Source: Neophaeotheca triangularis
Taxonomy: Eukaryota
Direction: 5' to 3'
NCBI GenBank assembly: GCA_054600435.1
Contig: BAAIJX010000001.1
Coordinates: forward strand, 744,001-808,000
DNA length: 64,000 nucleotides
In this document: one piece after another, positions 1-64,000 of the stretch
How the letters are laid out: the number at the start of each line of letters is the position of its first letter
Position numbering within the stretch: the first letter of the stretch is position 1
Program-made: the position numbers and the translations under genes
Notes under the pieces: model-generated
Seen by the model: the letters and a program-made list of their open reading frames with translations, nothing else
The model's database searches: none
Told to the model about the DNA's origin: nothing

Positions 1-203
1 AAGTGGTCCGTGCAGCCGTAAATCGCGGGGCCTGGATGCATACACGGGTACACGGGTAATCATTTGGAGTACTCGGACTTTGACATCCTTCCCCGGGACA
101 GTGAGGTGAGGTGAGATCAGTCCCGTCACGTTACCCTCGAGTCCGACACGCATCGGTACAGACAGTGCAACTACAGTTGGAGGACCACACTTCTCCGTCC
201 ACG

Positions 204-1240
204 ATGGACTCAATCCTTGTACTCCGCATTGGCTATCTCAGCGCAGCACTCCTCGTAAGAAACGACGCCAGCATTTTGCGTATACCCTACCACAACACGG
301 GCTGATTGAAGGTTTAAACCTACGGTAGGTATTGCTGGTTGCTCTGGTACCGTCCCTCAACAGGCGGTTTCTAGCATACGGTGCGCGTTCCAGTGATGGT
401 ACCAAGTCAAAGACGGAGGACAGCAGCAGCAGCAGCAGCAGCCAGACAGACGAGCCCCCCTGGCTGGCGAAACCACTCGATCTTCTAACGAGCATCACGG
501 TGCCGCACAGCTGGTTTACTTCTTTCTACATCACCTTGGTAATATGCTGCTTCTTCTGGGGCCAGCAAGTTCTCACCCATGGTCATTTTTTCCTCGCCGT
601 GGCAGACAACACTTCGCACGGTCAAGCTTCCATGACCCCCAGCCAGATCAAAGTCGTCTTTGCTGGTCTCACCATCCAAGGCGTCCGCCGGGTGAATGAG
701 AGCTTCGCTATAGCCAAGCCTTCAGCCTCCCGCATGTGGATAGGGCATTGGGTGTTGGGAATTGGTTTCTACCTCGCCACCAGCATGGCCGTATGGATTG
801 AAGGGGTCCCGGTACTACGAACACATAACTACGGTGTCAATGACCTGACCTTCGCCGGTCCCAGTTTCCGCAGCTTCGTGTCTATGCTGCTTTTCCTCGT
901 GGCTTCCGGGATACAGCACGACTGCCACAACTACCTGACTTCCATCAAGCCTGCATCGACAAGCTCCAACCGCCCCGCCAACGAGTATCGTGTGCCCACA
1001 CATCCGGCATTTGCGAGGCTGATCGTGCCACACTATTTCGCTGAGTGTGTTATATATCTGTCTCTTACTATTGCCGCAGCGCCCAAGGGGTATTGGGTGA
1101 ACTGGACGATGGCTTGCGCGCTAGTCTTTGTTGTGGTCAATTTGGGCGTTACGGCTGAAGGGACGAAACGCTGGTACGAGAGCCGATTCGGGCGACATGC
1201 GGTGCAGGGGAAATGGAGGATGTTGCCATTCATCTTCTAG
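204..1240 (+). CDS. DFG10: Polyprenal/polyprenol reductase (steroid 5-alpha-reductase family), 2 exons
   Basis: ATG 204 (MDSILVLRIGYLSAALL); intron 255-328 (GTAAGA..TAG) joins in frame to ORF 332-1240. Motifs VPHSWF, QHDCHNYL, PHYFAECVIY and NLGVTA..TKRWY..RF. An AGC repeat encodes poly-Ser. Confidence 0.9.
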
Positions 1241-3321
1241 GTTGCCTGTCGATGTAAGCAAGGGCACACAAGTTTGATCTATCGCCACAGCCGTGGGTGC
1301 TCGTGCTGTATGGAGTATTCGAACAGTGTGACGGCGCGGCGGTGGCTCTCGACCGCAGCAACTCGAACACGACAACATTCGAACATGGCGTGTGGCTGCA
1401 AGAAAGTCTCATGGCACGGGTATCTCGCTGCAATCGAGCAAAGACGTGGAAGCAGTCTGAACGAGTTCGCTGGCCGAGTTCAGGAGGCATGCCGAGGCCA
1501 TGGCATTATTGTAGATAGACAAGTAGAAAGGGTTGAGCAGACTCCTTGGCTAGCGCATTTGGTATGCCACGAGTCACGACCTTGCACAGCCTACCCTGCC
1601 AATACGTCCATCATTACGCCAAGCAGTTCGCTATTGCTAAAAGCTGATGATGATTATGAAGCCTGGTGAAGGTCTGTCTTTCTTTAGGCGAGTCAAACAA
1701 CAGCATCAGGAGAGGCAGCACGAGCAGAACGAAGCCCGCGTTGACGATTACTAGGTACTACTGACTGGACCAACCCCGTAGCGACGGGTAGCGCCTTTGA
1801 CAGAAGAGTCATTTGCCACCAACCCAGATGCAGATCATACGTACGCGTCCAGACCGCCCATCCAACAAGACACTACTACCTACTAACCCATAGCCTCGAC
1901 GCCTCAACGGACGACACTTGCCAATCAAGACGGAGGCAATCAAGTGCAATCTCGTCGAATTGATAGAGACAAGGTGGTAGGTACCTAGCATCTACCCCTG
2001 CACATCAACAAGCCTCCCCCTTTTTCCCCAGGATTCGCGGCGTCGGCGAGTGGTTTAAAAATCGTACCTAAGGTAGGTAAGGTAGGTACCTTACCTAGTA
2101 CCTTAACTTAGCCGAAGCCCGGGCGGCTAAGGTACTTAAGGTGGGTGGCTTTTGGCTTTAGCGGCAAGGCCGCTCTGTTCCTGCGCTAGCGTCGATTCTG
2201 CATGAGAGATGTTTCCAAGATTCCAAGGTTAACTGTTGTTTCAAACCTCTGCGCCTAATATGTAACGTTAGGTGGATTCCGCCGAGGGCCAAACTTCGCC
2301 GGTCTCAGTCTAACCTCCCCCTCCTTTAACACGCTATCAGTAGTATCACCCATCAGTAGTGGGCGGGTGGTAGGGCTGTGAGGTGGGAACTGAAGTGGGA
2401 ACTTGAGACTTGGGTGGTGACGTTTGCCGCGTCCGATTAGTTTGCATTATTATAATTATATATTCATAGCGTGTAAAGAGTTCGCAGGTGGGACTCATGG
2501 GGCTGTTGTAACACTCTACTGTTTCCATTATTGGTAACAGCATGTACATCACATTACTTACATGTACAGCTGCTTTCATTATTGATTACTGTTTGCAATT
2601 CCTTCAACGTAATAGGCGGGACCAATCAGCTTCATGATCGACAGGGACGACCGCATAGAGTAGTATCTAGTAAGAGGAGACTAGTAGTTGTAGATAGATA
2701 CTACTAGATAGGTACATGGCTTGCAGGCCTCGTCGTTAGGAGGAAATGAGGCCCCAAGACTAATGTACCTAAGGCGCTCGCAGCCGCAACCGTTGCACAC
2801 GCGCAAGCCGCAATCTAATTCTCCGCTCAGGCCAGTAGTTGCACCCCTTCCACAAAGGTTCACTTTGGGCAGATGGCGGCCGTGCCATCGTGTGCTCGCC
2901 AACTCCTAGTCTCTACTACGCTACTACTACTACTAACTCCTAACTACTGGGCCTCCTCGACGCGTCCTCGTTGGCCGGACACTATGAGACTAGGAGACTA
3001 GCAATGAAACTAATTTCACCGACTCCTATACTACTAGTCTACTACCATCACGGGCCCGCTCGTGGACCAACAGGGGTCATGGCGATTGAGCTTCATAAGC
3101 GCCGTCTTGCCTCGCAAAACTACGCTTCTCTTCTTCCTACCACCACAACGCATCATCAGCACGTACTCCACGACTTATAATTCTTCTAATAATTGACTTC
3201 GGTCTCCCCCTCTTTCTCACCACAGTCACTCACTAACCAAAACAACAACCACTACCAAACAACCCATCCTTTTATTTTTCTAAACTCACTTCTTTTTCTC
3301 AAAACCCACAAATCCATCACA

Positions 3322-4472
3322 ATGCGTTACGCTTTCGTCGCCGCTTCCATCATTGGCGCCGCCATGGCCGCCCCGGCCCTTCAGGCCTACGAGCCCGCTC
3401 CTCCGGCTTACGAGGCTGCTCCCCCGGCTTACCCCGAGCAGGCGCAGCCCAACACCGAGACCAAGTACGAGACTGCCATCCACACCATCACCTCGTGCGC
3501 CGCCGATGTTGAGGACTGTAAGTTGGAATCCGGTCAAAGTGAAGTTGAACAGAGCGGTAAAACTTACCATTCCGACCCCCAGGCCCCGGCGAGAAGCCCA
3601 CCGCTGTCCCCCACGTCTCCGAGAGCGTGCCCGCTGAGTACCCGGCTGAGGAGACCATGCCCGCCGAGTACCCCGGCAAGGGCGACGACAAGCCTGAGGT
3701 CCCTGCTGAGACTGTCCCGGCCGTCCCGACTGAGACCAAGCCCGCTGAGTACCCTGCTGAGTACCCCGGCGAGGACAAGCCCGAGTACCCCGCTGAGGGC
3801 GAGAAGGGTGACGACAAGCCCGAGTACCCCGCCGAGGGCGAGAAGGGTGACGACAAGCCCGAGTACCCCGTCGAGGGCGAGAAGGGTGACGACAAGCCCG
3901 AGTACCCCGTCGAGGGCGAGAAGGGTGACGACAAGCCCGAGTACCCCGCCGAGGGCGACAAGGGTGACGACCAGCCCGAGGGCCCAGCTGAGGGCGACCA
4001 CAGTGACGCTGACAAGCCCGCTGAGTACCCGACTGAGGACGACAAGCCCGCCGAGTACCCCGTCGAGGGCGAGGTCCCCGCCGAGACCATGACCGTCCCC
4101 GCCGAATACCCGGCCGAGACCAAGCCCGCCGAGTACCCCACCGAGGAGGGCAAGACCGAGGTCGATGCCATCCCCCCCCCAGCTGAGGAGACCAAGCCCG
4201 CCGAATACCCCGTCGAGGGCGACAAGCCCGCCGAGTACCCCGCCGAGTACCCCGCCGAGTACCCCGCCGAGTCCGAGGTCCCCGTCGCTCCCTACCCGTC
4301 CGGCGAGACCGACGCTCCCGCCTACCCCACCGGCACCTCGGCACCCTACCCCACTGGCACCGGCGCCATGCCCACCGGCAGCGACATGCCCGTCTTCGAC
4401 GGCTCCGCTTCCGGCCTCAAGATCACCGGCTCCCTCCTCTCCTTCGGCGCCATCGCCGCCTTCTTCTTGTAA
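3322..4472 (+). CDS. GPI-anchored Pro/Glu/Tyr-rich repetitive cell-wall protein, 2 exons
   Basis: Signal peptide MRYAFVAASIIGAAMAA. Intron 3518-3582 gives TITSCAADVEDCPGEK. Many PAEYP repeats, hydrophobic C-terminus (FDGSASGLKITGSLLSFGAIAAFFL) typical of a GPI signal, and strong C/G third-position bias. Confidence 0.88.
3774..3998 (+). repeat. Coding minisatellite, 39-nt unit (DKPEYPAEGEKGD) x ~5.7
   Basis: Units start at 3774, 3813, 3852, 3891, 3930 and 3969. A further 12-nt (PAEY) tandem lies near 4228-4270. Confidence 0.95.
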
Positions 4473-5300
4473 ACGTAGAACGAGAAGCACGAGAGGGACG
4501 GAACAGGTGAAAGAGAAGAGGAAAGAAAAGGGAACGTGAGCAGGGAGATCTCTTGAATTCCGGCTTCCGACGAGCAACGTAAGAGTCGCGCCACCGCCGT
4601 CTTCCTTTGTATCTAATGATCCCTTACCGCTCGTCCAAGTCGGCGGCTCCGTTTGGGATGATGGCCAGGGGCTGTGTGTAGTGGGAACTGTATACACCTG
4701 AAACCCGATTTTTTCGTCGTGGACTTACTTTGCTTCCTTTTTCTCTCCTCTGAGCTAATCTCGTCTTCAACGATTCGCATAACCTGCGTCTTGTAAATGC
4801 ATGAGTCTGATGCATATCTTTAGTCGCAGGCTCTACTGCATGACGGGGAAATCCATCATTTTGGGGAGAATTTCCGTCCAGAGTTTCGCGAGCATCGTGG
4901 GACGCGAGATGCAGATCGCTAGCACAGTCATGGGCTAGTCGATCGTCTCCGGCCTCATCTGAAATCACCTACCTACCCTCACTCGCTGGTAAGACATTCG
5001 AGCAACGATTTCAAGAGGCTTCGTCTTTCGTCGTGGCCGTGGTGTGAAACAGCTTTGGAAATTCTCACCAAGCTGTGTCATGGGTGGGAGAAATGTCCCA
5101 AGGTTCTTGCGTGTAGGGCATTCGCCGCCTCGTCGCCCCTTCTTTCGGGTCGGCTATGACAGAATTCCTTTTTGAGTACTAGCTGGCCATGTCTGTATGG
5201 TCGTGGAGCGGAGACTTTTCCTTCTCCTGGCCCGTCGCGACAGGTGCTCGGAACTCGATAAATCTGGTTTTATAGACCCGTCTCTCCCGATCCGCAGCAT

Positions 5301-6672
5301 TCACGCCTCTCCAGGCTTTTGCGCCCACATCACGTGCCTGGGAAAGGAGATTGTCAGCAAGCCCCTCATTCGCATCGGGACTCGAGCAACGACACCGACT
5401 CATCGTAATCAACCAAAAGAAAGAAGAAGAAGAAGCAAACTCACAGCGGCAACCAAAAATGGATGTTGCGATTCCCCAACTCCCTCCTCACCCCGGCGAA
5501 AAAGACCTCGACCTCCTCGGCCCGCCACCCCAACACCCTAGTAAAAAACCCCATTCCAATCGCAGGCAGCCCCTCCCTCAGCGTCTCCATTTCAAAAACG
5601 CCCGCCTCCTTCATGCGCTTACTCTTAGGCCAGCCGCCGATAGGAACCTTGTAAACCCGCTTCTCCACATTGACGAACCCGGCGTCACTTAGCCAAGCCT
5701 CCCATTTCAACGGCGAGTGCAAATCGCGATTTACCTTGGTGCAGCCCTCGGTCAGCAGCTCGAAGAACTTCATAACCTGGCTGTTGGCGGGTATGCTGTT
5801 GTCGTCGCTTTGTGGCGGGTTCATCAGGTCGACGAGCTCGATGCAGCCGCTGGGTTTCAAGGCCCGGTGGGCTTTGGCGAATTGGCCGCGCCAGTCGCTC
5901 ACGGCTGTTGTGTTGAAGCGGTTGTGGATTAAGTCGAAGACGTTGTCGCCGTAGACCCAGTCGTCGTCCCAGTCGTCGATTTCGAAGGTGACGTTCGGGG
6001 CGACCCATTTGGGTTGGATGGGTGAGAGGTCGGTGCCGGTGATTTGCGTTTCGGGGTATTCCTCGCTCATTTCCATGCACCAGATGCCTGTACCGGTCTG
6101 GGGAAAGGGTGTTAGTTTGTGGTAGATGATTTCGTTGCGGGAAGCTTTGTACTGACGCCGATGTCAAGGATTCTGGTTGGGTTGGTAAGGGGGGCGAGGT
6201 GCAGTTTTCCCGATAGTACTAGCTTGCACCAGTGGTGTTTCATGTCTTCACGGTCCATTTCTGGGAAGGGGTGAGTTTGTGCCTCTTTTCTACGTTTGAG
6301 ATGTTTGCGGTGGCGTGAGTTTACCTTGCTCGTCATTTGGGGTGAAGTATTTGCCTTCCTTATATCTGTGGTATCTACGGCCGTTCTCGAAGACCTGCGC
6401 AGTTCAAAGCGTGAGTGGGCTGTACGGAATTGATGGGTATCATCCTTCGTAGTCAGGCGTACATAGTCTGTAACACTAGAGTTCAGGCTCGTAAAATTGC
6501 TGCCGTTGTCTGACGAGGTACCATATGCGCTGTCTTGTTCGAGAAAGTCATTATCGATCTCCAGAGCCGCGCCACCGGCGGTATCTGCAGTGTTGTCGTC
6601 TTGGAAAGCATTGCGGTCACGGTTCTCTGACTCGGTGGGGCCCGTCTGTGTTGTGCGATTCGCATCGGCCAT
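5301..6672 (-). CDS. Class I SAM-dependent methyltransferase (LaeA/TdiE-like family), multi-exon
   Basis: ATG 6672 (MADANRTTQ). Motifs ILDIG|TGTGIW, GTDLSPIQP..V.PNV.FEIDD, FDLIHNR and KVPIGGWPK. Last exon HVMWAQKPGEA* ends at 5301. Confidence 0.88.
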
Positions 6673-7524
6673 GCTGAAGGCGCGGCCAGGGTGATTGCCA
6701 GTGTGCTTGGGTATGAGGAAGTGGAAGAGAGACAGGGAGGAGGAGCAAGAAAGGGAAGAAGGGAAGAAGAAGAAAGACGTCGGGGTGTTGGATCTGGCAA
6801 CAATGGATGGGATGTGGAGCACTTTCTCTTCTCCCCATCATCCTACGTATGGAAGCTTGGAAGTACTGTAGGTACTAAGCTGTGGCTCCTGCCTGCCTAC
6901 GGTATGCGGCCCGCTAGCCGTTTTCAAGAAAGATATCACTGGCTACCTATACTTACGCATCACATGACTTGATGGAAGAGATCTATGTAAGGTACTAGTA
7001 CCTTGTGGCCATGAGTCTTGTGACAGGTAGTGAATTATCCCAAATTGCTTGCAGTAGGTAAGAGGTGGTTTTTAGGTCGTGAACTTCCATACCTTACCTT
7101 ATTGAGTCGTTGACGGCACGTGGAAGGGCACGCGGACGAGCCACGAGCGGGCCATGAACGGTCAAGGCGGGGGTTCAGTCGCGTCGGCGTGGCTTGCGTG
7201 GGGTGTCGGCTTCGGGTCAATTTCCGGCGAGTGAGGGTCAGAGTTTGTGTTGCTGTGTTGCTGTCCTGACCAGGGCATGGTCCTGCCTCCTACCTCCTAC
7301 ATCTCCTAGAGGAACAAGGTTGGCGAGAATTGCTACCGTCTGTGTTGCTGTTGTAGGTAGTCGAAGCTACTCCAGGGCTAATCGAGTGCCAGTATGATCT
7401 GAAATTGAACTCAGCGGGCACACTGCCTTATCGCCGCTTTCCTTCGTTTTCAGCTCGACCGCCGCAGCTCAAGCTGTTTCTTCCGACTTTCGTAGTCTAT
7501 TGATGAAAGGCTCGAGATCACAAC

Positions 7525-8436
7525 ATGGCACAAGACAAGCCCTTCAGATGGCGCACCATCATCGAGGTTGCCGTAGTCTCTCTTATTCTCTGGGTATTTC
7601 TGGGTTCTCCTGGCCTCAAACACAACACAGACAGCCCATCTGGAAACCTCACGCAAGAGGATCGAGAATACCTACAAAGGAAGCTGGAGCAGCTAGTCCT
7701 TCCCGAAAAGACCCTCAAGTGTCCCAGTCACGACTATAACATTCATGTACTATCGACCAAGCCCCTCATCATGCTCGTAGACGGCTTCCTCAGCGAAGGC
7801 GAGGCCGATCACCTCGTCGAGATAAGGTAAGCTCGGCCACTTAGACCTCGGTCGATACTCGCTCCGACTGACTCGTCCAACAGCGAAGGCAAATGGTCGA
7901 CAACAACGATCAGCCATGGAGGCAAGGCAGAGACTGACGAAAGGGTCCGCAAGTCGGAACACGCCAAAATCGAGCGCGACACCACCGTCCAATGCATCGA
8001 ACAGCGCGCCCTAGCGCTCCAGGGCTGGCCCAAGGACACCTATCTGGAGCGCCTGCACACACAACGCTACAATGTCACCGGCCACTACGCCCATCACTTC
8101 GACTGGGCGACTGCTTCGAAGACTGCCAGACGAGAAAGCACTTTCATGGTCTATGTAGAGGATCAGTGCGAAGGTGGCGGTACCAACTTCCCTAAACTCG
8201 AGTGCCCTAGCGACGAGAGATGGAGGGAGTTTCTAGATTGTGAGAGCGGCGAGAACGGGGTTGATGGGGTGACTTTCAAGGCGAAAAAGGGTGCGGCCGT
8301 GTTCTGGACCAACTTTGATTCCGAGGGTAGGGGTTACAAGGAGACGATTCATGCCGGCATGCCTGTCACGTCTGGCACAAAAGTTGGACTGAACATTTGG
8401 AGCTGGTATCAGAAGAGCTTCGACTTGGCTGATTGA
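7525..8436 (+). CDS. 2OG-Fe(II) prolyl 4-hydroxylase-like oxygenase with N-terminal membrane anchor, 2 exons
   Basis: Intron 7827-7883. Motifs DGFLSEGEADHL, QRYNVTGHYAHHFDW (HxD), GGGTNFP and TIHAGMPVTSGTKVGLNIW. Confidence 0.87.
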
Positions 8437-9189
8437 GTGGATGGACCGAAGTGAGAGCCGCATCTACGTCGGAATTCACTGCTGTTGCCTAGGTCGCGCA
8501 GGGCTGGGAACGGCACCGAGACGATCACGCAGCCCTGCAACAATGTCCAGTTGATGCTGTCTCTGTGATGGTGGGAAGCACTTTCAACACTCGCCCGGCC
8601 GAAGATGACCGCAAGTTCGCTTGACCTTCTCGAGCGCAGTGGTACCTAACAGTCGATATGGCAAGGTAACACGAGCAGAAGTAAAGAACCGGGACAGAGC
8701 GTACCATGCCGAGAGCGTCCAGCCGGTCGATAAACTGCTGCCTCACAAGCGTTTCCTGAGTCGACCGACGAACACAGTAGACTACGAGTGTCCTTAATCA
8801 ATATCAAAATCAAGTTTCAATTCAAGCAGCGAAGTAACACAACGCTCGATCTATGAGGCACACAATCAAGTACAATACCGAAGTACTCTAAGCCTTGTGC
8901 CTACACTGATTCGAATTGGTTGGTTCAAGAGGCGAGTGGTTCATGTCAGGTACCAGGGCATAGAACTTAAGATTAGAAGTGGTGGAGGTCGATCTTCAGT
9001 GATGTTCCACGGCACAAGCGACATCATCACTCCATCGACCCCACCTTGACCTTGAGATGTCTCGTCCCGCTTAACAACAGCAACGCAACATCACCTCAAG
9101 AAACCCACGACGACTGACACGCAATCAGCGCCCTGCGACACACATATCTACCCACAATCTAATCCCCAGATACCGGCGACAACGTAAAC

Positions 9190-10223
9190 ATGGTCGCGAC
9201 ACGGTACGCCCCCATCAATACCCACCAAAGCACGCAAACGCGCCAACTAATAAACGTCAAAACAGCAACCATCCCCGAGACTTCCCAGAACCGACAGCAA
9301 CCACATCGCCAACCAAACGCTCCACGCGCGCATCCTCAGCCAAAGCCGAAACATCACCTCCAGCCGCCAGCCCCCCGAAAGCAAGCCCACCAGACCCTCC
9401 AACCGGAACTCCCCGCTCACCACCACAACAACAAGCACGCATCCTAACCACACAACCCCCACCCCCGACAGGATGGGCCCACACGCCGAGCAACATGACC
9501 CTCCTCTGGCTCGCCATAAGCCTCCCCGCCGTAATCTGGGACACGGGCTACGTCCTACTCCGCCCCTACAGCATGCCCGGCGGACCCCTCCACAGGCCGC
9601 TCTGGCAACCATACGGGCTCTACGGCACCATCGACCACACATACGGGTTCAAAGCCTGGGAGGCCAACGACGGCTGGACGGCGGCGCAGGGCAGCATCAA
9701 CGCCGTCGAGACGGCCGCGTATCTGTTCTACTTGTACTTGGTGTATGCGTACGGGCGGCCGGAGGCGAGGCAAGGCACCGGAGCGCCCGACAGGGGGGAT
9801 ATGCTTGCGAGGCTGAGGGGGCTGAGTGAGTCTCGTACGCTGTATGGACGGGTTGCGGCGTTGGCTGTTGTTGTCGCTTATACTACTGCTGTGGTGACTT
9901 TTGCCAAGACGGTGCTTTATTGTGAGTTGGGCGTGAGCTTGTTGCGTGGTTGTGGGTGTGGTACTGACGGGTTTTTGTTTTACAGGGTTGATCGAGGCTT
10001 TTGGCGGCTTCGCTGGCGTAGGTCATAATAGTTGGGGGGTGCTGTTTTGGATGTGGATTGTGCCGAAGTAGGTTGCCGTCTCCTATGGATTCGAGAGTTT
10101 TGATGCTGACATTCTGACAGTGGCCTTTGGCTTGTCTTCCCCGCCTACATGTGCTACGTGTTTGGGCAAGAGCTGTTACAAGGTCTCGAAGCGTCGACTG
10201 CGAGCACGAAGAAACACGCGTAG
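9190..10223 (+). CDS. EXPERA/emopamil-binding-like membrane protein, multi-exon
   Basis: MVATR first exon and Pro-rich linker, then WLAISLPAVIWDTGYVLLRPYSMPGG, LWQPYGLYGTIDHTYG, KTVLY and WIVPNGLWLV-type segments after splicing. TAG at 10221-10223. Confidence 0.8.
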
Positions 10224-10453
10224 TTAGTTCCCGCCCTTGTATCTTTTGATGCGGATCCGCTCTCTTGTCGCCCTTCTCCACTCGACTTTCGCTTCGACGT
10301 ATCATGCCGGTATCTCAATTCATCCCTCGACGAGAAATGGACAGCATCATGCATTGAAGAGGATATCATCTTACAAAAACTCTCGAAAGTCTTATGCTAA
10401 GAACCTACAACACGCTCGGCTCCAGAAACATGTCTCATCCCTGGATCGCCCTC

Positions 10454-12512
10454 TCAAGCAGTTTCCTCAATATGCTCAACCACCGACTTCGGCCCAAGCT
10501 TATCACCCTTATCCGTCGAAGTCTCGGACGCTTCGATACGTCTCCTCTCAGCCTCAATAGCCTCGGCAGGCCGCTCATGCTGCTTCGCAACCTTGTCGCC
10601 AATAGGAATCAACGTCTTGTGTGGAGAGTCAATATCGAAATAATCGTCAAGATCCTCGAGAGTGCGATTCGCAGTCTGCACAAGCGTTAGCGATCAAGAC
10701 TCCTCCTTCCGATTAGGTAATTTGTGGGCTTACCTCTGGGTAGAAGAAGTAAACGACGGGCAGGAAAACCAAGTTCAGTACCGCGAAGATGATGTAGAAC
10801 CTGTAGCCCAGGTTTCGGATCCCGACGCTTGTGAATTGCGTGCATACGAAACCGAAGAGCCAGTTGGTGGAGGTTGCGGCGGCTGCACCGATCACGCGCA
10901 TCGAGAGACTGTTGATTTCGGCCTCTGGGATGAGTGTTAGCTGGTGCGTGGTGGGAGTAGGGTTTTAGAAGCTGAGCTTTCGAGATTGAAGAGCGAAGCG
11001 CGCATAGGCGAGGAGAACACTTACGGTAGATCCAGGGTACCACTGCGAGAAGATGTCAGCATTGATCCGATGTAGAAGAGGGTCGTTAGGTCATGTGGAT
11101 GTCATTCCGACGACCACACATTTACCACAGGATGAACCTACTGCCCCAGGTGCAACCAAACGCTGCGTAGTATCCGAACAAGAACGTAATGGCAACGGCT
11201 CCCCATTGCTGCGGCGCTGTCGCGAGCATCGCCACAGCAACTGCTACCATGATGTACGCAAAACACTGGAGCGAGGATCCCGTCATCATTAGAAACCTTC
11301 TTCCTTTGCGGTCGATGATGAAGAACGCCATGGCCGTGGAAATGCAGTAAGATGTTGCGTTTGCTCCTGTCAGAATACGAGCCACCAGCTCAGTCATGCC
11401 GAGACTTTCAGTGAGGATGATGGTGAAGTAGTAGTTGAGTGCGTTGATGCCACCCATTTGCTATTGGCAGAGTTAAGCCAATGCAAGCGCAGTTTTTGGG
11501 GGAAAGGAGCGTTGCTCACCTGCATGAATTGCCCACCGCAACCGAGAATCAGCCTCTTCAAGTGGCTGGACCTGTCCCTGAGCAAGATGACTTGCTTGAA
11601 AGAGATCTTCGATCGCCTCTCGATCTCTAGGGACCCTATTATCGACTTGTACTCGTGCTGCACAACCTCTCCATCCACGGTGAGACCTTTACCCAGGTAC
11701 CTTCGCAGGGACTCGAGCGCTTCTTCGTGGCGGTCTCTGAGGAGGAGCCAGCGAGGCGATTCGGGTACGAAGAAGAGGAAGAGGGACATGACGGCGGCGG
11801 GAAAGAGCTGTAGTCTGGTGTCAGTGAGGGGTGATCTTATCGGAACTCCCGCGAAAGACTGACTTGCAAGGCGAATGGAAGTCGCCACTGTGCCGAAGTA
11901 TTCAAAAAGAAGGTTCCTAGAGTGATCCAGGACCCAATCATGTAGAACACGACGTTGTGAAGAACAACAATGACGGAAAGTTTGCCGCGTCGAGATCCTC
12001 GCACCGATTCAGCCTGGAAGACGCCGCATGTCGCTGAGATAATGCTGCACGGTCATCGATCAGCCTCTGGCGGTTGTCTCGTTGATCGTTTGTCCCAACA
12101 TACCCATTGCCAAGGCCGCTGATGATCCGTCCCACCATCAACATTGCAAAGGACATGGCCGCAGCTTGGAGGATGCCGCCAAGAGCGCTGATGAATGCTC
12201 CCGTCCAGAGGGTCCAACGTCTGCCCAATCGATCGCCGGTGAGTGCTGCTGTGAGACAACCGAGCAGATTGCCCAACGCGAAAGCGCTCACGAAGAAACC
12301 CTCCATGCTCGCATTACCGAGCTCGGGGAAGGTCTCAATGAAGGTGCTGCTAACGAGGATACCGGCGATGATACCCTACTCTATCGTTAGGAACCATATA
12401 AATTGTCGGAAGCTATATCAGCACTCGCCTGTTCGTATCCGTACCATGCCTGAGCTGCTGCGTTGGCAGTGGTCAGGACCACCTCCAAGGTGTAGCCTTC
12501 GAACTGAAGCAT
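10454..12512 (-). CDS. MFS sugar porter (STL1-like clade), many introns
   Basis: ATG 12512 (MLQFEGYTLEVV..YGYEQ|GII). Motifs GDRLGRR, VGRIISGLGNG, PESPRWL, MQQMGGINALNYY, DRKGRR and PETANRTLEDLD. First intron is GC-AG (12376-12428); 18-nt micro-exon at 11025-11042. Confidence 0.9.
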
Positions 12513-13350
12513 GACTGGTAGTGTATGAGAATGTTCGATCGTTGGATAGGTCGCCCAACCTCGACGGCTAGGAGGAGGTAGGTGGACGAGGACAAGTTAT
12601 TGGTAGGTAGCAGACACTTTTGATTTTGTGGCACTGGGTCGTAACGGGGTGGAGACGTCTGTTATATGTATCCCCATAGTCTCCAGTGTAACCCCAGATC
12701 CCCAGCTACACACTGCGGGGGAATACGGGGCCATATTCACGTGGATACCTAGAGCATGTTGAGCTTCTCGTATGAGGCTTGATGGTAGGATTCGCCGTGA
12801 TCGATCCCATGGCACGGTAGGTCACCGATAGCATCGACCGGCATTCAGCTGTGGCTCGCCCCTTGCCGACCTCGCAACGAGTCATTGTAACTATTAACTT
12901 GGCGCTGGACGTCCAATGGAGAGCCAAGTAAGTCGAGAATGTGCGGCAGATAGTAGAAGTTAGGTCGCTGATCACCTGCTCTAGCGGATTACGGTAGTCC
13001 GTGAGTTGAAGTCGGGCACGTCGGGCCAAGTTCTCTCCGACAGTACAGTATCACGGTATCACCCCCACAGCCCCCACAGAGGACCCCAGGATTCCACGTG
13101 GATGGAACTCTTCGGACTTGTCGTTAAGGTACCTCCTAGATCAGATGCCTTCTTCCAGGCCGGCAGATCTCTTTCGTGTTCCGACGTCGCTCTTGTCAAG
13201 ACACTAACGTGCCAGGTTTGCCGAACAAGCCGTTGTGTTCTGTTGGGGAAGCATGCCATGTGGCGAGCACAGTCGCGTCCCTCAAGTTCACCCCGAGTTT
13301 ACTTGAGTTCGGTACTTGAGTAATCACTCACCACACTGTTCGCGTGAACC

Positions 13351-15478
13351 ATGTCTGCGTCTGAAAAGAGAATAGCGTGAGGCTTCGTTTTGTTCAAATA
13401 TAAAAGACGGCAACTAACTCCGGTATGCTATAGTTGCAACATCTGCCGGCGGAGGAAGACGGCGTGCGACCGGAAAAAGCCACGGTGCAGTCTTTGCGCG
13501 AAGAGCAACTTCAGCTGCGAATATTCCAACCAAGAACGGCAGCCCGGCCTCCGAGCCGGCTATGTATCGAAGCTTGAGGAGCGTATAGGTGAGTTGCGAG
13601 AGTCGGACCATAGTAGGCCCGCCAAGATCAATCACGTCTGACTCCGGGCAGCCCAACTCGAGAGCAGGGTGGATACCGTAGAGGGTCGAGTCTTGGATCC
13701 GACACTGCAATCACCGGGGTTTGGAGGCCCTTCGCCTCCGGTTCACAGTGGCAATCTCGACGATGCCAGCCAGCCGCATGCGCCCAATCCAGTCGCAGGA
13801 GCAGTCACATCTGGACCACCGTTCGACAGCATGTCAGCTTTTGCCGCTATGGATTCGAATGGTCCAATGTCGTTCTCGCCACAAGGGCTTTCGATCAATA
13901 GCAGCCATGCCCAGGAGGCCCTGACGCTCGAGACTGGACCTCTGTCGGATGTAGTAGTATCGGAATTATGTAGCGTCTGGTTCCAGAGCTACCATCGATG
14001 GTTTCCTATCTTACACGAGCCTACGTTCACACAGATCCTCCAAGACGCCCCTCGGCTGTCTCAGTGTTCTCGGAGACTTGTCGTACATGCCATCGTCGCT
14101 GTCACCATTCCGCACTCGCAGCATTTACCACAAGATACGAAGCTAAGGAAACTGTGGCAAGAGAGCCTGGAGGCTAACGTGGTCACGAATTCTATGAATG
14201 CTGCAACTTTGGAGTCTTTACAGGCTTTATTGATACTGTCGGTTCTAAGCTGTGGGGACGGGAGGATAGCCCAAGCGTCGAATGTCTTCGCGATGTGTCG
14301 ACGGTGAGTCCTCAAGAGACATTTCTTGACGAAAGACAGCGTTTACTGACTGTGAAAAGCGTGTCGGCAAGGTTAGGCATAATCGAGCTTTCCATACCCC
14401 AGCGCACAACGACTGGATCGACCCCTATCGCTTTACGCCGACCAGCCTCGTCAAACTACACGTCAGTCGACCAGGAAGAAAAGCTCAGATCCTTCTGGAT
14501 GACGGAGATGCTCGATTCGCTCACGCATCTCGGTGCAAGTTACAGCGTCGGACTGCCTGGAACCCCTCTTGATCCAGTACTCCCATGCAGCGATACAGTG
14601 TGGGGTTTGCCGGAAGACATCATGCGAGAGCAGCAACTGCCGCCATCCCCATATCACTCGGCTTTCTCGCTGTGCATCATCCATGCGGTCAGCGAGTTGC
14701 CGAGAGTGCACGAGTTCTTGCGCAAGCCTGTGAACATGGCAGATTTCGAACAGAGGGACGCATGGCAGAGCGAGGCTCAACGCATTGATGAACGTCTGAC
14801 GACCTGGCGCGATGAATTTGTAAGTCTACCAGCGTCCCAGACCGAAGGCGCTCACACGCATCGGTGGGTTAATTACTGACGGAAGGACAGGTAGCGGCAG
14901 TCTTTCGATTAATCAACGCAGAGTACGCGTACCATGAAAGGCCGGAGATGGATCCTTACACTGTGATGACAAATTGCATCCTGAACTCGGCCGTCATTAC
15001 CCTGCTCCAACGACGATCACCTTGCCCACCTGGTATCGCGCAAGTCGTAGAGCCCTGGGCATTTGCCAGCAATAGATGCGTCTATGCTTGCGAAAACATG
15101 GCTTTCAAGGTCCGGCAAATGGACGAAGATGAGTTGTTGACGTGCCATCCGCACCTAATACCGGCGCTCTTTACTGCAGCACGATTCTACATTGTACACT
15201 CGCGAGCACTTGACGCGGACGTGCCATCAAATCTACACGCATTGGCGTTTGCGCTCCACGTGTGCGGCAAGAGGTGGCCGTTGGCCGATGTCTTCGAAAA
15301 GACAATACGGACTGCGGTCGCCGAGTACCGCTCTCCAGTTGCAACGTCTGGGGTACCTCATGAGTTTTACGATCTGCAAAACTCCGCATTTGACGTTGTG
15401 GACGTGCTCCTTGCATGGGCGGAAGCGGCGAAGCCGGCGTCCGGGCTATCTGTGGAGCCGCATATGGTAGCAACGTGA
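13351..15478 (+). CDS. Zn(II)2Cys6 transcription factor with fungal-specific TF domain
   Basis: MSASEKRIA|CNICRRRKTACDRKKPRCSLCAKSNFSCEY. Middle-homology motifs WFPILHEPTF, SLQALLIL and EEKLRSFW. Several canonical introns. Confidence 0.92.
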
Positions 15479-15817
15479 TTTACAAAAACCCCCCGATGGT
15501 TGGGTCGAGACCTGAAGGCTTCCCCAGCTTTGCCGGTCGTAACTCGACGGCCCGATGAATGCGGCGAATGCCTTAAGAACGATCGGAGGCAGGCCTCCGA
15601 CAGTTCGGGCTTAGTCGGCCCGATCGTCTGCACGCCATAAGCCCAACTCTCTCAGAGCTATACGGTATACGCTGCCTCCCTGATGTGACGCTGTGTGAGA
15701 CTGTCAGCCTTTGATAACGGCTGAAGAAGATTACCATCAGCCGTCCAAACCGACGCTCAAGAGCTCCCAGCAACAGACATTACCCCCTTCTACAAGACAT
15801 CAATCAACGCACTTATC

Positions 15818-16944
15818 ATGCCGGGAGTAGAGACGAAAGGCATTAACCCAATGCCTGCAACAAGGTCCAATGCCAACGGTAATGGAGAGGCATTACGTGA
15901 TGGTGCTGAAAAATTGAGTACGGTACCGACTCACGATTCGCTCTTCAAGCTGGATCAACGCACTGTTGTTTGTACGCATTCGATTCTGCTGGCGAATTTG
16001 CTTAATGCTGACTCCAGCAGTGACGGGTGGCCTAGGGGGGATAGGTGCGGCACTCACGCAGACATTGCTGCTTTCGGGAGCGGATGTGGCTGTCACAGAT
16101 ATGCAGCAAGACGCGGACGATGGTATCTGGCGTAAGCACCGGCGTCGACCAACACACGGTCCTCCTTCGCTGACAAGTCGAAGACTGCGCTCTCGAGACC
16201 GCCAAACGTCAGGGAGCCAGGCTATCATATACCCAATGCGACGTGACGAATGAAGACAGCGTTACCGATGCTTTCGCTAAGGTCGAAAGCAAAGCAAGAT
16301 ATCCGCTGAGAGGGCTGGTCACTCTCGCGGGTATCTCTGGCAGAAGCCCGGCGGTCGAATATCCCGCAGCGGCTTTCCGCAAGATCATGGAGGTCAACGT
16401 CATGGGAACCTTTCTTTGCGCACAGGCGGCTGCTCGCGTTATGCAACGCCAGAATGTGGGTGGAAGTATGGGTACGTGGTGACCACAGTACACCAGAAAT
16501 ACTGTGCGCGGCTGATCAGAGTCCAGTCTTGTTCGCAAGCATGTCGGGATCGAACGTCAACCGAGGTGAGTCCAACTAGACCTCTCAAGGCATGACATCT
16601 TAATATCTAACCACTGCAAAGGAGTCGACACTTGCGCTTACAACACCTCGAAATCGGCCGTATTGCAGATGGCTCGTAATCTGGCTGCCGAATGGGGAAA
16701 TGATGGTGTTCACCCACCTATCAGGGTCAACACCATTTCGCCAGGCTACATCAACACGCCGATGACCATGCCAACCTTCAATAGCGTGCCGGGCTTGAAG
16801 GACTTGTGGGAAGGCGGCAACATGCTGGGGAGATTGTCCGACATGGCAGAGCATCAGTCCTCTGTCGTTTATCTGCTTGCCGACGGGAGCTCCTATGTCA
16901 CTGCTGCAGACTTGAAGTCAGACGGTGGACACTGTGCTTGGTAG
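15818..16944 (+). CDS. Short-chain dehydrogenase/reductase (D-arabinitol 2-dehydrogenase/sorbose reductase-like), multi-exon
   Basis: Rossmann motif VTGGLGGIG, VNVMGTF, ASMSGS, catalytic YNTSKS (YxxxK), RVNTISPGYINTPMT and DGGHCAW C-terminus. Confidence 0.88.
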
Positions 16945-17726
16945 AGCCATAGCGTTTGTAGAGTCCGAAGGCGCCGAGATGTTTGGACCGTGGCCGCCAT
17001 GGCGATGATTCTACCGTGGCTCTGCTGTATACTTGGCAATTTCGCGACACCACGTGCGCTAAGCTCGTTGGATGTGTATCCGCAACAGTGGGAATCGACT
17101 CTCGCTGCTGAACTCCGGTAGCGGTACGTTGTTTCTCGCGCCGGAACTGCCAGCTGACATTCTTAACTTGAGCGAATAGCGCTCGTGTCGCCCGCGCTAA
17201 CACCTGGCCAGCTTATTGGGGGTGGTAAACCTCGATGTGTGAGAGAGTACAAGGGTGACAGTACACCTGTACGTCTGGCGGAGAGCGGATGTCGTCCGAG
17301 ACCAGGAGAGAAACTGGAAGGTGTGCCGAATTGACCTGCGTATCCGGAGTAAGCCACGCGAACGCGGAGACGGCTCGGCATGGACATGGCCCGGCACAGC
17401 AAGAAACATCCCCCGACGTCTCTCTCCGCACCCACAGCTTGGCGGATCCCCTGGACTGAACAATCACATTGAACGTACGTAGGGGTGCTTCCATTTCAAA
17501 CAAACCGCTCATTCGTCGGCGGCATCATGTCCATCGGAAAGCGCTCGCCGGGAGCATCATACTCCTCCGTCCGCTCCGGTGATGCTGATGTGGCCGATCA
17601 TAGACCCATAGAAGCGATGAAGGTTGCCTCTCCCTGGCATTGATAAAGGGCAGTGGTCGTGCTGTAAGTCTGTGTTGAGCAACTAACTCCCCCCCCAACT
17701 GCCACTACTCTCCTATCCTTCTCACA

Positions 17727-19644
17727 ATGGCCGCGGAAACCGCAGTCGTCAGCCCCCACGACATTGCCCTTCCGACCTTCACCAAGTCAGGAGTCACAGT
17801 ACAACCCAAACATGCCAGCCCGATGGAGATTGCAAAGAGATGGCTCTCGGCTTTCGAGGGTTCAATATCCACCAAGGACCCCAAAGCTGTCGTCAACCAC
17901 ATCCACGAAGATGGCTGGTGGCGTGACCACCTGGGCATCACCTGGGACTTCCGCACCTTGAGGGGCCACAACGCCATCATCAAATTCCTTGAGCCCACTC
18001 TAGGCAAGGCCAATCTCCACAACTTCAAGATCCGTGAGCAAGGCAAGTTCGCGCCCAACGCACAATCACCGATCGAGGGCCTTGACTGGATTGAACTCAT
18101 GTTTTCCTTTGAGAATGAGGTCGGTTCTGGCAAGGGCATGGCACGCCTTGTAGTCCTGCCGAACGGTCAGCCCAAGGCTCATATGGTCTATACCGCGCTG
18201 CAAGATCTCACAGACCACAAGGAAGCTGCCTGGTGGAACCGTCCCCATGGCGGCAACAACTCTCTGAAAGGCGGAGCTGTTGAAGGCAACTGGTACGAAC
18301 GCAGGCAACGCAAAAAGGAGTTTCTGGATGAGAAGCCGCAGGTTCTACTGATTGGTGCCGGTCAGTCTGGACTCAACCTCGCTGCCCGCCTCCAAACCAT
18401 GAACATGTCCGTTTTGCTCGTAGACAAGAACGAGCGCGTGGGAGACAACTGGCGCCACCGTTATCGGACCCTCGTAACCCACGACCCAGTGCAATACACT
18501 CACTTATCCTACATGAAATTCCCGGAGAATTGGCCTCTATTCACGCCAAAAGACAAACTTGCAGACTGGTTCGAAACCTACGCTAGCTCGATGGAGTTGA
18601 ACATCTGGCTTTCGTCCCAAGTCTCGAACGCCAAATTCCACGAAGACACTCAGTCCTGGACAGTCGATATCACGCGTGGAGATGGCTCCCGCCGGACCGT
18701 GAAGCCAGCTCAAGTCGTCATGTGCACCGGTCACGCGGGCGAGCCCAAGATCCCTTCATTCCCTGGCCAATCTTCCTTCAAAGGCACAGTCTACCACGGT
18801 AGCCAGCACGTGGATGCAACCTACCAGGGCGATGTGCAGGGCAAAAAGGTCGTGGTGGTGGGTACTGGCAACTCTGGCCACGACATTGCACAAAACTACT
18901 ACGAAAATGGCTCCCAAGTCACAATGATTCAGCGAGCAGGCACCTACGTCATCTCTGCCAAAACAGGCCTCTTCATGCTGCACGAGGGTATGTACGACGA
19001 AGGCGGACCACCGACCGAAGACGCCGACATTGCTGGCCAATCTCTACCCATCCCGGTTCAGTTCGCTCTCAACGTTGGCGGCACCAACAAGATCCGCGAA
19101 GCCGAGAAAGCCCAGCTTGCGGGCCTCGAGAAGGTTGGGTTCAAGCTCGACTTCGGCCACGACGGCAGCGGTATCTACCGCAAGTATGTGACGCGCGGAG
19201 GCGGCTACTACGTCGACGTCGGGTGCAGCCAGCTGCTCATCGATGGCAAGATCAAGCTCGAGCAGAGCCCGGATGGTCTGCAGGGTTTCGATGAGAACAA
19301 CCTGATCCTCGCCGATGGCCGGAAGCTCGAGGCTGACATTGTTGTCCTCGCTACGGGATACGACAATATGAGGACAACTTTGAGGAAGACACTGGGTGAT
19401 AAGATCGCCGACAGGGCCAAAGACGTCTGGGACCTCGACGAAGAGGGTAAGTGAGAATCTTTGAAGACGGGTCTGGAATAGCATCATGCTGACTTTGCTC
19501 GTTGTAGGTGAGGTCAATACCATGTGGCGACCCTCTGGGCACCCCAAGCTTTGGTTCATGGGAGGCTCGCTGGCGCTTTGCAGAATTAACTCGAGATTCG
19601 TGGCGCTGCAAATCAAGGCCGAGGAGGAGGGATTGACGTGGTAG
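17727..19644 (+). CDS. Flavin-containing monooxygenase with long N-terminal extension (type II FMO/YUCCA-related), 2 exons
   Basis: GAGQSG (FAD), GDNWRHRY, FKGTVYHGSQH, GTGNSG (NAD(P)H) and LATGY. Intron 19447-19507; ends WRPSGHPKLWFMGG..EEEGLTW*. Confidence 0.92.
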
Positions 19645-20817
19645 AGAGTGACCGGGAGGCGTCTGGACATTAGATGATTTGGGGTAATGTATTTTGCAAG
19701 GCTCTGGCGTAATTGACGGTAGCGTACATGATAAAATTTCATGACATGAATTTGAAGCTCTACTGTCTCCTAGAAAGGGATGTATTCGTGGTCATAAACA
19801 ACCCCAGGCGATGTATGTCCGTCATGTTTGGCCTGAGAGAGACGGCACAATGCCAGCCCACGGGATAGACCGTCGCGATCCTCAAGGCCGTCTCTAATGA
19901 CGTGGGCGACTCTCCGGATCCCATGGTGGGCAGCCGCCGCGTCTCTCCTACTGCCTTCCCCAATTCCCGCGGACGGTTCCGGAGGTTGAGTGCGGCAGTT
20001 ACTCAAACCGGAAGTATTATTGCTGTACCAACTTTTCGAACTCGGACGTTTGCTGCGGGTATACCGCTAAGGATGCCCTTCGCCCACTAGGCCAAATGCG
20101 CCACCATTACCTGCTTGCAAAGGGAAGGGCGGAGGAAAAGAATACCACAAGGACCAAGCGTACATCAGCTGCAATGGTTCGCCTGGGAGGAACTGGAACA
20201 AGTGTGCAGGCATCGGCAAGCCTTGTTTGTTTACTGACATTGAGAGCTCGCGGTCATAGTAAGGCGATCTCTGTGATTCCTGCTACAACGCAGTGCCAAA
20301 GAAGTTAAGATGCAATAGCGACCGTAACGGCTGTAAACATTGTATAGCGCTCAATATTCATTTACTCTGGAGCTGCGACCTCGACGATAAGCCTGAACGA
20401 CTGCTATTCGACGAAAGTGTCTCCCGCCGGTAGGAGGCGGCAAGGCTGCCAGTTCAACGGGGTGTTTGTAAAAGCGGTCTGTGGCATGGCGTAGACCCCG
20501 TGGTTCATCTGAATTAGAAGCTGGGCGCAGCCATCATCCGGGGCCGTACCTTTGCTCTTGATAGCAACAGCATCAACAGTCTTTCTGCTTCTAATATAGG
20601 CCAATGAAGACGCATGAGCTACGTTGGCGACCACATGCATGACCGTTTCTGCGTCCCTTTCCTATGCGGCATACACCAACTCAGACCGATGTGCTTCTTG
20701 AGCAGGAAGATTACGGATTCAGGGACTCGAGCGCAGTGAATATCGACGTGGCGCAGGGAGGTGTATTGCAGGTTATCAAACTCTTGCATCGTTCCGGAAA
20801 AGCGCTCTACGCAGCTC

Positions 20818-21846
20818 TCACACCCCTGGCATTCCCAGGATCCTTCTTAACCCGGGCACGGCTCTCGGCAAGAAGTAGACGAGGTACAAGGTAGCAAAAG
20901 CCACTAGTAAACCCGTCAGCTTCTCGAACCAGGTGTGGAAGTAGGCGGCAGTCATGAGTAGCATCCACCAACTCAGCCCAGCAACACCCAGAGCAGCTTT
21001 CACACCCACACCCAATTCCTTGGGCACCTCCACGTCCCCAGCTCGCTCGTCAGACTCCACAGCGGCACTCCTTGTCAAACCATCAGACATGAGGATCCTT
21101 CGCGCCTCTCTCAAACCTTCCATGCGCAAGACAGCCGGCAGCGATTCCAACCACAACATAGCACTACCCAGGATAAGCAAGAAAACATGCCCACTGATAT
21201 CGTGCCCACCCTTCCACCTCCCGCCAATAACCTTGCAAGCCGCATGCGTCAAAGCCTCCCTCGCATCTCCCATCTGCTCCCTCTGCATCTCACTGTCCGG
21301 GTCTTGCGAGTAGATGATCTCGCACTGCCCACCAGTCCACCTAAAGCCGCGATCCACAATCGGCGGGCCGAAGAACCACTGCGTCACCGCTATCCAGACG
21401 ACAGTGATGGCCGCATACCGTGCTAGAGCTTGCACACGGCGTTTCGTCAGCGTCGGATGGAGCGGGCGGCCGAGGGAAGAGTGCGAGAAAACGAAAAGCA
21501 AAAAGGCGAGCGTAGTCCAGAACCAGCCGATCTTGACAAAATAGAGGTTGAAGATGTTGCTCTTTTTAGCGAAGTAGCTGGGCGCTTGGGAGGGGTCGTG
21601 GGATTGTGAGTGCGCTTGGTACGGGCTGTTGCGGTTGGTGGCGTTGATGACGCTGAAGATGGAGCCGAGGAGGAGGGTTCCTGGGTAGATTGCTAGTAGG
21701 ATGAACTCGGCGGGCGTGGGTAGCCAGGGGGAGCCAGAAGGGGGTGGGGTTTCCAGGTCTTTAGCGCTCAAGGTGGGTTTGGGTGTGCCATTTGACGGCG
21801 TGGAAGGGGGCGGAGGGAATTCCACCTTGGTGCGACGGGTCGTCAT
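20818..21846 (-). CDS. SCS3: FIT-family acyl-CoA diphosphatase / fat storage-inducing protein
   Basis: Motifs YFAKKSNIFNLYFVKIGWFWT, TQWFFGPPIVDR, GHDISGHVFLL and TAAYFHTWFEK. Intronless. Confidence 0.92.
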   Translation of the reverse strand: MTTRRTKVEFPPPPSTPSNGTPKPTLSAKDLETPPPSGSPWLPTPAEFILLAIYPGTLLLGSIFSVINATNRNSPYQAHSQSHDPSQAPSYFAKKSNIFNLYFVKIGWFWTTLAFLLFVFSHSSLGRPLHPTLTKRRVQALARYAAITVVWIAVTQWFFGPPIVDRGFRWTGGQCEIIYSQDPDSEMQREQMGDAREALTHAACKVIGGRWKGGHDISGHVFLLILGSAMLWLESLPAVLRMEGLREARRILMSDGLTRSAAVESDERAGDVEVPKELGVGVKAALGVAGLSWWMLLMTAAYFHTWFEKLTGLLVAFATLYLVYFLPRAVPGLRRILGMPGV

Positions 21847-22514
21847 GTTGATGGGTGGAAGATGGAACGAGGATATGTTGGAAGCCCCGGCTATTTCATG
21901 TTCGTACTAAGTTAGGTTGCCTGTTGCGACGTGTTTATTATTTGCGAGGCAACCTTGGAAGGTCGGATCTTTTGTTTACGGCAGGTTTTCTGAAAGCCAA
22001 AAGTGACGTCGCAAGTGGCTGTGCGAGTGGCGCTTACTTACCTAGGTACTGCTGCCAGCTGTGCCTACATAGGTAAGGTGTAGGAGGTAAGGTATTGAAG
22101 ATCGACGAAGGGACAGCACTGAGAACAAGCCTGATCAGTCCGTCACTTTGCAAACAATATCTGATCGTTGTAATATAGCAATAGGTGTAGATTGGTATGT
22201 CGAAGGTGTTGAGGAAGAGGTGTCGTCTGTAAATCATCACGTGAGTTGGCGAAACCGGGAATCACCCGCGGTTATCTATGATTGATAAGACGGAAACGCG
22301 ACTACTGCGCAAGAGAGACGCGCTCGCTCGAGTCCATAATATCTCTCAATCCGCGAGGGACAGCATTCTTCCTCTCCTACCTTGCATTCCCGCAGACATT
22401 GAACTACCACTTTGCGGGTGACTTGGCGAAGCTGTGATCACCCTTCCCGGTCTACCTCAACAATCATTCGCCCGACTATCTCCTTTACAAACGGATTTCT
22501 CGCATACCTGCATC

Positions 22515-23636
22515 ATGGCCGCCCATCACGTACATACCGCTCGCGATGAGAATCGCCTACTACCAAACGAGGCCAGGCACTCGGCCGCGAACGTGTCTAG
22601 CATATCTCAGCGAAGCCCGCTTGCAGATGTCTCTCCCAATGCTAAAGCTCGCGTTCCTTACGCCAATCTAAAGTCCAACAAGCCCATGGCAGGGAGTCCG
22701 CTGAAACGAAGCTTCACAGCCATGACCGAGGGCGGAGGGGGGCTCAAGTACCTCAAACGGAGGCGTCTGTCGGCAGAAGAAACACTTAGTGAACAGGTGG
22801 ACGGTTCCGCGGATCGCGAGAGGCAGAGCATGGGTAGGGGGTCGGAGATGGATGCTGCTGCTGCTGGGCGTTTCAGACCAAGCATGTCGCATGCAGAGGG
22901 GGTATGTTGAATTGCTCTTATTCCATCATCGAGGAGAGGTCTAATCGTCGAATGCCAGCCCTACTACCATCAGCCGATCACCAAAGCCCCTTCCCCATCA
23001 CCAACCGAACCGAACACACCACCCTCCGATCATAGCAACCAAAACTCTCAAGGCTCCTCTGGAGATCGGGCATCCTTCTCGAGCTTGATCAACTACGATC
23101 CTTCCTCGCAGGCCCACTTCGCGTCGCAACAGCCGCAACCGCAACCCCAGCAAGCTTCGGGCCTGGTTTTCAAGAGGCTGTCACATGCCGAGACGCTCAT
23201 GTTGCGGTTGAGAGTGGCCATGTACAAAGTACGAACAAACCAGATCGACGTTCCATTGGAAGAGTTGAGGCTAGAGGGCGAGGACAGGCCCTGGTCGGCA
23301 CCCAGTGCGGAGGAGGTTGTGGCAGCGAGAAGGAGAGAGACATATCTCGACGAGCAAGGCCCCGTAGAGCCTGCGCCGAGACTGCTACCCGCACCATCAT
23401 TGAGACCGACAGCATACAGTAGTCGTTTTGTTTACGACGAGCGAATGGTACCCAGCTCGCCGCCAGTTATGGCAGGACACGACAGAACGATTACGCATGG
23501 AGGCTCTGACGCTACTCCAAGGACGGTGCGACGGAATGAGTGGGAGAGGAGTAGTCCGCCAGAGGAGGACGAGGCTAGTAGAGCCGTCAAAGGTAGCGTG
23601 GCCGAAGGTCTGCTGGGTCTGAGGAATTCTTCATGA
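22515..23636 (+). CDS. Whi5/Nrm1-family G1/S transcriptional corepressor-like protein, 2 exons
   Basis: GTB/Whi5-like motif LMLRLRVAMYKVRTNQ, N-terminal D-box-like RSPLADVSPN, basic KRRR and many SP/TP sites. Intron ~22902-22958. Confidence 0.75.
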
Positions 23637-23793
23637 CTTGAGTGCAAAGCATCTGAAGCGACGGCGTTCTTGCGGAGAGATTAAGCATTGTCGGGAGCAA
23701 TGGGGAGCAAAGGAGAGGCAAGGTTTGTTTGCTGGCATATCAGTGATTCTTTCCGCATGGAATTGGCTGGTCCGCCAAACGAGACGACAAGTC

Positions 23794-23834
23794 TGCTTCT
23801 AGCATCATCTTGCTTCTAGCATCATCTTGCTTCT
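23794..23834. repeat. 17-bp tandem duplication TGCTTCTAGCATCATCT x2.4
   Basis: Read directly from the intergenic sequence. Confidence 0.9.
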
Positions 23835-24129
23835 TTGAAATGATCGTGCTCTTTCAGTCTTCATTTGAGCACTACAAAATACCCTCGTCAAATACTGTGC
23901 TCCTCTTGCTTCGCTCTTCTTCACTTCACCTCTAATACGCTAGCCCAATACAGTAAGCGTTCCTGCTTAAGCGAGATCTCGCGACTCTAACCGATCATGA
24001 CGTCGATCAACAACAATGCGGCTCCCAGATCTAGAACTTCCTTCGCGTACGAACAGAAGCCATTCTTCAATCTGACAACACCAGCAAAAGCTGCGATACC
24101 TAGCAATGATCTTGCAACCACCAGTCGGC

Positions 24130-25300
24130 ATGGCTATGCCAGTCATCAAGACTTTGGAAGACTGTACCGACTTCAGCAAAACAGTTGTCCCTTTCATCCC
24201 ACAGCTGTACGACCTCCCTTACCAAATCTGGAACAACATTGCCGACCCTCAAGGCCTCCTACAACTCTATGTCAACACCAACCCTGTAATCAGCGCTTTT
24301 GCATTCTCGTTGGCTCTGGCTCCAATCTTCCTAATCGTGTCCGAAATCAACAGAAATTACAGCCAAGTCGATCGGGTGTGGAGCATACTGCCTACTACCT
24401 ACATTGCACACTATGACGCGTGGGCCAGGCTCAGTGGTCTGCCGTCGCAGAGGCTGGACAACATGCTGATCTTTGGCTGCGTCTGGAGTGCGAGGCTCAC
24501 ATTCAACTATTGGAGGAAGGGAGGATACAGCATTGGTAGCGAGGACTACAGGTGGGAGGTTTTGAGGCAGAAGATTCACCCTGTGCTCTTCTTCATCTTC
24601 AACGTACTCTTCATCTCGACGGCGCAGAGTGTATGTCACCTACCTCTTCACCTGACCCAGAGTACCTCAACTAACAGTGTATATTCAGATCCTCCTCTTC
24701 CTCATCATAACCCCAGCCTACCCACTCATCTTAGCTGCGCGCCTTCACCCCGAAATGTTCTGGGTCGACACCATGTTTCCTCGCTTCCTCATCGGCCTAG
24801 TCCTTCTCGAGTACTTCGCCGACGGCCAACAATGGACCTACCAGAACGCAAAGCAAGCCTACCAATCCACCGCCAAAGTCCCCGAAGGCTACACTCGCGC
24901 CCAGCTGGAGCGTGGCTTCCTAACAACAGGCCTCTGGCGCTACTCCCGTCACCCCAACTTCGCCGCCGAGCAGGCCATCTGGTTGAGCTTGTACCAATGG
25001 GCCTGCTACGAGTGCGAAACCTACTACAATTGGACTTTTGTCGGCGCCTTTGGCTATCTGGCCCTGTTCCAGGCGAGCACATGGTTTACTGAGTTGATCA
25101 CGTCGGGCAAATACGCTGAGTACGGGATTTACCAGGAGAGAGTGGGCAAGTTCGTGCCGCAGCTTGTCGGTGAGAAGTGGGACGAGGAATGGATGGATAA
25201 GGAGGGCCCGAAGATTCAGGACCGTGTTAAGCAAAGAGAAAAGGAAGTCTTTGGGGGTTCGAAGGGTGCGAAGGGTGCCAAGGTTGCGAAGGCCAGGTGA
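24130..25300 (+). CDS. DUF1295 family membrane protein (steroid 5-alpha-reductase-like), 2 exons
   Basis: Motifs NYSQVDRVWSILP, RLTFNYWRKGGY..GSEDYRW and GFLTTGLWRYSRHPNFAAEQ. Intron 24631-24688. Confidence 0.88.
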
Positions 25301-26194
25301 GAGGGGGTTGGTGGTCTTGAAGGCTACGTTCTCTGGACGTTAGCCATTGCTGAGAAGGGCCGCAATGACAGAATGCGGTGCTTGCACGGGGAATCCACCG
25401 GCGAATAGTGAGCTCAACCGTGTTGAGGCAGGCATGTCCCGACTGTCTAGAGATAGCAAATCGACGCGAACAAGATCCATAGAGCAGTCAGTGTACGAGC
25501 CGTGCTCAGAATGCCGGGAACGTCTCAACTCTCGAGCAGCTAGCTCATGAGCGTCGAAGGCTTCCCTGGATGAGTGTCGGCAGACATGCCCATTCCCAAG
25601 CCGCGACACCTACCCCGCAGAGCGAAAATCCGCTACAACTGCCCTTTCACCTGCGCGCCTAAGCCCAAAACGACTTGCCGAACTTCACCTCTCCAGCCCC
25701 CGCCTTCTCCCCCATGGGCAAGATCAGGGCAAAATCGGGGCACAGATTGTTCAATTGGGTCTGGTCAAACAAGCCTCCCTGCGCAATGACTCAATACGAG
25801 CTTCTCGCCAGCGGGTTTCGGTCGTTAGTCTCGCTTACCTTCCTCAAGCTCCACCGTATCAGCCTCTTCCGGCTGCAGTAGGTCAGTACCTGGAGGAATT
25901 GCGGACGGTACCAGACCCCTTGGATTAGACTTTCGCGTGAGTCGAGGGCGAGCTGTGACACTTGAGGATACTCTAGCTGTAAGTTACTTCCCAGTGCGGA
26001 AGTTTTCGCGGGCTCCGGTCGGAACACGACCGCAGGTCGATCATTATTATGGCACATGTCCATGAAGTATGGTGGGCCACTGGGTCGAGAGCATGCTCAC
26101 ATAAGTACCTGCCATCCCGCAGTCTCTTCGTTTTATTCCCTTTCGCGGTTCCCCTTCATGTTCAAGCGGAATTGACTTTGACCAGCTCCTAATC

Positions 26195-28188
26195 ATGGCG
26201 CGCAAGTATCTAGGAGGGTCAGGCTCGAGCCTGACAGTTTGGATATCAATGTAAGTGACTTGAATACAGAGGGTGACCAGGCATGCTAACAGAACACCCA
26301 GATGTGCTTCAACCATCCTAATCTTCTACGGCTACGACCAAGGCGTCTTCGGCAACGTCATCATCCATCAGAACTTCCTCGAGACCTTCGGCAACCCTTC
26401 CGCCGACGTCCAGGGCACCATGACCTCCGTCTACAACCTAGGCTGTTTCGGTGGCGCAATGAGCACAGTCTGGACCGGCGACAAACTCGGCCGTCCACGC
26501 CAGCTCCTTCTAGGCTCCATTGTGATCGGTCTCGGCGCCATAATCCAAACCGCCTGCTGGGACGTCGGCCAAATGTACGCAGGGCGAGTCATCGCGGGTC
26601 TAGGAACGGGCATGAACACCGCCACCGCGGGTGTCTGGCAGGCCGAGACGTCGAAGATGAGCAGTCGCGGGAAACTCGTGATAATCCAAATGGCCAACTG
26701 CATTACTGGTTTCTCGCTCAGCAATTGGCTTACTCTGGGCTTCTCTTTCTTCCCCGGTAGCGTTGCTTGGAGGTTCCCTTTGGCTTTCCAGCTCTTTTTT
26801 ACTTTTTGCGTCTGTGCTATGGCGCCGTTTTTGCCGGATAGTCCCCGTTTGTTGATCAGGAAGGGGAAGTATGAGGAGGCCAGGGAGGTCATTGCCGCGC
26901 TTGAGGGCAACGGCGCTACTATCGAGTCTGACGTCGTGAAGGCCCAATTCAACGTCATTAAAGAGGTCCTGGACCACGAACATGAAAATAATTGCTCCTG
27001 GTGGTTTTTGCTCACCGGCCGTGGCCCTCCCGGCGCCCTTCGTCGCCTGCTGCTCGGCTGCTGGGCTCAAATCGAAAATCAAGTGAGCGGAATTAATGTC
27101 ACGTGAGTCGCCGGGAGCGAAAGGGGAGCCTCGAAAGTTGACCTTTCGTTGTGTCCCCGGCCGATCTTCGAGAAAAATCGACCCCAGCTGACACAAAGTT
27201 TGAAAATTTTCCAGGTCCTATTTCATGAGCTACATCTTCATCAACAGCCTTGGCATCTCCGAGCTCCTCTCGCGTATCCTCGCGGCCGCGGGCTCCGTCG
27301 ACTACCTCATCTTCGCCTGCCTGGCCTACTTCGTCATCGAGAGATTCGGACGTCGCAAGGTCATGATGTGCAGTGCGGCTGCGTGCTCGTGCTGCTGGGT
27401 GGGCATCGCCGTATCGCAGGGTATTGCGGAGAATGGAGGGGACCAATACGTCTGTGGCTCGATCTCAGTGCTCTTCTTCTTCCTCTTTTTTGCTTCTTTT
27501 GGTATGGGGGTTTTGGGCATTCCTTGGCGTAAGTCAGCTTGGAGGCAGAGACCAGCCCAGACCTGTAATTGCTGACTTATTCTGCTTCTAGTCTATCCCT
27601 CAGAAATCAACGCGTTGGAGTTCAGGACCAAGGGAGCATCACTGGTGAGTATCCTGCCACACAAATTTGACACAAGGGGGCAATATCCGGCAAAAGGGGG
27701 GTAAAAAGACCAAACTCGTCCACTAACGCATCTACTCCCAGGCCATGGCCTCGAACTGGATAAGCAACTACGCGTAAGCAATACCATTACCCACCCAGTC
27801 CTCCCAACTACACAAACAAATCTAACCCCCATATCCCAACAGAGTCGTCCAAGCAACCCTCCCAGGCATCGAAAACATCGGCTACAAATTCTGGATCATC
27901 TGGGCCTGCATCTGCTTTGCTTTCGTGCCCATCACTTGGCTCTTCTACCCCGAGACTGCCAACAGGACTCTCGAGGACATTGACCGGTTGTTTGATACTC
28001 GGCCGGGAGTCATTGTGGCTTTTAATAAGGAGGCTACGCAGCTGAGGCGGCCCGTGAGATATATTGAGGAGGATGAGCGGATTGCGGTGGCGGTTGGGGA
28101 GAAAGGGGGGAACGGAGATGTGGGGGAGGAGAAGGGGGTTGATGTGGTGGTGCAGATGGAGGAGAGGGTTGGGGAGAGGGGCCTGTGA
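26195..28188 (+). CDS. MFS sugar porter (STL1-like), multi-exon
   Basis: MARKYLGG..; motifs FYGYDQGVFG, GDKLGRPR, WQAETS, WRFPLAFQ, PDSPRLL, ERFGRRK and YPETANRTLEDID. Confidence 0.9.
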
Positions 28189-28525
28189 AGCGTCGGTTTG
28201 TAACTAGTTGGTCTGCGTCGGTCGTTGTGGCTGCTCGAGACTACAGGCTCGGGCACAGTTAGCACCTCGCGTCCTGCTGGTTCTCATTACTACGGCTCTC
28301 GTCGAGCCTCAGGAGCCATGCCCCACAAGGCTGTCCTGAAGCCATTGCCACCATCGTTCCTGTATCGAAACTCAGGCTATATCTGGGACGCAACATCTGC
28401 GAACAGCTTGACAAACACCTTGACATCCATTCTAGTTAGTTGATTGATCCTGAGCAAGACCGGTTCAATGATTCTGAATTATTCAATTATATATCCCACC
28501 AAAAGCTTCAGCCGTAAAGAATAAT

Positions 28526-30391
28526 TTAGTGGTATTTCCCACTTTTTCTTCCCTTCTTCTTTTCTTTCCCCTCCTTCTTCATTTCTTCCTCGTACGCCTC
28601 CCTAATACCCTGCTCGAGTCTAGGCTCAACCTTGCCAAATTGCAGCATCAAGTTGTCAAAGACTTCTTGGTTGTCAACATTGACCAAAGTGCCAGCAATG
28701 TTGCCGTAAAGGTTCTGCTTGTCGCCTTCCGAGAACGAAAGGTAGAATTGGCGTCTGTGGATTATAAGTGATCAGCGTGCGTATTCAAGATGGAGATGTG
28801 AAATGAGGGAGATCTTACGGTTGCTCATAGTCGATGTTGTCATCGATAGTGGACTGCCAGTGCACGGTAGAGTCGCCGAGTTCTTGCTCGATGACGGTGT
28901 CTGGCCTGTCAATTACGTTGATGGGGTCGATGTACTCGGCTGGGAAGTTCTTGCGGGAGCCTTGGTTACCGTGGACGGCAAGGTGACCATCGCGATCGAA
29001 ATTTGCCACGCTGGAGAAGGGGCAGTTCACGGGGATGTCCTCAGTGTTGACACCGATGCGGTAACGGGCAGCATCGTTGTAAGCGAAGAGTCGGGACTGT
29101 AGGACGGGGTCGTTGGATGGCTCCCAACCTGGTACAATGTTACCAGGGGAGAAGTGAGCTTGCTCAACCTCGGCATGGTAGTTGTCGGGGTTCTGGGTAA
29201 GGACTATCCGACCGACTTCATTGTACGTGACACTCGTGTAGCCCGTAGTGTTGGGCTCCAGCCAATCCTTCGTGAGATCGAAGATGTCGTAGGGATATGC
29301 GTCGGCTTGCTCTTGAGTCATGGTAGCAATGCCCACGGTCCAGGATGGGAAGTTGCCCTCGTCGATCGCGCCGAACAAGTCTGCGGTCGCCCAGGCGTCG
29401 TTGTCGCCTCTCTTCTCGGCTGCCTCGGAGTCGGTGAAGTTCTTAATGCCTTGGTCGGTGAAGACGCCGACACGGCAGTAGACCCAGCTCCCATCGTCGT
29501 TGACGAGTTTGTAGGTGTGGCCAGACCAGCCGTGCATGTGTCGGAAGCCGTAGGGAGTACCTAGGTCCGAGAACAGACGGATGAACTGTAGCATGGCCTC
29601 AGGGAACTGGGCGGGCCAACTCCAGAAAGTGTTCCAATCCCTTTCGTTGGTCTGGGGGTCGGTCTTTTGGGTGTGAATGAAAGGCGGGAACTTGGCAGGG
29701 TCGCGGATGAAGAATCTTCATTATGGATTAGCACACAGTCCTTGGAGGATCTACAAGGTGGACATACACAGGAGTGTTGTTGAACACCCAATCAAGAATG
29801 CCCTGCTTGGTGCGAAACTTGATTGAGAAACCGCGGGGATCGCGAGCTTGATCTGCGCTGCCCCGGGCGCCGCCCACAGTCGAGAAGCGCATAGTGACCG
29901 ATGTGCGGGTGCCTTTCTTGAAAACCTCTGCGGCAGAGAGGTTCTCAGCGAAGTCGGTGGTGGCCTCGAAGACTACAAAGAGTCAGCATGTTGTTGGAAG
30001 TAGGAATGATGTGGATATACGTACATCCATGGGCACCGGCACCGCGTGCGTGAACTACACGCTCGGGCACTCTTTCCCTGTTAAAGGTGGCGAGCGTGTC
30101 GACGAGGTGAACATCTTGCAGCAGCAACGGGCCTCGCTCGCCAGCTCTTTGTGCACCCAAGGGTTGGAACTCTTGTTTCCCATTACGCCATGTGTACGTG
30201 AGATCGGAATTGTTGAGCGAAGATTCCTCTTGTTTGCGGTTGGTGCCTTGGAAGAGATCGGTTTGATAGACGCTTTCCTGTTCGCCGGCATCAAAGCCTG
30301 GTTGCGTAACTCTCTTTAGACCTGGGCGGCTGTCAGGAGAAACGCCTGCGACTAGCGGCACTGCTAGTAGAGCGGAAAGTAGGAATTTCAT
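28526..30391 (-). CDS. Monofunctional heme catalase, small-subunit size, with N-terminal signal peptide
   Basis: [20 protein letters not shown] (distal His), [25 protein letters not shown] (proximal Tyr). Starts [16 protein letters not shown] and ends [17 protein letters not shown] (stop 28526-28528). Three introns. Confidence 0.92.
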
Positions 30392-31616
30392 GTTGACGAT
30401 TCTGCTGTATGAGGCAAGTCGACGAGCGTCGTCCCGCATACACATGGTCGTCGCATCGTTCTTATAACTTGCCTCAATGTGCTTTGTTCCCTAGCGTCCT
30501 GCTCTGCCATCTCAATCCAAGCCTTGGACAAGCTGATGTTCTGGCGCCAAGTTCTGCCGATTACGCAGCGAGAACGCACGCTATCGGACTGGACAGACCA
30601 CGACAGGGTGGACGGGGTATCCACAGTCGGCGTCGCTGCTCCTTTAGGAAGAAGGCCAGCGAGATTCTGGTAGATCAAACCTCGCTCGCAGCTCGAGCAT
30701 AGCGAGCAATAATAATATGTTTGAAGTCATACTTAGTCCTCGTTGCGGGTTCCACTTCTCTTCTTACGACATTGTCAAGCTTTTGCGCGCTGCTCCGAGT
30801 CGGCGGCCGCTGGTTTCGAAACAGCACAAGTCGATGGGGGGCGAGAAGTCAATTTTATTGTATGCTCGACTTGTACGGCGTGAGGCCCACGGACCGCCGA
30901 GAGGAGGAGAAAGCTGCCGAGAGAGTATCACGGCCGCCGCATGGACTTGGCGGAATGCGCAGAAGTAACATGTGTTGCATGTCAGTGGTCATTTTCCATT
31001 TCCCGTGTGCAGGGCAGGGCATATGCGGCCACGGAGGAGGGCCATGGCAGGTAGTGCGGAGGGTGATGGATATTCGTGGAAATGCAGTTGAAGGTGATTG
31101 ATGGTGTGACGATTAGGCATTGGCGGCTTGTTTTGTGACGATCCTCACAACGGCGCCTGGCCAGTGATTTTTCATGGCATCCAAGAGAAACTTGGAAGCT
31201 TGTCAACGCCCTACGATCTGCTCTGTAATTGTATATGTGCTAAGAAGCTAAGGTTGGCGGAGAAAAGAGACGGAACCCTTCATCAGGCCACTCATGACGA
31301 GTACATATAGAGACAAGAGGCTTTGAACCACCTGCAGCATACAAAAAACATCGTCCTATTACAACACAGAGTAGTCGTCACGTGATAGTGGCAAGAAGCA
31401 AAAGCCCCCAGCAGCTGAAAGCGGCATAGCGTGGTTGGACAACCGAGCTCGAGTGGACTTGGAGACTCACTTGACCACTGAACCCGCTGAGTCGCTGACA
31501 CCTGGACCATCTAGCCCCAACATATACACCAGCTTCTCGTACGATGGCGCAATCGGCTTTGATCTCCATGAATATAACCAGAGTCTCGTGGTCGGACGGA
31601 CCTGGCTCGTCCGAAC

Positions 31617-33458
31617 ATGCCATTGTCGGATGAAGAGGAGGAGCATGAGTTGAATTCCTTTCTACCATCCGAGACGACAGACAGCATGGACACCGAGCAC
31701 GATGCTCTCCCTGATGATTCCCAAGGGCATCCCGACTCACGAGTACAGCGCAGGACGCTGCTGAAGCTGGACACGATACTTTTACCCTTTCTCTCGATAC
31801 TATTCCTGTTGAACAGCCTCGACAAAACGAACATTGGCAACGCCGAGAGCGGTGGTTTTACTCATGATGCCGGACTCAGCGAGTACGACTTGAACATAGC
31901 CTTGGCTTTCTTTTTTGCCTTCTTCGTTGCTCTACAGCCAGTGGGAGCCGCGCTGGGAAGGAGGTATGGCATGGCACGTTGGGTCCCAGCATGTATGACG
32001 CTGTGGGGATTGAGCACGTGTCTTCATGTCTTCGTCCATAAGAGATGGCAACTCGTGTTGCTGAGGGTGGTTATTGCTGCGTTGGAGGCTGGCTTCTATC
32101 CAACCACGGTCTCCTACCTGAGCATGTTCTATACAAAATGGGAGTTTGCGAAGAGGCTGGCTGTTTTCTATGGCCAAAGCGCTATCGCTCCAGCAATAGG
32201 CGGTGTCTTGAGTTGGATAGTCTTTCGTCAATATCCCAGGTCGGGAGAAGGAGGACCCCAACTACCGCCCCGAGAGTCTATCGCTGAGCAGCAAGGTGGA
32301 TGGAAGAACTGGCAGGTTCTCTTCGTGCTCGAGGGTTCTGTGACTATATGCATAGCTCTACTAGGTTTCGTGTGGCTTCCACACAGCGCGGATACCGCAT
32401 GGTTCTTGACCCCGGAAGAAAGACAATGGGCCGAAGAACGCATACGACTCGACCGCGAGGGCAGCCAAATCAGCTACAAACGTCGGGCTAGTTCCATCAC
32501 TCCCAGACGCATTTCCGATGACGGCGATCCCACTGGTGTACCTCTACACCTAGATGGAGCTACCCCTGGCGAAGTACACCGTGGACTTCTCGACCAAGAG
32601 GTTGGAGTGCCTCTAGACCGCCAGTACAGCACCATCTCCACCATCTCAGTGACGGCAGACTCTGGCCTAAACAGACACGACATCATTTCAGCTGTGCTCA
32701 ACTACAAGATCTGGCTCTTGCTAGTTTGTAACATTTTGTCAGCCATCCCTGCTACAGCTTTCGGCGTTTTTCTACCCCTCGTCATCAAGGACCTATACCC
32801 TTCTCTCCACCTCTCGCCAGCAGCGTCAAACCTTCTATCAGCCCCGCCTTTCGCATTCGGGGCCATCATATTGTTCATCTTTACAGCATGGTCAGACCGC
32901 AGCAAGAAGCGCCTGACACCAATACTCTGGGGTCTAGGCTTGCTACTGGTGGGGCTGACGCTTACGGTCATGATACCCACAAACAAGTACACATTACGAT
33001 ACTTGTCGCTATGCGTCCTCCTCAGTGGGTCATACGTCGCCTCACCACTTACCGTCGCCTGGCTTACCAACAACACCCCTGAGCCGGGCAAACGTGCCAT
33101 CTTGTTGGGTATCAATGGTTGGGGCAACCTGGCAGGTGTCTTCAGCGCACTACTGTTCAAACCGGACGACGAGAAAAGCGGTTATATCAGGCCCTTTATT
33201 GTAACCTTGTGTTGTGTGATCGCAAGCTTCGTCGGCTTCGTCGCGTTCAAAGCGCTGCTAGTGGGAGAGAACCGATGGCGAAAGAAGGTGGTATCGACTT
33301 TGGAAGAAGACGAGGTCGAACGAGAAGAGATTCTCGGTGACGCTGGAGGATCTCCAAGCCGTGTTCTCGCGGGCGGCCTTGATACTATTGCGCGGCGTTT
33401 AGGAGGAGATGGCAGGCGCAGGGGGGATGAGAAGCTGACCTTCCAGTACGGACTTTGA
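31617..33458 (+). CDS. MFS anion:cation symporter (Dal5/Tna1-like permease)
   Basis: Motifs KLDTILLP..LNSLDKTNIGNA, LEAGFYP..YLSMFY, WQVLFVLEG and FLTPEER. Intronless, 613 aa. Confidence 0.88.
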   Translation: MPLSDEEEEHELNSFLPSETTDSMDTEHDALPDDSQGHPDSRVQRRTLLKLDTILLPFLSILFLLNSLDKTNIGNAESGGFTHDAGLSEYDLNIALAFFFAFFVALQPVGAALGRRYGMARWVPACMTLWGLSTCLHVFVHKRWQLVLLRVVIAALEAGFYPTTVSYLSMFYTKWEFAKRLAVFYGQSAIAPAIGGVLSWIVFRQYPRSGEGGPQLPPRESIAEQQGGWKNWQVLFVLEGSVTICIALLGFVWLPHSADTAWFLTPEERQWAEERIRLDREGSQISYKRRASSITPRRISDDGDPTGVPLHLDGATPGEVHRGLLDQEVGVPLDRQYSTISTISVTADSGLNRHDIISAVLNYKIWLLLVCNILSAIPATAFGVFLPLVIKDLYPSLHLSPAASNLLSAPPFAFGAIILFIFTAWSDRSKKRLTPILWGLGLLLVGLTLTVMIPTNKYTLRYLSLCVLLSGSYVASPLTVAWLTNNTPEPGKRAILLGINGWGNLAGVFSALLFKPDDEKSGYIRPFIVTLCCVIASFVGFVAFKALLVGENRWRKKVVSTLEEDEVEREEILGDAGGSPSRVLAGGLDTIARRLGGDGRRRGDEKLTFQYGL

Positions 33459-34001
33459 GGCGCATTCGGTGGAGCAATTGGCCTCTTAAAGATACCCTGT
33501 TCGATTGAACATAAGTCTGTACCAAGAATTTCCTCACTAAAGCTGTCCCCATTGCATGGTCGATTTCTATCATTCCCAACGTGCCCGTTTGCTTCCTGAA
33601 AAAAGACAGTCCAATAAGGCCGTATGCTTTCCTATAGTCGTATTTGCTGATTGAAGACTAAGTACCACGACTACTAGTACCTACATAGTAGGTACGACTA
33701 GTACGTTTAGATAGGAGATACTGAGTCGAGGGACTTGCACTGGGAAGCTTCACTAGCGCTGTCGACTCATCATGCCTCACCTGGTCAAAGCGGGGCTGAG
33801 GCTTGCAGGTGCCTACATACATACATAGGTTTCCCGAATATAAGGGAACAAACATCATCTCTCTTCCTTTTCCTTTCTCTTCCTCTCCTCTCATCTCTTC
33901 TCTCCTCTATCACCGTCCTTTTTGCCTAACTCACGCCGTCAGCCGACGACCACACATATTCAAATCAAAAGCCTAGGCCTCGGCTAGAGGCCGTCACCCA
34001 A

Positions 34002-34724
34002 GTGCAACAATGGGAAGCGGATGTTCATCAGCAGCAGCTGCGATCAAACAGAGCGTGGGATTTCTCCGACCCTCTCAATCAATGTTCTCAGACGACTGGA
34101 CATAACGACTCGTTCAATTGCATCGACTTTGAGAACTACGATTTTGGTTTCCCGGCCATCGATTCTGACTTCCAAGACCTCCTCGACCCCGGCTCTCTAC
34201 CCGCCAGCACGCTCGGCCCCTTGCCTACCTCGATGACCTCTTCAGTCGAAACTCCGTTCTCCACCGTCGAAAAGGCCGTCGAAACATGTCCGGATATCGA
34301 CTTTGGCTCCTTCTCTACCGCTGCAGAGTGTCTCGACAATAACCCTTGCCATGATTTCACCCTGTACCCATCGCCTCAGCAGACGGTCCCAGGTTCAAAC
34401 GCTTCCCCCGAGCTACCTTCTACTTTTACCACAACCACGACTACGACAGCAAACGCTTCCCCAGACGGCTTTCACAACAGCACCGAGCCCAAATCGCGCA
34501 AGCGCCCAGCACTCGAAACCTCGCCCGGTCCACAATCCAAGTCCCAGCGCCGCGAAGCCAACACCCAAGCCGCCCGTCGCTACCGCCAGAAGAAAGTCGA
34601 TCGTGTCAACGAGCTGGAAGCGGCGCTTGCTGCCGTCAGTCGTGAGCGCGATGAGCTGAAACTCAAACTCGCCGGGGCCGAGACGGAGATGAAGGTTCTG
34701 AGACGAATGGCGGACGGAAGATAG
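34002..34724 (+). CDS. bZIP transcription factor, JlbA/IDI-4-like (Gcn4/Jun group); start codon uncertain
   Basis: Basic region RREANTQAARRYRQKK followed by leucine zipper (LEAALAAVSRERDELKLKL). Frame is open from 33930; first in-frame ATG is only at 34233. Confidence 0.8.
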   Translation: MQQWEADVHQQQLRSNRAWDFSDPLNQCSQTTGHNDSFNCIDFENYDFGFPAIDSDFQDLLDPGSLPASTLGPLPTSMTSSVETPFSTVEKAVETCPDIDFGSFSTAAECLDNNPCHDFTLYPSPQQTVPGSNASPELPSTFTTTTTTTANASPDGFHNSTEPKSRKRPALETSPGPQSKSQRREANTQAARRYRQKKVDRVNELEAALAAVSRERDELKLKLAGAETEMKVLRRMADGR

Positions 34725-34977
34725 GCCTGTTCAGCTGTAAACCAATGTAGCCAGCCGCGTATCACATCTCGATACCTACCACGCTGCCGCATCGAATACT
34801 GTCACATTCCCACATCTCCTCTATTCATATTACCCAACCCCAAAACGACCATTCTCATTCCCAGCCCTACTCCTACTCTCAACCACCTCGATCTCGAAGC
34901 CCCCAGTATCTCCACCCGTGAACGCCGTCATCTAAAATATAAGTCATCTACCCAATCATCAGCATCACCACTCCCGA

Positions 34978-35108
34978 CTCTCAAACGATAAAGTCCCGAG
35001 GCGCCGACAAGGCACAAAAAGTCAATCGATGCCAGCAATCCGCATCACCGAGACCACGACCGGGTGTCTCTCGAGCAAGTTGATCCTTGGGATTTTCATC
35101 ACGCGAGG
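34978..35108 (-). ncRNA. Candidate intronic box C/D snoRNA in a non-coding host transcript
   Basis: Minus-strand intron 34932-35148 (AAG|GTAAGC..GCTGAT..TTTTAG) containing a C box GTGATGA, a C'-like TGATG and a D-like TTGA. Confidence 0.35.
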
Positions 35109-35568
35109 CCGCTAAGGGATATGAAAGCAAACGCAGCAGCGGGCTTACCTTCAAATGCGTCTCGCAGGCTCGGAGAAGCTACGGGCGGTAGCGGGGGGAA
35201 GGCAAGGGTGCGGTGAGGATGGAGTGGACAGTGGGACGGCAAGGAGGGGAGGTTGCGCTGTGCTGGATGTGCGTTAGAGGGACGTTGGGCGGGCGGGTCG
35301 GAGGTATTTATTCAGTCATGTAGACGTTTTGCACCGGCTTTGCGGCACTGTCGCGTTGGGAAGGAGTGCGGAAGATGCAAGATGGCTCATAGTCTGTCAT
35401 CCGGTCGTTGGGTGGGCCGGGGGTGTCGCGGGCATAACACGTGATGATCGAGTGCTGCAAGCATTTTGGACGGTTGTCAAGAGACTAGTGCTGATGTTAC
35501 GGGCGTAGCTGCTCTGAACGCTATGCTAACCGCATGTACAACGTAAACAAATATGCTATATCTTCCCA

Positions 35569-37984
35569 TTACGTCTCCTTACCCGGCGACGACGGCAGAG
35601 TACCAATATCGTACCCCTCGACTTTCTCCTCTGTAATCTTTACCGCGCCCTTTTTCTTGCTTCGGCCTTTGCTTTTGACGCCGCTTCGCGGTTTCACTAC
35701 CGTCTCGTCCCCAGTCGTGCCGTCTCCGTCGTCTCCAAACAAATAGCCCTTGCTTCCCCGCTTGCCGGGTGAAAAGGGAGAAGAGTCTGTGAAATTTCCC
35801 GCTGCTCCCGCTGCTGCGGTTGTAGAAGTTGAGGAGTCTTCGTCTCCTTCTTGTCCGAGCATCCAGGAAAAGGAGCTTTGGGCGAGGGTTGGCCGGGAAG
35901 AGTGCGGGTCGAAGGTGGGTGCTGGAGCTAGGTTAGATGACGAGGAAGTTGGTCGATCGAGAGGTTCGATCGCTTGAGGCTCTACTGCGCTAGGTTCGGT
36001 GACGGCGATTGGGGGTGCTGGGGAAGGCTCGGTGGGTTTCTCTTCCAGATCGTCCTCGAAGGTTGATGGATCGGCTAGCGTGTCGTTGATGGGATCTGAG
36101 ACTGGTCGCTGGGGTGATGGTGAAGTGGGCGGCTGTGCTTCCGCTTCTGGCAAAGGCGGCTGCGACAACGGATTCGCATCGCTGACGTCTGCTCGAGGTT
36201 GAGGAGGAGGGCTCTCATTAGGAAGAGGCAGGCCGCTATCATCAAGATACACTTGAACGAACTGAACTTTGGCAATTGCTAAGCTGAGCTGCTCAACGCT
36301 CTCGCCCGTTGGCGGATCTGGCTTTTCTTGAGCTTCAGTTGCTAATCGCTGATATTCCCACAATTCACCGACAGCGCCTTCGAGCAATTTGCCTAGCTGC
36401 TTATTGCGGTCTTCCAGTTCTGCGATCCTTTCTCTCGCCGTTTGTCCAGTATGAGAGCCTCTGTGCTTACGTATAACGGGCGTCGATGGTGTCTGCGATT
36501 CTCTAATTTCCTGGGCTCTCTTGTGGACCTCTGCGGCGGCGTTGCGCACGGCTTTGTTAATGCCCAGCTTCTCGCCTCTAGCGAAGATACCCTTGGCAGT
36601 AGACTGGAGGACTGCTTCAATATTGCTTGCTTGACGAGGCAGTCGAGGGGGTGACAGTCCCATACGAGTGGAAGCGGCTTTCATCGCTGCTTCTCCGGAG
36701 AAGGTAGTAATGTTACGCTGCAGTGCGGGTGGTGTGACAGGCCGCCCTTTGGGTACCAATGGCCTGCCCGTATACTTCAAGACCAAATAGCTAGCACCGT
36801 CTGAATGCATGTGTTCACGCAGATACAGAGCATCAAGTACAAAATTTTGCGCTGGGAATTCCTTCTCTGGCTGAGGATAGCGTAGCAAAAGCGTGAGTGC
36901 ACCATTGTAGTCGGACTCTAACAGCTCCCATCGTACGCGCAATAACATTGCCAAGCAGACATGATCGACAATTTCCAGAGACGAGTCTTCAGCAAACATA
37001 ACATCCCACATGGTAAGGACGTCATCGTAGGCGAACTCACGGCCAAAGAGCAAGCGAATCCATCGCATAAGAAAGATTTGAGGTAGAATGTCGATTTGAG
37101 CCAGATGCTCAGCCAACTCTTTATCGACGAGAGATAGCATTTCAGTCATTATACGACGGCTTCGTACAACTATTGGATTCTCGGTGCCGGAGTGTGTCGT
37201 CGGCTCGTAAAAGCTTTTGGCGTTTTGCATTATTTGGCTGAAGACAGCAAAGGTATCGTGCTCAGTGTGGTCCGAGTCGAAGACTGCTTTGATGTTTGCA
37301 TCCTCACCCATGGCCTTGCTGCCCTGGCCTAGATCCACGGCGTCTCGCTCAATAGCCCAAAGCACGGGAGCCGCCAACTCATGCATGCCTTGTCGATAGC
37401 CGATGTCTGGGTTGAGCTTGCAATATATGAAGAGTACGTCGAGCAACATTCGTTGCGTCTCTGGCTGGCGGAAGTAAAGATTCTCTGGCATGCAACGGTC
37501 CACGTCCTGTTGAATCTCAAGGCGGAGCTCCTCGTCCTTTACTGCGTCCGCCCAAGGCGACTTGTGATTCTTGCTTAGCATTCGTGAGGACGGAGGATTG
37601 ATTACACGACATGTACAAGAAGACTACTTACTTGGGAATCTCCGCTCAAAGGGTCCGTGTCGGCTTCAGGTTCCTCTTCGTCTGGTAGAAAGTGCATTCG
37701 AAGCGAATTGTACGCGGAGCGTGACGTCGACAGAGCCTGCGGCCATGTTGACGTGTCCAGGGTGTCAAGGAGTAAGAAGGCCTGAACAGCCAAGTCAGGT
37801 TGAGTCGCATATGCACTCCGCCTCGTTCAGGCTGACTTACCTTCCAGCACGCCGAGCGCAGGCCAGCTGTTGCGGCCGAATGCCTACTAGTGCCTTGGAG
37901 TCTGATTGCAGGTTTGAGGTCGGCAAGCGAGGGATATTGCTTCAACTCTTGCCAGCTGTCTCTTGCGGCATCGAGACTTCTCAT
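35569..37984 (-). CDS. TBC/Rab-GAP domain protein (TBC1D5/Gyp6-like), 3 exons
   Basis: Motifs GLRSACWK, EIQQDVDRC (IxxDxxR), YRQGMHEL (YxQ) and FLMRWIRLLFGREF. Confidence 0.9.
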
Positions 37985-38380
37985 TGTTGCAAGGCACGTG
38001 ACAGGGTTGGGTAGTAGCTAGGTAGGTAAGGTTAGCTACAGTAGTAGGTAGGAAAAGTGATGTATCAGGTCAGGTCAGGTACCTGTGAGTGAATGCTGGT
38101 CGTCAAGATAAAGGCCTAAGGTTGTGGTAGACGCCGGCCTAGCTCCGCCTAGCGCGCGTGTGCACGGCCCCCGATTTCCGCAAAGCTGCAGACGCCCGCA
38201 ACCTAAGCCGCAACCTTTGACCGCGTCCCGGAAGTCTCCCGTCTCCCGTCTCCTCGAAAGACCTGTAGAACTAACTACCTTAGGTACCTGGCCTGGCTTG
38301 ACCTGACCTGACCTTCTACTTCTCTTCCTTTCCCCCCACAATACCCTTCCCTCCCCCCTTTCCCCCCCCTTCCCGTCCTC

Positions 38381-40110
38381 ATGGCCTACCACAATTTTCC
38401 CCTCTCACCAGACCCCTCAATGGCCCAGCAGCAACAGCACCTTTCTGCTATGATGAATAGTATGGGCTTGAACGGTGCCGAAGCAAACGGCAGCTCGTCC
38501 GGAGGTTACCTGGAAAAGCTCGAAGGCTTCAGGAGAAGCGATGCCGCTCGAGATGAAATGGTTACTGAGCTTGTCAACAAACTCTCCCATTTGGAAGCGC
38601 GGTACAACGAGAAGTGCGACGACTATAACAATGAGGTCGAGTCTCGGCGCATGTGGCAGGCTAAAGCCAGCGCCAACGAACGCGCCGTCACCTCCTTGAA
38701 GCAGGCTTCTGTAAGCTTTGAGTTCATAAAAACTGCACCACCCAGTAAACTAACAAACTCACAGGGTGCTAGCTCATTCGCTCTCGTGATAATCGACGGC
38801 GATGGGGCTATAGTGAGCATCTCTTGGCGGGGCTACCGAGGACTGTCAACTAACACCTGACCAGTTCCAAGACTACCTTCTTCGCCAAGGCCGAGAAGGC
38901 GGTGCAGAAGCAGCGCACCAGCTCTACACGCATATCAAAGATCACCTCCTAAGCATCTATCCGGACGCCAATGTGGCGGACTGGAGTATCGTCGTGCACA
39001 TTTTTTTGAACCTTGAAGGCCTAGCTAAGAAGCTGCATGCCTCGGGCCTCATTGCGAATCCCAACGAACTCGCGGCGTTCGGTCGGCAATTCGGTCTATC
39101 TCAGCCTATGTTCAATTTCTTCGACGTCGGCAGTGGCAAAGAGCGTGCCGACTACAAAGTTCGAAGCACGCTCGCTCTCTATCTGCGTAACACCCAGTGC
39201 AAGCACATCTTCTTCGGCCCGTGTGCGGACAATGGCTACTTGCCTGCACTGGAGCCCTACAAGAAGGACAGCACTGTCACTTCTCGACTGACCTTGATCG
39301 AAACCACCCCCGCTGAACCTGGCTTCATCAGCCTGGGCTTCAACCGCATCCACATGCCAGGGGTCTTCCGGTCCGATCAGCTGCCTAACGCTCGCCCTCC
39401 TGTCTCTTACGGTATTTCTTCGCCGCAGCAGTCGCTTGCGAACCCAGTCACGAACCGGACCAACTCAGGCCTACAGTCATCGGCTACAGCATTCGTGCCA
39501 ACTAGTACCAAAAGCCCCAGCCCAGCCCCATCCGTAGATTCTGGTAACGGGAATTCATCCTGGGCGACTATTGGCAAGGGTACAGTTGGGAAAAACATCA
39601 ACATTACTCCCAAGAAGCAAGCGGACCGCCCCCACGTTATTCTCAATGCCTACGATGAACGCCTCGACAAGAAGCTGCCGGGCTCCGACCCTGCAGCAGA
39701 GAAGAGGTTTGCCGACCGCATCAAGACCAGTGGTAAACTTTGCAACAGCTATCACCTTAGCGGCAAATGCCCCCGGATGGAATACTGTGACTACAAGCAC
39801 GGTGAGAGGTTGAGTCCCGGTGAACAGCTCGTGCTCAGGCACAAGGCGAGGACTCTAAGTTGCCCTGAGAAGTACCAGTGCAGGGATGTCAATTGCCCGA
39901 ACGGTCATATCTGCAAAATGGGCTCCGACTGCTACATGAGCGACGAACAATGCTGGTTTGGTGATACGCATGGGATGGATCGGTAAGGATACAACTTGCT
40001 TTTGAATTGAACAAATTGCTAATACTTTGCCTGCCAGTGAGCCTGCGAGGAAGATGTACGAAGATGGCACAGAAGAGTGGCTTCAGTCGTATCTCGAGAA
40101 GGCTAGGTGA
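38381..40110 (+). CDS. CCCH zinc-finger protein with coiled coil and central conserved (NYN/PIN-like) domain, 4 exons
   Basis: Motifs FALVIIDGDGAIF, FFDVGSGKERADYK and QCKHIFFG..DNGY. CCCH CNSYHLSGKCPRMEYCDYKH plus further Cys/His fingers. Last intron 39983-40037; stop 40108-40110. Confidence 0.82.
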
Positions 40111-40757
40111 TCGGTCGGCCTGGGCAACAGATTGTATGTCAGAAAGCATTATCAACCTCACGTACTCTCGTTTTCCTGTCGGATTTCTGCTTGAGCTTCA
40201 ACGCTCGATAAACCTCTTCCTCGGTTTTCTTCACCTCGCATCTTCCACTTTCCGGGAGCTTCCGCGAAGGCACAAAGGACACATAGTGTGCACGAGGGAT
40301 GATCATGGTCTCCCACCAAGGTAATAGTTTAGAACCGAAGCATGCCTAAAGCGGTGCTTTAGGCGAGACGCTTGGCAAGGGCAGGAGCTCGTTTCACCCC
40401 TCTTTACTACTGCAGGAGCCCAACCATGCATGGAATCAGCAGCCAATGAATCCTCGTTCAACAATGTGCCCGCGCAGCAATCTCCAATCTTGATCCTTGG
40501 CGACGCCGAAGAACACTGTTGCAGCGCCATCTGCTCAGCCATGCCTTCCAAGGTTCTCAGCTCACGCCATCGTCAGGCTGAAGACGCTGCACCCGCCTTT
40601 TACGGTACTTGAAACCAACCGCCCCGAAGCTTTTATGCGGTGTGAGTCTTCGAGTTTGCAACTTTTTACCTATGCCGAGCGAGCAGCCGCAGTCTCGTAG
40701 CTTGGTCGATCCATCCTGCAAAACTGCACTGATCTCGGCAGCAAGCAAGCCAGCAAA

Positions 40758-41801
40758 ATGCCGGATTGGGCGGACATCCTACCATCCTGGATATCCAATG
40801 AAAGGACAAACGTATCTCTCGACGCGGCGGGTCTCGTAGCGCTCGCCGACCTGACAACCACAGCTCAAAGGACCGTCCTCACCGGTTCGTCCTCTTTCTT
40901 GGATCCTCTAATCCTTTGCCCTGGCCTACATAGGCAGCAAGACGCGCCTAGTCTTAACGGCGGGGAATATCCGGCCTGCGCAGCTCTCACCACCGGCTAC
41001 GTCTTCCGTGTCGAGAACTCGGCTGCTGTCTTCTATCTGCAACAAGTCGGTCGGACGGGATGCCTCACCAGACTAAGTGTCTCCCGACCAAGTCAGGACG
41101 AGGCTGTTTGGCCAAAGCTCTCCCGCAGTATCGTGGGGATTTCTAGCCCTATGACATCCGGCCTCTTCGCCACGCTGATGTATCTCGCCATCCCGGTCCT
41201 GACGGTAGGCGCAATAACCCTCGTTCTCCTCCTCAGAGACTGGTGGGGCTTGACCGTGCTCCTTATCCTGGTATTCTCTCGTCTCATAAACACCCTGATC
41301 ATCCGAGCCCGCAACGAACCCGGCTGGAAAGGCGCCCCAGAACCCAACGTGCGTGGCGACCTTTTGATCCTGCTAAGCCAGGACCGTTGGATTCGCTTGC
41401 GGGGCTACGTCGACGACCTCAAAGCCGTGACTTCTGGACAGTGGCTGCGCGACCCGACATTCGCTGAAGACTCACTCAAGGCATTGGCGACGGTGCTAGT
41501 CTATCTAGACGCCGCTTTGGCTGGGAACGCGCGGCAAGAGACCAAAGTTTTATTGCTGGTGCTGCTGCTGGCTTCGGCTGCTCTGCTCACTCTTGCCAAT
41601 AGAGGGAGTAATGTGCTGGAGCTCCACGGGAGAGTTGTCAGCGTGGAGGGCGAAGCGAAGAAGTATAAAAGGAGGTTGGATTTGGCCGAAGAACTGATCA
41701 AGGAGACGGGAGATCGTCATTGGGCCATCAAGATGGGCATGATCCCTCCCGAGAGCGGAGAGGAGAAGGCCAAAACTCAGGAAGAGCCTGCCATTATGTA
41801 G
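40758..41801 (+). CDS. Fungal membrane protein of unknown function
   Basis: 347-aa intronless ORF with several TM helices and motif-like segments (LDAAGLVALADL, GWKGAPEP..RGDLLILLSQDRWIRLRG, YKRRLDLAEELI). Confidence 0.75.
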   Translation: MPDWADILPSWISNERTNVSLDAAGLVALADLTTTAQRTVLTGSSSFLDPLILCPGLHRQQDAPSLNGGEYPACAALTTGYVFRVENSAAVFYLQQVGRTGCLTRLSVSRPSQDEAVWPKLSRSIVGISSPMTSGLFATLMYLAIPVLTVGAITLVLLLRDWWGLTVLLILVFSRLINTLIIRARNEPGWKGAPEPNVRGDLLILLSQDRWIRLRGYVDDLKAVTSGQWLRDPTFAEDSLKALATVLVYLDAALAGNARQETKVLLLVLLLASAALLTLANRGSNVLELHGRVVSVEGEAKKYKRRLDLAEELIKETGDRHWAIKMGMIPPESGEEKAKTQEEPAIM

Positions 41802-44800
41802 GTTCCGGAGGCAAAACCACATGTCGAAGCATTCCAGACTCTTGGCTGCCAACAGACACTGGCCCTGAAGTCACCATGTAGTGCACTGGAGGCAACGGCA
41901 ACTTAAGTTGCCTTCTCCTGGTCGCAGTCCACCTCTTCCCGACTTGTCAGTTTCACGCAACGATACTACCAGAGATGCTTCACCATCAGCTCCTCGACGG
42001 TATTCCAGCGTATGCTTCCAAGGTAATCAAGTATGCAGTATAACACGCCGGACAGAAGGTCCGGTAATGGAATTCCCGCACGCCACGCCATTGACCCACG
42101 TACTTCGCGCTCAGCTTCTCCGTGGTTCTGTAGACGAGACCGGAGACGTCCACCAAGTCATACGCAGGTGTTGCACCACGCTCGTTCGAGATCGGAGGAA
42201 GGTGAGTGGCGGATGTCGCGGTTTCTTCAATGTACAAGGCAAGCTTTTGTAAGCTTCTGTGGCATACGAAGTAAGGTAGTAGTGTCTGGGGAGACTTTCA
42301 TATGGATAAAAGGGTGTCATTGACGAACGCCTTCTCCCCCTCTTCAAGATTCCTCTGTACCTCCGTATATATAAATCGGGACATTGGACCCGCCGAGAAT
42401 AGTGACCACGTCCAATCCCATGCGGAGTCACCTTGAATCAGGATTCTTGGCCGATGACTCCGAACCCCGTCCCGTAGAGGCTACTCCGTAGTACTTGGAC
42501 GCCGTAGGATACATCCGTCGACTCGTTACGGAGTCACAATGATTTAGTGCGGGGCGGGAAGGCAAGTGCTTGGTCCGAACGATCAAGAGTCATCTTTGCT
42601 GCCTAGGACATAAGAGTCGTATACGACGTTTACTTGCTCCCCTCTCGACTTCGACACCTTCGACTGCTGATGGGCCTCATAGCTATCGCATGGGAGTCCA
42701 CATCTTCGAGATCATGCTCAACGAGCTCTTTTCACATACTTGACCACTGCGCATCGACGCGACAGCACCTCATACTCGCTCGGCCTGACTGCCCGAAGCC
42801 TCTGATCGCGGACTCTTAACACGAGAAAGCAGTAAATACGGCCCTCATCCGACTCTTCACCAAGCATTGCCTACAAGCAAGGCTGCAGTCGACGCCAAGG
42901 CCTGCCACAAGCCTTTTGACACTCACACCAGCGAAGTAAGCACTGCTGGAGCAGTTCAAATAAGCCTCGATAGCTGCCTACGCAGGAGAACGGCTCCAGG
43001 CCACTCGACCGAGTTCGCATCCCGACTCCCCCTCCGGAACAGCTACCACTCGTCTTCTGATGGGCTCTCAAAAGGTGCATCGCCTCGACCTCACAATATG
43101 CGCTCAATCTCACGCCATGGACGACCGAAGCGCGTGCAATGCTTGCATTAGCGAAGCGCGTACTGGCCAGAGCATTCCAAAATGCGTGTTGGAGATACCA
43201 GTACGCTGGCTCCGGATAGTTCGCATGGAAGACCTGCAGCGAAGGATCCACCGTGCGATGATTCACATTGGCCCGACGGACAACGGTTGATATCTCAGAC
43301 GTCCCCCAGCAATGCGGTTGTGTCGAATCGATATCGCCAGCCGCTGGATTTCCGATATCAACGTCCGAGTCTCGCGCAGGGCTGTCTAGCAAGATTGTTC
43401 TCGAATTATCTCCGAGAGGGCACTACGATTCATGCAGACTTGAACAATCTCCAAGAAGTCCAGAATGTCGACTCGAGCTGCAGAACGGATTCATGCCCCG
43501 CCGCAGGGGTGCATTTTTTGTTAATAATAAGAGTTCGGGCCACAGAGCTGCCGACTGGGCGACCGGCGTCGAGAGGGCGGAAAAATAGAGGGCTCGCTTC
43601 TCAAGCCTCAAAGCTTCGCTCGGCAAGATAACCTACACCAAGGGCGGCCACACTAACGGCTAGCCTACAGCTTTTGATCATGTGTGCGATGTGTGCGCAC
43701 GGATGGCACAGTCGCCTTGCCTTGCCCTAGCCCACCATGTTCACCAGCTTGCCCTGTTCTCCTGGCTCGAGCCTGACCGTAATCATTGATACTAGTGATA
43801 TCGTCGTTGCCGACAGAGGACACACGATATCGCACTCGAAGAACGACTGCTAGCTTCGCGACGTGTCAAACAGCAACACAAGCTACAGCCGCGAAGATCC
43901 GAGGCAGCTTCAGCACATCTGCCCTGCATCACGCCAACAACCGAACAAATCGAGAACCTAGGTAAAGGCCAATATATGGGTATCAGCCTATCAGGTCACC
44001 AAGTCGGCCAAGAAGCACTAATACATCGCTTGACAACGTCCATGGCTGCTACGGTAGTACTACCCCACCATCTATTTCGCTATTCGAAAGTCTGGCTAAA
44101 AGCTTCGGAATCCTTCAAGCCTTCCAATCTCCATCCTGAGAACGTCTTGATAAGCAGATTCAAAGACATCGCGGCTTGTCAATCTGTGGTCGCCCCGGTG
44201 CTGCTACGACGACGACCTGCTGTCATGAATACGGAAGCAAGGACAAACACTACAGCGCTGTGGTATTACAACAGGGTCTTCATCAGTGGCGAATCGCGAG
44301 TCGACCATTAGTTATCTGTTGCTGTTACTTGTACTGCGGGCGCCATCAATCAGGATTCAGACCCCTACGGTCACCCCGGAATTCCCATATCAAAGATACC
44401 AGCTCCTCGGGCGCCGTGTCCAATACAGGCCAGTCAATCTGAAGATGCTGGTTCCGGCGTGGTCCCTGACTCCCCTCTAACTTCTTTTTCGGCTTAAGGC
44501 CCTCCCTGTCTTGACGCTAGACGAGCCAACCCCTCGGTCCAAGCGGTCTAAGGCTACCAAACTTCACGCCAACGCTGCCATCTCGGCTTGATTTGCCGTG
44601 CACGGCTTGTTTTCACCTATGGCTGGTGCTACGGTTACATAACATGAAGCTAGACGCCGTACTCCTCCACCGGGACAGCAGCCTATTCAGGAAGGTGATC
44701 AGTCGTATTCTGTTTGGGTTATCTTTGCTATCTTTTGGTGGGCGGGGGTCGCGTGCTCTCGCGTGCTGTGTGTGCTGTGTCTGGATGGCAGCACTAACTC

Positions 44801-44964
44801 CAACCCAGCACTGACCATGTGCAGGTTCCCTGGGACGGTGGGTTCATAAATGTGCTGACCCCCCACCCTCCCTCGTGGATCGGCATCCTGTGTTCGCATT
44901 CATTCAAGGCCGTGTCGCTGAGCTACGCCTACATTTCTCCTTATCCCTTTGAACCACCGCAAAC

Positions 44965-46880
44965 ATGGCGATGGTTGGCCACGATGCAGAGATGGCCTAC
45001 GTAGCTGAGGCACGTAGGCAATCCGTTACTTCCGTCGAGAAGAAGCATTCCATCGACGAGAAGGGCCCAAATGTCGAATCCGGAAGCATTGGCTACGATA
45101 AGCCTCGCTACGAAGGCGAGCCTTCCGACGACGATTACAAGAACCTGCGCCGTGTTTCTGGCAAGATCCCCTGGACCGTATACACCGTCACCTTTGTCGA
45201 GTTTTGCGAGCGTTTCAGTTACTACGGCACGACTGTCGTCTTCGTCAACTTTATCCAACAAAGCCGCCCATATGGCTCGGCCACTGGTGCCATCAACTTG
45301 AGCGAGGAGTGCTTGAGCCGCTTCGACGAGGCCACTTGCTCTCAGCCTGGCGGTCTCGGACAGGGTCAGCAAGCTTCTACTGGATTGGTCACCTTCAATG
45401 CGTTCTGGGCCTACCTCATGCCTCTGGTCGGTGGCTACGTCGCTGATACTTATCTCGGCCGCTTTGCTGTAAGTCGACCTTCGATTCCATGGAACTGATT
45501 TGTAGCAAATCTGACATCTTCCAGACAATCCAATGGTCCATCCTCTTCGCCATCATCGGTCACATCATCCTCATCGTCTCGGCTATTCCCTCTGTCATGG
45601 ACAGCGAGAATGGTGCTCTCGGCTGCTTCGCCATTGGTCTCGTTATCATGGGTATTGGTACTGGTGGTTTCAAATCAAACATCTCTCCCCTGATGGGTGA
45701 GCAAATCTCAGACGACCGCCCAACCATTGTCGTCCAGAAATCCGGAGAACGTGTCATCAGGGACCCTGCCGTCACCATCTCCAGAATGTTCCTCTACTTC
45801 TACCTCATGATCAACCTTGGCAGCTTGGGCGGACAAATCGGCATGGTTTACGCTGAGCGCAACGTCGGATTTTGGCTATCTTACGCCATGCCAACTTGGC
45901 TGTTCTTCATCGCCCCAATCGTCCTCTTCGCTTGCAAGAAATTCTACATCCGTAGCCCCCCCACGGGCTCTGTGCTTCCCAACTCCATGAAGCTGCTGAA
46001 GCTCGCCTGCAAAGGCAGCTGGTCGCCAAACCCGGTCAAGACCTACAAGAACCTTACTCGTCCTGGATTCTGGGATGCCGTCAAGCCAAGCAGACTTGGC
46101 TCCAACGCCCCTGTTTGGATGAACTCGCTCGATGACTCCTGGGTTGAGCAGGTCGCTCGTGGTTTGAACGCGTGTAAGGTCTTCTTCTGGATGCCCCTTT
46201 ACTGGCTCGCATACAACCAGATGACCGCAAACTTGACGTCTCAGGCCGCTACCATGGACCTCGATGGTGTGCCCAACGACCTCATCAACTCTCTCAACCC
46301 CATCACCCTTGTCATTTTCATCCCCATCATGGACGCCTTCATCTACCCAGCTCTCCGCAAGGCCCGCATTCGCTTCACCCCCCTCAAGCGTATCACAGCC
46401 GGTTTCCTCATCGCCTCCGCAGCCATGGTCACCTCAGCTGTGCTCCAGCACTACATCTACGACATGTCCCCCTGCCCGGCCGACAGTGTGCAAGGCGACC
46501 CCAGCTGCCACGCTCCCATCAACGTCTGGGTCCAAGCCCTCACCTACTGTCTCATCGCCTTCTCCGAAATCTTCGCCTCCATCTCCACTCTCGAGTACGC
46601 CTTCAGCAAGGCTCCCGAGAACATGCGCGGCCTCGTCATGGGTGTCAACCTCTTCTCCAACGCCCTGTCAGCCGCCATCGGTCAGGCTTTCAACCCCTTG
46701 GTCGCAGACCCGCTCCTCGTCTGGAACTACGGCGTCGTTGCCGTTTTGGCTTTTGTCGGCGGTGTCGGTTTCTGGATCACCTGGAGATCTCTCGATGCTA
46801 GGGAGGACGAGCTCAACCACATCGAGGCCTCCAAGTATGTTGGCAAGGAAACTGGTCGCGGCGATGAAGAATCCAACTAG
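44965..46880 (+). CDS. PTR2: POT/PTR family di/tri-peptide transporter, 2 exons
   Basis: ExxERFxYYG motif (EFCERFSYYG), GGYVADTYLGRF, GTGGFKSNI and FYLMINLGSL. Intron 45469-45524. Confidence 0.95.
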
Positions 46881-47601
46881 ATTCGCAGCGGGTTGTGATG
46901 TGTGCATGATTTCTTATTTATATACCTTGAGTATGACTAGTTGAATGAATTTAATCTTGATCAAGTTTCAACTCCCATGATAGCCACAATCTTCCAAAAC
47001 TTCCCACATGGTTGCCCCTAACTTCTCATCACCCCAGCCCTTGAAACATACGAATTTTCCAACACAGCTTGGATATGTAGGTAACATTGCTACTAGAACG
47101 ATACTCAGTAAACCTGCTCTGGCGAGCGATCAGGGGCTGCGAAAGGCCTCTACATAGTGATTCTCGGCTCACACGCGCACATAGCCCCCTGCATCGTCGA
47201 CCCAGCTGTGGTGCTCTGATCTTTCCCACTGGAGCCATCGAAACGCCCCTGAGCGAGCACTACCGAGTGTACCGAGTGGGAATTAATTGCTAAGCTGAAT
47301 GGATGTTCTTTGAGGAAGAGACTGCGCTTTCCCTTCGCCATCTAGCAGTAATAGTACTCTGTTTCATCGTACTAGTCATGGTTTCGAGTTGAGATGTGTG
47401 CTTTCAACTACATGTACTTGTATGTTTGCCTTAGTAAGGTAGTGACAGGAAGCCCCAGAGTGCACGGATCAACTCAAGTCCGTAATCGTCACCATTGCTA
47501 GGCGAGCGAGCTCCTCAAGCATACCTTACCTCGCAACTGGTACACTTTACGACTTGAAGACGACATCACCCGTACCATAACAGCACGTCCAATACACACC
47601 A

Positions 47602-49011
47602 ATGTCAGCCCCTACTAGACCAGCCATGCGCCTCTTGTCACCTCGCGTGCAGCATTACATGCGCACTGGCCGAAGATGCGTTCCTTCTCTGCCCGCCAAG
47701 GCCATTATTGGCCAGCAGACGAGATGCCTCTCCTCCCGTTACAGCAATCCGAGTAGACGCTCAGCATCCACCGCTCCCAGTCAGGAGTCTTTCTTCGTAG
47801 ATCCAACGCTCAGCCGCGACGATGCGCTATTCAACCGCCCGGCAGCAGGAAGCGAACAGACTTTCAACCCTTTGGATGCAAGAGCTGCCCAAATCGCCGG
47901 TGAAGAGAAGAGGCAGTACCATCTGAACAGGATGCGCTTTGCCGGTGTTGGTATGGCATTGAGTTTTGTCGCACTGGTGCTGTCCATCTACAACATCGAC
48001 TTGGACGACATGGAGAAGGCTGAGAAAGGTCGTAGCTCGAACAAGCTGCAGCTGGACGCTTCAAACGAAGCCAACAAGGAGTTTCAGGGTAGGGAGGTTC
48101 ACATCATAGGGAGAGGAGAGGACAAGAGAATCACTGCGCAAGGTCCTAGCGGGGAGATCGAGCTCGTCGAAACTGGTACAAGCAGCGTGCCGCACTTCCC
48201 CAAAACGATCTACCTGCCCACCTCACCTTCATCCTCGGCACCCACAGACTCCCCCACCGCAGTCGGCACAGCGGCTCCCAACGCCCGTGAGAACCCAGGC
48301 AATGCCGCCAACCAAGAAGAATACACGCTACTCGGTCTCGGCATTCGCACTGTCTCCTTCCTCAGCATCCAAGTCTACGTCGTAGGCATGTACATCCGCA
48401 CCAAAGACATATCCAGTCTGCAAGAGAAGCTCATCCACAAGATCAACCCGGAAGCCTCGACACTCATTCCGTCGGAGAAGGGCGAGCTGCAGCGCCGTCT
48501 CTCCGACCCGGAAAGCAGCCGCGAGTTGTGGACCGAATTGCTCGCAGTGCCCGGCATGAAGACGGCGTGGCGTATCGCGCCGACCAGAAATACCGATTTC
48601 GCGCACTTGAGGGATGGCTGGATTACGGGCATTAACAAGCGTATTACGGAAGCGCGGCAGGCGGCCGGACAGGATACCGAGCTCGACGGCGACGCTTTTG
48701 GCGAGTCAATGAGGCATTTCAAGGGTATCTTTGCCGGCGGCAAGGCCCCCAAGGGGAGTGTCATGATTCTTGCGCGGGACAGAATGGGCGCGCTGGATGT
48801 GCTGTTCCAAGAGAAGCCCGAGCAGCTGGGCGGGGACAAGGAGATGCAGGTGCTGGGTAAGGTCGAGGACGAGCGGGTTGCGAAGCTGATCTGGCTGGGT
48901 TACCTGGGTGGCAAGAATGTGAGTTCTGAGGCTGCGAGGCAGGGAGTCGTTGATGGTGCTGTCAAGTTTGCCAGCAGGCCTGTTGGGAGTGTCGAGACCA
49001 TGGTCACTTGA
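47602..49011 (+). CDS. Mitochondrial chalcone-isomerase-fold protein (Aim18/Aim46-like)
   Basis: Arg/Ser-rich presequence, one TM segment, and motifs LLGLGIRTVSFLSIQVYVVGMY, PTRNTDFAHLRDG and YLGGKNVSSEAAR. Confidence 0.85.
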   Translation: MSAPTRPAMRLLSPRVQHYMRTGRRCVPSLPAKAIIGQQTRCLSSRYSNPSRRSASTAPSQESFFVDPTLSRDDALFNRPAAGSEQTFNPLDARAAQIAGEEKRQYHLNRMRFAGVGMALSFVALVLSIYNIDLDDMEKAEKGRSSNKLQLDASNEANKEFQGREVHIIGRGEDKRITAQGPSGEIELVETGTSSVPHFPKTIYLPTSPSSSAPTDSPTAVGTAAPNARENPGNAANQEEYTLLGLGIRTVSFLSIQVYVVGMYIRTKDISSLQEKLIHKINPEASTLIPSEKGELQRRLSDPESSRELWTELLAVPGMKTAWRIAPTRNTDFAHLRDGWITGINKRITEARQAAGQDTELDGDAFGESMRHFKGIFAGGKAPKGSVMILARDRMGALDVLFQEKPEQLGGDKEMQVLGKVEDERVAKLIWLGYLGGKNVSSEAARQGVVDGAVKFASRPVGSVETMVT

Positions 49012-50248
49012 GCGTGATTTGCCGGTGCTCATTTTAGCTAATCGTGTACATTATTTACACTGAAGGTCCCTCATCCTAAGCGTGAGCTTCGTTGCACAAC
49101 GTCCTTGGTGGCATTTTGCAGCGCGGCTACGGGCAGCTCTGGGACTGACTTGGAGCCTTTGTGCGCCCACGTGTCCTCGTTCCCGACGGAGATATGCCTT
49201 TTCCTTGAAAGATCGAGGAGGGGCAGCTGACCTTATCCTGAGCCACCGCAAGCAATCCTCAACCGGACACTAGACACTAACCGACAGGTATGAAGTCTGG
49301 ATGAACGCCGAATACAAGGCCAGACAAAACGCAGTGAAAACGAACGAGCATCCGACCCAGATGCCCCCGAAAACCAACATAATTTTGTCAGCCTCGCCCG
49401 GCTTACGAAGGGATCGAAAAGACATAAGTCATCACTCACGTGGCAGCCGGGAGCGTTTCTGAGCGCAAGGCTTGCCATGAGATATTGTGACCCCGGCAAT
49501 TTGATGCTTCCTGGGTTAGGGACTTCCTCATCGGTCGCATGTTACTGCCTTGTCGCAGCCCTTTGAGGGCGTCGGCGTGTACTTTGACGTTGGCTAAGTG
49601 CGCACCATGGACGAATATTTGAGTCGAGCACGATCAACCTCTCTCTTTTTCCAGGTGTGCGAGGCGCTTGAAGGTCGGCCAATCTCGAGCCATTAGATGG
49701 CTGTGGTCAGTTTGAAGTTCAGTGTTGTAGGGTCAAGGAAAGAAGGCAAGATACGAGTTCTGGCGAAGGCATACCCTTTAGCGATAGAGCGTCGGTCCTC
49801 TCCCACTTTGACGACATCGCCTCGCACCTTGACTCCTGGTACACGGTGTGTTGATTGCTGACATGTATCCTGGCACCCTGCTGCACGGAGGGCTAATTAG
49901 AATTGGCTTGGGATCCTTACATGAGGACTGCAGTAAAGTGCGCAACGTCGAACCCAATGTGGAAGTAAGCATCTAACTACCACAAGACCTGGTGAAGCTA
50001 AACGAATCACTTTAAGCAATTTAAGCCGCTCAATCTCTCAGCTCTACAGGCCCCTGCCTGCACGGGTTGCCTCACCAGCAGAGGTGCAAGGGTGGTTGCC
50101 AAGGGAGTCAGCTTGAGCTGTCAGCTCTTCGAGCGGCTGAAACACAGTCACGACAGATACGCAGTGAATATAAGACACTCGCTGCGACTACTACTCTTGA
50201 CTATTTGGAACTTCAAGTCGTCTGTGAATCTCAAAATACCGAACGAGA

Positions 50249-51283
50249 ATGGCGCCCAAGCCCAACCCAAAACACCTCATCCGCAGCAAGGCCGAAGCCA
50301 AACGCCCAGTTCTAACCCATCTCAACGAGGACAACTCATGGCTACTCCAAGTGCCTACACTCGCCGGACCACGACCTTACTTCAACATTGTTTTAGACCC
50401 CTGGCTGGTCGGTGATCAGATCGAAATCCATGACTGGGTTCACAAACAGTCCACCATCGTCGAAGCCGCTTTCCGGTCAATGGCCGAAGTCGAGGAGTAC
50501 GCAAACGAGGTATCCGACGTGGCGGCCAAGTACTTGGAGAACAGTACCAAAAGCAAGCTCGGCGAGCAGCGGCCATATGGCATTGACGTCGTCGCTCTGA
50601 GCATTTATATTTCAGACCACACGCACAAAGTGACCCTTCTCGAGCTTCCACCTAGCGTCGTCATCGTCGGCCACCCTTCATCAGTAAAGCTGGTCAAGAC
50701 TTGGAACTACTTCGACACCGTCTGCAGCGCTCCTCTCTTCGCGAACGACTGGCGCGAATCACAACACTCTCCTCTGCCACCACACATCGGCATCGCATGG
50801 CTCAAGCAGACGCCCGACCCGCAGGGCGTTCATGTCGGGCTAGCGATCTTCATGGAGACGAACGACAGCTGCAATCCAGAAACCGTGCTGCTCCTACCTC
50901 ACGGCATACAGGCGGCGCAACTGAGACACCTCACCACCGCCGACCCGCCAGTCAGCGTACTCGCGCTGTTGCATGGAACACTCCGTGTGCCCGTGGGACT
51001 ACCCTTTCTGCCCAAGAGTGACGCCAACCTAGGTGCGCACAATGGACTAGCGGCGCGACGCTTGTTAGATGCAAAGTACTGGATCCCGACTTGCGATGCG
51101 GAGAAGAAAGAATCCGGGCTGACGTCGTGGATTATCTATCACGAGCCGCTGACCGTCGAGGATGCACTGAAGAAGGAGCGGCTGCGGAGAAGGGATTCGG
51201 GAATCAGTGCTGCTGAGGGTCCAGAGTTGCCGGGAGCGAACTTTTACTTGGTGGCTAATGGGGAAGGTATGGTTTTGATGTAG
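50249..51283 (+). CDS. Metallo-beta-lactamase-fold-like hypothetical protein
   Basis: Motifs LTHLNEDNSWLL, NIVLDPWLVG, IDVVALSIYISDHTHKVTL, LLPHG and AKYWIPT. Intronless, 344 aa. Confidence 0.65.
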   Translation: MAPKPNPKHLIRSKAEAKRPVLTHLNEDNSWLLQVPTLAGPRPYFNIVLDPWLVGDQIEIHDWVHKQSTIVEAAFRSMAEVEEYANEVSDVAAKYLENSTKSKLGEQRPYGIDVVALSIYISDHTHKVTLLELPPSVVIVGHPSSVKLVKTWNYFDTVCSAPLFANDWRESQHSPLPPHIGIAWLKQTPDPQGVHVGLAIFMETNDSCNPETVLLLPHGIQAAQLRHLTTADPPVSVLALLHGTLRVPVGLPFLPKSDANLGAHNGLAARRLLDAKYWIPTCDAEKKESGLTSWIIYHEPLTVEDALKKERLRRRDSGISAAEGPELPGANFYLVANGEGMVLM

Positions 51284-51796
51284 CTTCGTTGTGGGGCGGT
51301 GTAGGTTGCATTGAGCTGGGCGTTACTATTCGGTAGTGTTTGAAACTTCACCGTGGCCCCCGGCTTTGATGGCGCATCACTTTCCTCCTGGTAGTAAGTC
51401 AGAGCAGCTGTCCCGGTTCCGAGATACGTCTCGTCATCTACCTGTGTCCCTAGCTGAAATCGATTCAGATGCGCCCAGGGCGTGTCTCGTCTACCTGACC
51501 CTATGTAGGAACGGTCTTCCCGGCAGCAGCTAGCCGACCAAGGTGCTATACTACTGTTGCCCTGTACACAGAACACGGCCGTCCCGAGGATACGGTATGT
51601 CAAGGGGGCTTACGCACAACAGGTCTGGAGTATGTGGGAGATACTAATCGAGCACGATCGCGGTATCGATTATCCTATCCACAACAGCACCCCGCTCCGC
51701 TACCTCTTTTTGTCAAAGCATTCCATTGCGGTTCTCTGATGGAGAGGGATCGCACTTAGCTGGAATGTAGGGAAAAGGGGAGGGAGACTGAGATCC

Positions 51797-52037
51797 AGCG
51801 CTAGAGTGTCTAGCACGTGATATGGTGCAGTGTAGAGTGAGAGGGTGAGCAAGACAGAACGTAGCGATGAAGTATCTAGCTTGCGGTCGGTGCGGTGTCG
51901 AGAGGAGGAAGAGGTTTTAGCGATGAAGTGTCCAGCTGAAGTGTCCAGCACGCGGTCAGTGCAGTGCAGAGACGCGGAGAAAGGGAAGATCTTGCGATGA
52001 GAAAGAGAAGTTCTGGCGATGAAATGTCTAAGACGCG
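51797..52037. repeat. Degenerate spaced direct repeat, ~40-bp core x4
   Basis: Core resembling AGCGATGAAGTGTCTAGCACGCGGTCGGTGCAGTG at ~51797, 51863, 51919 and 52015 (partial), separated by purine-rich spacers. Confidence 0.75.
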
Positions 52038-52319
52038 AATGTTAGCTAATATGATCGCACCGATACTATCATATCTTCAGAACGTGGCGTGTAAGAAGTG
52101 AACGTCCGGCCTTCTACTGGTTCACAGGGGTCGCCTTCTTGGCTCCGGGCTTGTTGTGCTCCTATTCATTGGCGTGCCACACTCTTATGAACAAGCGAGA
52201 AGCACTGCCGTGTTCTATGCACAATGTGGCAGTAGTATATCATCTTGACCAGCTAGCTGCTGCCGGAAGATTGCGTTCCTGCATAGGGAAGGCTACTCGT
52301 AGCAATGCTTGCGTTTCCC

Positions 52320-53088
52320 CTAGAGCTTCACGCTAGCCTTGAGCACAGCAAAAGCATCGTCCTTGCCGCCATTAAACCTCTCCTCGGCAGTCTTCCAGTT
52401 AACCACAGACCAAATATTCTCCACATACGCCGCCTTGCCGTTCAAGTACTGCAAGTAGTAAGCGTGCTCCCACATGTCAACACCGATGATCGGCACCGAG
52501 CCATCGACAATAGGATCCTGGTCTTTGGTCGTCACAATGCTCAACCTATCGCTGTCCGCAGCCTTGACGAGCCAGCCCCAGCCACTGCCCTGGATGCCGA
52601 GCAGGGACTTGTTGAAAGCGGCTTTCATCTTGTCGACGCCACCGTACTGGGCATCGATTGCGGCGCTGAGTTTGGGTGCAGCAGAGGGTTTGGCTCCATC
52701 CGAGGAGGTAGGGCAGAGGTTTTGCCAGAAGAGGCTGTGGTTGATGTGGCCGCCACCGTTGAATTTGATGGCTTGTTGGTTGGCGATCTGGGCTGGAATG
52801 TCTTTGGATTGCAGCGAGGAAACGCTGACTTTGAGGGCGTTGTTCAGGTTTGTGATGTATCTGGGTTAGGGTAAGCGTTGGTATCAACATGTCGTGAGTA
52901 CCAGGTATTTCCCTACGTCTGATGGTGCTTCGAGTGGTGGAGTTCCATGATCTGCTTAGAGATCGCTGGTTCCAATGCCTGGTATGCTGTCAGCTACGCC
53001 GTCGACTACAGTGCCTCCTGGCCGGGCTCTTCTTTACATCATATGCGTAAGGCAAGGGTGGTAAAGAATATGTTGTTGCTTCAGCCAT
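52320..53088 (-). CDS. Mn superoxide dismutase lacking a mitochondrial presequence (cytosolic Sod3/SodC type), 3 exons
   Basis: MAEATTYSLPPLPYAYD|ALEPAISKQIMELHHSKHHQT|YITNLN, KFNGGGHINHSLFW, GIQGSGWGWL and DMWEHAYY. Introns 52979-53037 and 52861-52916. Confidence 0.95.
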
Positions 53089-53306
53089 GATGTCGGTATC
53101 GCGTTGGTGTTTTGAGCAGGCTCGAGTCGCTGAAAGGTCCTTGGTACTATAAGTTTCTGCTCGTCCTGTGAGTTACGACGACAATGGGGAGGAAATGTGG
53201 ACAACTACAAAGAGCTAGGAGGATTGGAGAGGTGTGAGGGGTGTGAGGGGTGCCGAACAAGTGCAGCTACCTTGATGGCGATGTTGATCACGTGACCTGC
53301 AACATA

Positions 53307-53462
53307 AATGTGCTCATTCTAACGCAGTCCCAAGTACATCCCATCAGCTTGCCGCGACTGGCCCTGAAGGCCGAGCTAATGGTTCCCAGTAGAGCCTGAC
53401 AGAATGGCCATCAAGGTTGCATTCCTGAGCGCATTGGCGTGTCAAGCTGCCAAACGTGCTCA
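53307..53462. promoter_or_regulatory. Three AAYGYGCTCA elements (Mac1-type copper-response-element candidates) in a bidirectional promoter
   Basis: AATGTGCTCA 53307-53316 (+), AATGCGCTCA 53426-53435 (-) and AACGTGCTCA 53453-53462 (+). Confidence 0.65.
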
Positions 53463-53591
53463 TAAAGGCGCTATAAGTTTGTACCTTCAAGAGTTGGTTG
53501 CTTTGTCAATATCGACTACAGCAGTCTTCAGACAAACCAGGCCCTGGACCGTAACTTGATATCTTTTCTACTAGAGCTATAAAGAAAGAAC

Positions 53592-54112
53592 ATGGCTTGT
53601 TGTTCATGCAGCTCGCTGGTCTCGCCGGAGAGCGATGCCTACGGCGCCATGTCCGTTATTCAGCCGCTAGCACTCGGTCCAGCAAGAAAGGGGGTCGCCT
53701 GCAAACTGCTCTTTGGTCGTCCTCAGTCGCAACCCAAAGGTCCCGTCAAAGTCGCCATTCGGCTCGAGCGAGCGGAAGACGCACTGCGAATAGCGTCGTC
53801 CAAAATTCTTATCCAGTAAGTCGCGAGAAGGCATGGCCGCGAAACAAGGCAGTCGCTAAGTTTACCAGTGAGGATGGCGATCTCCGGTTGTCCGGGAAGC
53901 GAGATGGCTCTAAATCAATCTTCGAGCTCCCTCTTGAGATGCAAAACCCAGTCGTTTCTGACAAGGCAACTGAACTGGAAATTTCCTACCTGGTTGAGGA
54001 TCCCGATTTCGATTTGTCGGTTGGGGGGAGCAAGGGTATCGTAGCGCGGAGGGTCACACTTGTTGACCGTGATGGGTCGATATGCGGCGACGGTGTAGTT
54101 GGCCGTCTCTGA
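53592..54112 (+). CDS. 155-aa Cu/Zn-SOD/CCS-fold-like small protein with N-terminal MxCxxC, 2 exons
   Basis: ATG in strong context (AACATGG). Intron 53816-53868 (GTAAGT..GCTAAG..CAG) fuses ORFs 53592-53819 and 53597-54112 and creates ILIHEDGDL. C-terminus GIVARRVTLV..ICGDGVVGRL. Confidence 0.78.
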
Positions 54113-54554
54113 GGCAAGTCTTGAGGGGAAATGCATGAGTGAAGAGTTGGAAATCTACGATAAGAGTCAAGGCACTAGGTGCGGGTTCACCTTCCTCGCG
54201 GCGAGTCGCAGATCCAGACTATTAGTCACCTTGCCTGCTCGCGTGACGGTGTGTCCTTTCGGCTGGCGTGGGACAGCCACGGGCTTTCTGCACACTGCTG
54301 TCTTCGCAAGCAATGGATAGCTTCGTGCAGAATAGAGAGGGAAGCTTGCTGCGATCTCGGCTGATCGCAGCTCCGTATCGACTGTGGTCTTCTCTGCTCG
54401 AGCCCAAGTGTAGCCTCATACAGTTTATGCAGGCAGAGACGGGGAAGTCAGTGCCAGTTCTCATACCGCAGGGGAGCATTCTTGCTAGCCACCTACACAT
54501 CATAATCCATCTTAAAAGGAAGTTCATCCGGCCATTCACCAATGTAAGTAAAGA

Positions 54555-55343
54555 TCACAATTTCGATCTACCACTCCCAATCGACTGGAGAAATTCCAGG
54601 ACGGCCTTATTGAAGGCTTTCGGCTGGTCGATGTTGGCAGCATGCCCTGCATTCGGGATGGTGACCTTCTTCGCTCCAGGTATCCGCTGAGCCATGTATT
54701 CACAAGCACCCAAGAACGGTTTGTCATCGCCTCCGACAACTACCAGGGATGGCACGGCAATGGCAGGCAAGGACTCGATGACTGCCGAGTTACGCTGGGC
54801 CAGCATGCCGCGGGCAGCGAGAGCCAGGCCTTTCGCGTTGCGATGCGTCACCTGAGAGCGCTCGGCACTCGCGGATTGCAAGCGAAATAGCCCATCCCGG
54901 TCGAATCGCGCAGCAGTCTCGTGCGCATTCTTGTTCCATGCCTCTCGCGCCTTGTCGTTCCGATACCCTGGGCCGGTGTCGATGATCAACAGTTTGATAA
55001 CACGCTGCGGATGCAGGCGATAGAAGGCCAGGCTCATATAGCCACCCAGTGACAGCCCACCTACAATAGCAGGGTTCTCTCTGCCGCAGACGTCGTCCAG
55101 AAGAGCTGCCATGTCGGATACCGTGTGCGCTTCGCTGTACGCCGAGGGATCCTCCGGATACGACGTCTGGCCGTGTCCGCGCATGTCCCAGGTAATGACT
55201 TTGTAGCCAGCGCTGGTGAGAGCTTCGATTTGGCCTTGCCACATTGCTGAGGTTGAGGAGTATCCGTGGCTCAGAAGCATAGGGACGCCTGTGCCGTGCA
55301 TTTCATAGTAGAGGCTGACGCCGTTGTTATCGAGGAAAGGCAT
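54555..55343 (-). CDS. Alpha/beta hydrolase, intronless, with C-terminal PTS1 (SKL)
   Basis: Probable start MPFLDNNGVSLYYE at 55343. HGY, WDMRGHGQ, nucleophile elbow GLSLGG, VGGDD acid and AGHAAN His. Ends GRSKL*. Confidence 0.9.
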   Translation of the reverse strand: MPFLDNNGVSLYYEMHGTGVPMLLSHGYSSTSAMWQGQIEALTSAGYKVITWDMRGHGQTSYPEDPSAYSEAHTVSDMAALLDDVCGRENPAIVGGLSLGGYMSLAFYRLHPQRVIKLLIIDTGPGYRNDKAREAWNKNAHETAARFDRDGLFRLQSASAERSQVTHRNAKGLALAARGMLAQRNSAVIESLPAIAVPSLVVVGGDDKPFLGACEYMAQRIPGAKKVTIPNAGHAANIDQPKAFNKAVLEFLQSIGSGRSKL

Positions 55344-56279
55344 CGTTTTGGAATTTATGTTTCTCAGTGGGATTTTCTCGCTCGTCTCTACCAAACTTGT
55401 CAGCGTAGAAACAGAGAGAATGGCTGGTGGGCTCCAAATCAATATGTCCAATCCCCTCACTCGTTGCCTCGGCGTTGAATTGTCCTGGGCAGACTCTGCC
55501 GCACTCTGCTTCTGCGGGGTTGACCTAATGCTCATCCTCACACACACACCAGTCTCGATTCTTTGGCAAAGTGTAACCGAATGCTCGCCGGAATGCTTCA
55601 GCTTCATCCTCTCGTGGGTCTCTGGCTAATGTACGTCCGCTCCTTGGCTGGCACTACGATACAGCTGGCGCAGCAACACCCGCAGAGCACGTCAGCTCAA
55701 AACATCGCGGCCGCGGCGTCAAGTGTCCAGTGCTGGGATCGGATATGAGTAGTTGGGGCGAAGGTGTTGACGAGATGAAGTCGGTCATCAAAGAGCGTGG
55801 TGGCCGCCGAGAAGTGTGCCTTCCTCACATCGACCCCACCAAACCTTGATCCAACCGCAGCTGCAAATGTGTATATTGAACAATAATCGTGTTTGATCAA
55901 TTTGTTAATACGAGAGCTAGATGATGGCTGAAAGGGTCCGAAGAAGTCAAACAATACTCGCAGCACCTCCTGGACGTTGTAGTTTCAGGTGACGCGGAAG
56001 CAGAGAGCTTTTCGTCACAGCCAGATGGTGGATGTCGATGGGATCAAAGCTTTATATCGTGATCATCGTAAACCTCGTTAGGGCAGATGATACATTAATT
56101 AGGACCAACCGTGTGATTAAATTGTTTGAAAAGTGTCCTCGAGGAACTTCTATATTCTATCAATGCATCTAATGTTTAATCTCAATATTCCATCGAAACC
56201 CCTACATGTTTGCATGCATTTCCTGCTCTGTCCAAATCCTCATCTCTCAAAAGGTCCGTAGACCGGGTATCGCAAACAT

Positions 56280-57930
56280 TTATTTGACAGCCTCATCGGA
56301 ACTGTCCCCCTTCTCCGCAGTCTCAATGTCCTCACCACCAACGTCGCGGAGACCAAGTTCCCTCGCCATCTGGGGCAATTGATCAAGCTCCAAGTACGGC
56401 ATGTTGTTAGCGACCTGGAAAGGCCACTTGCCTTCGACATAAGCCTTCGCGAAGATAATGTCAATCTCTTCGAGATGACGTCCGGCGGTCTCGGGGTAGA
56501 AGAACCACGCAACCGGGACAGCGAGAAGGTTGACTAGGGCAAAGAAAAGGTAGAGACCCCAGCCAGACGCTTGCGAGAAGACGGGCGTGAACATGACGAC
56601 TGCAAAATTACAGATCCCTAAAGAGTTGTCAGTTCAGAGTTTGACCGGTTTTTAAGCTCGGACACTTACAGTTGGTACATGTCGAAACGGCGACAGCAGG
56701 CGTACGGGTACGAAGAGGGTTCACTTCTGGGGGATAAATCCAAGGCAATGGGAGGATGGTAAAGGCGAAGAAGACGATGAAAAGGTAAATTCCGACGGCA
56801 GCACCACGAGCATTCGCTGGAACTGGGTCCACCAGGCATCCAAAAGTGATGATGAACGATAGACCCTGGCCGAGGAAACCGATGAGGAAGAGCTTGCGGC
56901 GACCAACCTTCTCGATCATGAAGAATCCAGGAATGGTTGCCAATGCGTAGATCGTAGCAAAGACACCACCCAAGACGAGGGATAGGCGATGATCGAGACC
57001 AATGGTATTCTCGAAGAGGATAGTCGAGTAGTAAATAGCCGCATTGCATCCAGTGAACTGCTGGAAGAACTGAGTGCTCGAGCCAATCATCATGCGGCTG
57101 AATTGTTGAGTCTTGCCGAACTTGAAAAGGTCGCCGTAGCCACCGGAAACGTTACGCTCCGCATCAGCCTTCATAAGCATAAGGTCGGAAATGACAGCTT
57201 CGTCGTCAGGAGTCGTGACGTGGAGAGCAGCCAGAACTTTGCAGGCCTCGTTTTCATAACCGTGGCGTACGAGCCAGCGGGGAGACTCAGGCAAGCTGTA
57301 AATGCCGACGACCAAGATCGACGCGAAGAAGATCTGGAAGGCAACCGGGAATCGCCATTGAACCGTAGAGTCGACGTAGGACAGGCCAAAATCGATCCAG
57401 TAGGCGATGAAAGTACCAACAGCGATAACGGCACCCTCAAGACAAACAAGGAGACCACGGTTCTTTGCTTGCGAGGTTTCAGATTGCCAGATGGGAATCG
57501 TCGCGGTATTGGCGCCATTGCCGAGTCCGGAGATTACACGACCAACGACAAACGTACCCAGGGCCCATTCGTTTTCGAAGGCGCAAGTTGAGATGATTGC
57601 GCCGATGATCAGGATGATACCTCCGCCGAAGACGGTTCTGGTGCGTCCAATCTTGTCGCCGTAGATGAGGGTGAAGATTGCGCCGAAGAAGCAACCGATT
57701 TCGTAACAGGCTGTGACAGCGCCACGAACAACTTCAACGTGCTCGGCTTCGGAATCAGAAGCATCCTCGGGAATGTAAGTCTCAGGGAAGGTGATATTGA
57801 ATTGCTCTCCAGAAATCAGACCAGACATGAGACCCTGATCATAACCGAAAAGGGAGAAACCCATAACGGCGGTAACAGTGATTGCGATTCGGAGCTTGTT
57901 GCCCGTCAGGCCACTCGTTGTTGTCCACAT
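56280..57930 (-). CDS. STL1: MFS sugar porter, glycerol/H+ symporter Stl1-like, 2 exons
   Basis: Motifs GFSLFGYDQGLMSG, IPIWQSETS, WRFPVAFQ, QFFQQFTGCNAAIYYS and PWIYPPEVNPLRTR. Intron 56618-56669. Confidence 0.85.
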
Positions 57931-60449
57931 GTTGGGTGGGTATCTGCGCTACCAGAGCGCAAAGGGAATAGATAAAAAGACAACGGATGCGGATGGAGAA
58001 GAAAAGGAAGAATGCTGGGGGAGCGGGGGGAAGCCATATTTATTATTGCAATTGGGACGAAATATTTCGTCCTGACCCGCGCAAATGCCGACGAGCAACG
58101 ATCCGAAGGTAATCCAAACGAAAAGCCATCAAAGGTTGGTGGCGCCAACTAGCGACGGCGGTGGTGGAGCAGAGACTCCATCGTTGAAGACGTGCGCCAA
58201 GGCCGGAAGTAGGAGGGCAAGCAACTTTTGAAGCCAACGAGGGCGCGCTAACCGTCGCTAAGCCATTTTAGTGGCTTGAGAAAAATCTCTTCGACATGTT
58301 TGGCGTGCGCGTGGCAACGCTTGGCCGACTCTTACGTCAAGTGCTGGCTTTATCGCTACATCACTCGTCCAACCTCTGAGCATGCTCCGAGTTTTTACCC
58401 ACTTGGGCCCTATGTTCGGACCATTACACGGCTCAACGTTTGTTGTGTTGATGTTTTGTTCCTTACTTTCACCGTCACCACCGTCACCACCGCCGCTACG
58501 AGCGTGCAAAGGGCGCTCATAACATCATGTGCGGCATGCCCTGTGATTCGCGAATAGCAGCTGCTCCGAATCCGACACAAGCCTGCCTCGTCGGCTCAGA
58601 CGGAGTCAGTCCCCTTGATTTTGTCATTACGAGCTCTGCCCGTTGCATGACCACGCGCCATTTTTTGCGAAATTATTAGCGCCTCCCGCAACTCCACCGC
58701 CGTCACCCCATCAACTCCATGAACTCGGCAGCCGATGGTAGCCAGCCCTCTCCCACCAGGAACCCGCACAATCCCCAGCTCCCAGAAGGGACCCTCGAGC
58801 AGCGAGCTGTTTACGTGAGCCGGCCAACCGAGAATTTTCTCTGCAGGATGATCATTCTCTACAGAATAATGTATACAGTCTTTGCACGATTTTTTCCAAC
58901 CTCAACATCCCGTCTTGAACTCGCGCGCCGCTTGCATTAACAACGATCGACGTTATATCAGCCTTACCTTCACTTCTGTCTTGGTGCCACGCCTCAGCGC
59001 TGTTCTTGCCCGGGACAAGCACGAACAAACTAACCCAAGCGGCCCCACGTAAGCCTTGAACCCGAGTAATACCAGCAATGCTATGACCAAGCCAAGTGAG
59101 CTTCATCCAGCCGAGCAATCTCACATCGACAACATGTCATGAAATCCTTCGCTCTCGGCGCGGCAGTTAGATATACTCGTTCTGCGATAGCTTCGCAACC
59201 ACTGGCTGGGACTAGAGACTCTTTCGAATTGCTGCAAATTGCTGTGAGGAAGCGCTGACCACCGTCAAAGAATCAAGGGGGGAAAAGACAGAGAAATGAA
59301 AGATGCTAGACGCATGAATAATTCAGCCCCGAGATCCGACGAATACTGCGACCCCGTACTGTATCGTACCGTCATGCCTCACTCCGGCCGGGCTTCCACA
59401 CGCTCCCACAAGAGCCAAAACGGCACAGCAGCAGCAGTGAGCCCTCCCCTGGCACCCTGCATAGTCGACTACTATCCCCTAGGGTTCCGTAAAACAATAC
59501 CGTATCTGTAAACCGTCCTCCAACCCTCCCACGTCTCCCACCGCCTCCCTGTGATTGCCCCGCGGTGCCAGCTCCGCGCACATGCCGCTGTGGGCGCTGT
59601 GGGTGTGCCACATGGAGCAGAAAAACATATACGGTGGGTCAACCCAAACATCGAGATGAAGTGCGTGTGGGTCAGAATCTCCGACTGCTGAGTCTTTCAA
59701 CTGGCCGTCGCTCTGACGACCCTGGGTACCCTCGCATGGCGACGAGATTCGCAACAAATTCAGACAAAAACCAATTTGTAACAACACCCGTAGTCCGTGG
59801 AGACACTGGAGACCAACACGTGAGGTTTCACTATCGATGCGTGCATGCTTTGAACTACAGAAGGCTATTCAGTCCACCTGCTTGTCGTCGGATGGGGATG
59901 GCGGCAAGCCGTTGCGCATGGCGCTGTTGCTCCCTTCGATTTCCTATGCATCAGCACGGTTGGAGAAAAGGCGATAGGGCATCTGCGCCCTCGAAAGCTT
60001 CCGGATCATCGTCGCCCACGCGACGTAGCTGCCGCTGCGACAGTAGTGCTCCCCGTGTCTTGGGAGCTTTCTCGATCAGGACGGTTAACTATTGCACTTC
60101 GACATAGAAGGGCAGGTCGAGGCGGGGGATGGTCTCGGGATAACATTCGCCAAGGCAGTGGTGAAGTCCAGTATTCCGAATCTCTAGGGATCGACCATCT
60201 AATAGGTTCCCCTTCCGTTCGCAACTGTCGAACCCAACCGACCACCTTTCCTGGTCGTTTCGTAGATGCATTACTTGACGGGTGACCAAGCAAACCACTT
60301 CCTGTCGCCCAACGCACTTGTCTTTTCTTCCGCGCAGCTTGTAACACCCCATCCCTGTATCGCTCTAGCCATAGCCCTTTGAAAAGCGATTGCCTTGCAG
60401 TCAATCTTGCAGTACAAGCGCTGTACGAATACCATCATGATCATCATCC

Positions 60450-61619
60450 TCAACCGTGAGCGGCTTCACCAATGCGCCAACTTCTCAAGTCTTCTCTTAT
60501 GTCAAACTCATCCACCTCCCCGGGTGCCTTCCTGGGAGCCATATCCCCCCTCTGCTTGTACCCAGCAGGTCGCCTCTCCAAGCTGCCCCTCTCATTGACC
60601 CCATCCTTCTGTATCAATGGACTCCTCCAAGACGATCTATGCCGATGATGATGATGGTGATGGTGGTGGTGATGATGACGAGGCGAGCGATCCGCCTCAC
60701 CCACATCCCTATCCACTCTAGGCGTACTAGCCCCAGAGCCCCCAGAACTCGACGGCTGCATCTTCTCATCCGGCGGTCTGCCCCCCTTACCCCACCCATC
60801 CCCTCCCGCAAAAATATCCTCAATACACTCGTCCGCCTTCATCTCCCCAGGCTGGCTGCTCCAATAAGCCGCCAACGTTCGCCTGTACAAATCCTGCATC
60901 TCCAACTCCCCCTTTCGATTCCCCAAACTCGGCATCGAGTCCAAAGTCCCCTGCCCGCCATTCCCACTCCCCGCACCCCCCTCCTCCCCCTGCGAATGCG
61001 AATTGCCCCCAGCACCCACCGCCTCCCCCGCACTCGACACAATGCCGGCGATGCCGCCAAAAACCTGCGCGCTCCGCAAAGGCGGCGCCGAATACTCCTT
61101 GGTGCCCTCGACATGCCTCAAGCCCAATCCAATCTTCAGCGTCGAATTGATCTTACTCTCCTGCATAAGATACCTCCTCGTGACTCCAAACCCACCACCA
61201 CCACCACCACTCTCCCCCTCCCCCCCATTACCACCACCGCCACCACTACTCCCCCCTTCCTCACTAACCCCCACATACTCCGCCAAATTCACCCGCACCC
61301 TCCCCAACACAATCCGCTCACCACGTCCACTAGACGAGTACTCCTGCACGACCTCGAAAACCACTTCCACCGGCTGCAGCAACCCTTCCTTGCCCACTTG
61401 CAAGCGCACGGTCAGGTCTTTCTGGCAGTCGTATACAACGCGGTGGTCGCGGATCTGGGCTTTGGGGGTGCGGCCGCGGTGCTCGGCCGCTGTGGAAGCG
61501 GGGAGGTGCCATTTGATGAAGCTGCTGCCGCTGACGAGGGGTACGTTGTTGAGGTCGTGGATGTGGAGGTGGAAAGCGAATTTGGGTCGGCGCGATTTGT
61601 GCGGGAGGAAGTTGGACAT
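60450..61619 (-). CDS. NT-type C2 domain (EEIG1/EHBP1 N-terminal C2) protein
   Basis: Motifs PKFAFHLHIHDLNNVPLVSG, LGRVRVNLAEYV and RRYLMQESKINSTLKI. Gly-rich and His-rich tracts. Confidence 0.85.
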   Translation of the reverse strand: MSNFLPHKSRRPKFAFHLHIHDLNNVPLVSGSSFIKWHLPASTAAEHRGRTPKAQIRDHRVVYDCQKDLTVRLQVGKEGLLQPVEVVFEVVQEYSSSGRGERIVLGRVRVNLAEYVGVSEEGGSSGGGGGNGGEGESGGGGGGFGVTRRYLMQESKINSTLKIGLGLRHVEGTKEYSAPPLRSAQVFGGIAGIVSSAGEAVGAGGNSHSQGEEGGAGSGNGGQGTLDSMPSLGNRKGELEMQDLYRRTLAAYWSSQPGEMKADECIEDIFAGGDGWGKGGRPPDEKMQPSSSGGSGASTPRVDRDVGEADRSPRHHHHHHHHHHHRHRSSWRSPLIQKDGVNERGSLERRPAGYKQRGDMAPRKAPGEVDEFDIREDLRSWRIGEAAHG

Positions 61620-61980
61620 TTTGGTTGGTCTGGTCGTGCTTGTTTTGTGTCTACCGTGCGGTAGCTGGGAGGTGTGGGTGTGGTTACATTGTTGGTTGGT
61701 GTTGGGTGGTATTGATCAAGTAGTGACTCGGTTGTATAGCTTGCGGGGGGCGCCTTCAGCGGAATCCAGGTCCCGAGAGTCTGCTTTGCTTCTACTGTAC
61801 GCTTCTATGCGCCAACGACGTCTTTTACTGCAACACTGACGACAAATGGAACGTCGATCCGAGAATGAAGTGGCACTGTTAGTCTCTATTACAGAACCAT
61901 GCCTATATACTGAATTACCACCAACACCATCGCTAATCAAGAGAAAGCCCATACCCAAACCCTTACCCTCCATGTATCTA

Positions 61981-64000
61981 TCATAACCTCACCCTCCCAT
62001 CCTCAGCCCTCCCACCAAACCACCTACTAAGTCCACCCGACTGCGCCCCAGCACTCTCCTGCCGGTCATTCTGCATCCACTTCGGCGTCTTGAAACCCGC
62101 GCTCAGATTCTGCACCCACTCGGGCCTCTCCACAGTATCAAAGGTATTGCGCACTCTCTCGGTGAAGTCCTGGTAGAAATGCCGGGCCCCGTCATCCTCT
62201 TCCTCTTCTTGGTTGGTAACCGAGTTGAAAGTCCTGCGCGCCTGCATTGTACCCTCGCTCTCGCCGACGGTGTTGCGGGTCTGGTTCGCTCTTTGGGGGA
62301 CCCCCGTGCGCGATGGGCTGGAAGTGCCAGCCGTAGAGCTGACGGGGCCACGGCGGTCGTAGTCAAGAGACTCGCCCCCGCGCGAGGCCAGCCCAACGTT
62401 GCCGCCGCCTTCGCCGCCTTGCTGTAGTTCTCGATCTATAAGGGCACGGCCTTCGCGCCAACCACCCGTGCCGAAACCGGAAGGATTATTCTCGCTTTCG
62501 TCCTCGAGGACGCCGAAGCCGACGACGCTTTTGATCTTGCCGTAGACGTTGAATAATGTCATTAGTACGGGTATTAAGAGGAAGCAAGGGAAGAAGGCGC
62601 TGAAGCCCGTCCCGAGCGGTGTGAGGTTGATGAGCTTGCCTAGGAAGGCGTAGAAGCTGGTGTCTTTGTAAACGTCCCTAGGCATCATCGTGATAAAATT
62701 GTAGGATAGGGGCACAGTGAGTTTGGCGACTTGCAGGCTGTACCAACAAGCGCTTTCGGAGTATGTCTGGCGTTTGACCAGCGCACGGTTGCCCCAGACC
62801 TTGACGTCAGCAATGGCGTACAGAGCGCAGGCGTCCATGTAGAAGAGCCAGGCGGCCGCAATCACTTGCCCAGCTAGTCCTACTCGGCCCGCTTCGGAGT
62901 TTTTGTGATGTACGACGGTCAAGCCAATGACGCTGAGCTTTGAGGTGAAAGAGCTGGCAACTTCGCTGTAGATCACCAAAGCCGAAGCTACCGCGAAGAA
63001 GGCCGCAAGCGCGATGCGGAGCGCCGGTACAATCCGAGCGTAGATTGTGTAGCGCATGGTCGGAGTCAAGAAGTTGTGTTGTCCAAGCAGGGAATGGGAG
63101 ATGGATCTCTCGCGGCCAAAGTCCAATTGTTGCGACGAAGCAGCGTCCAGTATCGTCTGGGTGTCCTGTGCCCTCTGGCATAGAGTGGTCCACTCGTCGA
63201 TGAACCTCGTCTTCTTGTGTTTCGCGCGTTTGAACTTTCTCGTCAAATCGGCCAGATAGCGCTCTGTTACCACAGCCGGTATGTTGACGTTTGTCGCACG
63301 TACGGCAGCTGTAGCCCCTGGCCTCGATTCTGGCAGTGCTGCCGTATCAGCCAACTCATCGATCCATTCCTGTAGATTCCTGCTCGTTCCGTGCTTCCTC
63401 TGCTTAAGTTGCGTAATCGTATTCTCCAACTGCTCCAACTGCTCAGTCGCCTCGTCCAGCTTCTCCCTTGTCCGCGGCGCCTGAGCCTGCAACCTCCTCA
63501 ACCTCTCGCTCGCGTGTGCATTCTTGAACAATCTCCTAGGAAGTGCCACCATGCCATGTCCCATCAAGCCGAGACCCAGTATCAACCCCCAAGCATACGC
63601 CAGCGCCATGACCAGCCCCTTGATGCTCGATCCGTGAAACCCATTCTGCAGGATGAAGTAGACCAAACCTGCGGTGCCCGTTCCCAGCACGATCAATTGG
63701 TATCTCAAGTTACTCCTAGCCGAGTCAATGACCCTGCTGCGAGTATCCCTATATCCAGAATCACAATACTCCCCCAGCAGTGGCAGCATGAACCACGTGA
63801 GGAGAAACGTGAGCCAATAAGTGATGCGCCATGTGACCAGCAGGACTCGCTCGTTTAACCAGATGCCTCTAGTATGTTTGTTGCCGCTATCGATTGAAGC
63901 GAGGTCGATGGGGACGAGAAGGATGATGCTACAGGGGAGAGCTAGGGCGAGGAAGACAGGGACCAGGAGGTAAGCTGGGGTCGAGCGCAGGGGGAGGTAG
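61981..64000 (-). CDS. LMBR1-family membrane protein (5' end beyond the window)
   Basis: Frame is open to the window edge (YLPLRSTPAYLLVPVFLALALP..LVPIDLAS..WRITYWLTFLLTWFMLP). Motifs EYCDSGYR, GHGMVALPR and KLTVPLSYNF. Confidence 0.88.
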   Translation of the reverse strand, partial: YLPLRSTPAYLLVPVFLALALPCSIILLVPIDLASIDSGNKHTRGIWLNERVLLVTWRITYWLTFLLTWFMLPLLGEYCDSGYRDTRSRVIDSARSNLRYQLIVLGTGTAGLVYFILQNGFHGSSIKGLVMALAYAWGLILGLGLMGHGMVALPRRLFKNAHASERLRRLQAQAPRTREKLDEATEQLEQLENTITQLKQRKHGTSRNLQEWIDELADTAALPESRPGATAAVRATNVNIPAVVTERYLADLTRKFKRAKHKKTRFIDEWTTLCQRAQDTQTILDAASSQQLDFGRERSISHSLLGQHNFLTPTMRYTIYARIVPALRIALAAFFAVASALVIYSEVASSFTSKLSVIGLTVVHHKNSEAGRVGLAGQVIAAAWLFYMDACALYAIADVKVWGNRALVKRQTYSESACWYSLQVAKLTVPLSYNFITMMPRDVYKDTSFYAFLGKLINLTPLGTGFSAFFPCFLLIPVLMTLFNVYGKIKSVVGFGVLEDESENNPSGFGTGGWREGRALIDRELQQGGEGGGNVGLASRGGESLDYDRRGPVSSTAGTSSPSRTGVPQRANQTRNTVGESEGTMQARRTFNSVTNQEEEEDDGARHFYQDFTERVRNTFDTVERPEWVQNLSAGFKTPKWMQNDRQESAGAQSGGLSRWFGGRAEDGRVRL

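Follow-up and report, generated by a model that had tools for sequence, protein, structure and literature searches.

A presequence-less MnSOD gene and a predicted small cysteine-N-terminal gene as a candidate divergent pair under Mac1-type motifs

In both Candida and Fusarium it is established that copper is spared when a cytosolic MnSOD replaces Cu/Zn-Sod1, a replacement that Mac1 drives directly in Fusarium. In C. albicans, SOD1 is swapped for SOD3 in copper starvation (PMC5198983, from the part of the article available). According to the accessible portions of the F. oxysporum study (PMC11563359), the cytosolic Mn-SOD gene sod3 is a direct target activated by Mac1, the Mac1 consensus is DHNTGCTCANNN, and several Mac1 targets are arranged as divergent pairs with common multi-site promoters; sod3 itself (FOXG_04389) forms with FOXG_18820 a Mac1-bound cluster in which both genes are up in low copper. 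In A. fumigatus, MacA binds TGTGCTCA (PMC6514546, available text). A further group of relevant proteins comprises CCS domain II and the inert viral SOD homologues, which the excerpts at hand describe as SOD1-derived, with ligands lost, and engaged in protein contacts or copper competition (PMC13017621, PMC7605207). The products made alongside a replacement SOD are barely explored.

The locus presented here lies in a window (the whole stretch of DNA analyzed) of 64 kb and resembles the F. oxysporum sod3 cluster in that a cytosolic Fe/Mn-family SOD gene adjoins a second gene, with TGCTCA-core sites between them. It differs from sod3 and FOXG_18820, as far as the available text of PMC11563359 describes them, in that the two genes are divergent, three cores are present and regulation is inferred from motifs. 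FOXG_18820 enters this comparison by its label in S5 Fig of that source, and the detectable relative of the second exon of our small gene is P0003 only. The initial annotation held that no such two-gene module had been described, a claim weakened by the co-induced F. oxysporum pair: the copper SOD switch has already been published, as has a sod3 cluster of two genes. As for C. albicans SOD3, a Mn-SOD devoid of presequence would be available as a copper-independent replacement of cytosolic Cu/Zn-SOD; unlike there, it has a small partner gene, none being described in the portion of PMC5198983 available.

We tentatively propose, at somewhat less than an even chance, that in this ascomycete-type genome a sod3 gene and a gene encoding a small protein with an N-terminal cysteine cluster form a divergent pair served by a Mac1-type bidirectional promoter. 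At low copper, a Mac1 orthologue would bind the three promoter TGCTCA sites and, once bound, would switch on the MnSOD and the small gene together. As in the copper-sparing exchange already known, the MnSOD would then replace Cu/Zn-Sod1, while the small protein would be co-produced, possibly as a cytosolic thiolate-cluster protein that binds or passes on Cu(I) via its N-terminal CCxC; in an alternative role, the N-terminal cysteines could be S-acylated and the small protein tethered to a membrane. Should both genes be co-induced from a common Mac1-type promoter, the small protein would be a new candidate component of the copper economy of fungi. Its general importance is limited by its narrow distribution and would become greater only if an SOD1-derived fold were proven.

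The MnSOD gene and the model of its small neighbour

Table 1. Coordinates of the features of the divergent locus, as positions in the 64-kb window
Feature	Position	Strand	Description
Fe/Mn superoxide dismutase gene	52320..53088	-	three exons, 217 aa, Pfam
Shared bidirectional promoter region (candidate)	53089..53591	.	503 nt between divergent ATGs
Third TGCTCA core	53113..53118	-	25 nt upstream of MnSOD ATG
Tandem GAGGGGTGT x2.9	53227..53252	+	two AGGGG cores
TGTGCTCA	53309..53316	+	exact published A. fumigatus MacA site, within 12-mer AAATGTGCTCAT
CGTGCTCA	53455..53462	+	7/8 match, TGCTCA core intact, within AAACGTGCTCAT
Exon 1, proposed	53592..53815	+	74 codons + 2 nt
Intron, proposed	53816..53868	+	53 nt, GTAAGT...GCTAAG...CAG
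Exon 2, proposed	53869..54112	+	last base of His75 codon, 80 codons, stop
Conserved C-terminal block	53927..54109	+	protein residues 95-155, 64% identity to P0003

On the minus strand, the MnSOD gene reads as exons 53088-53038, 52978-52917 and 52860-52320, separated by introns of 59 and 56 nt. The spliced model is stop-free and begins with MAEATTYSLPPLPYAYDALEP, and its last exon matches the Pfam families Sod_Fe_N (5.7e-11) and Sod_Fe_C (6.4e-36). It starts 6 residues ahead of the conserved YSLPPLPYAYDALEP, and the in-frame stretch upstream of the ATG contains no further ATG before a stop; the enzyme therefore lacks an N-terminal presequence and, for that reason, is taken as a cytosolic sod3-type enzyme. 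Possession of both domains without presequence places it in the Fe/Mn-SOD family, cytosolic subtype included. Direct reading and Pfam thus agree with the initial annotation, which described a head-to-head MnSOD of this kind with 503 nt between the ATGs. Short MnSOD-like pieces of 85-95% likeness, from other organisms, were seen in run X1.

Across the spacer, the ATG at 53592 stands in a good start context (AAGAACATGGC) by direct reading, and its frame stays open until a TAA at 53817-53819. Exactly at the end of this frame lies a GTAAGT donor (53816-53821), followed by a branch-like GCTAAG and, 53 nt on, by a CAG; the stretch GCTAAGTTTACCAG finishes at 53868. The two ORFs (53592-53819 and 53597-54112) would be joined by the predicted splice 53815|53869, through a canonical 53-nt intron, into a product of 155 aa with its stop at 54112, as had been proposed for this locus. 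The predicted protein is mildly acidic, with a mass of 16.5 kDa. Its single His, also noted earlier, is residue 75, whose codon CA|T is split by the proposed splice. Its cysteines are residues 3, 4, 6, 37 and 147, the first three belonging to the exon 1 N-terminus MACCSCSS and encoded by nt 53598-53609. GTAAGT occurs 13 times on the plus strand of the whole window. Removal of any of 53 GT..AG pairs (40-199 nt) would leave ATG 53592 and the stop at 54112 in one frame, and of these the proposed intron alone has a consensus donor. The length of the proposed intron is close to that of the two MnSOD introns. A 174-nt contig of run X2, whose RNA nature is a guess only, spans 53858-54031 with one letter different; it is uninformative on splicing because the 11 nt that it holds inside the proposed intron are too few for bridging. 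In run X1, the segment 54243-54400 is present identically. X1 and X2 were the only runs to contain parts of the stretch, small ones in each case; none of their reads or contigs bridges the predicted splice or represents a transcript of exon 1, and their gap over 53592-53857 carries no weight as evidence.

Residues 20-80 of the exon 2 peptide align without gaps to P0003, an independent 61-aa protein fragment with the same C-terminal end, at 39 of 61 identical positions (64%; 85% positives), the best-conserved part being FDLSVGG.KG.VARRVTLVD..GSICGDGV.GRL. From this conservation at the protein level, which concerns one sequence pair, exon 2 is real coding sequence, beyond a chance ORF. Neither Met of exon 2 is shared with P0003, and an upstream coding exon is therefore indicated. 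Codon usage gives a weak signal, with scores of -0.002 for exon 1 and 0.085 for exon 2, both within the lowest 5-12% of known coding chunks (median 0.25, 5th percentile 0.007, 10th percentile 0.065), and the antisense codon-aligned frame of exon 2 scores 0.157, above exon 2 itself. An antisense ORF of 79 aa (53915-54154) has no Pfam family at a meaningful E-value.

P0003 is the one relative of exon 2 found among 1.84 billion representative proteins, public genome proteins included, in a whole-library HMMER search that returned seven matches at E<=0.001. The six others are long proteins (555-3468 aa), rejected as repeat-inflated through a short V.L.D.DG strand-turn motif: Pfam was applied to four of them (P0007 and P0009 left out), identifying three as adhesins of bacteria built from 12-15 Big_6 or Cna_B repeats, whereas P0006 has only scattered sub-threshold families. 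No relative of exon 1 was found by near-length word-index, ESM Atlas or PDB sequence searches. Exon 2 likewise had no match in word-index searches at longer and near lengths; these word-index blanks are weak because even P0003 was missed. A metagenome scan with the exon 2 alignment gave 279 pattern matches and 0 relatives, and a scan for the VARRVTLVD-coding pattern gave 91 loci, at which tblastn showed nothing past the pattern itself. We consider it probable that the small gene is real and lineage-restricted, with two exons and a product of 155 aa. It would then exemplify a conserved short spliced gene for which the protein collections of today contain hardly any detectable relative.

It is unlikely that this gene model is wrong in the sense that the C-terminal ORF is real and possesses another first exon or start, the N-terminal cysteines and the junction His being artefacts. 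Such a view can call upon the exon 2 frame, open from 53555 to 54112, upon an unspliced ORF of 168 aa that begins at ATG 53606 and whose N-terminus is very basic and rich in Arg and Ser, upon the weak codon bias and the blank searches of exon 1, and upon a splice read from sequence alone. Over its initial 90 residues, however, this unspliced ORF has a pI of 11.9 and 38% R+K+S, which is typical of an out-of-frame reading; its codon score there is lower (-0.11), and it has no Pfam family at a meaningful E-value. The start context of ATG 53592 and the succession of intron signals at the end of the exon 1 frame also speak for the spliced model.

Copper-response motifs in the shared promoter

The 503-nt spacer contains three TGCTCA cores where 0.34 are expected (Poisson P=0.005), all of which fit DHNTGCTCANNN, one being the exact TGTGCTCA. 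At least three cores are reached in 8 of 1270 sliding windows of 503 nt, and these fall in two places: the spacer, which is the only intergenic one, and a second three-core cluster inside an ORF at 32011-32285. The heptamer GTGCTCA is present 11 times in the 64 kb, including twice in the shared promoter, and the 12-mer AAAYGTGCTCAT is present twice, both times in the shared promoter. The CGTGCTCA site lies ~10 nt upstream of TATAAG (53473-53478) and ~130 nt upstream of the small-gene ATG, and the core nearest to the MnSOD may be located in its 5' UTR. We infer from these motifs that both genes would be co-regulated by a Mac1 orthologue. The earlier suggestion of a link to copper limitation gains independent motif support from these candidate Mac1/MacA-type sites, and the attendant copper-starvation idea is in line with published work (PMC11563359, in its available part) on a fungus of the Pezizomycotina, whose cytosolic MnSOD gene is targeted directly by Mac1.

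The adjacency could instead be coincidental, the small gene being a young orphan devoid of any copper or superoxide role and the TGCTCA sites serving the MnSOD only or occurring by chance. The tiny size of the family, the shortness of the motif, the existence of a second three-site cluster in a coding region and the different orientation of the sod3 neighbour in F. oxysporum (PMC11563359, available portions) are compatible with this possibility. We nevertheless hold it to be improbable, given that the two best sites have a common 12-mer absent elsewhere in the window, that one site stands beside a TATA-like element on the small-gene side, and that F. oxysporum Mac1 targets are often divergent pairs in the accessible text of the same study.

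TGCTCA is itself only a 6-mer, one of the cores lies a mere 25 nt away from where the MnSOD is predicted to start, and the promoter motifs may act for the MnSOD alone. The spacer also carries the GAGGGGTGT tandem, whose AGGGG cores may be STRE-like; the AGGGG count in the shared promoter shows no enrichment (P=0.26).

Fold and N-terminal cysteines of the small protein

The Cu/Zn-SOD fold (Pfam PF00080, Sod_Cu, which also covers CCS domain II) is a Greek-key barrel of eight beta strands. For activity, a Cu/Zn-SOD needs an active-site Arg as well as four His that bind copper and a zinc site of the His3Asp type. The 155-aa protein has a single His and lacks a zinc loop; it cannot be a dismutase. 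The initial annotation accordingly saw in it a degenerate Cu/Zn-SOD or CCS-domain-II pseudo-SOD, equipped with an N-terminal Cu(I) motif, that would dock to Sod1 or Ccs1 and redirect copper while the MnSOD takes over. This reading has a precedent in viral pseudo-SODs, which compete for chaperoned copper (PMC7605207, available part), and the gene does adjoin an SOD gene under Mac1-type motifs; we regard it as quite unlikely on the grounds of the searches described below.

Pfam at E<=1 returned neither Sod_Cu nor HMA, nor any other match, for each exon peptide, and PDB sequence searches to E=10 contained no SOD or CCS chain. A custom HMM built from 85 SOD1 sequences gave the spliced protein -0.4 bits, a score equalled by 96 of 2000 shuffles, and hhalign against SOD1 gave a probability of 0.65% (P=0.088), equalled by 14 of 253 shuffles. 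In favour of the pseudo-SOD, a low-stringency hhalign to the same 85 sequences is collinear over 134 columns and pairs HEDGD with HEFGD, GIVARRVTLV with the IIGR..VVH strand and ICGDGVVG with the C-terminal ACGVI strand; this low-confidence alignment also sets His75 opposite the later of the two His in HVHEFGD. The top PDB sequence match of the 'IxGRxxV-like' stretch is the beta-hairpin of a thiol peroxidase (E 0.07-0.17) and not SOD1, and since this hairpin outmatches SOD1 the short SOD-like motifs are non-specific.

AlphaFold2 predicts six beta strands for the exon 2 peptide alone (pLDDT 48.9), which the pseudo-SOD reading can claim, and it models the exon 1 peptide alone (pLDDT 52.6) as a single helix at residues 61-69 in a mostly unstructured chain, not as strands; residues 2-33, 35-39 and 41-44 are without secondary structure at pLDDT<50. 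Foldseek against PDB with the low-confidence exon 2 model found nothing at E<=0.001 (best E 1.0, no SOD), an outcome to which the confidence of the model is too low to lend meaning. In an ESM Atlas feature search with exon 2, 24% of the members of the second-ranked cluster carry Sod_Cu; the score of this cluster is 0.89, which below 0.9 is a lead only, and the ten best family-bearing matches are all of one family or clan, a concordance also seen in a third of shuffled proteins. Exon 1 had no usable match there, and a weak language-model lead to Sod_Cu remains. Co-folding of the two exon peptides yielded scores of 0.32, 0.49 and 0.30, the mark being 0.34 and the controls lying at 0.00-0.01; this outcome is given no weight in either direction.

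The proposed Cu/Zn-SOD barrel or CCS-like fold is left without support from Pfam, PDB, HMM, hhalign and Foldseek, the searches and predictions having ended in low-confidence models, no match and HMM and hhalign scores near p = 0.05 relative to shuffles. CCS domain II and the viral SOD homologues are recognizable as Sod_Cu in the accessible portions of their descriptions (PMC13017621, PMC7605207); unlike them, the 155-aa protein is not, by the tests run, and its homology to SOD1 or CCS is not demonstrable. It is very unlikely that the protein is a so far unrecognized intracellular offshoot of the Cu/Zn-SOD barrel, diverged to an extreme degree, with its metal sites lost, its zinc and electrostatic loops shortened and a CCxC Cu(I) site gained, which Mac1 would co-induce with the MnSOD and which would act on Sod1 or Ccs1 so that copper is spared or redirected in starvation. 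Were the SOD1-derived reading true, the protein would represent a fourth eukaryotic SOD1-derived class, beside CCS, Cu-only SODs and CSRP.

In the reading that we prefer, of a small protein co-produced with a sod3-type enzyme, the protein probably consists of an N-terminal CCxC cluster and a conserved C-terminal block, the latter beta-rich, and copper chemistry is our best guess as to its role. The MxCxxC Cu(I) motif of the initial annotation holds as to its letters, M1-x-C3-x-x-C6 fitting it literally at the extreme N-terminus and without surrounding domain; it does not hold as an HMA/Atx1-like domain (PF00403, the family of CCS domain I), whose fold around MxCxxC is beta-alpha-beta-beta-alpha-beta and for which Pfam gave no match at E<=1. 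A Cys-Cys-x-Cys triplet (Cys3, Cys4 and Cys6) is shared with COX17, whose CCxC binds Cu(I) (PMC7909247, available text). Unlike the small protein, which has it at the extreme N-terminus, COX17 carries this triplet in a twin-CX9C CHCH fold according to the same text; the remaining cysteines of the small protein are only 37 and 147, and CX9C pairs are lacking. SH4-type anchors such as Vac8 offer another comparison, with a Cys cluster within the first 6-9 residues that could be palmitoylated (PMC3308974, available portion). Their dual acylation involves MGxxxS/T and a nearby Cys, and myristoylation needs Gly2 in the same source, whereas residue 2 of the small protein is Ala; judging from its N-terminal residues, palmitoylation alone of its cysteines is possible.

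Anatomy of the gene pair

The window looks like nuclear DNA of ascomycete type, its introns being short. The small gene proposed in the initial annotation has its plus-strand ATG at 53592, 503 nt from the ATG of the divergent MnSOD gene, in a context of A at -3 and G at +4. The first frame closes at a TAA (53817-53819) that falls within the consensus donor GTAAGT (53816-53821), a hexamer found 13 times on the plus strand of the 64 kb. The intron ends in GCTAAGTTTACCAG, its last nucleotide at 53868, and joining 53815 to 53869 forms a CA/T His codon from which the frame runs to a TGA at 54110-54112. The predicted protein has 155 aa (16.5 kDa, pI 5.9), a single His (residue 75) and Cys at positions 3, 4, 6, 37 and 147. 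Direct reading of the ORFs, donor, junction and stop confirmed the coordinates and description proposed at the outset. Among the 53 GT-AG pairs that keep ATG 53592 in frame with the stop at 54112, only the proposed one has a consensus donor, and its length agrees with those of the MnSOD introns (59 nt, GTAAAG...CAG, and 56 nt, GTAGGG...CAG).

An exhaustive HMMER search of 1.84 billion representative proteins returned one credible relative of exon 2, a 61-aa fragment (P0003) from the assembly of a public run. The two align without gaps to a common C-terminal residue, with 39/61 identities (64%), 85% positives and mostly I/V, D/E, S/A and Y/F exchanges. Where P0003 has its starting Met, the window has Leu, and P0003 in turn has Leu at the window's internal Met; because neither Met resembles a conserved start, a coding exon upstream would fit. 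Several observations count against the gene. In codon usage, exon 1 has log-odds of -0.002 and exon 2 of 0.085, against a median of 0.25 (5th percentile 0.007, 10th 0.065) for 240-nt chunks from 15 long ORFs of the window; read in the antisense frame, exon 2 reaches 0.157. Exon 1 had no relatives in any search run, and the splice was seen in no read or contig of two runs, each with small shares of the stretch. Taken together, the small gene is very probably real and the proposed splice is likely to be right. An erroneous first exon, to which the codon score and lack of relatives of exon 1 would point and against which the donor would speak, is unlikely.

The spliced MnSOD model is stop-free over 217 aa, begins with MAEATTYSLPPLPYAYDALEP and matches Sod_Fe_N (5.7e-11) and Sod_Fe_C (6.4e-36) of Pfam in its last exon. 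Since the 28 open codons 5' of its ATG hold no second in-frame ATG, a mitochondrial presequence is absent. The C-terminus, ...KASVKL (52320-52334), is presumably near to, yet not, a canonical SKL-type peroxisomal signal. Short tandem repeats lie immediately 3' of the stop (13-mer x2, 51924-51949; 22-mer x2.1, 51977-52022) within purine-rich, G-skewed DNA (51800-52100).

Features of the window around the gene pair
Feature	Coordinates	Strand	Remarks
POT/PTR2 transporter	45447-46877		
Chalcone-isomerase-like protein	47581-49008		
Fe/Mn-SOD gene	ATG 53088 to stop 52320	minus	exons 53088-53038, 52978-52917, 52860-52320
TGCTCA core	53113	minus	503-nt spacer, motif count
Exact TGTGCTCA	53309-53316	plus	match to published MacA motif; includes the core at 53311
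TGCTCA core	53311	plus	503-nt spacer, motif count
TGCTCA core	53457	plus	503-nt spacer, motif count
Small gene	53592-54112	plus	proposed exons 53592-53815, 53869-54112
Alpha/beta-hydrolase gene	54555-55625	minus	convergent to small gene
MFS sugar transporter	56632-57948	minus	
NT-C2 domain protein	60453-61715	minus	
LMBR1-like membrane protein	61984-63999	minus	

Shared promoter and its proposed link to copper limitation

TGCTCA, the core of sites for the copper-limitation regulators Mac1/MacA, occurs 43 times in the window on both strands, so that 0.34 would be expected in the spacer between the two genes versus the 3 observed (Poisson P=0.005). At least three cores were found in 8/1270 sliding 503-nt windows, which mark two places only, the spacer and 32011-32285; the latter holds three cores, all on the minus strand, within a long ORF (31578-33455). 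Both plus-strand sites of the spacer carry the 12-mer AAAYGTGCTCAT, absent elsewhere in the window. A tandem GAGGGGTGT x2.9 (53227-53252) in the same promoter creates two AGGGG cores, which we take to resemble general stress-response elements; the spacer shows no enrichment of AGGGG (P=0.26). The promoter also contains the palindrome TCACGTGA (53288-53295), a CACGTG E-box some 15 nt 5' of the exact TGTGCTCA site; over both strands, the window has 38 occurrences of CACGTG. Aspergillus fumigatus MacA reportedly binds TGTGCTCA in copper-transporter promoters (PMC6514546), and all three spacer sites fit the Mac1 ChIP-seq consensus reported for Fusarium oxysporum, DHNTGCTCANNN (PMC11563359).

According to the same report, F. 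oxysporum sod3 encodes a cytosolic Mn-SOD induced in low copper as a direct Mac1 target, and forms a Mac1-bound cluster with its neighbour FOXG_18820, likewise up in low copper; several further Mac1 targets are arranged as divergent pairs with multi-site shared promoters (PMC11563359). Candida albicans is reported to swap SOD1 for SOD3 under copper starvation (PMC5198983). The copper-sparing SOD switch is therefore already known, Pezizomycotina included, and a sod3 cluster of two genes has been published. The three Mac1-type cores lend support to the copper-starvation idea of the initial annotation, whose statement that it knew of no such two-gene module is weakened. Nothing nearer than PMC11563359 was found in the literature on a small intracellular fungal SOD1-derived protein or a divergent MnSOD-linked partner. 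FOXG_18820 is named only there, and the supplement text searched gives it only as a figure label. Unlike the published sod3 cluster, the MnSOD pair here is divergent; this arrangement, and a partner whose sole detectable relative is one fragment, are new.

The sod3-type MnSOD gene and the small gene may form a Mac1-type bidirectional pair, in which copper limitation would probably co-induce the MnSOD and a lineage-restricted small protein, itself probably a thiolate-cluster protein that is copper-binding or acylated. As a whole this chain is tentative, somewhat short of an even chance. Coincidental adjacency is unlikely. Among the neighbouring genes (45447-49008 and 56632-63999), no copper theme is obvious.

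Cysteine cluster and fold of the small protein

The N-terminal M1-A-C3-C4-S-C6 meets the MxCxxC pattern literally, as proposed for a Cu(I) motif, but Pfam and the exon-1 model give no HMA domain. C3-C4-S-C6 is equally a CCxC triplet, the reported Cu(I) site of COX17 (PMC7909247), whose twin-CX9C fold is missing here. The cluster is likewise similar to the palmitoylated Cys groups described for SH4-type anchors such as Vac8 (PMC3308974), although the Gly2 required for myristoylation is missing. Copper binding and S-acylation are both candidate roles.

The Cu/Zn-SOD barrel or CCS-domain fold initially put forward was not supported. Neither exon peptide matched Sod_Cu, HMA or any other Pfam family at E<=1, and no SOD or CCS chain appeared among PDB sequences to E=10 with exon 2, an exon 2 plus P0003 profile or exon 1. 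Among PDB sequences the conserved GIVARRVTLVDRDG stretch best matched a hairpin of thiol peroxidase (E 0.07-0.17) together with ribosomal protein L6, so this strand-turn-strand motif is not SOD1-specific. A custom SOD1 profile was drawn from 117 natural SOD1-like genes of viral contigs sharing an HVHEFGD-coding pattern (106 ORFs of 130-230 aa kept, 85 unique used). Against it the spliced protein, computed from the window coordinates, scored -0.4 bits (hmmsearch --max), equalled by 96/2000 composition-preserving shuffles. Low-stringency hhalign was collinear over 134 columns, pairing HEDGD with HEFGD, the IVARRVTLV strand with IIGR..VVH and the C-terminal ICGDGVVG with ACGVI, at a score (15.8, P 0.088, probability 0.65%) reached in 14/253 column shuffles. 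Exon peptides modelled separately gave six strands for exon 2 with P0003 (pLDDT 48.9) and one helix, residues 61-69, for exon 1 (pLDDT 52.6); a Foldseek search of the PDB with the low-confidence exon-2 model gave no match at E<=0.001. The sole positive sign came from searching the ESM Atlas by the features of exon 2, where an unnamed Ascomycota family ranked first (0.93) and a cluster with Sod_Cu on 24% of members second at 0.89, scores below 0.9 being a lead only by the tool's own rating.

The resemblance to SOD1 thus amounts to about p = 0.05 and one soft lead, too little for family membership. A very remote relationship may exist; a SOD1-derived fold is an unproven and rather unlikely possibility. 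Whatever its fold, the protein cannot be an active dismutase, because it has one His and no zinc loop; here the initial annotation, which excluded a normal SOD, was right. Its further reading as a pseudo-SOD, to which the hhalign pairings and the Atlas cluster would lend themselves and the near-shuffle scores would not, is the least probable of the three main rivals. Were a SOD1-derived fold proven, the protein would represent a new class; the consulted text of PMC13017621 names no small intracellular fungal form.

Other contig-matched and repetitive stretches

A 186-nt metatranscriptome contig is identical to 54243-54400, between the stops of the small gene and the convergent alpha/beta-hydrolase gene, and extends past 54400; this segment may be the 3' UTR of the latter, contigs revealing neither strand nor transcription. 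Several long overlapping ORFs on both strands at 3193-4724, GC3-rich and repetitive with SAGYSAGY-type and PAE/PAV-type repeats, probably represent one gene for a low-complexity Ser/Gly/Pro-rich protein.
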